A DNA stretch of 62,471 nucleotides, counting the filler. It is 3 parts of 3 records of this genome, joined end to end, with 100 filler letters (N's around TTAATTAATTAA, not from the genome) between each part and the next. Parts side by side here need not be neighbours in the genome. Positions count along the whole stretch, not along the records: positions 28,180 to 47,154 come from SRR31156797_6438; 2 more parts are not named here. One strand, 5' to 3'. Under the pieces are notes generated by a model. The model had not been told where the DNA came from. It made no database searches and saw nothing but the letters and a program-made list of their open reading frames with translations. This document shows, piece by piece, positions 1-62,471 of the stretch. A program made the position numbers and the translations under genes. Every line of letters starts with the position of its first letter. Positions within the stretch are counted from its first letter, which is position 1.

Positions 1-37
1 TCCAGGCGTGCTCCTTCAGCCACTCGGACAACTCACC
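1..37 (-). tRNA. tRNA-Ser(GGA), 5' part; window edge falls at the anticodon
   Basis: Reverse complement GGTGAGTTGTCCGAGTGGCTGAAGGAGCACGCCTGGA matches the 5' half of gammaproteobacterial tRNA-Ser(GGA). Confidence 0.9.
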
Positions 38-68
38 GAAGGTTAACCATATTGGCTAACGAGGCGCT

Positions 69-97
69 AATTTAATGATTCTGTTAAAGATGGTCAA
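69..97 (-). promoter_or_regulatory. sigma70 stable-RNA promoter for the tRNA-Ser
   Basis: TTGACC-17 bp-TAAATT followed by a GC-rich discriminator AGCGCCTC. Confidence 0.7.
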
Positions 98-185
98 GGA
101 AAAAACCTAAAAAAAGCGCCTTTTGCAGGTTGTTTGTTTACTAATTGGCTAAATTGAATATTTTCGATACACGGTAAACTTCAAT

Positions 186-635
186 TTACATTGGTTGGTA
201 GTAACCCGGTACTCGGAACCAACGTCTACACATATCAAGGAAATATCCATAAATTACGCCCATGCCACATGAAACCGCAGCGTTGGTTGCAACTGCTGTT
301 ATCATCTGTTCCGGAGATGCACCAACCGTATACAAGATTGCCGCATACACGGGAGACTGGAACATAACAAAAGCCACTAAATCAGAAAAATTCTTCATTA
401 AGCTTGTTTCAGAGATCCTTCTTCCCTGACGCAATACAAAATCGCGAAACACACCGTAAGGCCAAGCGATCGCGATATTCACTGGTATCGACAACGTTCG
501 AGACGCTAGTGACTGTTCAAAGGTCATATTAGAAATAAAAATTTCTATAATCATTCCCGAAATAAAACAGAACACAACCATCGCGAATGTGTCTGCAGCA
601 GCATGACGAATACAAAATGGGCCACGAGCTTTCAT
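186..635 (-). CDS. alaE: L-alanine exporter AlaE (149 aa)
   Basis: [15 protein letters not shown]...[17 protein letters not shown] motifs; start moved to ATG 635 behind a TGAGGA RBS. Confidence 0.9.
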
Positions 636-906
636 TAACGTCCTCAACAAGCAGCACCGAACTCGGCCATAACTCAAAGGATTGGGCCGAATTCAGTATA
701 ATTAACTAAATAAGTAATAGATAAATAACACAGATCACCACCCATTGAAGGTTAGGCAGTTTATGCGGCTATTAGAGCACGTTATTTGTAGTTTTTGATC
801 TCGTATTTTAAATAATTTAGTGAATTTATAACCAGAAAATACAACAGAACTAGGATCAATCACTTAACCCATTCAGTTGGATAGATGCTATCACTAACTT
901 AAACAA

Positions 907-3327
907 CTAATCGTTTTCTGCTAATAAAACCGTCAACATATCGAGTAGCTCTTGGGGAGGCTTTTCCCCTTGATGTAAATACACTTGGAGTTCGTTCAGA
1001 GCTTCCCAAATCGGAGAATCCTGAGTGAGCTTGAGGGTATTTTGAAGTGCGTCAACAATATCGATGGCTTCACCCATGGCTTTATTTTCAACAGCAATAC
1101 ACAGCTTTACCAACGCCTCTTCCATAGTGCCGTTAAAAGAGGGTAACGGTATTTCTGGATGGAATTGATAGAGCTTTTCACAGTGCAAATACAAGGCGTC
1201 ATCTAACTCTTCTTCGTTGATTGGTTTGGCTATGATGTAGTCTGCACCAGCCTTTAACATACCGTCTCTGGTATCCTTAAAGACATCAGCGGTACAACCC
1301 AATATCAGTACGTTAGATTGCTCACCCTCTAGCTGTCGGATAACGCGAATCGCTTCAACGCCATCTTTGATCGGCATATGATTGTCCATTAACACTAGGT
1401 CAAAATTTCCGTCAGCCACTTCTTGAATCGCTAAATCGCCGTTTTCCACACATTGACACTCAAATCCTTTGTTTCTCATAAAGGTTTCAATGATCATGGT
1501 ATTGGTTCGGTTATCTTCAACAATGAGAACTTTGAGGCCTTCGTAAACCATATGACGAGAAGGTTTAGTCGTGACGAGTTCCGGTTCGCACACCTCTATT
1601 TTGATGTTGACTTGAAAACTGGTGCCAATGCCCGGCTTACTGTTTACCGAAACATTGCCCCCCATTTTCTCGGCAATTTGCTTCACGATCGCCAACCCTA
1701 AACCTGTACCACCAAATCGACGAGTGGTTGATGATTCAGCTTGCTCAAATGGGCGAAATATTTTGTCCTGAGCTTCTGGTTCGATACCAATCCCTGTATC
1801 TCGAACACGAATACTCAAATACAGCTGACCATCCAGTTGTATTTCTCGGATAAACACTTCTACTAAGCCACGAGAAGTAAACTTCACAGCGTTGTTTAGC
1901 AAGTTAAACAGAATTTGGCGAATTCTCGCTTTATCAGAAAAATACCAACGATCTGCAGGTACCTCACAATAAACTTTAAATTGAAGCCCCTTCTCATTGC
2001 ATAACGATGAATAGACACTATTTACGCTGCCGATGAGAAACTGCAATGGAAACTGACTGAAATCTAACTCCATATGACCTTGTTCGTTTTTGGAGTAATC
2101 CAGCATTTCATTCAACAAAGACATCATATGCTCACCTGAATCGTACAGACTTTTGACTTGCTTACGTTGTTCAGGCTTTAGATCCCCCCTTAGTAGTATC
2201 TGCGCCATGCCCAACACACCGTTCATCGGCGTTCTGATTTCGTGGGATAGAGTGGCTAAGAAAATACTTTTCGCCTTAGTAGAGGCTTGCGCTTTAACTT
2301 TTTCGGCTTCTAAATAGATTGTTTTTTGATTGAAGGTATCAATTAAGTAGCGAATTTCATCTTCGCTATTGTAATTCATATCAATCACACCACCTTCTTT
2401 GGATTCGTCAACTTGTTGAGCAATTACCACAATAGGGTTGATGAGATAGCGTTTGAGTAGGTAATAACCAAACATTAAACAAAACAAAAGAAACGGGATA
2501 ATCCCACGCTCTACGCTCATGACGAGTTCATAAACCTCTTCATCAACAAGGCGTCTGGCGTTCATCACATCCAGCTTCCAGTTAAAGTCACCGAAAGTTA
2601 GTTTGCTAACATAGATGTTTTCCCGCAGGCGAAAATTGTTCTCAGTGATGGTTGAACCGTAAGAGTCACGCAGTGATATGCCAAGATTATAACGTTCTGC
2701 TTGATTGGCAATTAGCGAGGTGAGGTTTTGTAAAGAGATGTCGACCGTTGCAACACCCGCAAACTCTCCGTTGATGTAATAAGGAGAAGAAGCCGTAATC
2801 ATGTGCACTTGAGTGAACGAATCTACATAAACCGGTGACCAAAAAACTGCCCCAGCTGGCTCATCCATCGCAGAGACATACCAGACTTCACTGTCGTAGC
2901 CACCGGCTTCCGGATTATTCCAAGATATAAGCTGATCGACTCTGCCATCGGAGGCTCGGTTAAAGAACAGTCCGCTATATTTGATATTGGGGTCGACACT
3001 GAATGGTTGAGGCCAAACTCCCCCACTGACAACCACTTTATCCACGGTGTTAAAAATAGATCGCAACAAACGAGAGCTTTCACTTGGGCTATTAGCGACT
3101 TGGGCAACACTCACAATGCCTTCAAGAACACCAACCGAACGATTTAACGGATCGACGATTTGTGAAGCAAGCAGTTCAGCGCGGACATCCTGATTGAGTT
3201 TTAACTCTTTACGAAAAGGGATATCAACGGCCCAATAAGTCAGTGTACCGATAGTTGCAAGAAAAAAGCACAAATAAGCAATCAGTGCCAAAATACTTTT
3301 ACGCTTTAAAGATGAACGTATTTCCAT
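907..3327 (-). CDS. cqsR: Hybrid sensor histidine kinase (TM-dCache-TM-HAMP-HisKA-HATPase-REC), probable CqsR orthologue
   Basis: FLATLSHEIRTPMNG H-box, N/G boxes, DLVLMDNHMP receiver, dCache W-Y...Y-x-D...D motif; two genes from nadA, as recalled for V. cholerae VC1831. Confidence 0.75.
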   Translation of the reverse strand: MEIRSSLKRKSILALIAYLCFFLATIGTLTYWAVDIPFRKELKLNQDVRAELLASQIVDPLNRSVGVLEGIVSVAQVANSPSESSRLLRSIFNTVDKVVVSGGVWPQPFSVDPNIKYSGLFFNRASDGRVDQLISWNNPEAGGYDSEVWYVSAMDEPAGAVFWSPVYVDSFTQVHMITASSPYYINGEFAGVATVDISLQNLTSLIANQAERYNLGISLRDSYGSTITENNFRLRENIYVSKLTFGDFNWKLDVMNARRLVDEEVYELVMSVERGIIPFLLFCLMFGYYLLKRYLINPIVVIAQQVDESKEGGVIDMNYNSEDEIRYLIDTFNQKTIYLEAEKVKAQASTKAKSIFLATLSHEIRTPMNGVLGMAQILLRGDLKPEQRKQVKSLYDSGEHMMSLLNEMLDYSKNEQGHMELDFSQFPLQFLIGSVNSVYSSLCNEKGLQFKVYCEVPADRWYFSDKARIRQILFNLLNNAVKFTSRGLVEVFIREIQLDGQLYLSIRVRDTGIGIEPEAQDKIFRPFEQAESSTTRRFGGTGLGLAIVKQIAEKMGGNVSVNSKPGIGTSFQVNIKIEVCEPELVTTKPSRHMVYEGLKVLIVEDNRTNTMIIETFMRNKGFECQCVENGDLAIQEVADGNFDLVLMDNHMPIKDGVEAIRVIRQLEGEQSNVLILGCTADVFKDTRDGMLKAGADYIIAKPINEEELDDALYLHCEKLYQFHPEIPLPSFNGTMEEALVKLCIAVENKAMGEAIDIVDALQNTLKLTQDSPIWEALNELQVYLHQGEKPPQELLDMLTVLLAEND

Positions 3328-3557
3328 AAGACTTTGATAATATTTATTTTGATACAGTATAGAGAACTTATAAACGATTGGCTCAATCTATAATCATATT
3401 TCTAACCAGTGATTGAATTACTGAATCAGACTCGCATCACATCCCTATTTAAGGGTAAGATACCAACTAAATTGTCAGCCCTACCAATAACTCAAATATA
3501 CCTCAGCATTCGTGTTAATGGCTGTATATTTATTGGTATCAAGTATGGAAATCTATT

Positions 3558-4127
3558 TTGACCTTACAAGAGATTCTTTCCCTTCCGGAATTAGAAGATA
3601 AATTACTGAATGAAGCAAAGTCACGCGGTTTTGTCGCTGCGATGGCCTGTTCGCCTAACGTTTTACCTCCACAAGAGTGGTTACCGTTTTTATGGGGCGG
3701 TGAAGAGGTTGCACCTTTTAGCGACGGTGAGCAACTTGAAACCTATATTCAGCATATTATTGATATTTGGAACCAATACCGCTCAGCATTGTTGGATGGT
3801 TCTTGGGTTTGGCCTGAAGGTTACAATCTTGATGAAGAAGAGATTGTGAATGACCATGTACGTGATTTTTGCGAAGGCGTGTTACAAGGCTGGCAATTGG
3901 CTCGTGATGATTGGGAAGTATTGATGCCAGAAGAGAGCCAGGACAACGCCCTGCTTGGTGGCGTACTGCTTTCACTGAGTATGCTTTATGATCCAGAAAC
4001 CGCATTGACTACGCTTAATGAGCAAGGTATGGAAGGGTTGGACCAATTTGAAGAGATCTACAACGCTATTCCGGTAATGCTATGTGGCCTGACTCAACGA
4101 GGTGTTGCCCTCGCTGAAGCACAATAA
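3558..4127 (+). CDS. UPF0149/YecA-family protein
   Basis: GFVAAMACSP..LPPQEWLP and FCEG..GW..DW motifs; very acidic. Confidence 0.8.
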   Translation: MTLQEILSLPELEDKLLNEAKSRGFVAAMACSPNVLPPQEWLPFLWGGEEVAPFSDGEQLETYIQHIIDIWNQYRSALLDGSWVWPEGYNLDEEEIVNDHVRDFCEGVLQGWQLARDDWEVLMPEESQDNALLGGVLLSLSMLYDPETALTTLNEQGMEGLDQFEEIYNAIPVMLCGLTQRGVALAEAQ

Positions 4128-4153
4128 GCGGCGGGCGCTGTTTTCTCAGTAAC

Positions 4154-4184
4154 AAAAAAGCCAGTGACTCAGAGCACTGGCTTT
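4154..4184. terminator. Bidirectional intrinsic terminator between the yecA-like gene and nadA
   Basis: AAAGCCAGTG-loop-CACTGGCTTT with flanking A/T runs. Confidence 0.8.
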
Positions 4185-4216
4185 ATCATATCGACCATCA
4201 GGTTAGAGTGTCACAG

Positions 4217-5278
4217 TTAAGCGTTGCCTTTCACTTTTAAGTTCAGTTGCTCGGCAAAATCTAACATACGATTGAGTGGGATGAGAGATTTTACTCTCAG
4301 CGCTTCATCAACATAGATCTCATGCTCTTGACCACCATCACGCAACGCTTTCTCTATCGCTTTTAAGCCATTCATTGCCATCCAAGGACAGTGAGCACAG
4401 CTACGACAAGTAGCACCCGCACCTGCTGTTGGCGCTTCGATTAGCTCTTTTTCTGGCACTAATTGCTGCATTTTAAAGAAAATACCTTTGTCGGTTGCAA
4501 CAATCATTTTTTGCTGAGGGAGCTCTTTAGCAGCCTTGATTAATTGACTTGTTGAGCCAACCGCATCGGCTAATTCAACCACACTGGAAGGCGATTCAGG
4601 GTGTACCAGAATTGCCGCTTCAGGGTAAAGGCCTTTCATTTTTTTCAAAGCGTCAGAAGAGAACTCATCGTGTACGACACACTCACCTTGCCATAGCAAC
4701 ATGTCTGCGCCAGTCTTATTCGCGATGTACGAACCTAAATGACGATCAGGTCCCCAGATGATTTTCTTATCTTCTGAATCCAGCTGTTCGACAATCTCCA
4801 ATGCGATACTCGAAGTCACTACCCAATCAGCACGCGCTTTGACAGCAGCAGAGGTATTGGCATAGACAACCACGGTATGATCCGGGTGCGCATCACAAAA
4901 CTCAGAGAACTTATCTGCAGGGCAGCCTAAATCTAATGAACATTCTGCATCCAGCGTTGGCATTAGAATGCGCTTCTCAGGCGTCAGAATTTTTGCAGAT
5001 TCACCCATAAAGCGAACACCTGCGATGATCAAAGTACTCGCAGAATGACGATTACCAAACTTCGCCATCTCTAATGAATCACCAACAAAGCCGCCAGTGT
5101 CCTCAGCCAAAGCTTGGATTTCAGGATCGGTGTAATAATGCGCGATCAGTACTGCGTCTTTTTCTTTTAGCAGTTGTTTGATGCTAGCGAGGTAGGTTTG
5201 TTTCTCTTCGTCCGATAACGGAATAGGTTTCGGAGGAAATGGGTAAACAGTATCGATTTTATCCAAAATATGGTTCAT
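4217..5278 (-). CDS. nadA: Quinolinate synthase NadA
   Basis: LIAHYY, GDSLEMA, ECSLD, CVVH, CAHCPWM motifs; start could be 5296. Confidence 0.95.
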
Positions 5279-5416
5279 TGCTCTTGCTCTATGCAACTTC
5301 CTTTAATCCGAGCATTGTACACCGACATAGATTAGATAGGCAAAATTGATTCTGCTTATCGATAAACTCAACAGTTACACTAACAGCCAAAGCGAATGAC
5401 AACCGCCCAATAGCAA

Positions 5417-5440
5417 AGAAGCTACCCAAAGGTAGCTTCT
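5417..5440 (-). terminator. Terminator hairpin after cpoB (end of tol-pal operon)
   Basis: AGAAGCTACC-CAAA-GGTAGCTTCT perfect 10-bp stem. Confidence 0.75.
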
Positions 5441-5446
5441 AAATGA

Positions 5447-6226
5447 CTATTTCAAATGTTCGCTTGCCACTTTGGCCGAGGCACTCGTTGGATACTCATC
5501 AACCACTTGTTGATAATACTTCTTAGCCTGCTCAGCGTTATTGTTTCTCGCCGCGATATCACCCAATTTAACCAGCGCATCAGCTCGCTTGTTAGAGTCA
5601 TTGTATGTCACCACTGCAGCAAAACTGCTCACCGCTTCTTTATCTTGCTTCTTGGCAAAATAGAGCTGGCCTAACCAATAATGCGCATTAGGCGCAAAGT
5701 TGGAGTTTGGATAATCTTTTTGGAACTGTTGAAAAGCGTCTATCGCACCGGAATAATCGCGTTTCTTTAAAATAAGATCGACAGCGTTTTGATAAGCCGC
5801 TTGCTCGTCAGCATCGCTACTGAATGTACCTTGAGGTACTGCTTCATCATTTTGTGGAGCAACGGTCGCCGCTGGCTTTTTCGCTTCACTACGAACACGA
5901 TCAAGTTCAATGAACAATTCTCGTTGACGTTGCAACATTTGCTGCATGTCGTAGTTACTCTTTTCTATCTGACCACGCAATTCATTAATTTCCAGAGCCA
6001 TATTATCGACTTGCTGCTGCATACGAATACGAACACGATTGCTGTTTTCGAGCATGCGTTCTAAGCGTTGTACGTCAGATTCAGATGAGGTTGAACGAAC
6101 AGCGGAAGTGCTGCTATTAGATGTGCTATTACTGAGATCAGATACTGGAGCTGGTGCAGCGAACGAAGCGTTCGCTGCACTTGCCAGTAACGTAAGCGTG
6201 ATCACGCGCTTTAAGTTACTGAACAT
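5447..6226 (-). CDS. cpoB: Tol-Pal system protein CpoB (YbgF)
   Basis: Signal peptide, coiled coil, C-terminal TPR (APNAHYWLGQ); downstream of pal. Confidence 0.95.
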   Translation of the reverse strand: MFSNLKRVITLTLLASAANASFAAPAPVSDLSNSTSNSSTSAVRSTSSESDVQRLERMLENSNRVRIRMQQQVDNMALEINELRGQIEKSNYDMQQMLQRQRELFIELDRVRSEAKKPAATVAPQNDEAVPQGTFSSDADEQAAYQNAVDLILKKRDYSGAIDAFQQFQKDYPNSNFAPNAHYWLGQLYFAKKQDKEAVSSFAAVVTYNDSNKRADALVKLGDIAARNNNAEQAKKYYQQVVDEYPTSASAKVASEHLK

Positions 6227-6242
6227 GAGGTTCTTCCTCGAA

Positions 6243-6788
6243 TTAGTATACTAGAACTGCACGGCGGTTCTTAGCGTATACGTCGTCAGACTGACCTAGA
6301 AGAAGAGGTTTTTCTTCGCCGTAGCTAACGATTGAGATTTGGTCCGCTTGAACGCCTAGAGCTTCTAGGTATTTAGCAACAGCTTGTGCACGACGTTCAC
6401 CTAGAGCGATGTTGTACTCAGGAGTACCACGCTCATCAGCGTGACCTTCGATAGTCACTTTTAGGCTAGGTGTTTTTGTTAGGTATGCAGCGTGCGCAGC
6501 TAGCATTTCTTCGTAGTCGCCCGCGATAGTCGCGTTATCGAATGCGAAGTAAATTGTTTGAGTTTCACGTAGAGCTTGCTCTTTAAGTTCTTGCTCTGAC
6601 AGTTGACCGTTTTCATCCATTGGAGAAACAACAGTTGTGTCAACCTGACCATTTTCGCCAGCAGTAGTTTGTTGGTTAGTTGTTTCAGAACCAGAGTTGC
6701 TCGCAGCATCGTCGCTTGAACTACAAGCTGTCACTGCTAGTACAGGTAGCGCAATAAGTAGCCCTTTAAGAACTTTATTAAGTTGCAT
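6243..6788 (-). CDS. pal: Peptidoglycan-associated lipoprotein Pal
   Basis: Lipobox [26 protein letters not shown]; start reassigned to MQLNKVLKG. Confidence 0.97.
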
Positions 6789-6817
6789 CTTGTTTTCCTT
6801 TATTTTGTATTTCTTTG

Positions 6818-8170
6818 CTATAAAAACGGAGACCACGCAGGAGCTCGAACACGCCCATTTGTTGCCGGTAATCTAGCTTTAAATCTTCCGTCTATTGAAA
6901 CCATCGATAAAACGTTGGTCTTGTTGTAGATGGAACTGTATATGACCATACCACCATTTGGCGCGATACTTGGAGACTCATCAAGCAAAGTTTTTGTCAG
7001 AACTTGCACTGAACCGGTTTCCAAATCCTGTTTTGCCAAATTAAACCCTGAATTACTGCGATTAACCATAATGAGGAAACGCCCGTCAGGAGTAATTTGA
7101 CCGCCCAAATTTTGGCTGCCCTGCCAAGTCAAACGAGTCGTCGCACGGTCTGATAAATTTACTTGATATATCTGTGGTTTACCACCCCGATCGGACGTAA
7201 ATATGAGTGATTTACCATCTGGATGCCAGAATGGTTCTGTGTTATTTGAGCGACCACTCGTTATTTGAGTCAATTTACGTGTCGCTAAGTTCAATGTGTA
7301 AACTTGTAGTGACCCCGTTTGTGACAGCACTAATGCCATAGATTTGCCGTCAGGGGAAAATTTAGGCGCGCCATTATGACGAGGGTATGAGGTCACTTTT
7401 TCACGCTGGCCAGTATAAATATTCATCATAAATATTTCTGCTTGACCATTCTGGAAGCTCACATACGCTAACGTTTTGCCATCTGGCGACCACGAAGGTG
7501 ACATCAACGGCTGCTTAGAACGCAATACCAAACGTTCATTGTAGCCATCATAGTCGGCAACACGAAGTTGGTATGGGTAAGGGTCTTTATCGTTGACCAC
7601 CACATAAGCAACACGTGTTAAAAACGCACCTTTCTCACCGGTAAGTTGTTCATACACTAAATCTGAAATACGGTGTGCATACTCGCGCATGCGTTTGGCC
7701 GGTACTGTCGCAACTTTGTTGAACAATACATGGTCTTTTGACAAAACCAAATGACCATCCGAGCTCAATGATTTGCTTTGGCCCTGGGTCAATTGCCCAC
7801 GAACCACATCAACCAGTTGGTAATTGATGACATAATTACCTTCCGCATTTTGCGTAATGCTACCCGTCAACAATGCATCAACACCTACACCTGTCCAAGC
7901 GTCAAATTTCACTTCAGACTCTGTGTACGGTGTTTGTGGCATTTTATTGGTCGCAATTGGACTAAATTTACCACTGCGTTGTAAGTCGGAAGCAATTACC
8001 CCCGAAACATCTTGAGGCAAAGGTGCATTACCTTCCCACTTGAACGGGACGATAGCAATTGGACGAGCAGAGTTGATGCCGTCAGTAATAACCAGCTCCA
8101 ACGCTGCATTGGCAAATTGCAGACTACTTGTGATGACAAGTACACATCCTAAAATCAATCGCTTAAGCAC
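6818..8170 (-). CDS. tolB: Tol-Pal beta-propeller protein TolB
   Basis: LELVITDG N-terminus, repeated P.WSPDG PD40 blades, PAWSPFL end. Confidence 0.97.
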
Positions 8171-8184
8171 AAGCTTTATCCTTT

Positions 8185-9258
8185 TTACTCTGGTACTACG
8201 GTTAAATTAATATTCTTTAGTTTTTCGATGACATCAGGCTCATCTTTCGGTAACGGAAATGTTCCTACTTGCGCTACTGCACGGCGGGTAGCCGCACACA
8301 ATCGAGTATCACCATCTAATACTGATACATCGTTTACAATGGCCCCTGTTCCGGTTGGGATCAGACGTAGGTTTACCCTACACTGCTTTCCCCTGAAACT
8401 GTCCTCTAACAATAAATTTTGTTGAATCAGTTGGGAGTAAATTGCCCCCCAACGCTGTGATTCATCCGCTACGTATTGAGATCGCGCAGAGGTATTTTGC
8501 GCCGCTTCACTCTCTAAGCCTGAAAAAATGCTGTTTAACGCTTTTTCCTGCTCTTTACGTTCACGCTCTAACTGTTCTAAACGCTCTTTTTCTTTACGAG
8601 CCTTCTCAGCTGCGTCTTTTGCCGCTTTCTCTTTTACAATGCGCTCTTGCTCTGCTTTTTCAGCTGCTTCACGCTCGCGCTGAGCTTTCTCTTGCGCTTC
8701 TTGCGCTGCTTTTTCACGTTCTATGCGAGCCTGCTCTGCCTTTGCTGCTGCCGCTTCTTTTGCGACACGTTCCGCTTCGGCTTTATTAGCCGCTTCTTGT
8801 TTCGCTTTGCGCTCAGCTTCCGCTTTTGCAGCTTGCTCTTTTGCGACTCGCGCTTTTTCAGCCGCGACTTTTTGTTCTTTTTCTTGTTGCTGACGACGTT
8901 TTTCAGCTTCTCTCGTCGCTTTCGCCTCTTTCGCCTGTTGCTCTTTCAGTTTGCGAATTCGTTCTTCTTCCGCTTTACGATTTTTCTCAAGTTGTTCGCT
9001 TTCGCGTCGCAACTTGTCTAAACGATCTTGTTCTTTTTTCGAAGCTTCAGCACGCTGACTGCGAATTTTTTGTGCTTGCTGTTGAACCAGTTGAGGATCA
9101 ATAACAACTGCTTGAACCATATTTCCTGTCGGTTCGGGTTTAGACATGGTGAAGTCTGTTCCCCAAAGCAAAGCGGCGATCAAAACCGCATGTAAACCAA
9201 CAGATATGGCAATCGGCTTACTGTATGATGAGTGCTTCTTCGACTTATGATCTTTCAT
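8185..9258 (-). CDS. tolA: Cell envelope integrity protein TolA
   Basis: SVGLH TM motif, long K/E/A helical region, C-terminal domain with two Cys. Confidence 0.95.
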
Positions 9259-9272
9259 GAACGCTGTTAAGC

Positions 9273-9716
9273 CTATTCCTTGATATCCGTTAACAATCCG
9301 ACTTTTGGTATACCAGCTCGACTTAATTCATCTAACACAAGTACAACCTCAGCATAAGGTGTGGAAGCATCTCCCCCCACCGCGACAGGGGAATTGGGTT
9401 TAAGAGACAGTTCCGCTTTTACTCGGACAATCACATCTTGCAGCGATAATCCTCTTTGAACCTCTTCATCATTGACGCTTAGACCTAAGTTACCTTCTTT
9501 ATCTATTTCAACAATGATAAAACTCGCATCACTATCACCAGCAAGATCAGATGCTGGCTTTGCCGTTGATGTCTTAGGTAACTCTACGTCGACCCCTTGA
9601 GTCACGAACGGTGATGTCACCATGAAGATGATCAGCAACACCAACATAACATCGATATAGGGTACAACGTTAATTTCAGCAGTCAGTTTGCGCTTCTTAG
9701 GCTGATAACCGGCCAT
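9273..9716 (-). CDS. tolR: TolR
   Basis: EINVVPYIDVMLVLLIIFM. Confidence 0.97.
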   Translation of the reverse strand: MAGYQPKKRKLTAEINVVPYIDVMLVLLIIFMVTSPFVTQGVDVELPKTSTAKPASDLAGDSDASFIIVEIDKEGNLGLSVNDEEVQRGLSLQDVIVRVKAELSLKPNSPVAVGGDASTPYAEVVLVLDELSRAGIPKVGLLTDIKE

Positions 9717-9719
9717 GGA

Positions 9720-10403
9720 TTATTCCCTACCCGCCATCGCCTGGCGGTGCAAGATGCTGTGAAATTCTTCAGAAAATGTAGCGTAAGCGTGTTCAAGCTT
9801 ACCCACGGTGTTGCTTAAACGGTTATACGCCATAACTGCTGGAATAGCGGCAAACAGACCCATTGCGGTCGCAACCAGAGCTTCTGCAATACCTGGAGCA
9901 ACCATTGCTAGCGTCGCTTGTTTTACTGCGCCAAGGGCAATGAATGCGTGCATGATACCCCACACCGTGCCAAATAAGCCGATGTAAGGACTGATAGAGC
10001 CGACCGTTGCAAGGAATGGTAAACTCGTTTCTAACTCTTCAACTTCACGAGCTACCGATACACGCATAGCACGCCCTGTCCCTTCCATGACGTAATCGGG
10101 AGAGTTGGAGTTGGTTTTACGTAAACGAGCAAACTCAGTGAAACCAGAGTAAAAAATCTCTTCGGTTCCCATGATATCCTCTTTGCGTTTTTTCACGTCT
10201 TGATAAAGCACGGCTAAGTCTGTGCCTGACCAAAACTTATCTTCAAATGCTTCGGCGTCACGTGTGGCTTGAGATAAAATTTTATGGCGTTTAATAATCA
10301 TTGCCCACGAAACAATCGACATGCCTAGCAAAATGAGCATGACCATTTTTACTAACAGACTTGCCTGAAGAAAAAGGTCCAGAATTGAAATATCAGCGTG
10401 CAC
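9720..10403 (-). CDS. tolQ: TolQ
   Basis: [37 protein letters not shown]. Confidence 0.97.
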
Positions 10404-10803
10404 TGTTGGTTAACTCCAAAATAATAGATTTAGGCATAGCCTTAGGTTTCATGTTCTCATTGTCGATACATGCTACCTTAACTACTGCTTTACACAACAC
10501 CTTGTTTTCAGGATTGACGAGCTCCTGACAGAATATTAGCGAAGCTTTTTTTAACTCAGAAATGGTAGTAACCACTTCGAGTTGATCGTCTAATCGAGCG
10601 CCTTGCATAAAGTCGATATCAGCATGTCTGACAACAAACCCGATGTGTTGTTCCAATAAAACATTTTGTGACACCCCGATTGAACGCAACATTTCGGTCC
10701 GCGCACGTTCAAAAAACTTGAGATAGTTTGAATGGTATACCACGCCACCGGCGTCTGTATCTTCGTAATAAATCGTGATTGGCCAACGGAACGATTGCAT
10801 CAT
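10393..10803 (-). CDS. ybgC: Tol-Pal-associated acyl-CoA thioesterase YbgC
   Basis: [26 protein letters not shown]. Confidence 0.95.
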
Positions 10804-10906
10804 TTCAGAAAAACTACTTAGCTAATAGATAGTGTGAAGGTTTTACTATAACGCAACTCCTTGTTGTTAGTACAAGGGGGAATGAAGATTTTCGTAACAG
10901 AGTATC

Positions 10907-10945
10907 AAAAAAATTAGCGCTACCTCAAAGAGACAGCGCTAATTT
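10907..10945 (-). terminator. Terminator of the cyd operon
   Basis: AAATTAGCGCT...AGCGCTAATTT stem with a minus-strand T-tail. Confidence 0.75.
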
Positions 10946-10988
10946 GAATAAACATTAACCAAAGCTATTGATAAAACTAACAGATGCT

Positions 10989-11294
10989 TTATGCAAAAAG
11001 CCTTATACCGGCAAAAGTCATCAATATTGGTAATGAAATGTATGGGCTAAAAAGCAATTGCCACAGCCAAAAACGAGGCTTAAAACCAACACCAAATATC
11101 ATACTCGAACACATTGCCCAGATAATAAGTGGAGATACCAGCGCATTAAACCCACCAATGCTTTGACCGTAAGCTTCTGGGTCCCACATAATCGAAATCA
11201 GGTGGTAGAAGCCCAGAAGGAGAGATAAAGCCTTAAACAAGGCTTTATCTATTGGAGTGTGTAACTTGGCAACTTGTGTCGACAAGTTACTCAC
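10989..11294 (-). CDS. ybgE: cyd operon membrane protein YbgE
   Basis: WDP, IWAMCSSMIFGVGFKPR..WQLLFSP; follows cydX. Confidence 0.9.
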   Translation of the reverse strand: MSNLSTQVAKLHTPIDKALFKALSLLLGFYHLISIMWDPEAYGQSIGGFNALVSPLIIWAMCSSMIFGVGFKPRFWLWQLLFSPYISLPILMTFAGIRLFA

Positions 11295-11394
11295 TGTCTT
11301 TATCCATCATTTCTGAGTGCTCTAACCAAAGAGCATTGATGATGCCGAATGCACAAGCGAGTAATACGCCTAAAATCCATGCAAAGTACCACAT
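11287..11394 (-). CDS. cydX: Cytochrome bd-I small subunit CydX (35 aa, absent from ORF track)
   Basis: Hand translation MWYFAWILGVLLACAFGIINALWLEHSEMMDKDSE*; AGGAG RBS. Confidence 0.97.
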   Translation of the reverse strand: MWYFAWILGVLLACAFGIINALWLEHSEMMDKDSE

Positions 11395-11406
11395 AATAAT
11401 TGCTCC

Positions 11407-12543
11407 TTAGTAAAGTGAGTTTTTGTTTTCTTCAATAAACTTGTTATCAAGACGACCAAACATCTTGTAGTAAGTCCATGTTGTGTAACCAAGGATGATA
11501 GGAACCATCACAAATGCTACACCTGTCATCAGATTCAACGTAAGTTCACTTGATGTTGAATCCCACATGGTTAAGCTGCTATTGAAGTCTAGGCTTGAAG
11601 GCATAACAAATGGGAACATCGCTAAGCCAGCCGTAAAGATAACGCCGGCATTCGCTAAGCTTGAAGCTAAGAATGCAAAACCACCTTTTTCAAAACGCGA
11701 AGCCAATACCGCTAACAGAGGCATTACCACACCAAGAGCAGGAGCCGCCCACATAAGAGGGTACTGCTCAAAGTTACGCATCCACGCACCCGCTTCACGG
11801 ATAACTTCTTTGTTCAGTGGGTTAGAGGCTGCGTTTCCATCGATTGAACCAACAACAACGTAACCATCAATACCTTGGATCCAGAAACCTGCAAGAACAA
11901 AAGTCACTACGGTTAACAGACCGGTTAGTTGGGCCACATTGCGAGCACGAGTGTGTACTGCATCTGTTGTCTTCATTTGTAGCCAGGTTGCGCCTTGAAG
12001 CAGAATCATAAATAAGCTAACAAGACCACAAAGCAACGCAAATGGGTTCAACAAACCAAAGAATGAACCATGGTAAGTTGGCATCAGGAACTCATTCAGT
12101 TGGAATGGAACACCTTGTAACAGGTTACCAAACGCGACACCGAAGATGATTGGCGGAACAAAACCACTGATAGAGATACAGATGTCCCAGTTTTTACGCC
12201 ATTTAGGATCTTCGATTTTTGAACGGTAATCCAGACCAAGCGGACGCAACCACAACGCGGCTAGCGTGACAATCATCGCCAGATAAAATCCGGAGAAGGA
12301 GGTCGCGTAAACCAAAGGCCAAGCAGCAAATAGTGCACCACCCGCAGTAATTAACCAAACTTGGTTACCATCCCAGTGCGGAGCAATCGAGTTAATCATT
12401 ACACGACGCTCGTTATCATCTTTACCGATAACAGGAACAACAGCACAAACGCCTAAATCAAAGCCATCTGTGATTGCGAAGCCAACTAGTAGTACGCCAA
12501 TAAGCACCCACCAGATAAGTCGCAAGATTTCGTAATCAAACAT
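11407..12543 (-). CDS. cydB: Cytochrome bd ubiquinol oxidase subunit II
   Basis: TDGFDLG, APHWDGNQVWLI. Confidence 0.97.
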   Translation of the reverse strand: MFDYEILRLIWWVLIGVLLVGFAITDGFDLGVCAVVPVIGKDDNERRVMINSIAPHWDGNQVWLITAGGALFAAWPLVYATSFSGFYLAMIVTLAALWLRPLGLDYRSKIEDPKWRKNWDICISISGFVPPIIFGVAFGNLLQGVPFQLNEFLMPTYHGSFFGLLNPFALLCGLVSLFMILLQGATWLQMKTTDAVHTRARNVAQLTGLLTVVTFVLAGFWIQGIDGYVVVGSIDGNAASNPLNKEVIREAGAWMRNFEQYPLMWAAPALGVVMPLLAVLASRFEKGGFAFLASSLANAGVIFTAGLAMFPFVMPSSLDFNSSLTMWDSTSSELTLNLMTGVAFVMVPIILGYTTWTYYKMFGRLDNKFIEENKNSLY

Positions 12544-12558
12544 ATCTTCTCTCCTTGC

Positions 12559-14145
12559 TTATGCTTCTACTTGGCGACTAACTTTGTCTTCTACAGAGTT
12601 AGCGTCTTGCTCAAAGTGGTAGCGACCAGTTTTCAGGCTGCTTGGGCCTTTACGAGCAAACTTAATCATTAGATACATTTCAGCAATCAGGAACGCTGTG
12701 TATAGAGCAAGAATGGCAAACAATGAAGTCCAGATCTCACCCGCGGTTAGTGCTGATGCCGCTACGTGCGTTGGTAGAATTTCACCCACCGCCCACGGCT
12801 GACGACCGTATTCAGCCACGAACCAACCTGCTTCAATCGCAATCCAAGGAAGTGGAATACTAAACAGTGCCGCTTTAAGTACCCATTTCTTCTGTTCGAT
12901 TTTTTGACGACATGTTTGGATAAACGCCATTGCGAATACACCTAGCATGATAAAGCCAACCGCAACCATGATACGGAATGACCAGAATAGTGGCCATACT
13001 GTTGGAATAGAATCATCAGCCGCAGCTTGGATCTGTTCTTCCGTTGCGTCTGTTACTTGCTCGGTATAGCGCTTAAGCAATAGACCGTAGCCAAGATCGC
13101 CTTTCACTTCATCAAAAGCCGTCATGTTTGCTTCTGACTTATCGCCGGCACGAAGCTTCTCAAGAAGTTCGTAAGCGTACATACCGTTGCGGATACGATC
13201 GACGTGCTCGTCACGTAAATCACGTAAGCCTGTTACTTCTGTATCAAGTGAACGTGTCGCAATAATACCCATTACGTAAGGGATCTTAATCGCGTAGTCA
13301 GTATGCATGGTATCTTGATTTGGAAGGCCAAATAATGTGAAGGCCGCCGGTGCAGGTTCTGTATGCCATTCTGCTTCAATTGCAGCCAGCTTCACTTTTT
13401 GTACTTCACCTACTTCGTAACCAGATTCGTCACCCAATACGATTACCGAAAGAATCGCAGCCATACCGAAAGAGGCAGCAACCGCGAATGAACGACGTGC
13501 AAATGCAACATCACGGCCTTTCAATAGGTAGTAAGATGAAATACCAAGAATGAACATTGCACCGGTTGTATAACCAGACGCCACTGTATGAACAAACTTC
13601 ACCTGTGCTACTGGGTTAAATACCACTTCAGCAAAGCTCACCATTTCCATACGCATGGTTTCGAAGTTGAACTCAGCGCCGACCGGGTTTTGCATCCAGC
13701 CGTTAGCAATAAGAATCCAAAGTGCAGAGAAGTTAGAACCGATTGCAACTAACCACGTAACCACTAAGTGTTGACGTTTACTCAGTCTGTCCCAACCAAA
13801 GAAAAATAAGCCTACAAAAGTGGATTCTAAGAAGAAGGCAACCAAGGCTTCAATTGCGAGAGGAGCACCAAAGATATCCCCAACGTAATGAGAATAATAA
13901 GACCAGTTAGTACCGAACTGGAACTCCATGGTGAGGCCAGTAGCAACACCTAGTGCAAAGTTAATACCGAAAAGCTTACCCCAGAACTTAGTCATGTCCT
14001 TGTAGATCTGCTTGTCAGTCATTACGTATAAAGACTCCATAATGGCTAGCAAGAACGCCATGCCAAGAGTCAATGGAACGAACAAGAAGTGATACATCGC
14101 TGTCAGCGCGAACTGCAACCGCGACAGATCAACTACGTCAATCAT
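12559..14145 (-). CDS. cydA: Cytochrome bd ubiquinol oxidase subunit I (long Q-loop)
   Basis: [22 protein letters not shown]; start MIDVVDLSR behind an AAGGAG RBS. Confidence 0.97.
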
Positions 14146-14270
14146 AGTAACTCCTTTGTGTCGGCTGAATGACACCTTTTTGACAAACCACAACTCCCTA
14201 AACACCTGTTAAACACAACATGTATATGTTGCGAGTTAACGTTAAGTTGTTGCAATTATGTGCTTTTGTG

Positions 14271-14286
14271 GTTAGTTAATTGTTAA
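14271..14286. promoter_or_regulatory. ArcA-like GTTA direct-repeat site in the cydA upstream region
   Basis: GTTAGTTAATTGTTAA (GTTA repeats 11 bp apart); further GTTA/TGTT repeats at 14207-14250. Confidence 0.55.
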
Positions 14287-14311
14287 GTATCAGCTAATAT
14301 AGCTTGAGCTA

Positions 14312-14340
14312 ATACTACTGAGAAAAAACCTACGTTTCAA
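14312..14340 (-). promoter_or_regulatory. Candidate sigma70 promoter of cydABX
   Basis: TTGAAA-17 bp-TAGTAT. Confidence 0.55.
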
Positions 14341-14363
14341 AAGATTTATCAGACAAGCTTGTA

Positions 14364-14377
14364 TTGATTTAAATCAA
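14364..14377. promoter_or_regulatory. FNR box upstream of cydA
   Basis: Perfect TTGAT-TTAA-ATCAA. Confidence 0.85.
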
Positions 14378-14551
14378 ATAATTCGCTCGAATTTTAATCA
14401 ATAGAACAATAAAATGCTCCAGATCAATAAAATTAGAGCTTTATTGTTAGGGCTAGGTAAATTTTCTTGGAAGGGGTGATTTTCTAATCACAAAGGGTTA
14501 ACAATATTGCAAACTTTGATAACCCTTGATGTTTTTTTTAGATCTCAAAAG

Positions 14552-14567
14552 TGTGATCAATATCACG
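14552..14567. promoter_or_regulatory. CRP-like site in the ruvB-cydA intergenic region
   Basis: TGTGA-TCAATA-TCACG, 9/10 match to TGTGA-N6-TCACA. Confidence 0.65.
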
Positions 14568-14607
14568 CTTAGTTGGTACATAAAAGAATCAAAAGTGAAA
14601 TGTAAAT

Positions 14608-15612
14608 TTATTTATCCAAACCAAAATGCAAGTATGCGTGATCAGTGGCTATACGGCCACGTGGTGTTCTTTGTAAATAACCCTGTTGAATTAAATACGG
14701 TTCGATAACATCTTCAATGGTATCTTTTTCTTCGCCAATAGCAGCCGCTAGGTTATCGAGTCCGACAGGGCCACCGCCAAACTTCTCCATAATCGCCAGC
14801 AATAGCTTTCTATCCATGTAGTCGAAACCTTGATTATCGACATCCAGCATGTTTAAAGCTTTGTCTGCGGTTTCATCACAGATATGACCATTGCCTTTAA
14901 CTTCAGCGTAGTCTCTAACACGACGTAATAAACGGTTGGCAATACGAGGAGTGCCTCGAGCTCGCCTTGCAATTTCCAATGCTCCTTCACCGTCCATCGA
15001 TAAACCAAGGCAATCCGCACTTCTTTGCACAATATGCTGTAAGTCAGCAATTTTATAATATTCAAGCCGTTGTACGATACCAAAGCGATCACGCAGCGGT
15101 GAAGTTAACGACCCAGCTCTTGTCGTCGCACCAATTAAAGTAAAAGGCGGCAAATCGATTTTGATAGAACGAGCAGCAGGACCCTCACCTATCATGATAT
15201 CGAGCTGATAGTCTTCCATCGCTGGATACAACACCTCTTCAACCATTGGGCTTAAGCGATGAATTTCATCAATAAAAAGTACATCATTTTCTTCGAGGTT
15301 AGTTAAAAGCGCGGCCAAGTCTCCGGCCTTCTCTAACACGGGACCAGAGGTCGTACGGATGTTGACTTCCATTTCATTGGCGACAATGTTGGCTAACGTG
15401 GTTTTACCTAACCCTGGCGGGCCAAAAATTAATAGATGATCTAACGCTTCGCTGCGACGCTGTGCTGCCTGAATAAAAATATCCATTTGATCACGAACGT
15501 GGTCTTGCCCTTGATAATCGGCCAGTTTTTTTGGTCGAATCGCGCGATCAATCACCTCTTCCTCTTGGAAGGTGGGATTCATAGGCGCGATAAGGCGGTC
15601 AGCTTCAATCAT
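14608..15612 (-). CDS. ruvB: Holliday junction helicase RuvB
   Basis: [35 protein letters not shown]. Confidence 0.98.
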
Positions 15613-15704
15613 GTTTTGTTTTTCCTGAGATCGACTCTTAACTATTAAAGTTAAAAGCAGAACTTGTCATTCTCTATTGTTTACGAAATTAAGTGACAGC
15701 TCTA

Positions 15705-16322
15705 TCAAACCATAGATTTTAGTGCTTCACGAATCAGTTGCTCACTGGTCATCCCTGGCTTAGCAACCTGCGATATCACTTTTGAGGCTTGAGCTGACTT
15801 GTACCCTAATGAAAGCAATGCACTTACCGCTTCATCTTCCGCACCGGCTTCATTAGCAGAAGGCATAGAATCAATCGGAGCCGCATCTGTTGCTGGAGTA
15901 AATAAATCTCCCGCTCCCCAGCCTTTCAAGCGATCTTTCATTTCCACGACAAGTCGCTCGGCCGTTTTCTTACCTACGCCAGGCAACTTAACCAATGTTG
16001 AAATGTCTTCTCTTTCCACACAAGAAACAAATTGAGACGCCGTCATACCTGAAAGAATACCGAGGCCCATCTTCGGCCCAACACCATTAGCCTTAATGAC
16101 TTCACGGAACAGAGCGCGCTCGTTGACTGTATTAAAGCCATACAGCAGCTGAGCATCTTCTCTTACGACAAAGTGGGTGTAAATAATGGCTTCTTCACCG
16201 ATATTAGGAAGTTCGTAAAAGCAGCTCATTGGCATTTGTACTTCATAACCAATCCCGCCAACTTCGATAAGTAGTTCAGGTGGTTGTTTTTCTAAGAGAG
16301 TGCCACGAAGACGTCCAATCAC
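15705..16322 (-). CDS. ruvA: Holliday junction branch migration protein RuvA
   Basis: [31 protein letters not shown]. Confidence 0.98.
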
Positions 16323-16374
16323 TAGATATTCCTTTGTTTGGGAAATTTACAATGAAAAAGATGATAATAAATAA

Positions 16375-16390
16375 CTGGATATATAGCCAG
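16375..16390. promoter_or_regulatory. LexA SOS box upstream of ruvA
   Basis: (A)CTGGATATATAGCCAG(T) = CTG-N10-CAG; ruvAB is a known SOS operon. Confidence 0.85.
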
Positions 16391-16405
16391 TAAAAGATAA
16401 TCAGC

Positions 16406-16927
16406 CTAGCGATATCGGCCTTTTCTTGCACTGGTTGCTTTTCCCGCAAGCGCGACCAAGGTTTTATTGGTGTTCGCATGACAGATAGCCACACCAAGCG
16501 CATCCGCAGCATCGGCTTGAGGTTTAGCAGGCAGTTTTAACATCTGCTGCACCATATGCTGCACCTGTGCTTTATCTGCACCACCGGTTCCAACAACGGC
16601 CTGCTTTATAAGACGAGCTGCGTATTCGTACACGGGTAAATCAGCGTTAACGGCAGCAACAATTGCGCTGCCCCTAGCCTGACCAAGCTTAAGTGCTGAG
16701 TCAGCATTTTTCGCCATAAAGACCTGCTCAATAGCGAAGACTTCGGGTTGGAACTGGGTAATGATTTCACTCACTCCCGCATAAATCTGTTTTAAGCGTG
16801 AGGGCAAATCTTTTTCAGAAGTGCGAATACACCCACTACCGAGGTAATGAAGGTGTCTTCCATGCTGTTTGATCACACCATAACCCGTAATTCTCGAGCC
16901 AGGATCGATCCCTAATATTATCGACAT
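16406..16927 (-). CDS. ruvC: Holliday junction resolvase RuvC
   Basis: [31 protein letters not shown]. Confidence 0.97.
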
Positions 16928-16972
16928 TGAGTGCCATCTTGTTGCTTGATTCAGGCCAGCTGACCATAGATA

Positions 16973-16998
16973 CAAAAAGAAAGTGGGCTTACGCCCAC
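16973..16998 (-). terminator. Terminator-like hairpin after cysS
   Basis: GTGGGC-TTAC-GCCCAC with a minus-strand TTTCTTTTT tail. Confidence 0.6.
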
Positions 16999-17012
16999 AG
17001 TCTTTACTGATA

Positions 17013-18395
17013 TTACTTACGACGCCAAGTTGTACCGCTTGGACCGTCTTCTAGAACAATGCCCATTTCATTCAACTTGTCGCGGGCCATATCCGCATTC
17101 GCCCAGTCTTTTGCCGCTCGAGAATCATTACGCAGCTTAATCAATGCTTCGATTTCAGCCACTTCATCATCGTCGCCTTCGCCACCTTTTAAGAAGGTTT
17201 CTGGGTCTTGGTACAAAATACCAATCACATCCGCTAACTCACGCATCAATGCACCCAGCGAACTGGCCTGTTCGATACTTTCCGTTTTCAAACGGTTAAC
17301 TTCGCGAGCCATATCAAACAATACTGAATACGCTTCCGGTGTATTGAAATCATCATTCATTGCCGCAGTAAAACGGCTCACGTATTCTTCGCCACCGGCT
17401 GGTTTTGCTGTCATATCTAGACCACGAAGAGAGGTATATAGACGCTCGAGTGAAGCACGAGCTTGGTTCAGGTTCTCTTCACTGTAGTTAAGTTGACTGC
17501 GGTAGTGACCTGACATTAAGAAATAACGCACGGTTTCCTGATCGTAATGGTTAAGTACGTCACGGATTGTGAAGAAGTTACCAAGCGATTTAGACATTTT
17601 CTCTTTGTCTACCATCACCATGCCACTGTGCATCCAAGTGTTCACGTACTGAGTACCGTGCGCGCAGCAGGATTGAGCAATTTCATTCTCATGGTGTGGG
17701 AATTGCAGATCCGAACCACCACCATGAATATCAAAGTGATTACCCAAAATAGCCGAATTCATCGCAGAACACTCAATGTGCCAACCTGGACGACCTGCAC
17801 CCCATGGAGATTCCCATGTTGGCTCACCCGGTTTCGACATTTTCCACAATACAAAATCCAGTGGACTACGCTTTGCTGATTCTATATCAACGCGAGCACC
17901 CGCTTGAAGTTGATCCAAGTCTTGGCGAGATAGCTTACCGTACTCATCGTACTTGCTCACTTCGAACATCACGTCGCCGTTGTCAGCAACATAAGCAAAA
18001 CCGCGCTCAATTAGGCGTTCTACAAGCTCAATAATTTCTTGAATATAAGCGGTAGCACGAGGCTCAACATCAGGGCGCTTAATATTTAAAGCGTCAAAGT
18101 CGGTGTACATTTCCTGAATCAAACGTTCAGTTAACGTATCGCAAGACTCTTCATTTTCCGCCGCTCGTTTAATGATTTTGTCGTCAATATCGGTGATGTT
18201 ACGTACGAAGGTTAAATCGTAGCCTAAATAACGTAAGTAACGAGAAACGACATCAAAAGAAACGAATGTACGGCCATGTCCGATATGACAAAGATCATAT
18301 ATGGTCACTCCACAGACATACATGCCGACTTTACCAGCAGTAATGGGTTTAAATTCCTCTTTCTGTTTCGTTAGTGAGTTATATATTTTCAGCAT
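17013..18395 (-). CDS. cysS: Cysteine--tRNA ligase
   Basis: HIGH and KMSKS motifs, [12 protein letters not shown]. Confidence 0.98.
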
Positions 18396-18598
18396 GATCT
18401 CTATCTAATTACCGTTAAAACCAAAATAGTTGTGCAGTATAACAAGTCTGTTAACGCTAGGTCATCCATTTGATGTTTTGAATGAGTAAAAAGTTAAGCT
18501 AAGATTAGGGTCTATTGAACTGTTGAGGTTAAATTCTATTCAAAATAGAGAATTCAGCAGTTCTAGATACTCATATATAACAAACAAAGGTAATGCAC

Positions 18599-19093
18599 AT
18601 GATCACCCTTCACACAAACTTTGGTGACATTAAAGTTCAGCTAAACGAAGAGAAAGCTCCTGAAACTAGCGCAAACTTTTTACAATACTGCCGTGATGGT
18701 TTTTACGATAACACTCTATTCCACCGTGTTATTGACGGTTTCATGGTTCAAGGTGGCGGCATGACTTCTGGCCTGCGTGAAAAAGAAACGCGTGCGCCTA
18801 TCCGTAACGAAGCAAACAACGGTTTAAGCAACAAAGTGGGCACGCTTGCAATGGCTCGTACTATGGAGCCGCATTCTGCTAGCTCTCAGTTCTTTATTAA
18901 CGTAAACAACAACACTTTCCTAGATTTCCGTTCAGAAAGCCTAGATGGTTGGGGCTACTGTGTATTCGCAGAAGTTGTTGAAGGTATGGATGTAGTAAAC
19001 AAAATTAAAGATGTAAGCACTGGCTCATACGGTATGCACCAAGACGTACCTCTAGAGGACGTGGTCATTACTGGCACGACGATCGAAGAATAA
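18599..19093 (+). CDS. ppiB: Peptidyl-prolyl cis-trans isomerase B (cyclophilin)
   Basis: [30 protein letters not shown]; alternative start 18593. Confidence 0.97.
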
Positions 19094-19117
19094 TCGAACC
19101 GTTTACCAATTATAAAA

Positions 19118-19143
19118 ATGGAGCGCGAATGCGCTCCAATATT
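19118..19143 (+). terminator. Hairpin between ppiB and lpxH
   Basis: TGGAGCGC-GAAT-GCGCTCCA followed by a weak T-tail. Confidence 0.55.
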
Positions 19144-19174
19144 TCACTCACCTTGGTCCAATGACCTTATATCT

Positions 19175-19897
19175 ATGCATACACTATTTATCTCAGATCT
19201 CCACCTTACCCCGAAACGTCCAGATATCACTCAATGCTTTACTTCTTTCATGCGGAATGAAGCCATTCACGCAGACGCTCTCTATGTATTAGGTGATCTT
19301 TTCGACTTTTGGATTGGCGACGATGACCCAACAGAATTTGCTCGCCAAATCAAAAATGAATTTAAAACTCTGGTTAATCAGGGTGTACCCGTCTACTTTT
19401 GCCACGGAAATCGAGACTTTCTGGTTGGGAAGCGTTTTGCTAAACAAACCGGAGCCACCCTGCTCGATGAAGAACAGGTCATTGACCTGTATGGCGACAA
19501 AGTCGTTGTTCTTCACGGTGACACTTTATGCACAGAAGATGTCCGCTATCTCGCTTTTCGAGAAAAAGTACATCAACCCTGGTTGCAGTGGGTATTTAAC
19601 CGCCTACCCTTTTTTATAAAGAAACGAATTGTTAAAAAAATTCAATCGGACACAAGTAGCGACAAAAGTAACAAATCAATGTCAATTATGGATGTCACGC
19701 CGAGTGAGGTTGAAGCAGTAATGAGTAAACATGATGTAAGTATTATGATTCACGGCCATACTCATCGACCAAACATTCACCACTTCGATTCCAACGGCAA
19801 CAAAGTACGTATTGTACTTGGGGATTGGTATACCCAAGGCTCTGTGCTGGTATACACGCCTGAAGGCTACGAATTGCAAGATCGTGCATTTTTATAG
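19175..19897 (+). CDS. lpxH: UDP-2,3-diacylglucosamine diphosphatase
   Basis: ISDLHL, GDLFD, GNRD, LHGD, HGHTHRP, LGDW. Confidence 0.96.
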
Positions 19898-20002
19898 CAC
19901 TGGAATGTGCTAACGGTCGCAAAAGGATTTGATAGTGCACACATAATTCTTCTGCACTATTGATATAATCAGCACTTTCTAACACGAGATTGGGATTAAA
20001 AC

Positions 20003-21220
20003 TTGAAGTACTCATATATCGCAAGGCAGCCTATCCTTGATAGCAATAGAAAAACATTCGGTTATGAGCTGTTGTTTAGAGATGGTCCTAAAAACACTTT
20101 CCCAGAAATCGATCCAGATAAGGCAACAAGCCGTTTGCTTTCGGATCACTTTCTATCAACACACTATCAGACTCTGGGTAAGCACGTAGGCTTTGTGAAC
20201 TTCCCCTATCAGAGCCTGGTCAATCTCGTACCAACCTTGCTGCCTGCGGACAGTTTAGTGGTGGAAGTGTTGGAAGATTGTAAACCCACACCTGAACTCC
20301 TTTACGCCATCAGAGAAATGTTCAAGCAGGGGTATGAAATTGCACTTGACGATTTTGTGCCCAGTAAAGAGTGGCAACCTTTTCTGCCTTATATCTCGAT
20401 TATAAAATTTGATATCCGAGTGGTGCCGATCCCGAAAGCTAAGCTTTTTATGGACAGGTTGAAAAGCAGCAAAATAAAGTTTTTGGCCGAAAAAGTGGAA
20501 ACCTATGAAGAGTTTGAGCTAGCGAAACAAGCAGGGTTTGACTACTTTCAGGGCTACTTTTTTAGCAAGCCAGAGATCATTCGCCACAAAGCACTGGAGC
20601 CTTCATTTCTAACCGTGGTACAACTTTGTAAAGAGATAGCCAAGGACGGAATTGATTATGTCGAGCTAGAAGCTCTGATTTCAAAAGATCTGTCGCTTTC
20701 CTATAAGCTTCTTACCTATGTGAACTCATCATCAATAGTGAGTTCGAAAATAAATTCTTTCAAGCAGGCTCTGGTTTACCTTGGAGAGCAACGCATTAAG
20801 CAATTTGTATCGTTAGTCGCCATCGCGTCTTCTACTGACGAATCCAAACCAGACTATCTGTATGGCCTATCTTTGCAAAGAGCTCGCTTTTGTGAGTTGG
20901 CTTGGGTTAAAGCACAAAGACAAGGTGACTCAAGTTTAGCCTTCCTTACCGGTATGTTCTCGTTATTAGATAGTCTGTTAGATCAGAAGCTAGAGGCCAT
21001 TGTCGATGAAATGCCGATTGAAGAAGAAATTAAAGCGGCCTTGCTTAAAGGTGAGGGCTTTTTAGGTGACATACTCGCCATTTCAAAAGCTTATGAACAG
21101 GCAGATTGGGAGACAGTGACTGGCGTAGGTAAGCAACTTCAGCTAAGCGACACGGTATTAAGTGAATGCTATGACGATGCCGTTAAATGGAGTGCAGACT
21201 TACTCAGCGTCGACATATAG
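20003..21220 (+). CDS. EAL-HDOD domain c-di-GMP phosphodiesterase (YuxH/PdeH-like)
   Basis: ARQPI, YELLFR, IALDDF, LAEKVET, FQGYFFSKP, then HDOD (LSYKLL.YVNS, FLTGMFSLLD). Confidence 0.9.
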   Translation: MKYSYIARQPILDSNRKTFGYELLFRDGPKNTFPEIDPDKATSRLLSDHFLSTHYQTLGKHVGFVNFPYQSLVNLVPTLLPADSLVVEVLEDCKPTPELLYAIREMFKQGYEIALDDFVPSKEWQPFLPYISIIKFDIRVVPIPKAKLFMDRLKSSKIKFLAEKVETYEEFELAKQAGFDYFQGYFFSKPEIIRHKALEPSFLTVVQLCKEIAKDGIDYVELEALISKDLSLSYKLLTYVNSSSIVSSKINSFKQALVYLGEQRIKQFVSLVAIASSTDESKPDYLYGLSLQRARFCELAWVKAQRQGDSSLAFLTGMFSLLDSLLDQKLEAIVDEMPIEEEIKAALLKGEGFLGDILAISKAYEQADWETVTGVGKQLQLSDTVLSECYDDAVKWSADLLSVDI

Positions 21221-21279
21221 ACAATCCCCCACGAGCCAAATACACTTAGCGCCTCTTTTTTGCTAAGTGTATTTACATT

Positions 21280-21738
21280 ATGACTGCCTGTTATTGCGGT
21301 AACGCTAAACCTTATTCCGATTGCTGCCAACTCATCCATAAAGACCATAGCCAAGCGAATACACCCGAACTGTTGATGCGTGCCCGCTACAGTGCCCATG
21401 TGGCTGGATTAGTCGATTTTGTTGTCGACACCTACCATCCATCATGCAATGCAGAACAAGAACGCGAAGCGATAACTGAATCCATTCAAAGTAATTGGCA
21501 AAAACTACAAGTCGTCAGCTGTCAAAATGGCAGCAATACTGACGAGGGGTTCGTGCATTTTAAAGCGTACTTTAAACAAGATGATAAAGAGTTTTGTCTT
21601 GAGGAGCGTTCACGTTTTATTCGTGAAAACGGACTTTGGTACTACATCGATGGTGTATTCCCACAACAACTAAAAGTAGGCCGTAACGACCCCTGCTCCT
21701 GTGGTAGTGGCAAGAAGTATAAGAAATGCTGTGGTTAA
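21280..21738 (+). CDS. ychJ: YchJ-family SEC-C motif protein
   Basis: [44 protein letters not shown]. Confidence 0.92.
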
Positions 21739-21751
21739 CTACTGACAAGAC

Positions 21752-21775
21752 AACGCCAGTCATCAGACTGGCGTT
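21752..21775. terminator. Bidirectional terminator between ychJ and the DUF2057 gene
   Basis: AACGCCAGTC-ATCA-GACTGGCGTT. Confidence 0.75.
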
Positions 21776-21782
21776 TATAAAT

Positions 21783-22406
21783 CTATTCTTGGTCGATAAT
21801 CCACTTGCGGAAGGCTTTGCGCTCTTCAGCGGAAGACTTTAGGTACCAGGCTTTAAGTTGAACTAAGTTTGAAGTCACTTGAGAGCTAGTCGTTTTAGAA
21901 CTCACACTTGCTGTATTAGTTGCAACAACTGCCTGTTCTTTCATAACAGCATTATCTTTGTCACTATAATACGCTGCAACTAGCTTATCCATGCCAGCAT
22001 ACGGGAAAAACATACCTTCATTCGGAGGTAAGACTTCCTGTTCATATGAGATTTCTTTTCCGTCTTGAATTATTTTCCACTGTGGTTCACCTGAACGAAA
22101 CGCACTTTCTGCTTCTTGATAACTACGAGCGAGCGGGTGAGCCAACTTAACTTCATCACCCGATACAGAAAGCTTCACCACATATGGAGCTGATGTATAT
22201 ACTTGAGAAGAACTGCCCCGACCAAAGTCTTTGTCTAGGCGGATAATGACTTCTGTCTCTCCTGACTCAAGGTGCTGATTATCTATCGACTTCTCAGTTG
22301 CTATTCCATTGATATACAGTATAGAAACTCCCTTTTCAGGAATCAACGTTGCGGAATTTACAGAAAATGCAACACCAGCAGACAACAGCAACAACCATTT
22401 TTTCAT
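21783..22406 (-). CDS. DUF2057 (YccT/UPF0319) family exported protein
   Basis: Signal peptide; C-terminal LVQLKAWYLKSSAEERKAFRKW motif. Confidence 0.8.
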   Translation of the reverse strand: MKKWLLLLSAGVAFSVNSATLIPEKGVSILYINGIATEKSIDNQHLESGETEVIIRLDKDFGRGSSSQVYTSAPYVVKLSVSGDEVKLAHPLARSYQEAESAFRSGEPQWKIIQDGKEISYEQEVLPPNEGMFFPYAGMDKLVAAYYSDKDNAVMKEQAVVATNTASVSSKTTSSQVTSNLVQLKAWYLKSSAEERKAFRKWIIDQE

Positions 22407-22463
22407 ATCTATTTCCTTCATAACTGCCTTATTAGTTCAAAGAAACTAATCATATGAATAACA

Positions 22464-22488
22464 TAAAGCCACCGCAAGGGTGGCTTTA
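22464..22488 (-). terminator. Terminator of the porin gene
   Basis: TAAAGCCACC-GCAAG-GGTGGCTTTA. Confidence 0.8.
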
Positions 22489-22513
22489 TAGCAATATCTA
22501 ACAGAACGAACTA

Positions 22514-23494
22514 TTAGAATGAAGCTTCAATACCGATGCCGTAGCCTAGCTCAGAATCTTCTGCATCGTTGTCACCAATCTCAACGTAAACGTTAGTATT
22601 TGGTGCTAGTGCGTAACCAACGTTTGCGAACCATTGGTTTAGATCGTCAAAGCCTGCCTTATCGTAATCTGTAGTTGCGTAACCAGCAGCAAATTTCCAT
22701 GCATCCATAGTGTAGTCAGCAGCGAAAGCAAACGTATCAGCATCTGACTTATCTGCAATAGTTTGGTCTGCGTATGAGTCACCGTAGTAGCCCAATTCTA
22801 GATTAACATTTTCAATACCAGCAAAACGAACTTCAAATGCATACAGTTGGTTTGTGTCAGTTGAAGCATCTGCATCGTTAGCAGATTCGCCGTAGTAAGC
22901 AGTAAAATCAAAATCAGCTACACGAACACCACCACGAACATCCCAGTTATGGTCACGAGAGAGGTCACCGTTAGTACCATGTGCGTTTTGGATGTAGCCA
23001 AGACCCAAGTAGTACATGCCTTTATCTAGGTCGTAACGAACTGCTTCGTTACCACCAGCTTCAAGATCACTAAAGTAAGTATCCATACCAAACAGTTCAT
23101 CGCTACCGATACCCATGTCATCTAGAGGAATATCAAGTTTACCGAATTTCAATGAACCAAAGTCAGCCGTGTAGAAACCTACGTAAGCGTTACCGCCTTT
23201 AACGCCGGTTGCATCGCCATTAGTTTCACCGTTGATAACATTGCCGTTATCAGCTTCGTAACCTACGTAACCACCAACAGAGAAACTGTCGTTCACTGCG
23301 TAGCGAGTATCGAAACCTAGGTCAGCGTCAGAAACGTTTAGTTTAAGGTTGTCATCTTTTGCAATATCTTTAACGTAACGGAACTCAAAGTCACCTTTAA
23401 GGTTAACTGTTACGCCATCTTGGTTGTAAACTTCGATAGCTTGTGCTGAACCAGCTGCTGCAAATACTGCTAGCGCTAATAGAGTCTTTTTCAT
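22514..23494 (-). CDS. ompT: Outer-membrane porin, OmpT-like
   Basis: MKKTLLALAV signal peptide, IEVYNQDG start, amphipathic beta strands, C-terminal Phe; divergent from dinG as recalled for V. cholerae ompT. Confidence 0.75.
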   Translation of the reverse strand: MKKTLLALAVFAAAGSAQAIEVYNQDGVTVNLKGDFEFRYVKDIAKDDNLKLNVSDADLGFDTRYAVNDSFSVGGYVGYEADNGNVINGETNGDATGVKGGNAYVGFYTADFGSLKFGKLDIPLDDMGIGSDELFGMDTYFSDLEAGGNEAVRYDLDKGMYYLGLGYIQNAHGTNGDLSRDHNWDVRGGVRVADFDFTAYYGESANDADASTDTNQLYAFEVRFAGIENVNLELGYYGDSYADQTIADKSDADTFAFAADYTMDAWKFAAGYATTDYDKAGFDDLNQWFANVGYALAPNTNVYVEIGDNDAEDSELGYGIGIEASF

Positions 23495-23608
23495 AGTAAT
23501 CCACTGCCTTTTCTTAAGATGGGAAATCCTTGTCCGGTTCCCTTTTTATTTTTGATGGTAGTGACTAACTCTTCGGTTAGTTCCTACCGCCACTAAATTT
23601 CGAGGTTT

Positions 23609-23637
23609 AGATTGCAAAAGAATATCCTGCGTGTCAA
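23609..23637 (-). promoter_or_regulatory. Candidate sigma70 promoter of the porin
   Basis: TTGACA-17 bp-CAATCT. Confidence 0.55.
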
Positions 23638-23656
23638 ATGTTCTAAAAACACCATA

Positions 23657-23681
23657 TAAAAATAAATAAAAACCTTTAAAA
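23657..23681. promoter_or_regulatory. ToxR-type TNAAA-N5-TNAAA direct repeats (three units)
   Basis: TAAAA-ATAAA-TAAAA-ACCTT-TAAAA, 10-bp period, just upstream of the -35. Confidence 0.5.
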
Positions 23682-24005
23682 ACAATAACTAAAACAAAAA
23701 AACGACTAAAAAACACTCAACCCACGGACGTGAAATTAACAAAAAGTAAATGTTATCATAATTGACGTTTTAGATTAATATTCTTAATAACGAGTTAAAT
23801 AAATCAAAGTATAGAGTTTTGTAAAAAAATAAGCCTAACCATGAAGTTTTATATTTTTTATTTTCCAAAAAAAATTTAAGTCCCTGAAGGTTCAGTTTTT
23901 TTTTGTGAAGGAGATCTATATTTCGTTTAAAAGGATGTAAAACCGTGAGCTACGTAGGATTTATAAAGTGTGCTAACATCCGCTTCCCAGCTCGCAGGTG
24001 ACGTT

Positions 24006-26081
24006 ATGCTTACAACAAAAATCCAACAATCTATTCGCAGTAGTTATCAGAACCTGCAAAATCAGCTCGATAATTTCATACCTCGCAGAGCGCAAAATTT
24101 TCTCGTTGCAGAGATTGCAAAAACATTATGTGGAAAATATCACAAGTCCACTCGCATGATGGTTGCCGAAGCAGGAACCGGAATTGGTAAGTCTTTAGCT
24201 TATCTAATGGGAGTGATACCGGTCGCGATTTCCAACAATCGTAAAGTCGTTATTTCTACTGCGACGGTCGCACTTCAAGAGCAGCTCATTCATAAAGATA
24301 TGCCGTTATATCGCCGAATTACTGATCAAACATTCTCGTTTATCATTGCCAAAGGTCGGCAACGCTACTGTTGTGCGGAAAAGCTGGCTTCAGCCAGCGG
24401 CGTAGACGGTGGGCAGATGGCGATGTTTGAATCTAAACCTAAAGCCGCGGATATCGAAATGCTGCAAGCCATGTATACCGCACTATCAAACGGTAAATGG
24501 GATGGCGACCGCGACTCATGGCCGAAAACCATCAAAGATGAACTGTGGAATATCATTGTCAGCGATAAACACAGCTGTAATGGGAGTTTCTCGGCTCATC
24601 GGCATTGTCCATTTCAGAAAGCCCGTTCAGAGCTAGATAAAGCAGATGTGATCATTGCTAACCACAGTCTAGTGATGGCTGATGCTGATTTAGGTGGCGG
24701 CGTAATACTTCCAGAGCCAGAAAACACCATTTACATTTTTGATGAAGCTCACCACTTACCGCATGTTGCCCGCGATCATGCTTCAGCGGCAACGTCTCTT
24801 AAAGGGGCTGCTGCTTGGTTAGAAAGTCTAAATCGAAATCTCGTTAAGTTTAGTAACCTTGCGGATCAAAAACGAGTCGGCCGGTTTGTTAATGAAGCGC
24901 AGTCGGCAATACAAGAACTTATACCGAGTTTAAGTAATCTGACTCAACAATTTGATCCTGCAGCGTTTGAAGAAAATATTTATCGTTTTGAGCACGGTGA
25001 GCTCCCGCAATGGTTCGAAGAAGAATCAAAACAGCTTAAACGTCAGAGCCAAAAGGCTAATCAGAGTGTCTCCAAAATTGCCGATTTAATTTCAGAAAGA
25101 GTCAAGGATGGAGAACTAGCACCTAGGTTAGCAGAGCCCGCTTTGGCAGAACTCGGCTTTTACATCCAAAGGCTAGAAAACCTATTCCAGGTATGGAACC
25201 TCATGGCCGAGCCTTCTAGAGACAAAGGTGCGCCTCTGGCTCGCTGGCTGCAAACGAATTCCGAGCGTGAAGGTGATTTCATTGTTAACGTGTCTCCTCT
25301 TGAGATCGGATGGCAACTTGATTCCAAAATATGGAGCCGCTGTATTGGTGCTGTGCTTGTTTCTGCGACCTTGCGTGCTTTAAACTCTTTCAGTTTTTTC
25401 TGTCGCCAAGCGGGGATTAGCGAAAAAAGTGATGATGGTGTTCAATTCCTCTCTTTGGCTTCACCATTCGACTACAAAGAACAAGCCGAACTGGTTATAC
25501 CGACAATGGAACTCGAACCACCGGCTAAGGATTTTACCCCTTATTTGGCAGATAAAGTAAAAGAGTACCTCGTCGCCGATCAAGCGAACTTAGTGTTGTT
25601 TGCGTCTTACTGGCAGATGAAAGAAGTGGCTGGAAACCTCTCACCTCTTATGGCTAAAAAAGGTTGGACTCTGCAAGTTCAAGGTGAAAAATCACGCGGA
25701 GAAATTCTAAAAAAACATAAAACGCTAGTGCAATGCGGTAAAACCAGTATTCTTTTTGGTACGGGTAGTTTTTCCGAAGGATTAGATTTACCAGGCGATC
25801 TACTGCAGAACTTAATTATTACTAAAATACCATTTGCCGTGCCGACCTCACCTGTTGAGCAAGCTCATGCTGAATACATTCAACATAAAGGTGGTAACCC
25901 GTTTCTGCAAATCGCTGTACCCGAAGCCAGTAAAAAGCTCATTCAATCCGTCGGACGCTTGCTGCGTAAAGAGCAGGATTCTGGTAGAGTCGTTATCCTT
26001 GACCGGAGAATCGTTTCTAAACGTTATGGAAAAGCACTTTTAGACTCGCTTCCACCGTTTAAACGAACCATTGAATACTAG
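24006..26081 (+). CDS. dinG: ATP-dependent DNA helicase DinG
   Basis: EAGTGIGKSLAYL, Fe-S Cys, FDEAHHL, QSVGRLLR. Confidence 0.96.
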   Translation: MLTTKIQQSIRSSYQNLQNQLDNFIPRRAQNFLVAEIAKTLCGKYHKSTRMMVAEAGTGIGKSLAYLMGVIPVAISNNRKVVISTATVALQEQLIHKDMPLYRRITDQTFSFIIAKGRQRYCCAEKLASASGVDGGQMAMFESKPKAADIEMLQAMYTALSNGKWDGDRDSWPKTIKDELWNIIVSDKHSCNGSFSAHRHCPFQKARSELDKADVIIANHSLVMADADLGGGVILPEPENTIYIFDEAHHLPHVARDHASAATSLKGAAAWLESLNRNLVKFSNLADQKRVGRFVNEAQSAIQELIPSLSNLTQQFDPAAFEENIYRFEHGELPQWFEEESKQLKRQSQKANQSVSKIADLISERVKDGELAPRLAEPALAELGFYIQRLENLFQVWNLMAEPSRDKGAPLARWLQTNSEREGDFIVNVSPLEIGWQLDSKIWSRCIGAVLVSATLRALNSFSFFCRQAGISEKSDDGVQFLSLASPFDYKEQAELVIPTMELEPPAKDFTPYLADKVKEYLVADQANLVLFASYWQMKEVAGNLSPLMAKKGWTLQVQGEKSRGEILKKHKTLVQCGKTSILFGTGSFSEGLDLPGDLLQNLIITKIPFAVPTSPVEQAHAEYIQHKGGNPFLQIAVPEASKKLIQSVGRLLRKEQDSGRVVILDRRIVSKRYGKALLDSLPPFKRTIEY

Positions 26082-26130
26082 GGTCTTCCCCTACAAAAAC
26101 AGATACACATAACTTAGGACCTAATTTTTG

Positions 26131-26910
26131 ATGGAATTAGTTGAGCCAACAATGTTGGTTGTATTGGCTCTTGTGGCTTTTCTTGCTGGCTTTATTGACG
26201 CCGTCGCCGGCGGCGGCGGTATGTTAACAGTACCTACTCTGCTTTCATTGGGCCTACCGCCGCATATTGCGCTAGGTACCAATAAACTAGCAGCAACTTT
26301 CGCCTCATCAACAGCGGCATTCACTTACTATCGTAAAAAGCTCTTCCAGCCTCAGTACTGGTTTAGAGCCTTTATCATGACGCTTATCGGTGCGACAGTT
26401 GGCACTCTGGTGGTTGACGCAATCAGCACAGAGTGGCTACAGAAAGTACTGCCGCTGATTATCTTGGCAGCTGCTGTCTATACGATTTGGCATAAAGCGC
26501 CGCAATCGATAGAAAGAGAGATGCCAGAGGGCTGTAAAAAATTCAACGCTAAACAGTACCTACAAGGTTTTGGTTTAGGCTTTTACGACGGACTAGCGGG
26601 TCCCGGCACAGGAGCGTTTTGGACCGTTAGTTCGATGGCGCTGTACCGCTTGAACATTTTGCTTGCCTCAGGTCTCGCCAAGGCTATGAACTTTACCAGT
26701 AACTTCACCTCACTAATTACGTTTGCCATTCTTGGCCATATCGATTGGGTACTAGGATTGACTATGGGGGTATGCTTGATGGCCGGAGCATTTGTTGGCG
26801 CGCATTCAGCAATTCGATTTGGTGCAAAGTTTATTCGTCCAGTGTTCGTTACCGTAGTCAGTGTTCTTGCGGCTAAGTTAGCTTATGAAGCATGGTTTAC
26901 AGCCCTATGA
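26131..26910 (+). CDS. TSUP/TauE-family (YfcA-like) permease
   Basis: AGFIDAVAGGGG, ALGTNKL, GFYDG..GPGTG. Confidence 0.9.
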   Translation: MELVEPTMLVVLALVAFLAGFIDAVAGGGGMLTVPTLLSLGLPPHIALGTNKLAATFASSTAAFTYYRKKLFQPQYWFRAFIMTLIGATVGTLVVDAISTEWLQKVLPLIILAAAVYTIWHKAPQSIEREMPEGCKKFNAKQYLQGFGLGFYDGLAGPGTGAFWTVSSMALYRLNILLASGLAKAMNFTSNFTSLITFAILGHIDWVLGLTMGVCLMAGAFVGAHSAIRFGAKFIRPVFVTVVSVLAAKLAYEAWFTAL

Positions 26911-27455
26911 AAGACTTATCTAAATTAACCTTGTTGCTCGAAGAACTTAAAACCAGTGCTGCGCGCGTCGACCGAACGCGTGGTGAGAACCATTTACCAC
27001 TATTTGACGATACCTTGTTTCACTGCCGGGCAAAGTTGCTAACACCCTGTGTTACCGAAGCCCAAAGCACTCTTGAATCGATACTAAGAGAACAAAAAGC
27101 TGACAAGCTCACTCAGGCGCGTGCTGAATATTTAACTGAACGTCTTCTGGCTCAAATTAGCGCTGTTCAACGTGAGATTTCAACTCAAGGTATTCGAAGT
27201 AACGAACCTAAACACAGCAGCTATTATCGCAAACCGATCAACGAACTTTATCAGGACTTGGCGCAACATCAGGACTGGGAAAGAAGATTAAGAATTTTGG
27301 TCAACGACAAAGAGCAGGCCGTTAACAATGCTCCGGGCTTTCAGAAGCAAGCTGCCCAACAAGCACTCTTGGTGGCAGAGCAAAGATTAAAAAGATGCCA
27401 AGAAGCCAAAACCAAAATTGAAAAGCAAATTACGTATAGAGAGAAACACCAGTAA
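26907..27455 (+). CDS. priC: Primosomal replication protein PriC
   Basis: LFD..LF.CR..LL.PCV.E, LAQHQDWERRL; ATGA overlap with the upstream gene. Confidence 0.85.
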   Translation: MKDLSKLTLLLEELKTSAARVDRTRGENHLPLFDDTLFHCRAKLLTPCVTEAQSTLESILREQKADKLTQARAEYLTERLLAQISAVQREISTQGIRSNEPKHSSYYRKPINELYQDLAQHQDWERRLRILVNDKEQAVNNAPGFQKQAAQQALLVAEQRLKRCQEAKTKIEKQITYREKHQ

Positions 27456-27611
27456 ATGAGCGACCAAAATACCCTAGAGAATGCACCAGAAGAGATCAAA
27501 CTCGCTGTTGATTTGATCTATCTATTGGAATCGAATGAAATTGAGCCTAAGGTTGCATTAGCTGCGCTCGAAATCGTAAAAAACGACCTCGAGCGCAAAC
27601 TTGAAAGTTAA
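27456..27611 (+). CDS. rsmS: RsmS/YbaM (DUF2496) small protein, 51 aa, absent from ORF track
   Basis: Hand translation [51 protein letters not shown]; follows priC. Confidence 0.9.
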
Positions 27612-28079
27612 GAGACTTTAAATTGATCAACTAAGGTCTGCTGTTGTTTAGACAAGGTGCTGATCTCTACCCCTACTGCCTCTGATTCACCCGCTTGTTC
27701 CAATATACGCGCACTCAAATCGCGAATATTAGCCACATTTTGATTCACCTCTGCCGAAACGGTTTGCTGCTCCTCAGCCGCTTTAACAATTTGTGAGTTC
27801 ATGTCACTGATAGCGGAAATAGCTTCGAAAATCTTACCAAGCTCCGTCACAGCTTGGTGAACATGGTCAGCCGTACCGTTCGCTAAGGTATTACCTTGTT
27901 GGATGGCGTCGACAACGTCGCGCGTCCCTTTTTCAACTTTATCGATAACTTCACGAATCTCACCCACAGAGTCTTGCGTTCTGCTCGCTAAGTTACGCAC
28001 TTCATCGGCGACCACTGCAAATCCTCTACCTTGTTCCCCAGCTCGGGCAGCCTCAATCGCTGCATTCAATGCTAACAAG
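27608..28079 (-). CDS. Methyl-accepting chemotaxis protein, C-terminal fragment (5' end lost at the contig break)
   Basis: [28 protein letters not shown]. Confidence 0.95.
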
Positions 28080-28179
28080 NNNNNNNNNNNNNNNNNNNNN
28101 NNNNNNNNNNNNNNNNNNNNNNNTTAATTAATTAANNNNNNNNNNNNNNNNNNNNNNNNNNNNNNNNNNNNNNNNNNNN
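28080..28179. other. Artificial contig-joining spacer
   Basis: 44 N + TTAATTAATTAA (stops in all six frames) + 44 N. Confidence 0.98.
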
Positions 28180-28350
28180 TCTTTTTGTCACATATGATTG
28201 TACAACCTATATATTAGAAAGTTAAACAGGAAATAGTACTTAAAATGCATAAAAAGGCATCTCCTGAACTCATTACAGTCATTACATGAATTTGGAATGT
28301 TGGATGAATGCAATAAATAACACTCAAAAATAAGATATTTTTAGACATAC

Positions 28351-28379
28351 AAAAAGCCCTTAATCATACTGTTAAGGGC
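28351..28379 (-). terminator. Intrinsic terminator after the carboxyltransferase gene
   Basis: GCCCTTAA-8 nt-TTAAGGGC with a minus-strand T5 tail. Confidence 0.8.
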
Positions 28380-28419
28380 ACTGAATAACTAATTTTGAGA
28401 GTTTGAGCCAAAATCGCTC

Positions 28420-29907
28420 TTAAAGAGGAATGTTACCATGTTTCTTATCTGGCATTGTAGTGACCTTTTTATTTCGTAAATTCCATAAGAATGCATACAA
28501 TGTATTTCTCGTTTCTTCAGGTCTAATAACTTCATCTACATAGCCTTCTCTTGCAGCAATTTCAGGAGATAAGAACTTATCATTGTACTGTTTTATTTTT
28601 TCATCTCTAAATTCGTCAATGTTTTTGATATTCCTCATCTGCCTAGCATACAATACATCTACAGCTCCCTGTGCTCCCATAACTGCTATTTCAGCAGTTG
28701 GCCATGCAAATACGAAATCTGCACCTAAGTGTTTGGAACACATTGCTATATATGCACCTCCGTAAGCTTTCCTCAGAAGCAAAGTTATTTTCGGAGTTGT
28801 TGCTCGTGAATAAGCATACAGAACCTTTGCTCCATGACGAATTATACCTTTAGTTTCTTCACTTGTCCCAGGCATATATCCTGGAACATCAACCAGTGTA
28901 ACAATAGGAATATCATATGCATCACAGTAGTTAATGAATCGTGCAATCTTGTCAGATGAGTCGCTATTCATTACGCCGCCCATAACTAAAGGCTGATTAG
29001 CAACTATACCTATATTGACACCAACAAGCTTCGCAAATCCAACTACAGCATTCATAGCAAAATCTTTCTGTACTTCTACAAAAGTATTCTTATCAAATAC
29101 TTCACCTATAATCTCCTTAATATCATAGGCTTTTGAGCTAGAGTCAGGAATAATTCCATTAACTTTGCTTTTACGTTTTAGTGTGTTCTTTTCTCTATTC
29201 TCATATACCTCTTCATCTTTGCTATGTGGTATAACATTAAGTAAGTCCTTTACCTGTCCAAAACACTCTTTCTCATTATTTGAGTAAAAATGTGCTACTC
29301 CGCTTGTTGTGGCGTGCATTTTTGCACCGCCTAATTGCTCTGCAGTTACGTCTTCACGCATAACAGCCTTGATTACCTTTGGTCCTGTAACAAACATTTT
29401 TGATACTTTATCAATTACAAATACAAAATCTGTCAAACCAGGTGAATAAACTGCACCGCCTGCACATGGACCTGCTATAATAGAAATTTGCGGAATGTAT
29501 CCTGATGCTCTGGTGTTTTGATAAAATATATCACCATAGCTTGCTAATGACTTTATGCCTTCCTGTATACGTGCACCACCGGAGTCGTTAATACCAATGC
29601 AAGGACATCTGTTTTCAATACACAGCTCTATCATTCGTGCAATCTTTTTGCCATGAGCATATCCCAGTGAGCCTCCCATAACAGTAAAGTCCTGTGCATA
29701 AATGCCCACTTGCCTTCCGTTAATCAATCCAAACCCTGTTATTACACCGTCATATGGTGTGTTTTTTTCCTGCATATTAAAATCATGACAGTCATGAGTA
29801 ACCTTTGAACCTATTTCCTGAAAGCTGCCTTTATCAGCTAAAGCTACTATTCTCTCATAAGCATGTAATTTCCCTTTATTATGCTGCATTTCATAATTGT
29901 ATTCCAT
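28420..29907 (-). CDS. Acyl-CoA carboxylase/decarboxylase carboxyltransferase subunit (PccB/MmdA-like)
   Basis: QDFTVMGGSLG, DSGGARIQEG, GPCAGGAVYSP, RKAYGGAY, KKHGNIPL. Confidence 0.93.
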   Translation of the reverse strand: MEYNYEMQHNKGKLHAYERIVALADKGSFQEIGSKVTHDCHDFNMQEKNTPYDGVITGFGLINGRQVGIYAQDFTVMGGSLGYAHGKKIARMIELCIENRCPCIGINDSGGARIQEGIKSLASYGDIFYQNTRASGYIPQISIIAGPCAGGAVYSPGLTDFVFVIDKVSKMFVTGPKVIKAVMREDVTAEQLGGAKMHATTSGVAHFYSNNEKECFGQVKDLLNVIPHSKDEEVYENREKNTLKRKSKVNGIIPDSSSKAYDIKEIIGEVFDKNTFVEVQKDFAMNAVVGFAKLVGVNIGIVANQPLVMGGVMNSDSSDKIARFINYCDAYDIPIVTLVDVPGYMPGTSEETKGIIRHGAKVLYAYSRATTPKITLLLRKAYGGAYIAMCSKHLGADFVFAWPTAEIAVMGAQGAVDVLYARQMRNIKNIDEFRDEKIKQYNDKFLSPEIAAREGYVDEVIRPEETRNTLYAFLWNLRNKKVTTMPDKKHGNIPL

Positions 29908-29930
29908 AAATATAACCTCAAATTAAGTTC

Positions 29931-29954
29931 CCTGCACTACATACATAGTGCAGG
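29931..29954 (-). other. Intercistronic hairpin between the ALDH and carboxyltransferase genes
   Basis: CCTGCACTA-CATACA-TAGTGCAGG; no clear U-tract. Confidence 0.6.
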
Positions 29955-29963
29955 ATAAAAATA

Positions 29964-31352
29964 TTAATCATTAATAATATCTCCAAACAATTCTTTATCA
30001 TCTGGAATAATTGGTTCAATTGGATATGAAACCCATGTAGTATTATAATAATGTTTAAGTGTAATATTCTCTGATGATATATTACCTCCCCATGTGCCAC
30101 ATCCAAGTGTCATAGTAAACGGCATTCCATTGCACCAGTCACCACTATTGGCATAGCATTGAGGCTGACGAATAATAACGCGACTGGTCTTTGTTTCTAG
30201 ACTCATCTGCATAATGTGTTCATCATTTACAGAGTGAATTCCACATGAATGTCCGCTGCCCATATGTCCTGTTATTTCATTCACTCTATTAATTGCATTG
30301 TCAAAACCTGAGTATTTATATACAGTAACCACTACTGATAATTTCTCATTTGAAAACAAGTAACCCTCACCAGCGCCGTCCTCTTTAACAATAAAGAAAG
30401 TCTTACCTTCTGGTAATGATATACCCGCCTCATTTGCAATAACTTCTGCAGGCTGCGCTACTATCTTTGCACTTAGTTTGTGCCCGTCTGGCCACATAGC
30501 GTTCATTAGCTTTTGCTTTTCATCAGCTGATACAACATATCCGCCCTCTTCCTGCAGGTTGCTCAATAGTCCTTCATAAATAGTTGCTTCTACAACTAAT
30601 GAGTTTTCTGATGAACAGCTTGTTGCCCAGTCAAAAGTCTTACTCAGCATAATTTTATGTGCAGCATCCTTGATATCAGCTGTTTCGTCTACAACTACAA
30701 CAGCATTACCCATGCCAACGCCATATGCAGGCTTTCCAGATGAGTAAGCTGCTTTTACAAGTGCATTACCACCTGTTGCGATAACCAAATCACTCTGTGC
30801 CATAACCTGACCGCTTATATCAAGTGTAGGTTCCTCAACTGTGATAATTAAGTCTTCTGGTGCACCGTAACGCTTCAATGTTTCACGCATAATATCAACA
30901 ATAAGTTTATTTGTCTTTTTAGTTCTTGGATGCGGTGAAAATATGATTGCATTCTTTGCCTTAATTGCATTCATAGCTTTAATTACAGGTGTAGCCTCCG
31001 GATTTGTACACGGTACTATTGCTCCAATAACTCCAATTGGTTTTGCTATTTTTTTAATACCTTTCGCTGGAATTTCCTCTATTACACCAACTGTCTTTTC
31101 ATCTTTAATATCACGAAGTACTCCACGGACTTTTTTATTAAGCTTACCAAGCTTTGATTCGTAATTTCCTAATCTTGATTCCTCATATGCAAGTTCAGCA
31201 ATCTTTACTGCATTATCCTCTTTTACTGTTTCCCATGCTATTGCTTTTACCAATGTATCAACCTGCTCCTGACTGTAATCTTCTATTGCAAGCTGTGCTT
31301 TTCTTGCTCTTTCCATAAGTGAGCCTACATACTCTGTTGCTGATAAATTCAT
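29964..31352 (-). CDS. CoA-acylating aldehyde dehydrogenase, SauS-like
   Basis: P.TNP, ATGG, GVGMGN, SKTFDWATSCSSENSLVV, EKLS, LGCGTWGGN. Confidence 0.85.
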   Translation of the reverse strand: MNLSATEYVGSLMERARKAQLAIEDYSQEQVDTLVKAIAWETVKEDNAVKIAELAYEESRLGNYESKLGKLNKKVRGVLRDIKDEKTVGVIEEIPAKGIKKIAKPIGVIGAIVPCTNPEATPVIKAMNAIKAKNAIIFSPHPRTKKTNKLIVDIMRETLKRYGAPEDLIITVEEPTLDISGQVMAQSDLVIATGGNALVKAAYSSGKPAYGVGMGNAVVVVDETADIKDAAHKIMLSKTFDWATSCSSENSLVVEATIYEGLLSNLQEEGGYVVSADEKQKLMNAMWPDGHKLSAKIVAQPAEVIANEAGISLPEGKTFFIVKEDGAGEGYLFSNEKLSVVVTVYKYSGFDNAINRVNEITGHMGSGHSCGIHSVNDEHIMQMSLETKTSRVIIRQPQCYANSGDWCNGMPFTMTLGCGTWGGNISSENITLKHYYNTTWVSYPIEPIIPDDKELFGDIIND

Positions 31353-31442
31353 TTAAAATCTCCTTCCTAAATTCATAAATGCTAGAATAATAACTTATTA
31401 TCAATTGTGTTCTGACCTGTGTTTACATGTGTAGTAATTTTT

Positions 31443-31480
31443 TGAACATATTCGGTGAATATGTTCAGTGAATATATTCA
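31443..31480. promoter_or_regulatory. Triple tandem palindromic operator array (TGAATATATTCA consensus x3, 13-bp period)
   Basis: TGAACATATTCG-G-TGAATATGTTCA-G-TGAATATATTCA. Confidence 0.85.
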
Positions 31481-31508
31481 TTGTATTCTTTTTTCATAAT
31501 TTTGTCAA
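31480..31508 (-). promoter_or_regulatory. sigmaA promoter for the ALDH-carboxyltransferase genes
   Basis: TTGACA-17 bp-TACAAT, abutting the operator array. Confidence 0.85.
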
Positions 31509-31537
31509 TATTGGTTTAGTATAATTATTGATTTTGT

Positions 31538-32719
31538 TTATTTGCTTAAATTGTATAGTAGTAATCGATAAGTTAATAAAGCACTAAAAACACATAAAGC
31601 TGCCATTAAATAAACAGCTGTAAATCCTACTTGGTCTGATATTAATCCCCAAAGAAATGCACCTAAGCCAATCCCAATATCAAGAGCTGCATACAGTGTT
31701 CCATTTGCTGCCCCTCGTTTATCACTTGAACTTCGCTTAAATACTATTACGCTTATTATCGGAGTAATCACACCATTACCAAATCCATACATTACTGCAA
31801 CTACTAATAATATTGGTAAACTGTATGTAAAAGCCAGCAATACAAATGAACTTCCGCAAAGAACCATTGCTGGTACTATAGTCTTAGTTACTCCAAACTT
31901 TCTTATTAATTTTCCTATAATAAATCTGGATGTAATGACTGCTAAAGCATATATAGTAAAAAACAATCCAACATTGTCTATCTGTCTTGATGCACCGAAT
32001 ACTGTCATAAACGATATTACGCTTCCATTACTTAACGCTACCAAAAGCATCACTATCGCTGGTTTTATTGCTGTTTTTTCGAAGTAGTCTTTAATTACGA
32101 ACTTATGCTTTTTAGCATTATTTGAAGTGCTGCTTTCTTTTTTATTCTTTTCATAATTGAATGCAAGAACCACAAATAGCTCAATAACATTCATAGCAAG
32201 AGCGAAAAGAAAAAATGTATCAAAGCTATATCTCTCAATAATCACTATTCCCAATGCTGGTCCTATAGCCGTCGCTGCTGCAAGCCCAAGGAAATAAAAT
32301 CCCAGTCCCTCAGGTAATCTGGATTTTGGCAGCACATCTGCGGCTGCTGCTCCATTTGCTGTTGATATAGCACTAAAAGCAAAGCCATTGATTATGCGAA
32401 GAACCAATAGAACTGTAATAGAGAAAGCAAAACTATATAAAGATGACACAGCAATAAATAGGATTACTCCAATCAGTATAACAGTTCTTTTGCCCTTGTT
32501 ATCTGTTATGTGTCCCCACAATGGTCTGGCTATTAGTGCAGCTATAGAATATACTGCTGTAAGTACCCCAGTAATTGAATTACTGCTTCCAATCTCATTA
32601 ACATAAAGTGGAATAATAGTTAAGAGAGTATAATGAGCCATATTGGTAAGGAAATTAATCCCAAGTGCCATTATAAAAAACTTATTCCATAGTTTATCCT
32701 GGTGTGCTTTTAATACCAT
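31538..32719 (-). CDS. MFS transporter
   Basis: About 12 hydrophobic segments, GHITDNKGKR motif A, LRIINGFAF; start moved to MVLKAHQDKLWNK. Confidence 0.92.
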   Translation of the reverse strand: MVLKAHQDKLWNKFFIMALGINFLTNMAHYTLLTIIPLYVNEIGSSNSITGVLTAVYSIAALIARPLWGHITDNKGKRTVILIGVILFIAVSSLYSFAFSITVLLVLRIINGFAFSAISTANGAAAADVLPKSRLPEGLGFYFLGLAAATAIGPALGIVIIERYSFDTFFLFALAMNVIELFVVLAFNYEKNKKESSTSNNAKKHKFVIKDYFEKTAIKPAIVMLLVALSNGSVISFMTVFGASRQIDNVGLFFTIYALAVITSRFIIGKLIRKFGVTKTIVPAMVLCGSSFVLLAFTYSLPILLVVAVMYGFGNGVITPIISVIVFKRSSSDKRGAANGTLYAALDIGIGLGAFLWGLISDQVGFTAVYLMAALCVFSALLTYRLLLYNLSK

Positions 32720-32844
32720 TATATGTCCTTTAATTACTATTAAGCTAATGGGCAACGCCTAATTATTTAAATATGATTAACTTCTGCTAACACAATTTAT
32801 AGCATTGCCCAATAATAATATTTGTTCATGAGTTAAAAATCTAA

Positions 32845-34503
32845 TTACTCTGGCAGCTTACTCAAAGTACGATAATAGCTTCCGCATAAGTTATTTGGGT
32901 TGAATGCTTCACGTACTCTATATTGATAGTATGTAACAAGAGGCTGAGGCATCTTTGAGAACATTGCATCTTGTTCATCCTGAGTATAGTCAAAACCATC
33001 TTCTCTGCGTGCACTTTCGTTCCACTTAGACATATCAACACCAAGCTTCTTCTTATTCATCCACTCCTGAGTAGCATTGAAGAATTCTGCTGTTCCCTTG
33101 ATTGTATCCTTTTGGTATGCATCAAAATGAGTAAAGAATTCCCATCCTGTACTGCCGCCACCGCCCATGATAGTAATAGAACCCATATCAGAGTCACCGC
33201 CAACCTGAGCCATAAAGTCTGTCTTTTCTTCCCATTCCTTTTTAAGTGCTGAAGCTTCCTCCATAACTGAACATGAAGTAAACAAATTACCGGAAAGACC
33301 AAAGTTACCTTCATATGCTCCGCAAAGAGTATAGTTTAGGTTTTTGTGTCCCATTCTTAATAGATACATCAACACCCAGTCCTTAATATCTTCCTGCAGC
33401 ATAAATTCATTCTTCCAGCCGCCTACTTTATCAAGTATTAAATTCAATACTTTTTCCTTGTATTCAGTATCACGTTCTGTCATTCCTGCTATCACTATCT
33501 GAATATCAATTTTCATTTCATCATTAGCCTTCTTTATTTCAGGATCATTTACATACCCTTCAAGGTCAGATAATTGACCATCTGGCTCAGTAAGAATCTT
33601 AATCATAGCTGTCTTAATATCACGTCCAAACATAGTGAACTGTCTGTGACCTAGGTATAATATCTCTGCTTGATGCAGCATATTTACTCCTTCAGCATAT
33701 GCATCCCAACTAGGGAAACATAGTGTATAAGCCTTAAAGTTATCAGGCAAACATGCCTTATATGCTGGTGCGTCACCTCTGCATGGTATATGAGTTGGAC
33801 CCGGCCATGGATGAAGTCTGATTGCTACACGTGTACAGATTCCCATTGAGCCTGCAGTTCCCTGCTTGGCACGAAGAATTGACCTAGTACTAGGTCCCGG
33901 ACCATCACCGCAAAACCAGCCTGAACCTGCTCCCAGCGTACCTGTACGAAGTATTTCACCATTTGGCAGTACCCACTCAGCGGATAGCATATTTTCTGTA
34001 GCTGCTCCCATAAATATAGTCTGTGGACCAAAGCCTACCCAACCAGCTGTAGATGCTGTAACCGAGCTAGAGCATCCAACACCCGGAATATTTAGGTTAA
34101 GTCCCTTTTTCATTGCTTCTGCTTGAACAACAGCACCAATAGCATGGGGCTCTACAACTGCGTACATGTTCTTATCATCTATTTCAATTTTATTCATTCT
34201 ACGCATATCGATTTGAACAGCGTAATTATCTGAAATATAGCCCATTGCTGACCAGAATGTAGTAGAAGCTTTAAACTTAATACCATATTTATTACACAGT
34301 TTTACAATTGCCTGCACCTCATCCGTACTTCCAGGCAAGATTACTGCCTGCGGCAATGGAGTCTTGTGGTCATATGGACCATAATGCGCTGATGACTGAG
34401 GTGCTATGCAACGGTATGTCTCCAAAACACCAGTATCCTGCGATATATTTCTTTCACCAACTACATCTTCAAATGCTTTATAGATTTCTTTTGTTAATGC
34501 CAT
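32845..34503 (-). CDS. FAD-binding oxidoreductase, VAO/PCMH (GlcD-like) family, 552 aa
   Basis: PQAVILPGSTDEVQAIVKLCN, IDMRRMN, EWVLPNGEILRTG, GSMGICT, FNPNN. Confidence 0.85.
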   Translation of the reverse strand: MALTKEIYKAFEDVVGERNISQDTGVLETYRCIAPQSSAHYGPYDHKTPLPQAVILPGSTDEVQAIVKLCNKYGIKFKASTTFWSAMGYISDNYAVQIDMRRMNKIEIDDKNMYAVVEPHAIGAVVQAEAMKKGLNLNIPGVGCSSSVTASTAGWVGFGPQTIFMGAATENMLSAEWVLPNGEILRTGTLGAGSGWFCGDGPGPSTRSILRAKQGTAGSMGICTRVAIRLHPWPGPTHIPCRGDAPAYKACLPDNFKAYTLCFPSWDAYAEGVNMLHQAEILYLGHRQFTMFGRDIKTAMIKILTEPDGQLSDLEGYVNDPEIKKANDEMKIDIQIVIAGMTERDTEYKEKVLNLILDKVGGWKNEFMLQEDIKDWVLMYLLRMGHKNLNYTLCGAYEGNFGLSGNLFTSCSVMEEASALKKEWEEKTDFMAQVGGDSDMGSITIMGGGGSTGWEFFTHFDAYQKDTIKGTAEFFNATQEWMNKKKLGVDMSKWNESARREDGFDYTQDEQDAMFSKMPQPLVTYYQYRVREAFNPNNLCGSYYRTLSKLPE

Positions 34504-34518
34504 AATATCACCACCTTA

Positions 34519-35793
34519 TCAAAGTGCCTGCTGAACAAGATCTATTATGTCCAGCACTTTTATTGTCTTGCCGTTTTCGTCTTTTGTATCAGTGAAGTTG
34601 CTTTCACACCACGGACATGCTGTAACTAAAGCATCGGCCCCTGTTGAGTTAGCTTCAAATATCCTTTCACCTGCTGTCCATTTTGAAAACTCGGGCATTG
34701 TCTCGCTGCATCCGCTTCCCGCTCCGCAGCACCATGAATACTCACGAATACGTTCCATTTCTACCAGTCTTACACCTGGAATAGCGTTCAGAATATTACG
34801 TGGTGCATCATAAATACCATATATTCCATTGAATCTTGGACGTGGTGGATCCCATGTATGGATTTGTTTACGAACTTTTTTCTCTTTGCCTTCCCATGGT
34901 ACATATGGTTCACCCAATCTTCCTAAGTGACATGGGTCATGATATGTTACTGTCATATCTAATTCTTTTGTGAACTTGACTTTACCTTCAGCAATTGCCT
35001 TTTCAATATATTCAACAATATGAAGAACTTCTATATTAAGTCCTAATTTCGCATATTGTCTCTTAAATGCATGATAACAGTCACTACATGGAGTAACTAT
35101 CGTTTTTGCGCCAGTTCTCTTGAATGCATCAATATTAATGCCAGCCTTCTTCTCGTACTCTTTTTGAAAGCCCATCTGGTGAGCCCTGCCTGCACAGCAC
35201 ATCTCTGCTTTACCTAATATAGCTACATCCACACCAATATCCTTTAGCAAATTAACCATATCTCTTGCTTTAGGCATTAGATTCTCATCATAACTGTATT
35301 TACAGCCTGGGAAAAATAATACCTCGGCAGTATCTTTTAAGGCATCCTTTACATCCAAACCATCTGCCCAGCTTGCACGGTCTTTTTTCAGCTTACCAGG
35401 TATCATAGTCTTTTCACTCATTAAGCTGTCAATTATTTCTTTTTGTTTTGGCAGTACTTTACCTTTTCCAATTATATCTGCCTTTAGTGCAATATTATGA
35501 TCTAATGGTTCCAAATTGTATCTTGTTACCTTGCAGGCACTGTCGCATGCGCCGCAGCTTGTACAGGCATGTATTGCTTTTGTAGTCTCATCAGAATATT
35601 CTGCATTACCATCCATTAGGGTTTGTGCTAATTGAAATCTGCCTCTTGCAGAATAAGTATTAAAATTGTAATAACCAATACTTGGGCAGTTTTCAGCAAA
35701 GCGTTGACTCTTTATCTTATCAAATGGAATCCATTTACATGAAGAGCAGTTGCTGCATCTCTCCATCATAGGACGGAAATCTTTTAATGACAT
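34519..35793 (-). CDS. Fe-S/CCG-domain electron-transfer subunit (GlcF/HdrD-like)
   Basis: CSNCSSC...CP and CTSCGACDSAC ferredoxin motifs; two CCG domains (CCAG..PCSDC; YHDPCHLGR..CCGAG..ACPWC). Confidence 0.92.
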   Translation of the reverse strand: MSLKDFRPMMERCSNCSSCKWIPFDKIKSQRFAENCPSIGYYNFNTYSARGRFQLAQTLMDGNAEYSDETTKAIHACTSCGACDSACKVTRYNLEPLDHNIALKADIIGKGKVLPKQKEIIDSLMSEKTMIPGKLKKDRASWADGLDVKDALKDTAEVLFFPGCKYSYDENLMPKARDMVNLLKDIGVDVAILGKAEMCCAGRAHQMGFQKEYEKKAGINIDAFKRTGAKTIVTPCSDCYHAFKRQYAKLGLNIEVLHIVEYIEKAIAEGKVKFTKELDMTVTYHDPCHLGRLGEPYVPWEGKEKKVRKQIHTWDPPRPRFNGIYGIYDAPRNILNAIPGVRLVEMERIREYSWCCGAGSGCSETMPEFSKWTAGERIFEANSTGADALVTACPWCESNFTDTKDENGKTIKVLDIIDLVQQAL

Positions 35794-35810
35794 ACTATTT
35801 TCCTCCTTCG

Positions 35811-37280
35811 TTAATTGTTGCTTAGTTTGCCGGGGTTCATAATCCGATTCGGATTGAAAATATCCCTTAGTTCTTCTAGTACTTTATATGACTCTGCATC
35901 TCTGTTAAGCTGTAGTTTTGACCAGATTCCATACGGACGGAAGTAATATGCTCCCATGTTCAGGAACTCTAGGCTGGCCTTTTCATATAAGGCAGCAACT
36001 TTTACTTTTTCTAATTTGCATTCAGAATTATATGGCAGAGTAAATGAACAGTGATATGAAGTTCCCATATTTTCAGGCTGCAGATAAACACCAACGTCTC
36101 TGGTGTAAACTGATTCTTTTGACATTTTTTCCATTGCTGTTATGAATTTTGGAGTCTGGTCCAAAGTAGTTGCAAAGAAAATATCCTGATGACTGCCTGC
36201 TGCTATGTCCTTCCAGCTTTGCTCTGCGCATGTTGACAAAGCTCGCTCTAGTACATTTTCACCCGATACTTTACCTATAGCTAATACAAAATCTAAGCCA
36301 TAAGATTGAGTAATTTCTTCGATATCTTTCTCTTGAGCTGATACTCTTTCTTCTGGTAAAAACTCTCTGCCGGTAATACCAATTACGGCTGTCCAAGGAG
36401 GAAGTTCCTTTACCAGTTTCTCTTTCTCTTCAGCACTGTCAGCCATCAAACCTGCCAGCTGTGCACCGTTCATAATGAAGAATTCTTCACTAAAGCGCAA
36501 CTTTATAACTTCATATGCAAAATCAATCAAGTTTTCCAATTTAGTTGCAGGTACTAAATATCCCTTATGTGCCTGCGGCATAGTCTCACATCTTATGGAT
36601 GCCCATGTTACTATACCCATACTTCCCTGTGCACCGGTAAGGATTCGATAGAAGTCAAGCATCATAGGACCTGCAGGTTCCCATTGCCATTTGTCTTCTT
36701 TCCACTGTTCTTCTAAGTTCATAACAGAACCAGCAGCTTCACCCGTATACATGCGATTACCATCACCCCATGTTACCTCAACGCAGCGCAATGGATCTAG
36801 ATTACACCATTGATGCAGTGAATTAAGTCTTGGTTCAGTTTCAAGTACACTTGTTACTACAGACTTACCTGCTCTGGGTCTAATAGGCATAGAAACTGTC
36901 ATACCTTCCTTTGCTAAAGCTTCATTTAGCTCATCATATGTAACCCCTGGCTCAATAACTGCCATTCTGTGCCTTTTGTTTATACCTAGTATTTTCTTCA
37001 TACCAGATAAGTCTACAATTACAGCTTGTGGTACAGACGGAACAGTATCCCCCTTATAATGCGGTGCTTGAGAACTAATTGGTACTAATGGTGTGTTTGT
37101 TTCATTAGCCCATCTTACAAGTTCTTCAACCTGATTGGCGTTTTTTACTTTTACTACATAATTGGGAGAAATTGACGGTGATATGCTTCTATCTTTTGAA
37201 TATGCTTCTAAGACTAAAGATTCATCACTGACATTTTCTTTGCCAACAATGGCAATTAAAGCATTCTTTATGTCGTTCAT
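35811..37280 (-). CDS. FAD-binding oxidoreductase, VAO/PCMH family, 489 aa
   Basis: LVPISS..PH, VIVDLSGMKKI, IEPGVT, GAQGSMGIVTW, FNPNRIMNPGKL. Confidence 0.88.
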   Translation of the reverse strand: MNDIKNALIAIVGKENVSDESLVLEAYSKDRSISPSISPNYVVKVKNANQVEELVRWANETNTPLVPISSQAPHYKGDTVPSVPQAVIVDLSGMKKILGINKRHRMAVIEPGVTYDELNEALAKEGMTVSMPIRPRAGKSVVTSVLETEPRLNSLHQWCNLDPLRCVEVTWGDGNRMYTGEAAGSVMNLEEQWKEDKWQWEPAGPMMLDFYRILTGAQGSMGIVTWASIRCETMPQAHKGYLVPATKLENLIDFAYEVIKLRFSEEFFIMNGAQLAGLMADSAEEKEKLVKELPPWTAVIGITGREFLPEERVSAQEKDIEEITQSYGLDFVLAIGKVSGENVLERALSTCAEQSWKDIAAGSHQDIFFATTLDQTPKFITAMEKMSKESVYTRDVGVYLQPENMGTSYHCSFTLPYNSECKLEKVKVAALYEKASLEFLNMGAYYFRPYGIWSKLQLNRDAESYKVLEELRDIFNPNRIMNPGKLSNN

Positions 37281-37325
37281 TTCTTATCCTCCTTCTAGCT
37301 TTAGTTTACTACAATTCAATAATCA

Positions 37326-37363
37326 TGAATATATTCGTTGAATATATTCACTGAATATATTCA
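37326..37363. promoter_or_regulatory. Triple tandem palindromic operator array (13-bp period)
   Basis: TGAATATATTCG-T-TGAATATATTCA-C-TGAATATATTCA. Confidence 0.88.
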
Positions 37364-37391
37364 TAATAGTCCTTTTTCACTTACACGTCAA
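37363..37391 (-). promoter_or_regulatory. sigmaA promoter for the FAD/Fe-S/FAD/MFS operon
   Basis: TTGACG-17 bp-TATTAT, abutting the operator array. Confidence 0.8.
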
Positions 37392-37418
37392 GAGATTTTT
37401 TAGCATTTATATTACAAA

Positions 37419-37473
37419 TGAATTAGGTTCAGTGAATTAATTCATTGACAATGAGATTTTTTTTTGTAATAAT
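37419..37473 (+). promoter_or_regulatory. tetR promoter with two degenerate operator copies
   Basis: TGAATTAGGTTCA-G-TGAATTAATTCA directly before TTGACA-17 bp-AATAAT (extended TG). Confidence 0.65.
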
Positions 37474-37514
37474 ATTGTTCAGTAATGAGAAATTAAATTA
37501 ACGGAGTAGTTACA

Positions 37515-38099
37515 ATGAGTACGATGACAAGCAGACAAAAACAAGCTGTACAAACCAAAAAGAAAATTTTCAACGCCGCTGTGTATTTAATGCAAAAGCA
37601 CGGCATTGAGGATACGACTATAGAACAAATATGCAAGCATGCTGAAGTATCTGTAGGTTCATTCTACAATTATTACAAATCAAAAGATGACGTAATAGTT
37701 GTTGCTTTCGAATCTGCTGACCAATACTTCAAAGACATTGTTGTGGAAGAAATTAAAAAGCTGGATGTAAAGGATAAAATAATCACATTCTTTCTTCACT
37801 ATGCTAAATACAATAACCAACAGGGATTGCCATTCGTAAAAAACCTGTACAGCAACAGTGAGCAAAAACTATTTATTGCAAGAAATAGGTATATGCATCA
37901 ATTACTGAGGGATATAATAACTGAGGGTCACAATAGCGGAAAACTAAAAAATGAAATGAGCGCTGCAGAAATAGAAAATTTTTTGTTTATAGTAGCGAGA
38001 GGTGTAATCAATGACTGGTGCTTATATGATGGTGAGTATGATTTAGAGAAAAAGTTAGAATCATATATTAGCATGATTATCGGTATATATGTAAAGTAA
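37515..38099 (+). CDS. TetR/AcrR-family transcriptional regulator
   Basis: TKKKIFNAA..L, TTIEQICKHAEVSVGSFYNYYKSKDD HTH. Confidence 0.95.
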   Translation: MSTMTSRQKQAVQTKKKIFNAAVYLMQKHGIEDTTIEQICKHAEVSVGSFYNYYKSKDDVIVVAFESADQYFKDIVVEEIKKLDVKDKIITFFLHYAKYNNQQGLPFVKNLYSNSEQKLFIARNRYMHQLLRDIITEGHNSGKLKNEMSAAEIENFLFIVARGVINDWCLYDGEYDLEKKLESYISMIIGIYVK

Positions 38100-38144
38100 T
38101 TCAGCAGAATATGCTGAATTGAAGGGCAGCTTCTACCTGCCCTT
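38098..38144. terminator. Two hairpins between the convergent tetR and MBL genes
   Basis: AATTCAGCA..TGCTGAATT and AAGGGCAG..CTGCCCTT. Confidence 0.6.
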
Positions 38145-39034
38145 TATTCATCAAATCTCTCTGCAATGCTATTTGCTTCTCTTTCCTTAAACGACTCATA
38201 TCTTTCCATATATTCATCTAAAGCTATGCCCCATCTATCCTTATCAATAAACAGGCTTTCCATAGAGCCTTCATAATTTTCAACCTTTTGAATTATACCA
38301 TTAGGTCGAGGGTGGGTATCCAGCATAATATCTGCTTTTTCACTTTTTAGCTTTTTAATAGACTCAATATATTCTTCTCTTGCTTTTAGGTCAATATTAT
38401 ACTTTAGCAGTCTGCCAGTGTGCAGAGTAACAAAGCCTCCTATACCACAAATACCCGCAGTCAATTCCCTCTCACCATCACTTACATTGAATATAAAGCT
38501 CATTGAACCTGCAGAGTGTCCAGGGTTATAAATGCAGCGTACTCGAGTATTGCCTAATTCTATTATGTCCCCGTCATCCAGCTCTACATCTGGTATAAAA
38601 AACTTAGCATCTGGAACACCCGATGATTGAATTTCCGTATGTTCTGGATTTTCTCTAAAAACTTGAGCAGCATATTTATTAATAAATGTCTTACAATTAT
38701 TTTCTTTCTGCAAGTCATAAGTAGCACCAAAATGATCATAATGCTCGTGAGTATGGACAATATATCTAATGTCCTTTAATTGAAATCCTAGTTTCTTTAT
38801 ATTCTCCATATATTGATATTTCACATGAGGAAACCCAGTATCAAATAATATCAGTCCTTTACCAGTATCTACTAAGTGCAGACAGATAACTTTGTCTCCA
38901 ATATAATATAAATTACCGAATATCTTAAACGGTTCCAAGTATTTAGTCATATAGTCATTTAAATATGACTGACCTCTTTTATTATAAGACTTTTCTAATT
39001 CGTCCCACTGTTGTATCGCTTTGTCTCTATCCAT
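38144..39034 (-). CDS. MBL-fold metallo-hydrolase, subclass-B3-like, no signal peptide
   Basis: PFKIFGNLYYIG, LFDTG, HEHYDH, PGHSAG, DTHP. Confidence 0.88.
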   Translation of the reverse strand: MDRDKAIQQWDELEKSYNKRGQSYLNDYMTKYLEPFKIFGNLYYIGDKVICLHLVDTGKGLILFDTGFPHVKYQYMENIKKLGFQLKDIRYIVHTHEHYDHFGATYDLQKENNCKTFINKYAAQVFRENPEHTEIQSSGVPDAKFFIPDVELDDGDIIELGNTRVRCIYNPGHSAGSMSFIFNVSDGERELTAGICGIGGFVTLHTGRLLKYNIDLKAREEYIESIKKLKSEKADIMLDTHPRPNGIIQKVENYEGSMESLFIDKDRWGIALDEYMERYESFKEREANSIAERFDE

Positions 39035-39172
39035 ACTTCCTCCTTTGTGTAATACACATAGCTATAAACAGCCATGCTACAAATAATCGCCAATGTATGT
39101 CTAGTCATTAGATTCCAAGTGAATCATTGACTAGCCACACTTTCACTTTTTTATAATAGAAGCTCTTTGTAT

Positions 39173-39201
39173 ATTATATTAATAATAGCACTCTTTTACA
39201 A
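39173..39201 (-). promoter_or_regulatory. sigmaA promoter for the MBL gene
   Basis: TTGTAA-17 bp-TATAAT. Confidence 0.65.
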
Positions 39202-39284
39202 ATCTTAAGTAATAAATATATATTCCCTATGTTTACAGCTATTGTGCAAACTTAGAGAATATATTTTTATATTATACTAATTTA

Positions 39285-40433
39285 TCATATATCCCTTACT
39301 GAACCATCAAATGCTGTATTTGCAAAGAATACTTGTCGTGAATCCACAGGAGGAAACTTCTCCTCGATATCTGGTATAAGCTCTATTCCTATACCTGGAG
39401 CATCTGGTATCTGTATACATCCATCTGATACAATAAATGGCTCAACCATCATTTTACTCTCATTACCCTTGTCATAGAACGATGGGAATTCCTGAATAGC
39501 AAAATTCGGTATACATGCATCCAGCTGTAAGCAGGCAGCAGTGCTGACTGGACCTAAAGGATTGTGAGGTACTACTCCAACATAGTGTGCTTCAGCTATG
39601 CTTGCTACCTTTTTCGCAGCTGTTAAGCCTCCCAGCAAACATACATCAGGACGAATATAACGTACACCATTTCTTGTCAATAAGAATTCAAACTCCTGTA
39701 TGTTAAAGAATCGCTCACCTGTGGCAAATGGCACAGATGTCTTGCTGGACACATCTGCCAGCACTTGATAATTATCAGGGGGTATAGGATCTTCAATAAA
39801 CATAGGGTGATACTTTGCAATCCCCTCTGCAAAAGTTACAGCTTCTGCAGGATTCATACTACGGTGTACTTCAACGCATAAATCGAACTTCTCACCTACT
39901 GCCTCTCTGCACATACGGACTTTTTCAATGGCTAACTCTACCCTATTGCTGTAGATACTCTCTTCCAAATCCAAAGGAACATCGTTCATTGGTCCTGTCA
40001 GCATTAAGCGAGCTGCAGTAAAGCCCTCATCTTTAATCCTTTTACATCCTTCAGCCATTTTTTCAGCAGTAAATTCAAACACCGGTGCATAGCTTCTTAC
40101 TTTATTACGGCATTTACCACCTAACAATTCATATACTGGCGCATCTAGGGCTTTGCCCTTAATATCCCACAAAGCTATATCTATTGCAGATATTGCACTC
40201 ATTATTACAGCACCTCTAAAATATGTACTTCTGTACATCATCTGCCATAAGTGTTCTATTTTAAACGGATCTTTTCCAATGATACCGGTTTTTAATTTGT
40301 TTATAGCGCCGATTGTAGCTTCCAAAAAACTCCACGCTCCAGTCTCACCGATACCAGTGATTCCGACATCAGTTTCAACTTTGACAAACAGATATTTTCC
40401 AGCTCTAATCAATTTAATATCTTTTATTTTCAT
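39285..40433 (-). CDS. Mandelate racemase/muconate lactonizing family acid-sugar dehydratase (DgoD-like)
   Basis: SAIDIALWDIKGK...PVYELLGG, VEVHR, FIEDP, ATGER, PHNP, PGIGIE. Confidence 0.88.
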   Translation of the reverse strand: MKIKDIKLIRAGKYLFVKVETDVGITGIGETGAWSFLEATIGAINKLKTGIIGKDPFKIEHLWQMMYRSTYFRGAVIMSAISAIDIALWDIKGKALDAPVYELLGGKCRNKVRSYAPVFEFTAEKMAEGCKRIKDEGFTAARLMLTGPMNDVPLDLEESIYSNRVELAIEKVRMCREAVGEKFDLCVEVHRSMNPAEAVTFAEGIAKYHPMFIEDPIPPDNYQVLADVSSKTSVPFATGERFFNIQEFEFLLTRNGVRYIRPDVCLLGGLTAAKKVASIAEAHYVGVVPHNPLGPVSTAACLQLDACIPNFAIQEFPSFYDKGNESKMMVEPFIVSDGCIQIPDAPGIGIELIPDIEEKFPPVDSRQVFFANTAFDGSVRDI

Positions 40434-40473
40434 ATATTATACGGCGTTAAGCCTTCCTCATTTCCAGAATCAA

Positions 40474-41979
40474 TTATTTCTCAGACTTTGCTTTCTCAGC
40501 TTTGTGCCTATCTCGTACTGGCTTTAGGAATGCACGTACTATAGATATTACTGCAATTAATAGTAATATAGCTGACACAGGTCTTGTTAAGAATGTTAAA
40601 AATCCATTATCAGAATAGGTTAGTCCACGCCTTAAATACGTCTCAAGTCTGCCTGACAGAATATATGCAAGCACAAGTGGTGTAATTGGGAACTTGCCCC
40701 ACGAAAGGAAGAATCCTAATAGTCCGCACGCTACAACCATACCCACATTAAATATTGAATATGAATCTGAATACGCTCCCACAAAGCACAAGAGCATAAT
40801 TACTGGAAATAGATACATAAACTTAATCTTTAATATTTTCGGGAATAATCTCATTCCAAAAAACTGTACAAATAATGTCATTATTGCTGCGAATATTAAC
40901 GCACCAAACATTACATATGCAAAGTTTGGATTATTAACCATCAGCAATGGCCCTGGTTCTAATCCCTGAATAGTTAAAGCACCCAGAAGCAATGCAGTTG
41001 TGGAGTCACCGGGTATGCCTAATGCTGTCATGGGTATAACAGCTCCGCCAATCGTAGCATTATTTGCAGTTTCGGTAGCAAACAACCCCTCAATAGAACC
41101 CTTGCCGTATTCCTCTGGATGTTTTGATGAACTCTTTGCTGTTGCATAAGCAACGAAACTAGATATACCAGAACCCATGCCAGGCAGGAATCCTATTCCT
41201 AAGCCAATAAAAAATGATCTAACAATATTAATTGCATTTGATGCAAGCTCTTTTATAGTTACACCCAATCCCTTTATCTTTTGATTAGTAACTTTGGGTA
41301 AAGTAATATTTTTCTTACCATAATCAACTAATATCTGCCTTACTGCAAAAAATCCCATCATAGTTGCACTTAGTGATAGTCCGCCTCTCAAATTCATAAT
41401 ACCAAAAGTGAATCTGAATGTACCGCAAACTGGAGCTATTCCAATCGCACCAATTATAAATCCAATAAAAGCTGATGCAAGACCTTTTATAACATCACCT
41501 TCTGATAGTGATACTATCAATGAAATTGCCAGCAAACATAATCCAAAGAATTCCCAAGGACCGAGTTTAACAGCTAAATCAGCAATTACAGGGCTTAAAA
41601 ACAAAGCTATGATACAACTAAAAAATGTACCAATAAATGATGCAATAATTCCAACGCCAAGTGCTTTTGTGGTCTTTCCTTGTTTAGAAAGCGGCCACGC
41701 TTCAAATGTAGTTGCTATAGCTGCCGGGGCGCCTGGAATTCCAATTATCGTAGATGCTATAAATCCACCTGAAATACCGCCTATATATATACTCACTAGC
41801 AAAATTATAGCTGGTTCTGCATCCATAAAAAATGTGAATGGCATTAACAGAACTATTGCAAGTGCTCCTGTCAATCCTGGAATTGAGCCGAAAATAATAC
41901 CAAGCGTTACGCCTGTGAATATAAGAAGCAAACTCGTCGGCTCAATGAGTACGCTTAATACATATTGTAAATATTCCAT
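40474..41979 (-). CDS. tctA: Tripartite tricarboxylate transporter large permease TctA
   Basis: GSIPGL, IGIPGAP, ETANNA, LGIPGD, FLTRPVS. Confidence 0.93.
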   Translation of the reverse strand: MEYLQYVLSVLIEPTSLLLIFTGVTLGIIFGSIPGLTGALAIVLLMPFTFFMDAEPAIILLVSIYIGGISGGFIASTIIGIPGAPAAIATTFEAWPLSKQGKTTKALGVGIIASFIGTFFSCIIALFLSPVIADLAVKLGPWEFFGLCLLAISLIVSLSEGDVIKGLASAFIGFIIGAIGIAPVCGTFRFTFGIMNLRGGLSLSATMMGFFAVRQILVDYGKKNITLPKVTNQKIKGLGVTIKELASNAINIVRSFFIGLGIGFLPGMGSGISSFVAYATAKSSSKHPEEYGKGSIEGLFATETANNATIGGAVIPMTALGIPGDSTTALLLGALTIQGLEPGPLLMVNNPNFAYVMFGALIFAAIMTLFVQFFGMRLFPKILKIKFMYLFPVIMLLCFVGAYSDSYSIFNVGMVVACGLLGFFLSWGKFPITPLVLAYILSGRLETYLRRGLTYSDNGFLTFLTRPVSAILLLIAVISIVRAFLKPVRDRHKAEKAKSEK

Positions 41980-41983
41980 ATTC

Positions 41984-42460
41984 TCACCCTAAATCCTTCA
42001 ACCAGTCAAACAACATACCATTTGGAAGCTTGATTTTCAATACATACTGGAAAATAACGTATATGATAGCTGTCAAAACAACTGCATAAATGATTTTCTT
42101 AGTAAGTGTTGACTGCTTTTCAATGTCAAACATCCAAACCATTCCAAATAGAAGTATAATAGCAGCAATAACAAATCCAGCATAATTCAATAAAAATGGA
42201 AATGCTATTATTAAAAGAGCCATTTTTAACACTCTGATCCATCCAGCTTTCGTCAAAAACTTTTCTTCTTCTCTTCTTGCTCTAATTAATTGACCTATTC
42301 CACACAATACTAAACCTATACTAGCAATATACGGAAACAAATCCGGACCTACTGTATCCTTAAAAAACTTGGGTTCTGGTATTTGACTTGTTAAAAATAT
42401 GAAAATCAATCCTGTAGCAATTAGGATAATTCCAATTGTTCTATCTTTAGATAACTTCAT
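41984..42460 (-). CDS. tctB: TTT small permease TctB
   Basis: Four TMs, VGPDLFP, IFQYVLKIKLP.G. Confidence 0.88.
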   Translation of the reverse strand: MKLSKDRTIGIILIATGLIFIFLTSQIPEPKFFKDTVGPDLFPYIASIGLVLCGIGQLIRARREEEKFLTKAGWIRVLKMALLIIAFPFLLNYAGFVIAAIILLFGMVWMFDIEKQSTLTKKIIYAVVLTAIIYVIFQYVLKIKLPNGMLFDWLKDLG

Positions 42461-42483
42461 ATCCTGTCCTTTCATAAATAGAA

Positions 42484-42521
42484 ATTACCGTGTTCTATAT
42501 CTTATCAATGAACACGGTAAT
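42484..42521 (-). other. Intercistronic hairpin after tctC (mRNA stabiliser or attenuator)
   Basis: Perfect 12-bp IR ATTACCGTGTTC...GAACACGGTAAT. Confidence 0.7.
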
Positions 42522-42530
42522 AATATAATA

Positions 42531-43583
42531 TTAGTCGATAAAACCAAGTTCTTTTGCTAGACCTTTGATTTGTGCGTACATTTCGCTCATACGTGCTTCA
42601 GATTCTTCAACATTTTTGTAATCATACCATGAGCCAAGTTTTGACATTTGCTCTAGTGCTGTTTCGTCTTCAGCCATGCCTTCTAATGCTGCATTGATTA
42701 CTTCAACTAATGCAGGATCCATGTCAGCTGGACCCCAAAGTCCGAATTCACCTGCCCAGCTAAAATTGTAACCTTGTTCTATTCCTGTTGGATATTGTGA
42801 ATAAACTGGATCTCTTTCGTCACCAATAACAGCTAATATCTTCATATCGCCTGCTTCAACATGCTGGTGAGCTGCACTGATACCAATGTTTGTTACTTCT
42901 AGAGTTCCGCCCAGAATACCTGTTATTCTGTCACCTGTGCCACCGCCGTCAACCATCTTGAATGTGACACCTGCATCTTGCTCTAACATTGCTAACATAA
43001 AGTGTGATGTACCGCCTGCTGCTGCTGCCCAGATTATTTCGCCAGGACGAGCTTCAGCGTCTTTTACCAAGTCTTCCAATGTATCCCATGATGCATCAGC
43101 ACTACATACTAATGCATTGTATCCACCGTTTTCAGCTGCAGCAATCAAAGTGAAATCTGTTTCAGGATCATTATCAGATGCTCCTGTGTAGCATGAAATT
43201 GGGAATGATGTGTGGAAATGTAGCAATGTAGTTCCATCTGGATCTGATAGCTTAACTTGCTCTGATCCTGCTGCTCCACCGCCATCTGTAACATTAATAA
43301 CTGCAAATGCTACACCTGTTGTTCTTTGCAGATAATCTGCCAGCATACGTGAGTGAGAATCAGCGAACCCACCAGCTCTTGATGGACATACAATAGTAAC
43401 AGCTTCTGTTGGCCATTCAGGAGCAGGCACCTCAACAGCTTCTTCAGCTTCTTCAGTAGCTTCAGTTGCAGCAACTTCAGATTCTGCTGGTTCAGTCTCT
43501 ACTGGTTCCGCTGTTTCATTACAGCCCACCATAATTGTTGTTAACATACTCATAATAACTAATATTACTAGTACTTTTTTCAT
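42531..43583 (-). CDS. tctC: TTT substrate-binding lipoprotein TctC/Bug
   Basis: Lipobox MVGC, acidic E/A/P linker, WP...VTIVCP.RAGG..D, PDGTTLL. Confidence 0.9.
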   Translation of the reverse strand: MKKVLVILVIMSMLTTIMVGCNETAEPVETEPAESEVAATEATEEAEEAVEVPAPEWPTEAVTIVCPSRAGGFADSHSRMLADYLQRTTGVAFAVINVTDGGGAAGSEQVKLSDPDGTTLLHFHTSFPISCYTGASDNDPETDFTLIAAAENGGYNALVCSADASWDTLEDLVKDAEARPGEIIWAAAAGGTSHFMLAMLEQDAGVTFKMVDGGGTGDRITGILGGTLEVTNIGISAAHQHVEAGDMKILAVIGDERDPVYSQYPTGIEQGYNFSWAGEFGLWGPADMDPALVEVINAALEGMAEDETALEQMSKLGSWYDYKNVEESEARMSEMYAQIKGLAKELGFID

Positions 43584-43855
43584 TTTTTATCTTCTCCTTC
43601 TTATAGATTAAATTACAGCATCTTTTTAACTGTAAAATATTATTCTTCTTCACTAATAATTTAATGGCTGCTGTATAAACAATACATACAGTCAAAACGA
43701 ATTTCAATATTTAGTTTTGCTTAACAAATAAACTTTGTATTGACTTTTCTTTTATAAATATATTATAATTTTACTACTTGATAAAGTAAAGTTAATTAAT
43801 TTTAAGATTTCTTTAACATTCTCTAATGCTAAATTAATGTAAAGTGAGATTTAAT

Positions 43856-44767
43856 ATGATTTTAACGCAACTTGAATATATAGTAACTCTATCGGAGGAA
43901 AAGCAAATATCTGCTGCCGCTGAAAAATTATTTGTTACTCCAGCCGCTCTTAGCCAACATATTACAAAAGTTGAAGAAAGATTAGGTGTCCCGATATTCG
44001 AGCGCATCAATCGCAAACTGCACCTAACCTACTGCGGGGAAATATATGTAGAGGCAGCAAAGAAAATCCTACAGACAAAGAAAGATGCTTTTTTGGCTAT
44101 TGAAGGAGTTCAGAACAAGACTAGAGATAAATTTGTATTTGGTTGTTCCCAAAAGCGAGGTCTTGCAGTCTTTGCAAAAGTATTTCCAAAATTCCACAAA
44201 GAATATCCTAATGTCAAAGTAATACTAAAAGAAGCCAATATGAATGAGCTTTATTCATTTGTCATTGATGGAACTATTGATATTGCAATGATTTCTCCTA
44301 TTGAAAAGCATTCAATGATAGTTCATGAGTTTTTGGATGAGGAAGAAATTGTACTGGCAATACCTTCAGATCACCGTTTGGCTCACTTAGCAAATGAACA
44401 TTCTGGTACACTGGAGATATCCGACTTAGCTTTATTCAGAGATGATAACTGGATGCTTTCAAATGCGACTTCCATGCATCGAAACCTAACAAATGATTTA
44501 TTTGACAAAGCTGGTTTTTTCCCACATAAAATACTTGTGGAGACTTCATCTACAGATCCACAGATAATAGCAGTAAAGGAAGGTATAGCTGTTAGTCTGG
44601 TACCATTATCATACTCGTTACGCTCTGATGATATAATTGCCCTGAGGCTGTCGCCTACTCCTTATCGCAAATTATATGCAGGATATAGAAAGAGTTATCA
44701 TTTGTCAAAGGCACAGGAATATTTTATCAGCTTGATTAAGGAACACTACTCGAATACGAGTAATTAG
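43856..44767 (+). CDS. LysR-family transcriptional regulator
   Basis: ISAAAEKLFVTPAALSQHITKVEERLGVPIFER HTH; divergent from tctC. Confidence 0.95.
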   Translation: MILTQLEYIVTLSEEKQISAAAEKLFVTPAALSQHITKVEERLGVPIFERINRKLHLTYCGEIYVEAAKKILQTKKDAFLAIEGVQNKTRDKFVFGCSQKRGLAVFAKVFPKFHKEYPNVKVILKEANMNELYSFVIDGTIDIAMISPIEKHSMIVHEFLDEEEIVLAIPSDHRLAHLANEHSGTLEISDLALFRDDNWMLSNATSMHRNLTNDLFDKAGFFPHKILVETSSTDPQIIAVKEGIAVSLVPLSYSLRSDDIIALRLSPTPYRKLYAGYRKSYHLSKAQEYFISLIKEHYSNTSN

Positions 44768-45261
44768 ATAGTATCCATTACTCTCAAATCTTGTTATCGG
44801 TTTATACCTAGTAATATATGCATATATTTAAATAAAATAATTAAAGTTAATCTAGATAGTTCGGAGTAATTTTTCTTTTACTATGTAATTACGAATTTTT
44901 TACCATATTTTTCACTTTTAAGAGGTACAATACTAGCTTAAATTCTTCCTGTGTTATATAAAATAGAAGCTACCATACGCCCATCTACAGTTCCATTCAT
45001 AAACATTTTCGTAAAATCAAGAAGCTCCTGCGAATTAATTACTTTTTAAAATTACTTCATATTCATATTTTTAATCTATTTTTATTAGTAAAATCGATAA
45101 TATCCCTTGTATAGCTGTTTAAGACTTTAAGCTGAGATTACTGGAGAAAGAGAGTAAATATGAAATTTCTCATCGAAATAGCTCTCAACTTAATAATTTT
45201 GTAATATTGTTATGGTAGTATATTGCATTACAAGCTCAAAAAACCATATAAGGAAAAGACT

Positions 45262-47154
45262 ATGAAAAATAAACTGGTGCTAATTTTTATGCTAATTAGC
45301 GTATTGCTTTTCGTCCCGAAAACAGCATCAGCAGCTGACCATTTAATATCCACGGATATAAATTTATCTTTAATGACCCTTGCAGTTGGGGATACCATAA
45401 CCGTACAGAGCGGCTCAAATATTACTATTTCCTCTACAAATCCAAATACAACATACGATATCAGCATTATATGCCAAGATAATGTAAATCTTTATATAAA
45501 CAATATAAATATTTCACCTTCATCAGGATGTGCTATATCCTTCTCGGGCGGAACAAACAGTTTAAATATTTCAGGTACTAATACTCTTATTTCATCCGCT
45601 AGTAATCCGGGCATTCGAGTAGAAGGTACTACATTATTAACGCTTTCCGGCAGCGGAACTCTAAATACAACAGGCGGTTCACATGGTGCTGGCATCGGCG
45701 GTGGTGAAGACACATCAGCAGGAACAATAACTATTTCATCCGGTACTATTAATGCAACAGCAGGGCAGTACGCAGCAGGTATCGGCGGCGGCGAGCAAGG
45801 AAACGGTGGGAAAATTACAATTACAGACGGTACAATAACATCACAAGGCAAACTAGGCGGTGCGGGTATTGGCGGCGGAACTATCGGCGGCAGCGGTAAA
45901 ATAAACATTTCAGGCGGAACAATAATAGCAAGAGGTTCAACTAGTGGTGCAGGCATCGGCAGCGGTAATGGCTTGGGTAGTCAGGCTGTAGATACTATTA
46001 ACATTTTCGGCAATGCAAACATAACTGCATACGGTGGAAGCCACTCAGCAGCTATCGGCGGTGGAAGCCAAAGTCCGGGCGGCAGTATTAATATATACGA
46101 TAATCCCACTATAAAAGCATATAATGGTTACAATGCTTCAGGAATCGGTGCAGGGTATTACACTGACTGCGGTACAATAACAATTTCCGGAGGTACAATA
46201 AACGCCTATCCTCTATCATCTGCATACGGTGCCGGCATCGGTACCGGAAGGTTTGGATTAGGTGGAACAATAATTATTGAAGACGGTGATATATACGCTA
46301 TCGGCGGCAGGTATGGAGCTGCCGGTATCGGCGGCGGTGAATATGACGGTAATGTAAGTATAGCCATTTCCGGTGGATATATACACTCAAGAGGATATCG
46401 CTCTGCCGGCATTGGAAGCGGCGAATACGGAAATTCATGTCCTGATATACACATAACAGGCGGAACGATATTTGCAGACACTTCGTACTCTTCTTACAAC
46501 GATATTGGTGCATATAGAACATCAGGAACGTGTAATATTTACATAAGCGGCGATTCAGCATTGTTTTTACAAGATAATTTATCATCTACGATTATTACAA
46601 CAGACCATTATTATTATAATGATGAAAGTTTTGTATCCCAAACTGCATATGGATATACATCTCCTAACTGGTCAGGCAACGCTTATGCATGGCTGCCTGT
46701 AATAGAAGTAACCTATGCGACAGGCCTAGGCGGAAGCCTGCACCCTGATGATGATACAACAGAAGCTGTCTTAAAGAACTATAGTCCTGAAAATCCTCCC
46801 AGAGTAATCGAAAACAGCGGTTACGAGTTTTCAGGTTGGAGCAACGGAATTATTACATCAAATGATTTAACAGACTTCGTTATAACTGCACCTACTACAT
46901 TAACAGCTGTTTTCGCACAAATACAAGTAACAGATGTTAGCATTGACACCAGTGATGCTACATTAATTTTAGGGGATGGTAATGCATTCAACAATACTAT
47001 ACAATTAAATACTATTATCACTCCATCAAATGCCCCAAATCAAAATGTAACTTGGCAAATTGCAGACACCTCTATTGCAACTATAAGCTCAACCGGTTTT
47101 GTAGAAGCAATCAGTAAAGGAGAAACAACAGTCACTGTAACCACAGAGGACGGT
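45262..47154 (+). CDS. Secreted/surface protein with GAGIGGG beta-helix repeats, an InlB-B-like repeat and a Big_2 Ig domain; 3' end truncated
   Basis: Signal peptide ..ASA/A; nine (G/A/S)-(A/S)-(G/A)-IG-x-G repeats; GYEFSGWS; PSNAPNQNVTW...IATISSTG..TVTTEDG. Confidence 0.85.
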
Positions 47155-47254
47155 NNNNNNNNNNNNNNNNNNNNNNNNNNNNNNNNNNNNNNNNNNNNTT
47201 AATTAATTAANNNNNNNNNNNNNNNNNNNNNNNNNNNNNNNNNNNNNNNNNNNN
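47155..47254. other. Artificial contig-joining spacer
   Basis: 44 N + TTAATTAATTAA + 44 N. Confidence 0.98.
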
Positions 47255-47280
47255 CTACCACCAGCTTTTTTATGAGCCAT
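47255..47280 (-). CDS. rpmA: 50S ribosomal protein L27, 5' fragment
   Basis: ATGGCTCATAAAAAAGCTGGTGGTAG = MAHKKAGG(S); GGAGG RBS; follows rplU. Confidence 0.92.
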
Positions 47281-47300
47281 TGTATCCTCCCCTCAAGCCG

Positions 47301-47612
47301 TTAGGCGTTGATGGATTTGACTTTCAGTTGAGTGTAATCCTGACGGTGGCCCTGAGTCTTGCGAGCGTCTTTTTTGGACAGCTTGTGGAAGACTACGACT
47401 TTTTCACCGCGGATGTGGCCCAAGACTTCGCACTCGACTTTCGCGCCCTTTACGTAGGGTTCGCCAATCTTTGTGTCGCCGTCCTTGTCAAACAGGAGAA
47501 CGGAATCGATGCTCAGGCTATTGCCTGCATCGGCCTTGAGTAAATCTACATTAAATTCAAGACCTTCTTCAACGCGGTACTGTTTTCCGCCGGTCTCGAT
47601 GATAGCAAACAT
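47301..47612 (-). CDS. rplU: 50S ribosomal protein L21
   Basis: MFAIIETGGKQYRV...GHRQDYT. Confidence 0.97.
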   Translation of the reverse strand: MFAIIETGGKQYRVEEGLEFNVDLLKADAGNSLSIDSVLLFDKDGDTKIGEPYVKGAKVECEVLGHIRGEKVVVFHKLSKKDARKTQGHRQDYTQLKVKSINA

Positions 47613-47744
47613 AATAAAAACCTCCAATTCGTAAGAGGAGGCAACCTAGCCGCAACCCCCGGTGGAAGTCAAGCCCTCATGTGTTTTTTTTGCGTTTTTT
47701 TTGTCATTTTTATCTGCTGGGCCAATTCATACAATATACTTGCG

Positions 47745-48494
47745 TCAGCATGGTTCCTGCTGTGTCCGGGCCAGGACCAATATGTCAACACCTAACGCAC
47801 CGGATCGTTTTACTGTTTTGGTGCATTCACGCAAAGTTGCGCCCGTAGTATATACATCGTCGACGAGCAATACGGTTTGCCCTGCTATATCTTCCTGCCG
47901 AGCCGCGAATGCATTTTTGATGTTCTGCTGTCGTTCTTTGTGTCCGAATTGCGTCTGGGGTGGGGTGTTTCGAATGCGAACAAGTCCATTCTTCAGCACC
48001 GGTTTTTCAAATGCTTTACCTAATGCTTTTGCTATTTCCAGACTTTGATTGAAGCCGCGCCAGAGCAGCCTGCGGGTGTGCAGCGGCACTGGAATAATGA
48101 TGTCTGGCATCCGTTTATTTTGGGCTTTGAATGTAGCGCAGGCGAGCGCAGAAAGGACATGGTTTTTTCCGAAGTTGTTGGAAAATTTATACGAAATAAT
48201 GAGTTCGCGTAACGATTTCGCATACCGGCCATGAAAATAGAGTGCATCCCATGGCGGTGGGTTGCGACGACACTCGGGGCATTGGGTGGGCGGTGCGTCT
48301 GTCAGCTCGAACATGGCCCCGCATGTGGGGCAATACCCACCGGTACGAATGGGAATCGCTTCCTTACAGGACGTACACATCAGGTTCGAACCGTTCATGA
48401 GTACGCCACAGACCGGACAGCGTTTGGCAGTTAATCCTGCCTTGTGAACCAGAGAACGGAACCATTCGGGCATGACTATCGGGCAGTAGTCCAT
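47745..48494 (-). CDS. comF: ComF-family zinc-ribbon/phosphoribosyltransferase protein
   Basis: CxxC x4, PVPLH..R...RGFNQ, LLVDDVYTTGAT. Confidence 0.9.
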   Translation of the reverse strand: MDYCPIVMPEWFRSLVHKAGLTAKRCPVCGVLMNGSNLMCTSCKEAIPIRTGGYCPTCGAMFELTDAPPTQCPECRRNPPPWDALYFHGRYAKSLRELIISYKFSNNFGKNHVLSALACATFKAQNKRMPDIIIPVPLHTRRLLWRGFNQSLEIAKALGKAFEKPVLKNGLVRIRNTPPQTQFGHKERQQNIKNAFAARQEDIAGQTVLLVDDVYTTGATLRECTKTVKRSGALGVDILVLARTQQEPC

Positions 48495-49081
48495 GCCGTC
48501 CGACCGAGCTGGATAATCTGCTGTTCGAAATCCGGGTGTTTCTTCATATCATTTTGCTCATCGATACCTCTGAATATTAGTGGTTCAGCCAATGTAAAAT
48601 TGAAGTTGTGCAGGAAGTATTTGAGCGTGACTTGTGCCCCCTCAAACAGTTTTTTCCCGGTAGGTCTTCCTGCGTGGAGTACGACGTGAGCCGTGCGTTT
48701 TGGAAGATCTGCAATCCATGGTTCGACATTGTTTTTGGCCGCCCAGAATTGTTGACTTCGGTCGATCCATGTCTTGAACAGGGACGGGAGATGATAAAAA
48801 TAGATTGGTGAGGTGAAAAATACGGTTCGGGCCGTGAGCAGCGGCGCGAACAAATCATATGCTTCGTCCTGTTGACCAAGGGTACATCGCGCCTTTCCCT
48901 GCTTGAATTCTGCTTTTGCGCAATAATCGCAAGCGAGGCAGGCCGTGACAGAGTGGTTGCGAATGTAGAGAATATCAGCTTCCCCACCGGCTTCGGCCAC
49001 GCCCTGAGCAAGCAGGGTGGCCGTCCGGTCCGAGTTGCCGCCGTGTCTGTGGCTGCATGCATAGATCACGCTTTTGTTCAT
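48476..49081 (-). CDS. Flavodoxin-like (iron-sulfur flavoprotein) family protein
   Basis: SHRHGGNS, CLACDYC...C, SPIYFY..P..FK..IDR. Confidence 0.85.
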   Translation of the reverse strand: MNKSVIYACSHRHGGNSDRTATLLAQGVAEAGGEADILYIRNHSVTACLACDYCAKAEFKQGKARCTLGQQDEAYDLFAPLLTARTVFFTSPIYFYHLPSLFKTWIDRSQQFWAAKNNVEPWIADLPKRTAHVVLHAGRPTGKKLFEGAQVTLKYFLHNFNFTLAEPLIFRGIDEQNDMKKHPDFEQQIIQLGRTAWTTAR

Positions 49082-49278
49082 GAGTTCTCTTTGTCAAAAA
49101 GGGGTTTTTTGCGGGTTAATCGTGCGACCACATGATCTTCATGTTCCTCAAATGCAAAGTCCCAGTCCGGGAAGATGTTTTTGTCGTGACGTACCTGAGC
49201 CGCTCCCTTGAGGGAGACCTTGGCTTCGATGACATCGGCCTTGGCGAAGCGGAGATACCAACCTATCTCCATGCCCAC
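49078..49278 (-). CDS. Small hypothetical protein (66 aa)
   Basis: GAGG RBS; ATGA coupling to the downstream flavodoxin gene. Confidence 0.65.
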   Translation of the reverse strand: MGMEIGWYLRFAKADVIEAKVSLKGAAQVRHDKNIFPDWDFAFEEHEDHVVARLTRKKPLFDKENS

Positions 49279-49323
49279 GCCTCAACATTTGTCTCGGATA
49301 TCTATGAGAATTGGTTCGCCCAT

Positions 49324-49944
49324 TTAGAACTCCGAAAAGAATGAATTGTGATTTTTTTCATCGGAAACAGTCGTCTCCGGGCCGTGGCCGGACAACAGTT
49401 TCGTGTCTGGGGGCAGCGTGAAGATATGCTCGGTTACGGATCGTTTGAGCACGTCCAGATCTCCGCCGGGGAAGTCCGTGCGGCCGATGGAACGGTAGAA
49501 AATTAAATCACCCACAAAGGCTGCTCCAGCTTCGGGGAAATAGAAGGTTAGGCTGCCAGTGGAATGACCCGGAGTGTGGAAAATCGTGCAATCGAAACCG
49601 GCAAACTGTGTCTCTCCCGGTTCCACGTTCCGCCATTCGTAGGAGTCCAGAAGCGGTAGCCCGTTTTCGCCGCCTCGACCAAGCCATGTGTCCAGCAGAT
49701 CGGCATCTTTTTCACTGCACAGTATCGGGGCACCAGTGATTTCGGACAGCTTTTTATTGCCAGCGGTATGGTCGAAATGCAGATGGGTATTTAGAATGTG
49801 GGTCACAGTGAGGTTGTTGGCCTTGAGATATTCCACGACCTCGGCAGGGTTGCCGCCCGGGTCTATCACCACGGCTTCATTTTCGTTCGACAGAACGTAG
49901 CAATTGGTTTGAAGCGGGCCAAGATTGAATGTCTTTATGGTCAT
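49324..49944 (-). CDS. MBL-fold hydrolase, glyoxalase II-like (YcbL/GloC type)
   Basis: GPLQTNCY, THLHFDH, TPGHS, GDLIF..SIGRTD, SGHG. Confidence 0.9.
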   Translation of the reverse strand: MTIKTFNLGPLQTNCYVLSNENEAVVIDPGGNPAEVVEYLKANNLTVTHILNTHLHFDHTAGNKKLSEITGAPILCSEKDADLLDTWLGRGGENGLPLLDSYEWRNVEPGETQFAGFDCTIFHTPGHSTGSLTFYFPEAGAAFVGDLIFYRSIGRTDFPGGDLDVLKRSVTEHIFTLPPDTKLLSGHGPETTVSDEKNHNSFFSEF

Positions 49945-50483
49945 TAAAATGCCTCCAGCATGAGTTCAGACAAGTCTTTGCGCTGAGAGCTTCCCTGTTG
50001 ATCGGGATGCCCCAGGGCGATGACAGCCTGGAGTTCGTATGTTTCGGGATTGACTTCAAGAGCGCCGAGAGAGGCCGCCTGATCGTTGACGATCTGACCA
50101 AGCCAGACCGTGCCTACACCGAGTGCATGAGCGGCCAGCATCATATTCTGGATGCATGCTCCTGCTCCTTGATGGTCTTTCATTTCACTATACATGGCTT
50201 CTTTTTCAAGCACGACGCAGATACATGCTGCAGAAGCGCGGACTATATGCGCATATTTGGTGCATTCGGCCAGTTTGGAATGACGTGGATCACCGCGGGT
50301 GATGACCAAGAAACGCCAAGGCTGATTATTCAGTCCGCTGGGAGCCCACTGACCGGCTTCGAGGATAGTCGTGATGTCTTGCCGTGAAACAGGTTCTTCC
50401 GTGTATTTACGGATGGACCGACGAGAAAATATGGTATCAAGGACCGGATTCTCATGTATGTTCATAATTGTGTTCTCCTTCAT
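49944..50483 (-). CDS. Nitroreductase family protein
   Basis: RRSIRKY, APSGLNNQPWRF, QNMMLAAHALGVGTVW. Confidence 0.92.
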   Translation of the reverse strand: MKENTIMNIHENPVLDTIFSRRSIRKYTEEPVSRQDITTILEAGQWAPSGLNNQPWRFLVITRGDPRHSKLAECTKYAHIVRASAACICVVLEKEAMYSEMKDHQGAGACIQNMMLAAHALGVGTVWLGQIVNDQAASLGALEVNPETYELQAVIALGHPDQQGSSQRKDLSELMLEAF

Positions 50484-50525
50484 GGTGAGTGTATGTATTT
50501 AGCTTAGGACGGAGAGACGGGCAAG

Positions 50526-50559
50526 TTTTGTGACCAATGAGGTTTGGGCGGCGTATAAT
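50526..50559 (+). promoter_or_regulatory. Candidate ECF-dependent promoter, copy 1 (upstream of the sigma gene)
   Basis: TTTTGTGACC-N16-CGTATAAT. Confidence 0.6.
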
Positions 50560-50605
50560 TAAGTGCAGATGAGTTGAAGTTCATGTTTGGACCATCAGGA
50601 TTTGA

Positions 50606-51163
50606 ATGAAAGACATACGCGAAGCGGAAATAGTACGTGAAGTGCTTTTGGGGGATACCCAGGCATTTGGACTTCTGGTGCGAGAGTACCAAGGGCCGGT
50701 GTATAATCTCATGCTGCGCATGGTGGGCGATGCCGATATGGCAGCTGATCTTGCCCAAGAAGCCTTTACTCGTGCCTATGAGAAACTCGGAACCTTTAAT
50801 GTAAGGAAACGTTTTTTTCCTTGGTTGTATTCAGTTTCTTTGAACGTGGCTCGGGATTGGCTTCGGAAAAGAGGCCGTGACATGCATGTCTTTGTCGATG
50901 ATGCCGCCGTTATGGTCAGAAATGAAGATTTGATTGACGAACAACAGGCTATAGACGCCCGACTGGATGGGGCCAAAGCCTTCATTCTCGTGCAGAAGCT
51001 CGATGTGAAATATCGTGAAGCTTTGATTCTCAGATATAAATATGATTTTTCTGTACGTGAAATAGCAGAAACGTTGGAGATTTCGGTCAGTGGGGCGAAA
51101 ATGCGTCTCAGCAGAGGGTTGGACATGGTCCGACACCAATTCAATGAGGGTTCAAATGACTGA
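50606..51163 (+). CDS. ECF-family RNA polymerase sigma factor
   Basis: GD.QAF..LV..Y, DLAQEAF, FFPWLY, S..EIAETL.IS...KMRL.R. Confidence 0.93.
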   Translation: MKDIREAEIVREVLLGDTQAFGLLVREYQGPVYNLMLRMVGDADMAADLAQEAFTRAYEKLGTFNVRKRFFPWLYSVSLNVARDWLRKRGRDMHVFVDDAAVMVRNEDLIDEQQAIDARLDGAKAFILVQKLDVKYREALILRYKYDFSVREIAETLEISVSGAKMRLSRGLDMVRHQFNEGSND

Positions 51164-51728
51164 TGAACAAAAGAAAATACTGATGGAAGATGCTATCATT
51201 GAAAGTATTCGGCGTGCACCGGAAACGGCTGTGCCTGAAGGATTTTCAGCGCGTGTCATGGAAGGGCTTTCCCCGAAGACCCCTTCTGTTTGGACTCGAA
51301 TATATTTATGGTTGGTTCGACCGCAGGTCATGACGATTCGTCCGTTTCAGGTGATCCCTGTGGTCACATTGGCCGTTGCATTGTTGGCCTTTGCTTTTAT
51401 TCAGATGAATCCGGCACCGGGTACGGACGGTCCTCAGTTGTCGACAGTTAAATTTGTCATGTATGACGGGGGAATGTCCGCTCAGAATGTTTCGGTAGTT
51501 GGGTCCTTCAATGGATGGAAATCAGACAGTTCTGTCATGTGGTATAGCGTTGAAGCTGGAGCATGGGTGCTTGAGGCGGAGCTGCCGCCTGGCGATCATG
51601 AATATCTTTTTTTGGTGAATGGAAAGAATCTTGTGCCAGACCCATTGGCGCCGTTGACGCGTGATGATGGCTTTGGAAACAGAAATTCCATTATGTTTGT
51701 GGTGCAGAATAATGAACAAGCTTTGTAA
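51156..51728 (+). CDS. Putative anti-sigma factor with one TM and a C-terminal CBM48/AMPK-type glycogen-binding domain
   Basis: VPEGFSARVM N-terminus, TM VIPVVTLAVALLAFAFI, AQNVSVVGSFNGW..W...LPPGDHEYLFLVNG...PDP...DDGFG.RNS; overlaps the sigma gene end. Confidence 0.8.
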   Translation: MTDEQKKILMEDAIIESIRRAPETAVPEGFSARVMEGLSPKTPSVWTRIYLWLVRPQVMTIRPFQVIPVVTLAVALLAFAFIQMNPAPGTDGPQLSTVKFVMYDGGMSAQNVSVVGSFNGWKSDSSVMWYSVEAGAWVLEAELPPGDHEYLFLVNGKNLVPDPLAPLTRDDGFGNRNSIMFVVQNNEQAL

Positions 51729-52470
51729 GGTAATTTTAGCGAGTGTTCTTTTCGTATTGGTTGTTTTCGGTGTGCAACCAAGCCGCGCCGAAAGCGATCC
51801 ATTTGTTGTCATGAAAGAGCGTGCCGTGGAGTGTGGAGTTTCGGCAGAAGTTCTCAGTGAGGTCGGAGAACTGGTGAAAGTCGGAACTTTTTCCGATGAT
51901 GAAGGGGCAGCTCTTGTTACCCCGTTGCTTGCGGCATGTGAAAAAAAACTGCCAATTGCGCCATTACAGGATAAATTGGCTGAAGGCTTGGCAAAGCAAG
52001 TTGCGCCTTTACGTATCAGGCAAGCTTTGCAGGTGAAATTAGACGCTTATGAGAATGCTCGTCACCTCTTGGATCGATACTTGGAACCTGTTGCTTCAGA
52101 TGTTCTGATTATTGTGGGGGAGGGGCTTTCCAGAGGTGTTTCTAAACATGACTTCGAAGCGTATGTGGCTAAATTCTATGGGCAGCCTCCAGAAAAATTT
52201 TTGACCGGAGCAGAGATGATTTCTTTGCTTGGTCAGATTGACTTTGATCCAGAACAGACTCGTTCCATGCTTAAAGCCGGTTTTGCCTCTGGCGGATTGA
52301 CTCCGCAGTGGCGGTATCTTGTGCGAGTCGTTCTTATAGCTAGGCAGCGCGGTATTTCGGATAACGTCATCGGTGAAGTTTCGTCTGGCGTGCTATCCGA
52401 GATGGGGACAGTGAATGATGTGTCGGCTCGTCTTGGTTTTACCAGTCGCAGCATGACCGGAAAAAAATAA
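51712..52470 (+). CDS. Exported hypothetical alpha-helical protein
   Basis: Signal peptide ending SRA; overlaps the anti-sigma gene; LPIAPLQDKLAEGLAK motif. Confidence 0.75.
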   Translation: MNKLCKVILASVLFVLVVFGVQPSRAESDPFVVMKERAVECGVSAEVLSEVGELVKVGTFSDDEGAALVTPLLAACEKKLPIAPLQDKLAEGLAKQVAPLRIRQALQVKLDAYENARHLLDRYLEPVASDVLIIVGEGLSRGVSKHDFEAYVAKFYGQPPEKFLTGAEMISLLGQIDFDPEQTRSMLKAGFASGGLTPQWRYLVRVVLIARQRGISDNVIGEVSSGVLSEMGTVNDVSARLGFTSRSMTGKK

Positions 52471-52489
52471 TTTCAGAAGTTTTGCGGTA

Positions 52490-52523
52490 TTTTGTGACCT
52501 GATCCAGTGGGTCTGGGTATATT
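52490..52523 (+). promoter_or_regulatory. Candidate ECF-dependent promoter, copy 2 (upstream of the TPR lipoprotein gene)
   Basis: TTTTGTGACC-N16-GGTATATT. Confidence 0.6.
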
Positions 52524-52571
52524 GTTAGTAGGAATGGTTTTAATCGCGATAATTCCATGGGAGTTTTTTGA

Positions 52572-53528
52572 GTGAAAGGTTCTATAGCTTTATTATTGGT
52601 TTTGATTGTGTTGGGCATGGCGGGGTGTGCCAAAGTCGTTGGCCCGTACTATCTTGAACAGGAAAAATATGCAGATGGGATTGAAATTCTTGGAGAGCAT
52701 CTTCAAGAAAATCCAGATGACGCATCTTCAGCCTACTATGTCGGGCGATATTATTTGGCATTAGATAAGCCTGAGCAAGGTCTTCCTTATTTAGAAAAGG
52801 CCGTGTCTTTGGAGCCGGACAACGCTGATTACGTTTTTTGGACCGGTGTAGGCTACTGGGCAACACTTGATTTTGAACGGGAAGAGGCCGCGTACAAACA
52901 GACTCTGCGCCTTAACCCGGAACATATTTCGGCAAATCTCTACCTTGGTCACGGATATGTTGATCGGGGAGAGTGGACCAAGGCTTTGGCCCAGTACGAC
53001 AAGGTTGTTGCACTGGATAAATATAATCCCGAGGCCCTGTATAATCGGGCTGTTGCTCTGGACGGACTGGGACGGACCTCGGAGGAAATTGCGGCTTGGA
53101 AGAAGTTTCTTGAGTATTACCCTGATGGGAGCCTGGCCATGGAGGCTACGGTGCAACTCAATCTGCAAGGAAACTTTCTCTATCGTAATTTTATTATTGG
53201 AAAACGCAATGTTACGCTTAAGAGCATGGCGTTCAAACCGGGAACAACTTCTTTGGATGTCGATAGTCGGGCTTCGTTGAACGTGTTGAGCGCGATGATG
53301 CTTGCCAATGAACAGCTGTCATTGCACATCGTCTCCTTTCAACAAGGTGATGCGGAACGGGCCAAGGTTAATGCCAAGGCCGTTCGAGATGCCATTTTAC
53401 GAGGACATTCAGATATTGATTCTTCAAGGCTGCTTTTGAGTTGGTTTGGGACCGCCGAGTCGATTGATTACGGTAAAAAGACCTTTACGCTTGAACGCTC
53501 GGTGAAATTTGTTACTGAAGTTCAATAA
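52572..53528 (+). CDS. TPR lipoprotein with a degenerate C-terminal OmpA-like domain
   Basis: Lipobox MAGC; about five TPRs; F.PG...L...S...L...L.LHI...AKAVRD.I...ID.SRL. Confidence 0.8.
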   Translation: MKGSIALLLVLIVLGMAGCAKVVGPYYLEQEKYADGIEILGEHLQENPDDASSAYYVGRYYLALDKPEQGLPYLEKAVSLEPDNADYVFWTGVGYWATLDFEREEAAYKQTLRLNPEHISANLYLGHGYVDRGEWTKALAQYDKVVALDKYNPEALYNRAVALDGLGRTSEEIAAWKKFLEYYPDGSLAMEATVQLNLQGNFLYRNFIIGKRNVTLKSMAFKPGTTSLDVDSRASLNVLSAMMLANEQLSLHIVSFQQGDAERAKVNAKAVRDAILRGHSDIDSSRLLLSWFGTAESIDYGKKTFTLERSVKFVTEVQ

Positions 53529-53545
53529 CTGTTGGAGAATGCATT

Positions 53546-54457
53546 ATGTTAAAAATAATGAATAAAATATATATTTTTTGTGTCGTTTTTATTTTGATGG
53601 CGTTGTTGGCTGCCCCTGTTGCATTTGCTCAGACGGATGACGGAGGCACTGGTGATACGGATGTCGCTACGGATACCGGTGATACCGGTGATACTGGTGA
53701 TACTGGTGATGCCGATGAATCAGCCGATGAAACATCGACCTTTGCTAATCCGGCTCAAGCTGCCAAGGCCGAATCTTTGGCCGAGGCTGTCGCTGAAGCT
53801 GGAGCACAGGCTGTAGCCGATGCCGAGCAGTCTGTCAGCGAAGCTGAAGCTGCTGTGGCTCAAGCACAGGCAGCCGTCGATGCTGCGGAAGAAGATTCTC
53901 CGGAAGAAGCAGAGGCCATGGCCGCGTTAGAGGCTGCAACGGCTGCTTTGACTGAAAAGCAGGTTGCTGCGGATAAGGCTATTGCCAGCGCTGCCTCCGT
54001 TGATGTTGATAGCATCGCGTCCATGCGGACTGCCGGCATGGGCTGGGGTGAGATTGCCCATGAACTGGGCGTGCATCCCAGCACGTTGGGATTGGGTCAC
54101 AAAAAGCAGCATCAGCAAAAGACAAAGAACGTGGGTGTTGCGTCAAATGTCCACGTGGCCGCTGCGTATGGCAAAACGGTCAACAAGACCAATCGTAACG
54201 TTAAGTCCGGTGTTGCCAAGACTCCAGGAGTTTCCGGTGGCAAAGGGTCCAAGGCTGTGGGGTTGAGCCGAGCTTCCAGTAAAGCCAAGTCTGGAGCCAA
54301 GGGGTCCAAGTCCTCCAAGAGCTCTTCATCCTCGGGAGGCCGGGGTAATTCCGGGAGTAACGGGAATGGTAATTCAGGAAGTAACGGAAAGGGTAACTCC
54401 GGTAACAACGGTAATGGCGGTGGTAACGGTGGCGGCAATGGTGGCGGTAAAAAGTAG
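53546..54457 (+). CDS. Secreted low-complexity protein (acidic N-terminus, Ala/Glu helix, GMGWGEIAHELG motif, basic Gly/Asn/Ser/Lys tail)
   Basis: Signal peptide ending AFA; GGAG RBS; followed by a terminator. Confidence 0.8.
   Translation: MLKIMNKIYIFCVVFILMALLAAPVAFAQTDDGGTGDTDVATDTGDTGDTGDTGDADESADETSTFANPAQAAKAESLAEAVAEAGAQAVADAEQSVSEAEAAVAQAQAAVDAAEEDSPEEAEAMAALEAATAALTEKQVAADKAIASAASVDVDSIASMRTAGMGWGEIAHELGVHPSTLGLGHKKQHQQKTKNVGVASNVHVAAAYGKTVNKTNRNVKSGVAKTPGVSGGKGSKAVGLSRASSKAKSGAKGSKSSKSSSSSGGRGNSGSNGNGNSGSNGKGNSGNNGNGGGNGGGNGGGKK
53672..53710 (+). repeat. 9-bp tandem repeat GATACYGGT x4 encoding (DTG)4D
   Basis: gataccggt gataccggt gatactggt gatactggt gat. Confidence 0.9.
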
Positions 54458-54490
54458 TTGTTGCTGACTTAATCTTTTTGAACTTTGAAT

Positions 54491-54522
54491 GGGACTCGTT
54501 GTTATGACGAGTCCCTTTTTTT
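54491..54522 (+). terminator. Intrinsic terminator closing the ECF module
   Basis: GGGACTCGT-7 nt-ACGAGTCCC-T7. Confidence 0.9.
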
Positions 54523-54607
54523 ATCTGGTCGCTCCTCTCCTTGAAAAGTGTGCATGAATCAGGCTATTCTGCAAATATTGATGAACTCATGAAGGTGTGT
54601 ATTTTAT

Positions 54608-55624
54608 ATGACGGATTTTTTGGCGACTGACACTTTTGAAGAAACCTATCTGCAAATCAGCTCTACTATTCTGGAAAGTTTTCCAAAATTTCGCCCGCCA
54701 GTGGATTTGTATGTATTTGATCCTTCAGTGGAGCAGATAAAGAAGTTTCACAGGGCCGAAGCTCGTTTGGGCACGGATGGACAGGCGGAAGCCGCACTAA
54801 TCGCCACAGAAGGGCGTCTTTTTTTACTCAGGGATGATTACAGAATCTATGCCAGCCATTTGAGCAAGCGCCTTGGCTTGTTGTTGGTAGAGGAAGGTTT
54901 TAGTCCCGTGGAAGTGGCAGAAATCTTTTTTCTCGCCTTTCGAGATCGTATGGAACAGTTTTTTGAGCAACCGCAAAAAGGTATGCTTGAGTTATTGGTT
55001 AAGGATATTTCCGTATTGGCTGAATACCTTTGGATAGACCCTAGCCGGGTTGAATTTTTAACTCAGACTCTGGATAAAGAGTATAGTCTGGCTGTTCACT
55101 CAACCAACTCGATGTTTATCGGGTTGACCTTGCATGTTCATGCCGCAGGACGGGCTGTAGAGAAGGACGGTTTGGCTCGTGTCGCTCTCGGATTACTTCT
55201 GCATGATCTTGGAATGACGCAAGTACCTCGTTTTATAAGAGATAAGCAACAGTTTTTGGTACGGCGGGATCGGGAGTCCATTGAGAATCATATCGATGCC
55301 GGATTGAAAATGTTGCAACGGCTTAAAATTGCTGATCCAATTGTGTTGGAGTGTATGCGCCAACATCATGAACGTAATGACGGATCCGGCTATCCCGACC
55401 GGCGTTTTGGCAAGGATATTTCCATGGCCGGAAAGCTTTGTGCTGTGGCGGATTCCTTTTCCGCCATGATAGGCGTTCGTCCGTATCGATCGTCCAAAGA
55501 TGTGGCCGAAGCAGCCATTGCCTTGATTAAGGACAAGAAGAAGTACGAACCGACCCTGATTAAGCTTCTCGGTGAAGCTTTGGCTGAAGGAGGCTGGATG
55601 AATGGAGCTAAGGCGTCGGTATAG
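54608..55624 (+). CDS. HD-GYP domain phosphodiesterase
   Basis: VHS, LLHDLG, HHERNDGSGYP, VADSF. Confidence 0.9.
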   Translation: MTDFLATDTFEETYLQISSTILESFPKFRPPVDLYVFDPSVEQIKKFHRAEARLGTDGQAEAALIATEGRLFLLRDDYRIYASHLSKRLGLLLVEEGFSPVEVAEIFFLAFRDRMEQFFEQPQKGMLELLVKDISVLAEYLWIDPSRVEFLTQTLDKEYSLAVHSTNSMFIGLTLHVHAAGRAVEKDGLARVALGLLLHDLGMTQVPRFIRDKQQFLVRRDRESIENHIDAGLKMLQRLKIADPIVLECMRQHHERNDGSGYPDRRFGKDISMAGKLCAVADSFSAMIGVRPYRSSKDVAEAAIALIKDKKKYEPTLIKLLGEALAEGGWMNGAKASV

Positions 55625-55633
55625 GCAAAAAAA

Positions 55634-56500
55634 TTATTCTTCGGGTGGAGTATATCGTCGGCCAAGAATGCGACAAAGTAAGCCTATGAACATAACCACC
55701 GCAACCATGAGTATGCCGGTCAAAGCCCATCCCCTGTCGTGTGTCACGTCCAGAAACCATTTGCTACGAATGTAGTTGAGCCTTTTTGCATCCAGCCGTT
55801 TCCATCCATTTTTCACTAAGGTGTGCAGGTCATTTCGACCATTGGCTGTGGCCACCCTCAGAGTGTTTTTGTATGCGTCTTGATATTTGAGGAACTGGTT
55901 TTGGGCCTTGAATTTTCGTAAGTAGAAGACTGCGATGGGTTGGTCGGCGACAAAGGCTTTGATGTCCCCGTCGACGGCGGCCTTGATCATGTCTCTGGCT
56001 TGCGGGAACGGTCGTATGGGGCGGCTTGGCCATGAATGCTGCATGAAATGTTCAGTGTATCCACCGGCCACGATACCCACTGGGAATAGTTTGATATCAT
56101 CCCAATTCAACCCTTTGGCAATATAGATGGCTGCCGAGAGATTGGTGATCGGCTCTCCGAAGTCAAGATATTCATTTCGTTTTTCGGTATAGAAGAGCCC
56201 TCCGTGGACATCTGCTTGACCTGTACGCACCCAGTCCAGAGTTTCTTGCCAGTCACCTAATTTGAAGCGGATATCGATGTTGTTGACTTCACCGAAATGT
56301 TTCCAGAAATCGATTAAATATCCTTGTGGAAGGCCCTGTGCGTTTATGTAGACCAAAGGTTCGTAGTTTGAGTCGTGTGTTACGATCAATTTTGGTTTTA
56401 GTTTTGCCGCAGAAGGAGTTGGCACCGCCAGAAGCAGAAAGAGTACGCCTATCGATAAATTAAGCATACTGGGGGAATGAAAGTGTGGGCGGCGAATCAC
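55634..56500 (-). CDS. Family-3 solute-binding domain protein with a C-terminal TM anchor
   Basis: YEPL.Y..G.PQGYLID, G.AD, R..YLDF; C-terminal hydrophobic helix. Confidence 0.8.
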   Translation of the reverse strand: MIRRPHFHSPSMLNLSIGVLFLLLAVPTPSAAKLKPKLIVTHDSNYEPLVYINAQGLPQGYLIDFWKHFGEVNNIDIRFKLGDWQETLDWVRTGQADVHGGLFYTEKRNEYLDFGEPITNLSAAIYIAKGLNWDDIKLFPVGIVAGGYTEHFMQHSWPSRPIRPFPQARDMIKAAVDGDIKAFVADQPIAVFYLRKFKAQNQFLKYQDAYKNTLRVATANGRNDLHTLVKNGWKRLDAKRLNYIRSKWFLDVTHDRGWALTGILMVAVVMFIGLLCRILGRRYTPPEE

Positions 56501-56512
56501 GGGATGCTGGTC

Positions 56513-56944
56513 CTAAAGTTGAATATACCCGTTTTTTGCAAACTGCTCAGGATCTTTGACAAGAGCCATGGCGGTGAGCATGGGGTTGAAGCCAAGCCGT
56601 GCGTAGAATCCTTCTTTGCCCGGAACGCTCCATAGAACCACGCTCGGGGTGTTCAGCCGTTTAGTCAGTGCTTTCATTATGCGACTTCCCAAATGTTTGT
56701 CCTGATGTTCCGGTAAAATGCACAGGTCATAGATAACTGATTGGTATACTCCGTCTGACAGAGCGCGAGCCATCCCCACGAGTTCGTTGTTGAACCATGC
56801 GAAGCACACGAGGTCGCTGTTTTCAAAAGCAGCTTGTATCTTGTCCGGTTCACGAATGCTGAGTGGTGCTCGTTCTAAAACATTGGCGGCCGTAATCCAG
56901 TTCACGTTGGTCGTGTCGAATCGTAGTTGTATATCGTCACTCAT
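56513..56944 (-). CDS. GNAT-family N-acetyltransferase
   Basis: LVGMARALSDG, IYDLCILPEHQ..LG, FYARLGF. Confidence 0.9.
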   Translation of the reverse strand: MSDDIQLRFDTTNVNWITAANVLERAPLSIREPDKIQAAFENSDLVCFAWFNNELVGMARALSDGVYQSVIYDLCILPEHQDKHLGSRIMKALTKRLNTPSVVLWSVPGKEGFYARLGFNPMLTAMALVKDPEQFAKNGYIQL

Positions 56945-57702
56945 GCCTGTTTCCACCATGTTTTCATGCGGACTATTTCTCGGTTGTCTGAAAGGCGTGT
57001 CAGGGAATGCATGAAGGTATCCATGTTGTTGTCGGGTTCACCTTGAGTGCAGTTCGCTTGATACGTTTCACCAGCAAAGGACTCGGTTCTGAATTGAATG
57101 TCCAGTCCCATGCACCTGTGTGCATTGTCCCATTCTAGTGGCACGGCTTCCATACAATATTCAATATATTTTACGTTGTTTACATGACCATTGATGTCTG
57201 TATCGGCCTTGCGGGCCATGATTTCCACGGTATGCTCACCTTGTTTGAGGCGGGTGACGGCCTTGGATGGAAAGACAATGGAGTGGTCACGTTTTGGGAT
57301 GAACCGTTCGTTGAGCACAGAACCGGGTTTGTCCGGGCGGTGTGTCTCGACATTGATGGTGGCCCAGGAAGAGGTGGCTCGTCCTATGAGAGTGTCAGTA
57401 TCGTGAATGAGGAAGTCTCGAAGGGCGACCAACCGTTCGTTTTCTGAGGGCCATGTTCGTACGCTGACCTGTTCTCCAAATTCAGGCATCCGATCCATCA
57501 TGACATGGAGTCGAGCCAATACCCAGAAATGACCATTTTGGCGGAGATCGCGCAGTCCGAATCCGAGCGAGTCGGCATGGCGAGAGGCTATATCCTGTAG
57601 ATAATTACACACGGATGCAATGGATATACGGCCATCTGTGCGGGGTTCGTAAGAGCGTATGTTGTACTGGTGCTCAAGAGTGAGGTCGTTGGATGATGTC
57701 AT
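56941..57702 (-). CDS. Acyl-ACP thioesterase (double hot-dog)
   Basis: IRSYE, YLQD.A..HA, WVLAR, DTDINGHVNN.KY. Confidence 0.92.
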   Translation of the reverse strand: MTSSNDLTLEHQYNIRSYEPRTDGRISIASVCNYLQDIASRHADSLGFGLRDLRQNGHFWVLARLHVMMDRMPEFGEQVSVRTWPSENERLVALRDFLIHDTDTLIGRATSSWATINVETHRPDKPGSVLNERFIPKRDHSIVFPSKAVTRLKQGEHTVEIMARKADTDINGHVNNVKYIEYCMEAVPLEWDNAHRCMGLDIQFRTESFAGETYQANCTQGEPDNNMDTFMHSLTRLSDNREIVRMKTWWKQA

Positions 57703-58411
57703 GTGTTCTATTCTTTTGTCTGCAGGGCATTGTTTCGTATCTCGTCCATTTTTCGTTCTCGTACATGCGAGAAAGTATATCTGTAATGGGTTGGACTAAT
57801 TCAGTGTGTCTTTTATGGAGATAGTGGTAGAGTTGCAGCTTTGCAAGTGGCGGTTCATGGATGTAAAATGTTTCGACGTATTTCTTTCCACCTTGGGCGG
57901 GGTGGATGCTTCGCGTGGCGATGACGACATCAAGCCGATTTGCGGCAAGAAGTTTAAACAGGGTGTCGTGATTTGTTGAACGGAGAACGTTTGGCATTCC
58001 ATGCGTCTGCATCTCTGTGTATCTGATGCCTGCCTTGATGCCGATTCGTCTTTTTTTAAGACTTTTCCACCCCTTGACCGGGAAGGTGTTGTCAACAGTG
58101 TAGGCCATGATTTCAACAGTCATGACTGGTACGGGAATACGAATGAGATTCGGGTGTTCTGACTCAATGTCGGCGATTCGGCACAATTCTCCATCAGTAA
58201 AGCCGGTGTTGGAGTCAACCAGTGCTCGGTTTGCAGGAAGTATTTTGCCTTCAACCGTTATACCCATTTTTGAGTATGCTGCTTTGAGGATGGCGAGTAT
58301 GCCCATGGCAGCCTTGGTATCGTCGGCTCCCATGGCAAAAAGCATGGTCTGTCCTGCGATTGCCGGACAGACCATGAGCAGGGTGAGTATCAGTGATATG
58401 AAATACCTCAT
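57674..58411 (-). CDS. Family-3 periplasmic solute-binding protein; probable 1-nt frameshift near the 3' end
   Basis: Signal peptide, LP.NRAL, DGE..RI, LYHYLHK.H; aberrant tail overlaps the next gene. Confidence 0.8.
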   Translation of the reverse strand: MRYFISLILTLLMVCPAIAGQTMLFAMGADDTKAAMGILAILKAAYSKMGITVEGKILPANRALVDSNTGFTDGELCRIADIESEHPNLIRIPVPVMTVEIMAYTVDNTFPVKGWKSLKKRRIGIKAGIRYTEMQTHGMPNVLRSTNHDTLFKLLAANRLDVVIATRSIHPAQGGKKYVETFYIHEPPLAKLQLYHYLHKRHTELVQPITDILSRMYENEKWTRYETMPCRQKNRTHDIIQRPHS

Positions 58412-58503
58412 GTAAAGAAATTAACGGAAAACTGTTAATTCGTACAGCGTCTTTCAATCAAAATTGTATGCTCGATTTATGGGGATAAATAAATTGATGG
58501 TTA

Positions 58504-59106
58504 TTATGACAGGAAGTTGGCCACGCCTGTAAATACGATTTGAGCGGCCATAGCCGATAGGATCAGGCCGGTTATTTTGGTCAGAACTGCGAGCCCCATG
58601 GAACCGATGACCCGTTTCAGGGCCGGAGCGACAAAGAGCATCAGCCCTACGGTCAGGCAGGCTGCAACCAAAGAAGCTGCTCCGATAATCTGTTCCGTGG
58701 CTCCGCCAAGTTCCGCGCCAAGAATAAGCAACGTACCGATGGTGGCTGGGCCCACAGTGATGGGGATAGCCAATGGAACCACCGCCACATCCGTATCGTC
58801 TTCTGGTTCCGGTCGGGTGCGTTTGCCGGATACTAATGATACGGCAGACAGGAACAGCAAACTTCCCGCTCCTACGCGGAATCCATCCAGCGTAATGCCC
58901 AATGTCGAAAAGATGGGGTTCCCGGCAAAATAGAGTATCAGGACAATAACCAGGACGGAAATAGTCACTCGTATTGCCAGTTTTCGTTGCTCAATCACGT
59001 CCATATCTTCGATGAATGACAGGAATACTGACAAAACGAAAAAAGGCGTCAGCAGGAAAAACAGCTTGATATAAAGGGAGATGAAGAGGTTGGTCACGAT
59101 GGTCAT
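58504..59106 (-). CDS. MarC-family membrane protein
   Basis: GI.LD.FR.G.G.LLF, VVPLAIP..VGPATI, KITGLIL. Confidence 0.9.
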   Translation of the reverse strand: MTIVTNLFISLYIKLFFLLTPFFVLSVFLSFIEDMDVIEQRKLAIRVTISVLVIVLILYFAGNPIFSTLGITLDGFRVGAGSLLFLSAVSLVSGKRTRPEPEDDTDVAVVPLAIPITVGPATIGTLLILGAELGGATEQIIGAASLVAACLTVGLMLFVAPALKRVIGSMGLAVLTKITGLILSAMAAQIVFTGVANFLS

Positions 59107-59124
59107 CCCTGCGCGAAGCGCACA

Positions 59125-59197
59125 CAAAAAGTTTGGGAGATTCTCAAGAACCTTTTTCAAAAAGTTCTTGAGCCCTCGGAGAGACCGCCGGTAGGCT
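59125..59197. repeat. REP-like palindromic intergenic element
   Basis: CTCAAGAAC-CTTTTTCAAAAA-GTTCTTGAG hairpin flanked by AAAAGTTTGGG and CCGCCGGTAGGC. Confidence 0.5.
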
Positions 59198-59211
59198 TAC
59201 CGGTCACATCT

Positions 59212-60825
59212 CTACTTAACGAGTTTTTCAGCCAAAGCTCGACCTTGTTCTCCGCCGCCTGCCATGCGGGATAATTCATCCATGATGGCATCGGTTTCCA
59301 GCCGGTTACAGCGGGTGTAGGTCTCTCCGTCCACCACTTCCTTCTTGATGAAGAAATGGCGATCGGCCTTGCCTGCCAGTTGCGGCCAATGTGTAATGAG
59401 CAACATTTGCTGGCGGTCTGCAAGGGCGCGGAGTTTGCCGCCAACCGAGTTGAGTGTCAAGCCTCCAATTCCGGCGTCTACTTCATCAAAAATAAGTGAT
59501 GGCAGGGCATCGTGTTCCTTGGTGTTGTCACCGCGCATGGTGACCAGCGCAAGCAGGAATCGTGACAGTTCTCCACCAGAGGCAATTTTGTCGAGGGGCT
59601 GGGCTGGCTGGCCGGGGTTGGGCACCCACATGAGGCGCCCCCGCAAATCATCACAACCGGGATACAACTCGCGTGCATCAAATTCGAAATGAACTTTGAT
59701 GTGTTCGGAAAACCCGAGGTCGAACAATTCATCCACGATGCGGATGGAAAGTTCCTTTGCCGCTTTTTTTCGAGCCTTGTTGACTTCGCCAAGTGTAGTT
59801 TGGAGATTTGCGGCAGCTGCGGCCTCTTCGCGGGACAAGTTTTTCATGTCCAGAGCACAGGCGTCGAGGAAGGAAAGATTTTCGTCTATCTCTGCTTTCA
59901 TTGCGACGATGTCATCCAGATTGCGCCGAAGCTTTCGTTTAAGCTTGGCCAATTCGAAAAGGCGCGCTTCAATGTCGTCCAGAGACATGGGGTCGTCATC
60001 TTCCATATCTCCCGGTCCACGCCGGAGTCGCGAGTCGAGATCATGCAACCGGATGCGCAATTCCTCTATGGCTTCGCGGTCTTCGTCGAATCCGGGGAAG
60101 AGCCGAGCGATAATTTCCATTTCACGGGTGAGCAATGTCATGTTGTCGAGCATGCCGATTTCACCGTGCAGGATGTCCAATGCATTTTGTAGACATTCTC
60201 CGGCACGTTCCCGGTCCTTGAGAATTTTTTTGCGTTCCTCAAGCTCGTTTTCTTCGTCCGGCTGCGGATCAACAGCGTCAATTTCCTTTTTTTGATACTC
60301 AAGGAAATCGCGCTGTTTTTCTATGTCGTCGTACTTTTCGTTGAGATGGCGTTTGCGTTCCAGCACATCCTTGAGCACTGCGAGTTTGTCGTTGCGTTGA
60401 ATCAGAATGGATTGGTCAGGAATGAAGGAGTCGAGGATTTCCGACTGAAAGGCTGGAGAAAGCAGCTTTTGCTGTCCATGTTGGCTGGTGTGAATGATAA
60501 GTCGCGTGCGCATGTCGCGAATTGTCGGCTGAGATGACAATGTGTCGTTGATGTAGACACGGCTGCGACCTGTCTCGGCGGAAAGTTCACGGCGAATGAC
60601 TGTTTCGCCTTCGGGCAGTACAAACAATGCTTCTACCGAGGCTTTGGTGTTGCCGGGACGGACCAGTTTTTTATCCATGCGTTCACCCATGAGAAAGTCC
60701 ACGGCCCGCATGATAAAGGATTTACCCGCACCAGTTTCACCTGTGAGCGTGTTCAGCCCCGGAGAGAATTCCAGTTCCACGTCTTCTATGAGGGCAAGGT
60801 TCTTGATCCGTAACAGTTCAAGCAT
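59212..60825 (-). CDS. recN: DNA repair protein RecN
   Basis: LTGETGAGKS, ASGGELSR, IFDEVDAG, ITHWPQ. Confidence 0.96.
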   Translation of the reverse strand: MLELLRIKNLALIEDVELEFSPGLNTLTGETGAGKSFIMRAVDFLMGERMDKKLVRPGNTKASVEALFVLPEGETVIRRELSAETGRSRVYINDTLSSQPTIRDMRTRLIIHTSQHGQQKLLSPAFQSEILDSFIPDQSILIQRNDKLAVLKDVLERKRHLNEKYDDIEKQRDFLEYQKKEIDAVDPQPDEENELEERKKILKDRERAGECLQNALDILHGEIGMLDNMTLLTREMEIIARLFPGFDEDREAIEELRIRLHDLDSRLRRGPGDMEDDDPMSLDDIEARLFELAKLKRKLRRNLDDIVAMKAEIDENLSFLDACALDMKNLSREEAAAAANLQTTLGEVNKARKKAAKELSIRIVDELFDLGFSEHIKVHFEFDARELYPGCDDLRGRLMWVPNPGQPAQPLDKIASGGELSRFLLALVTMRGDNTKEHDALPSLIFDEVDAGIGGLTLNSVGGKLRALADRQQMLLITHWPQLAGKADRHFFIKKEVVDGETYTRCNRLETDAIMDELSRMAGGGEQGRALAEKLVK

Positions 60826-60836
60826 GAAGCTCCAGC

Positions 60837-62051
60837 CTAGTAAAAAAGTATCGAGCGATCCCGTGCGCCATCGGCCTCGGGTAGCTCGTTTAAATAATCA
60901 AGGTAACGATTGTCCTTATACACCAGTGCGGCCCTGCGGAAAAGGGGAACGTAGCGGTACGGATCGAATGTTCCTGTTGTGCCGTGCGGCCAGTCCTTTT
61001 GTGGATTGATGTATGGGGCCGCAAAGTCGAGGGCTTGCCGTATGGATGGCCCTACGGGGTCTGCCCAGTTCCAGAGATCAAGCCCCAGGCGTTCGCCCAC
61101 ACTGGAGAGAATTGCGTATGCTTCAAGCGTAGAAAAGGTGGCGTTGCGTGATCGGGGCTGTTTTAGCGCGTAGGGCATGGACCCGTCAGGCATTATTTGG
61201 CGTACTATACGTCGTCGTTCGGCCGTACGTATGATGGCTCGGGCTAGGTCTATATCTTCTGTGTACAGGGCATACACGGCAACCTGTGCGTCAAACCAAG
61301 TGCCATGATGGTCACGGGATTCTGCCTCGCGGCGACCGAATTCGCTGTGCATCAGCCATTGAACATAGTCGGAGAACCATTTTTTGACTTTTCGACTGGT
61401 CGTCTTTGACCACGCGTGTGACGGTTCAAGTATGAGGGCCGTATCCACCACGCGGATGAGGTCGCGTGCTTCAATGATGCCGGTATGATGACCTTCTGCG
61501 ACACCCGGGCGTGAGTGGGCATAGAGCATGTTCGGATTGACTCGGGTTGAGGAATCGCTACACCACGCCATGATCAACGCGGTGCTTTTGCTGGCGTATA
61601 GCTCGTCGCCTGTGAAATACCATGCAAGAGCCAGTGTTGTTGCCTGCCTTGCCATGCGTGACAGTCGAGAGCTGTCATAAATGTCAGATGAAGCTTCGGG
61701 GTTGGCTTCCCCGGGGTGTTGCACATAGGGCAAGCCACTTTTGGTCGTAGGGTTTGGCCACCAGTCTGGCGAGAGCGACCAATAATCGTGGACGTCATTG
61801 CTTGGACCGGCTTTCTTTTTCAAGGTGACGGATTCGATGGGAGCATCCAAGGCCAGTTTGGCTTCGTTGATGAAATTTTCATACGCCGGACGAATGGCTG
61901 GATCTCGCTGTAGAATTTGGCGTTTTGTTTGATACAAAATGGCTGGCGAGAGTACGATGGTATCAGGTCGGTTGGCGCCAGCGAAAGCCGGGACGGCCAG
62001 CATTATGGCCAGAAATGATAGGAACAGATGACGGGCAACGACCCCGGTCAT
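60837..62051 (-). CDS. Alginate_lyase-fold (PL38/PL5-like) exported protein
   Basis: HDYWSLS..WWP, LALAWY.TG..YA, PNM.YA, HGTWFD.Q; ATGA coupling to the upstream permease. Confidence 0.8.
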   Translation of the reverse strand: MTGVVARHLFLSFLAIMLAVPAFAGANRPDTIVLSPAILYQTKRQILQRDPAIRPAYENFINEAKLALDAPIESVTLKKKAGPSNDVHDYWSLSPDWWPNPTTKSGLPYVQHPGEANPEASSDIYDSSRLSRMARQATTLALAWYFTGDELYASKSTALIMAWCSDSSTRVNPNMLYAHSRPGVAEGHHTGIIEARDLIRVVDTALILEPSHAWSKTTSRKVKKWFSDYVQWLMHSEFGRREAESRDHHGTWFDAQVAVYALYTEDIDLARAIIRTAERRRIVRQIMPDGSMPYALKQPRSRNATFSTLEAYAILSSVGERLGLDLWNWADPVGPSIRQALDFAAPYINPQKDWPHGTTGTFDPYRYVPLFRRAALVYKDNRYLDYLNELPEADGARDRSILFY

Positions 62052-62471
62052 TGTTTTAGCCTTGGATCGAGCAAGTCGCGTAAAGATTCGCCGAGCAGGT
62101 TGTACCCAAGCACGGTGAATAGAATGGCGAGGCCGGGAAAGACAGATAACCACCACGCGATTCCCAAGACTTCTTTGCCTTCCATGAGCATGTTGCCCCA
62201 TGAAGCATCCGGCGGCTGTACGCCGAGGCCCAGAAATGACAGCGAGGATTCAGTCAGGATGGCACCAGCTACGCCAAGGGTGGCGGAAACGAGTACCGGA
62301 CCGATGGCGTTGGGCATGATATGTCGGAAAATGATGCGGATTGGCCCAGCACCGGCAGCTCGTGCAGCCAGTACGTAATCCCGCTCGCGGATTGTCAGTG
62401 TCTCGGCGCGGACCAGTCGAGCGACGCCCATCCAGCCGGTCAAGCCGATGACTATCATGATGTTGGTCAGG
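62048..62471 (-). CDS. Peptide/nickel ABC transporter permease (DppC/OppC), 3' part
   Basis: ARLVRAE, YVLAARAAGA EAA loop, ESSLSFLGLG, NLLGESLRDLLDPR. Confidence 0.93.
   Translation of the reverse strand, partial: LTNIMIVIGLTGWMGVARLVRAETLTIRERDYVLAARAAGAGPIRIIFRHIMPNAIGPVLVSATLGVAGAILTESSLSFLGLGVQPPDASWGNMLMEGKEVLGIAWWLSVFPGLAILFTVLGYNLLGESLRDLLDPRLKQ

Follow-up and report, generated by a model that had tools for sequence, protein, structure and literature searches.

The FAD1-FeS-FAD2 triad described here can be likened in its subunit architecture to glycolate oxidase GlcDEF. In sequence and fold, both of its flavoproteins are equally near to the 4-phenol oxidases (VAO, EUGO, PCMH) and to the D-2-hydroxyacid dehydrogenases. 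The first-pass annotation had put the gene set forward as a candidate undescribed regulon, and full-text literature searches gave no description.

The window, i.e. the whole analysed stretch of 62,471 nucleotides, carries linkers of the form N44-TTAATTAATTAA-N44 at 28080-28179 and 47155-47254, and thus consists of three concatenated contigs. The first linker bounds the contig of the gene cluster at its real end. The cluster is confined to its own 19-kb contig with 36% GC (about 0.36 vs 0.41-0.53 on the flanking parts), and the distance from the carboxyltransferase gene to the contig end is 240 bp. Relatives of this contig are strict anaerobes, and we propose that the host is a strictly anaerobic, Bacillota-like (Firmicute-like) bacterium.

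Six genes lie on the minus strand in two units. The first unit encodes FAD1 (35811-37280, 489 aa; VAO/PCMH superfamily, partial FAD_binding_4 match of 60.9 bits), an Fe-S/CCG subunit of the HdrD/GlcF/TfrB type (34519-35793, 424 aa; CCG 104.4 bits, Fer4_8 31.7 bits), FAD2 (32845-34503, 552 aa; VAO/PCMH superfamily, full FAD_binding_4 domain with 70.3 bits) and an MFS transporter presumed to serve substrate uptake (31538-32755, 405 aa; MFS_1 184.1 bits). The second unit encodes a CoA-acylating aldehyde dehydrogenase (ALDH) of the SauS/SucD/AdhE-N type (29964-31352, 462 aa; Aldedh) and a carboxyltransferase (CT) of the PccB/MmdA/12S type (28420-29907, 495 aa; full-length Carboxyl_trans match of 571.9 bits). 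A gene for a TetR-family repressor, tetR, is divergent on the plus strand (37515-38099, 194 aa; TetR_N 45.6 bits, TetR_C_4 30.9 bits). The open reading frames agree exactly with the six co-oriented genes in two units, divergent from TetR, of the first-pass annotation. The terminator that it had claimed after the last gene was located as a terminator-like intrinsic hairpin with a T-run (28356-28379, minus strand; -13.5 kcal/mol, z = -2.55), closing the ALDH-CT unit. Another minus-strand hairpin, without a proper T-tail, separates ALDH from CT, which are 56 nt apart (29930-29955; -17.7 kcal/mol, z = -4.29), and its folding stability was equalled in 0 of 200 shuffles.

Both units share their promoter geometry. 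The predicted promoter of the FAD1-FeS-FAD2-MFS unit, operators included, spans 37326-37391 on the minus strand (-35 box TTGACG at 37391-37386, -10 box TATTAT at 37368-37363), and that of the ALDH-CT unit 31443-31508 on the same strand (-35 box TTGACA at 31508-31503, -10 box TACAAT at 31485-31480). Each is followed by an array of three 12-bp palindromes TGAATATATTCA with 13-bp spacing, at 37363-37352, 37350-37339 and 37337-37326 and at 31480-31469, 31467-31456 and 31454-31443, respectively. In either case, the first palindrome overlaps the predicted -10 box by one base, the last of the box. The units had been said to be tied together by identical operator arrays; the shared arrays were confirmed at both promoters, but they are near-identical, with 85% identity over the 54 nt from the -35 box to the third operator. 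A seventh, single operator, TGAATTAATTCA (37433-37444), abuts the -35 box of the predicted tetR promoter (37433-37473 including the operator, plus strand; -35 box TTGACA at 37445-37450, -10 box AATAAT at 37468-37473). With up to two mismatches, the palindrome occurs 19 times in the window vs 4.86 expected, and none of 100 shuffles reached 19. Without inducer, TetR dimers would occupy the three phased operators just 3' of each -10 box as well as the one at the tetR promoter, where the repressor presumably controls its own synthesis. The two units are predicted to be co-induced.

In a scan for the Fe-S subunit, the gene order FAD1-FeS-FAD2 was kept in 43 of 49 loci; five of the others are truncated at a contig end, and the sixth, from an archaeon, has FeS alone. 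Where the records name a host, it is an anaerobe from the Clostridia, Dehalococcoidales or Spirochaetes. TetR homologues with 31-49% identity are present in 21 of the 49 loci, and of 45 regions 5' of FAD1, 19 contain the motif TGAAnnnnTTCA (1.02 per kb vs 0.10 per kb overall). We count this conservation of regulator and operator as support for the pathway proposed below.

After FAD2, the commonest gene at these loci is TIGR01722, the CoA-acylating (methyl)malonate-semialdehyde dehydrogenase (MMSDH). Fifteen classical ALDHs were detected in triad loci, and 10 of them, at 10 loci, exceeded the TIGR01722 cut-off (492-557 bits vs 448.5). Nine of these 10 are within two genes 3' of FAD2 and one is immediately 5' of FAD1. 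Where at least 1.5 kb of room was available (32 loci), the gene following FAD2 was MMSDH in eight cases, a SauS-like ALDH in one and neither type in 23, and no other family occupied this position more than twice. An ALDH is adjacent in all three nearest relatives by FAD2 (L001, 72%; L046, 71%; L070, 71%). In the next by identity, L002, L006 and L042, the contig ends less than 450 bp past FAD2; L017 and L018 (69%) have enough room, yet lack an ALDH. SauS-like ALDHs adjoin the triad in three of the 49 loci plus L070, namely in Limiplasma (L008 and L045), Acetivibrionales (L044/L060, immediately 3' of FAD2) and Treponemataceae (L070); the first-pass annotation would have been contradicted had triads never co-occurred with these genes. 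A CT homologue comes straight after the ALDH in L008 and L045 (70% identity), and one with 49% identity is present in L070. Thus ALDH and CT beside the triad recur in Limiplasma and, more loosely, in a Treponemataceae genome. CT adjoins ALDH in two of 80 CT loci, a metagenome scan of 27 loci gave no additional link, and adjacency of either gene to the triad is a minority pattern. In Limiplasma, a single operon DctPQM-ALDH-CT is divergent from the triad, and tandem operators with 13-bp phasing lie in the region shared by both units.

The ALDH family of the window closes five complete iol (inositol) operons among 39 loci, at the position of IolA. In the four iol genomes searched and Limiplasma, TIGR01722 matches above cut-off were found in none (0/5). 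MMSDH beside the triad and an ALDH at the IolA position together suggest that the triad product is malonate or methylmalonate semialdehyde. The route from import through alcohol oxidation, aldehyde and acyl-CoA to (de)carboxylation, as first proposed from the window, thus gains support from the comparison of neighbourhoods (MMSDH at 10 loci, replacement of IolA).

We therefore tentatively favour, at somewhat below an even chance, a TetR-repressed catabolic regulon for a small 3-hydroxy carboxylic acid, most likely 3-hydroxypropionate or 3-hydroxyisobutyrate. For this regulon we infer substrate, complex, direction of flow, electron acceptor, biotin partner and inducer along the following lines. 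The acid would be taken up by the MFS transporter, or by a TRAP importer in Limiplasma. A FAD1/FeS/FAD2 complex would oxidise its terminal CH2OH group to malonate or methylmalonate semialdehyde, with electrons passing from flavin via two 4Fe-4S clusters and the CCG domains to an acceptor. With CoA and NAD(P)+, the SauS/SucD-like ALDH would form malonyl- or methylmalonyl-CoA, and the PccB/MmdA-like CT would transfer the free carboxyl to a biotin carrier whose gene lies elsewhere, yielding acetyl- or propionyl-CoA. This decarboxylation could power a sodium pump or transcarboxylation. In most relatives, a single MMSDH of the MmsA/IolA type would cover the last two steps, wasting the decarboxylation energy.

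The triad proteins themselves also allow other substrates. It is possible, if rather unlikely, that the triad represents an anaerobic version of the 4-phenol oxidising VAO/PCMH enzymes that works without cytochrome, with a phenolic alcohol, a 4-alkylphenol or the side chain of an aromatic acid as substrate. In that case the ALDH would make the CoA ester of an aromatic or aryl-substituted aldehyde, and the substrate of CT would be an aryl-substituted malonyl-CoA or a related ester. Indeed, both flavoproteins find their best sequence matches among vanillyl-alcohol, eugenol, 4-ethylphenol and p-cresol enzymes; for the FAD1 family profile, the best PDB matches are vanillyl-alcohol dehydrogenase/oxidase with E 2.6e-24 and mouse D-lactate dehydrogenase (mLDHD) with 2e-20. 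These sequence matches are, however, limited to the FAD-binding domain. Foldseek with the AF2 model of FAD2 (pLDDT 77.7) scored EUGO, PCMH and VAO (about 1e-19, TM about 0.6) roughly level with mLDHD (E 2e-22, TMq 0.61). In the alignment, one FAD2 tyrosine falls on the tyrosine of the GY(G)G stretch conserved in 4-ethylphenol oxidase, the first phenolate-binding tyrosine position of the 4-phenol oxidase group, but the second tyrosine and the arginine of that site could not be aligned. UbiD, UbiX, URO-D-like, AhtL-like molybdoenzyme and PcaD-like genes at Dehalococcoidales triad loci suggest aromatic metabolism, and Holophaga foetida, which degrades methoxylated aromatics, has a homologue. The PDB entries nearest to the Limiplasma TRAP binding protein (DctP) are aromatic-acid binders. 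One of them, 4NAP, binds a D-amino acid (PMC10443332). Against phenolic substrates, the in-operon partner at 10 loci is MMSDH and not a benzaldehyde-type dehydrogenase. An MdlD-like ALDH was found only in L007, below cut-off and about 5.5 kb 5' of FAD1 with three genes between, and the substitution for IolA in iol operons speaks in the same direction.

We regard as improbable a D-2-hydroxyacid dehydrogenase of the GlcDEF/LDHD kind, in which the triad would convert lactate, glycolate, 2-hydroxyglutarate or an aromatic 2-hydroxy acid to the 2-oxo acid, with ALDH-CT as a separate module under the shared repressor. The subunit architecture agrees with GlcDEF, mLDHD is the top Foldseek match, and homologues are annotated as 'glycolate oxidase' in their source records. 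FAD1, a full-length paralogue of FAD2 (hhalign 99.1%, 20% identity), aligns to mLDHD over its full length (residues 3-486). The Fe-S subunit has 19 cysteines, two 4Fe-4S motifs (CxxCxxCxxxC at residue 77) and two CCG domains, with the CCG match over two stretches (CCG at residue 355 plus a CCA variant). Against NCBIfam it reached 160.9 bits with TfrB (cut-off 385). The GlcD, GlcF and YdiJ models, however, stayed far under their cut-offs (43.6 vs 567.9; 43 vs 333 bits, the latter for GlcF and the Fe-S subunit), and PF02913 (FAD-oxidase_C) was undetected by domain search. Furthermore, a 2-oxo product fails to explain two types of semialdehyde dehydrogenase in-operon across several phyla.

The best NCBIfam match of the ALDH is SauS, and a hydroxy-sulfonate would be the substrate if isethionate or a related compound were oxidised to sulfoacetaldehyde, a true SauS formed sulfoacetyl-CoA and CT handled a malonyl-CoA look-alike. 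We consider this very unlikely. ALDH relatives accompany split transketolases and class-III aminotransferases, contexts known for the sulfoquinovose and taurine pathways, but the SauS score of 540.2 bits is under the cut-off of 600. The best PDB match is the acetylating succinate-semialdehyde dehydrogenase 8cei (346 bits), and Cys246 lies within ATSCSSENS. In a quick tree, the window ALDH grouped with the triad-linked ALDHs of Limiplasma (SH-aLRT 92), within a nine-row clade that includes an iol-linked member, whereas the split-transketolase-linked ALDHs, presumed to be of the sulfoacetaldehyde type, were farther away. The MMSDH of sister loci requires a beta-carboxyl group, and domain search of the contig revealed no sulfite exporter, desulfonating enzyme or phosphotransacetylase.

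For the malonyl-CoA step, the CT matched PccB (1vrg, 576 bits) and the 12S transcarboxylase (1on3, 502 bits) in the PDB, and the mmdA model with 665.1 bits, under the cut-off of 998.8. No CT was found beside iol- and aminotransferase-linked ALDHs, so the window ALDH may not release malonyl-CoA. A biotin carrier or pump gene is absent from the 19-kb contig; OAD_beta pump subunits are encoded in each of the two Limiplasma genomes, and one of these subunits adjoins a biotin carrier.

The MFS transporter resembles exporters as much as importers, and its homologues in L013 and L026, with 39-40% identity, adjoin the triad. Scarcely credible is a reversed flow, in which acetyl-CoA would be carboxylated and malonyl-CoA reduced by ALDH and triad to 3-hydroxypropionate for MFS export as an electron sink: the best NCBIfam matches of the MFS protein are efflux families, all under cut-off, and SucD-type ALDHs operate reductively in some clostridia, but TRAP systems take the place of MFS at 13 of the 49 loci and share an operon with ALDH-CT in Limiplasma. 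As TRAP systems import, this would set the direction as catabolic. Moreover, the MMSDH found at sister loci works oxidatively and decarboxylates its substrate, and domain search detected no biotin carboxylase on the contig.

Against the 3-hydroxyacid regulon itself counts that NAD-dependent dehydrogenases suffice elsewhere, which leaves the requirement for a flavin/Fe-S complex unexplained. If this reading is true, it would provide the first usable hint at the role of a widespread, unstudied family of two-flavoprotein/Fe-S enzymes.

The open reading frames of the cluster agreed exactly with the gene coordinates of the first-pass annotation, and the gene identities that it had assigned were borne out by Pfam and NCBIfam. 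The first unit encodes two flavoproteins with a FAD_binding_4 domain, FAD1 (489 aa) and FAD2 (552 aa), the Fe-S protein FeS (424 aa, Fer4_8 and two CCG domains) and an MFS transporter of 405 aa. FeS contains 19 cysteines with the motifs CxxCxxCxxxC and CCG plus a CCA variant. The genes of this FAD1-FeS-FAD2 triad are separated by 17 nt (FAD1/FeS) and 15 nt (FeS/FAD2), and FAD1 and FAD2 were found to be paralogues over their full length (hhalign 99.1%, 20% identity). No cytochrome gene was found in the cluster, which has the CCG Fe-S subunit instead. The second unit starts after a 185-nt gap upstream of the ALDH gene and encodes an aldehyde dehydrogenase of the CoA-acylating type (ALDH, 462 aa) and a PccB/MmdA/12S-like carboxyltransferase (CT, 495 aa). 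The tetR gene is divergent from these genes.

Upstream of both units an operator array of three palindromes TGAATATATTCA with 13-bp spacing was detected, at 37363-37326 for the FAD1 unit and at 31480-31443 for the ALDH-CT unit. Each array begins at the last base of a good predicted -10 box, and the predicted promoters read TTGACG-17-TATTAT (FAD1 unit) and TTGACA-17-TACAAT (ALDH-CT unit). These arrays had been described as identical. The same array indeed recurs at both promoters, but the two promoter-operator cassettes, which can be aligned from the -35 box through the third operator, share 85% identity over 54 nt. A seventh site, TGAATTAATTCA, adjoins the -35 box of the predicted tetR promoter. 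With up to two mismatches allowed, the motif was found 19 times in the window compared to 4.86 expected matches, and none of 100 shuffles reached 19. The TetR protein has a TetR_N helix-turn-helix, and palindromic sites lie at the regulated promoters, where its binding is predicted. The proposed terminator was found after CT as a hairpin with a T-run that closes the unit. Thus, based on the paired arrays, the promoter geometry and the terminator, two transcription units under one repressor are a sound prediction. Another hairpin, of 10 bp and without a T-tail, lies on the minus strand in the 56-nt spacer between ALDH and CT (29930-29955). With -17.7 kcal/mol and z = -4.29 it is very stable, and it may serve in processing or stabilisation and thereby set the ratio of ALDH to CT. 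The 19-kb contig gave no Rfam match at E <= 0.1, i.e. no riboswitch or leader. When sequencing runs were searched with the stretch, one DNA run contained 0.76 of its words and no RNA run was listed.

The linker N44-TTAATTAATTAA-N44 occurs at 28080-28179, between the left and middle contigs, and at 47155-47254, between the middle and right contigs, and the window is therefore a concatenation of three contigs. The cluster lies on the middle one (28180-47154, 19 kb), which has a GC content of about 0.36. Since GC differs in the left contig (0.41-0.46) and the right contig (0.48-0.53), the assembly or bin may be mixed and the three may derive from different organisms. Pfam and NCBIfam identified DinG and PriC genes on the left contig, which we read as gammaproteobacterial. 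A minus-strand fragment of a methyl-accepting chemotaxis protein with the signalling domain only (27608-28078, 156 aa) reaches the end of that contig and is thus an assembly cut and no small gene. On the middle contig, a minus-strand MBL-fold protein (38144-39034) is convergent with tetR. It scored 168 bits with the subclass B3 metallo-beta-lactamase model, under the cut-off of 240, and at the thresholds used no homology was detected to the Vmh-like MBL genes near the triads of two related loci, L020 and L022. A second catabolic unit (39285-44767) follows, with an acid-sugar dehydratase, TctA, TctB, TctC and a divergent LysR regulator. The dehydratase belongs to the enolase superfamily and reached 311.2 bits with the galactonate dehydratase model (cut-off 311). 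The contig ends within a plus-strand gene for a large surface-type protein with beta-helix repeats, Flg_new_2 and Big_2 (45223-47154), which is truncated.

The nearest characterized enzymes gave a mixed picture of the triad. FAD1 and FAD2 match D-lactate dehydrogenase about as well as they match the vanillyl-alcohol, eugenol and p-cresol enzymes, in the FAD domain only. With the AlphaFold model of FAD2 (pLDDT 77.7), Foldseek returned mouse LDHD (E 2e-22) and the VAO group (E about 1e-19) with TM scores close to 0.6 throughout, and did not separate LDHD-like from VAO-like classes. In PDB profile searches the cap domains of FAD1 and FAD2 could not be aligned. The architecture resembles that of GlcDEF, the glycolate oxidase of E. 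coli, which likewise combines two FAD_binding_4 flavoproteins with a soluble Fe-S protein that has a ferredoxin-like domain and two CCG domains. In the oxidation of glycolate to glyoxylate, GlcDEF acts on the terminal CH2OH beside the carboxylate and yields an aldehyde-acid, and the reaction proposed for the cluster is that of the next homologue. In contrast, the flavoproteins scored 43.6 and 43.3 bits with the GlcD model TIGR00387 (cut-off 567.9) and FeS scored 43 bits with the GlcF model NF008434 (cut-off 333). FAD-oxidase_C (PF02913) was not found in FAD1 or FAD2, where PF01565 was the only family reported at E <= 0.001. Furthermore, both flavoproteins of the cluster are long, whereas GlcE has about 350 aa, the gene order is flavoprotein-FeS-flavoprotein, and the triad hosts are strict anaerobes. 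The triad is therefore predicted to form a complex built like GlcDEF, yet outside that family. Sequence and fold leave its product unsettled, and the neighbouring genes are more telling.

We scanned species-representative genomes with the FeS protein and obtained 49 loci. By record title these belong to Clostridia (Anaerovoracaceae, Limiplasma, Anoxynatronum), Dehalococcoidales, Spirochaetes and others, and a Holophaga foetida homologue was among the matches of the protein search. The order FAD1-FeS-FAD2 is kept in 43 loci; five others are truncated where their contigs stop, and in one archaeal locus only the Fe-S gene is present. Of the 49 loci, 21 contain a TetR homologue, 13 a TRAP transporter and 8 an MFS gene. 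Of 45 regions preceding FAD1, 19 contain the operator core TGAAnnnnTTCA, with no dehalococcoid among them, and its density there was 1.02 per kb compared to 0.10 per kb across all locus DNA. Tandem operators with 13-bp spacing were also seen in Limiplasma and in an Acetivibrionales locus. From the TetR homologues and the operator conservation, the repressor-operator-triad unit is judged to be old and conserved, and the ALDH-CT unit of the window has been recruited to the regulon by a second copy of the cassette. Among 8000 candidates scored, 2458 proteins match FAD2 at E <= 0.001, and its homologues are annotated by their sources only as 'glycolate oxidase' or 'FAD-binding oxidoreductase'. The operon of two flavoproteins and a CCG Fe-S protein is common in anaerobes. 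A metagenome scan with FAD2 gave 27 loci, mostly distant (30-40% identity), with no ALDH or CT beside the triad at the thresholds used.

To name the neighbours, the ORFs of all 49 triad loci were clustered and the clusters were assigned by Pfam and NCBIfam. Out of 15 classical aldehyde dehydrogenases, 10 passed the curated cut-off of TIGR01722, the model for the CoA-acylating (methyl)malonate-semialdehyde dehydrogenase (MMSDH), with 492-557 bits compared to 448.5. Nine of these are located within two genes after FAD2 and one directly before FAD1; the remaining five classical enzymes are not MMSDH and lie farther from the triad. In 32 loci the sequence extends 1.5 kb or more beyond FAD2; here the gene that follows FAD2 encodes MMSDH in eight cases, the window-type ALDH in one and other families in at most two each. 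The three loci nearest to the window by FAD2 (L001, 72%; L046, 71%; L070, 71%) all have such an aldehyde dehydrogenase adjoining the triad. Two unrelated types, both tied to malonate-type semialdehydes, thus adjoin the triad in different lineages. The pathway of import, alcohol oxidation, acyl-CoA formation and (de)carboxylation put forward earlier is accepted mainly on this ground. The window itself contains no MMSDH.

Several loci showed variant arrangements. A dehalococcoid locus (L040, 3016-8013) has three tandem FAD2 paralogues after one FAD1-FeS pair, and a clostridial locus (L009, 3133-12933) has two complete tandem triads with a TetR gene in between, which suggests substrate diversification within the triad family. 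In Limiplasma (L008 and L045, 14764-20070) the triad and two TetR genes are directly followed by genes of aromatic amino-acid biosynthesis (DAHP synthase, prephenate dehydrogenase, DHQ synthase, EPSP synthase and chorismate synthase); this may be a coincidence. Dehalococcoidales loci L029-L032, L037 and L039 share a larger cluster of TRAP, URO-D-like, UbiD, chagasin-like I42, triad and MMSDH genes, together with a 146-aa protein, UbiX, an AhtL-like molybdoenzyme, a PcaD-like hydrolase and Fe-ADH. Its substrate is possibly aromatic.

The proposed pathway has weak points, and a phenolic substrate, a D-2-hydroxyacid, a sulfonate and reverse flow are rival readings. The adjacency of ALDH and CT to the triad is a minority pattern. 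Dehalococcoid triad loci hold UbiD, UbiX, URO-D-like and AhtL-like genes, which suggests aromatic metabolism. A tyrosine of FAD2 aligns with the conserved tyrosine of 4-phenol oxidases, that of the GY(G)G motif in 4-ethylphenol oxidase 7pbg, and FAD1 has a lysine at this position. We take Tyr/Tyr/Arg to be the phenolate-binding site of the 4-phenol oxidising subfamily of VAO/PCMH enzymes; the C-terminal stretch covering its Tyr-Arg part aligned weakly (9.2 bits). The nearest structures of the Limiplasma TRAP binding protein are presumably aromatic-acid binders. One structure near it, 4NAP, binds a D-amino acid according to a passage of PMC10443332, and a term search in PMC9973260 found nothing on the ligands of TRAP binding proteins. 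Compared to p-cresol methylhydroxylase, vanillyl-alcohol oxidase and eugenol oxidase, which give the best FAD-domain matches of FAD1 and FAD2 and comparable fold scores, the cluster has no cytochrome c subunit, its cap domain is unalignable by sequence, and its partner enzymes point to an aliphatic semialdehyde. A D-2-hydroxyacid would be in line with the LDHD matches, which are about as good as those of the VAO group, and the semialdehyde dehydrogenases beside the triad argue for the 3-hydroxyacid pathway instead.

The ALDH of the window was assigned by its closest solved relative, the CoA-dependent succinate-semialdehyde dehydrogenase 8cei (346 bits, residues 9-457). This full-length match and the catalytic cysteine, Cys246 in ATSCSSENS, place it among the AdhE-N/EutE/SucD-type CoA-acylating enzymes; we assume that Cys246 is equivalent to Cys246 of AdhE. 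It shares with SauS, the acylating sulfoacetaldehyde dehydrogenase, as well as with SucD (8cei) the ALDH subfamily, the catalytic cysteine and short aldehyde substrates with an anionic tail. However, its 540.2 bits with the SauS model NF047625 lie under the curated cut-off of 600, and the genomic contexts point to malonate semialdehyde. An ALDH scan gave 47 loci, and clustering found the family of the window in 39. In five of them (L051, L067, L068, L071 and L081) the family closes a complete inositol operon (IolC, J, D, E, G, B) and occupies the normal place of IolA. The hosts of these operons are clostridial and Tissierellia. TIGR01722 was above cut-off in none of five genomes searched, four with an ALDH-ended iol operon and Limiplasma. 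In these operons an AdhE/SucD/SauS-type ALDH seems to stand in for IolA, a non-orthologous replacement that would be undescribed. No CT adjoins the iol-linked ALDHs, and release of malonyl-CoA by the window-type ALDH is thus putative. Other contexts of the family include a class-III aminotransferase in seven loci and a split transketolase in four. In a quick maximum-likelihood tree the ALDH of the window grouped with the triad-linked ALDHs of Limiplasma (SH-aLRT 92), inside a nine-row clade with an iol-linked member, and the transketolase-linked ALDHs fell in a more distant clade.

CT has a complete Carboxyl_trans domain (PF01039, 571.9 bits, residues 8-493 on profile positions 2-493 of 493). 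In phmmer searches against the PDB it matched T. maritima PccB (1vrg, 576 bits) and transcarboxylase 12S (1on3, 502 bits). With the mmdA model TIGR01117, residues 6-495 match positions 23-512, leaving about 22 N-terminal model residues unmatched, and the score of 665.1 bits lies under the cut-off of 998.8 for this methylmalonyl-CoA decarboxylase alpha subunit. The residue after GGAY is Ile; this position presumably sets the preference for acetyl- or propionyl-CoA in Streptomyces enzymes. CT is thus a full-length Carboxyl_trans protein like those of MmdABCD, propionyl-CoA carboxylase (beta subunit) and transcarboxylase 12S, but no biotin carrier, pump or biotin carboxylase gene was found with it on the 19-kb contig. 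A CT scan, from which 80 of 552 loci were kept, found ALDH adjoining CT in two, both Limiplasma. In two other annotated loci (L175 and L135) CT stands alone amid unrelated genes. Since it is otherwise solitary, its subfamily gives no further clue. Both Limiplasma genomes have the order DctP-DctQ-DctM-ALDH-CT, divergent from the triad and with operators in the shared region. Reverse flow is the weakest rival. TRAP systems import carboxylates, and the importer directly before the ALDH-CT pair argues for uptake and catabolism. A Treponemataceae genome holds the triad, ALDH and a 49%-identical CT together, with CT adjoining acetate kinase, and in the Acetivibrionales genome FAD2 is followed by ALDH alone, without CT. 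Both Limiplasma genomes, our stand-ins, encode OAD_beta and a biotin carrier elsewhere, and one OAD_beta adjoins the biotin carrier and its own distant CT. By this analogy, it is possible that a biotin carrier is shared with the window-type CT.

In the proposed mechanism, the acid would be taken up and 3-hydroxypropionate or 3-hydroxyisobutyrate would be oxidised by the flavin/Fe-S complex to the semialdehyde. Acylating oxidation would then yield malonyl- or methylmalonyl-CoA, and transfer of the carboxyl group to biotin with decarboxylation would give acetyl- or propionyl-CoA. TetR would block both promoters until an inducer comes. The predicted product of the triad, malonate or methylmalonate semialdehyde, is concrete and testable. 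A wider joint reading is tentative, and we regard it as rather doubtful in its entirety. Here, the triad would be the first known case of a class of anaerobic 3-hydroxyacid:acceptor oxidoreductases that is both widespread and unstudied, GlcDEF-like but one carbon on. In the organism of the window and in Limiplasma, the oxidative decarboxylation of (methyl)malonate semialdehyde, usually the work of one enzyme, would be divided between an acylating ALDH and CT, and CT would be coupled to a biotin carrier and a sodium pump that are shared. In this way a fermenter would gain an ion gradient from the decarboxylation of 3-hydroxypropionate or 3-hydroxyisobutyrate besides substrate-level ATP.

The chemistry is already known from MmsB/MmsA, IolA and DddA/DddC. 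These share with the proposal the step order from 3-hydroxyisobutyrate or 3-hydroxypropionate through the semialdehyde to propionyl- or acetyl-CoA, and the TIGR01722 MMSDH is present in the triad operon of 10 related loci. The MmsB/MmsA and DddA/DddC routes oxidise the alcohol with an NAD-dependent HIBADH or a GMC flavoprotein, whereas the cluster would use the flavin/Fe-S complex, and the window has the AdhE/SucD-type acylating ALDH and a separate CT in place of MMSDH. New is the combination of the enzymes of the first step with the split of the last step. A full-text search, with subscription journals largely outside its reach, yielded no paper on the triad or this gene set.

The repressor-operator pair of the locus and its relatives can serve in a screen for the inducer. 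The AdhE/SucD-type ALDH standing in for IolA in clostridial inositol operons is worth a test in itself. DMSP, acrylate, uracil, beta-alanine, valine and polyesters are sources of 3-hydroxypropionate and 3-hydroxyisobutyrate. If the proposal is true, an oxygen-free route for these acids would be added, and the cluster would be a natural case of MMSDH being swapped for an energy-conserving two-step version.
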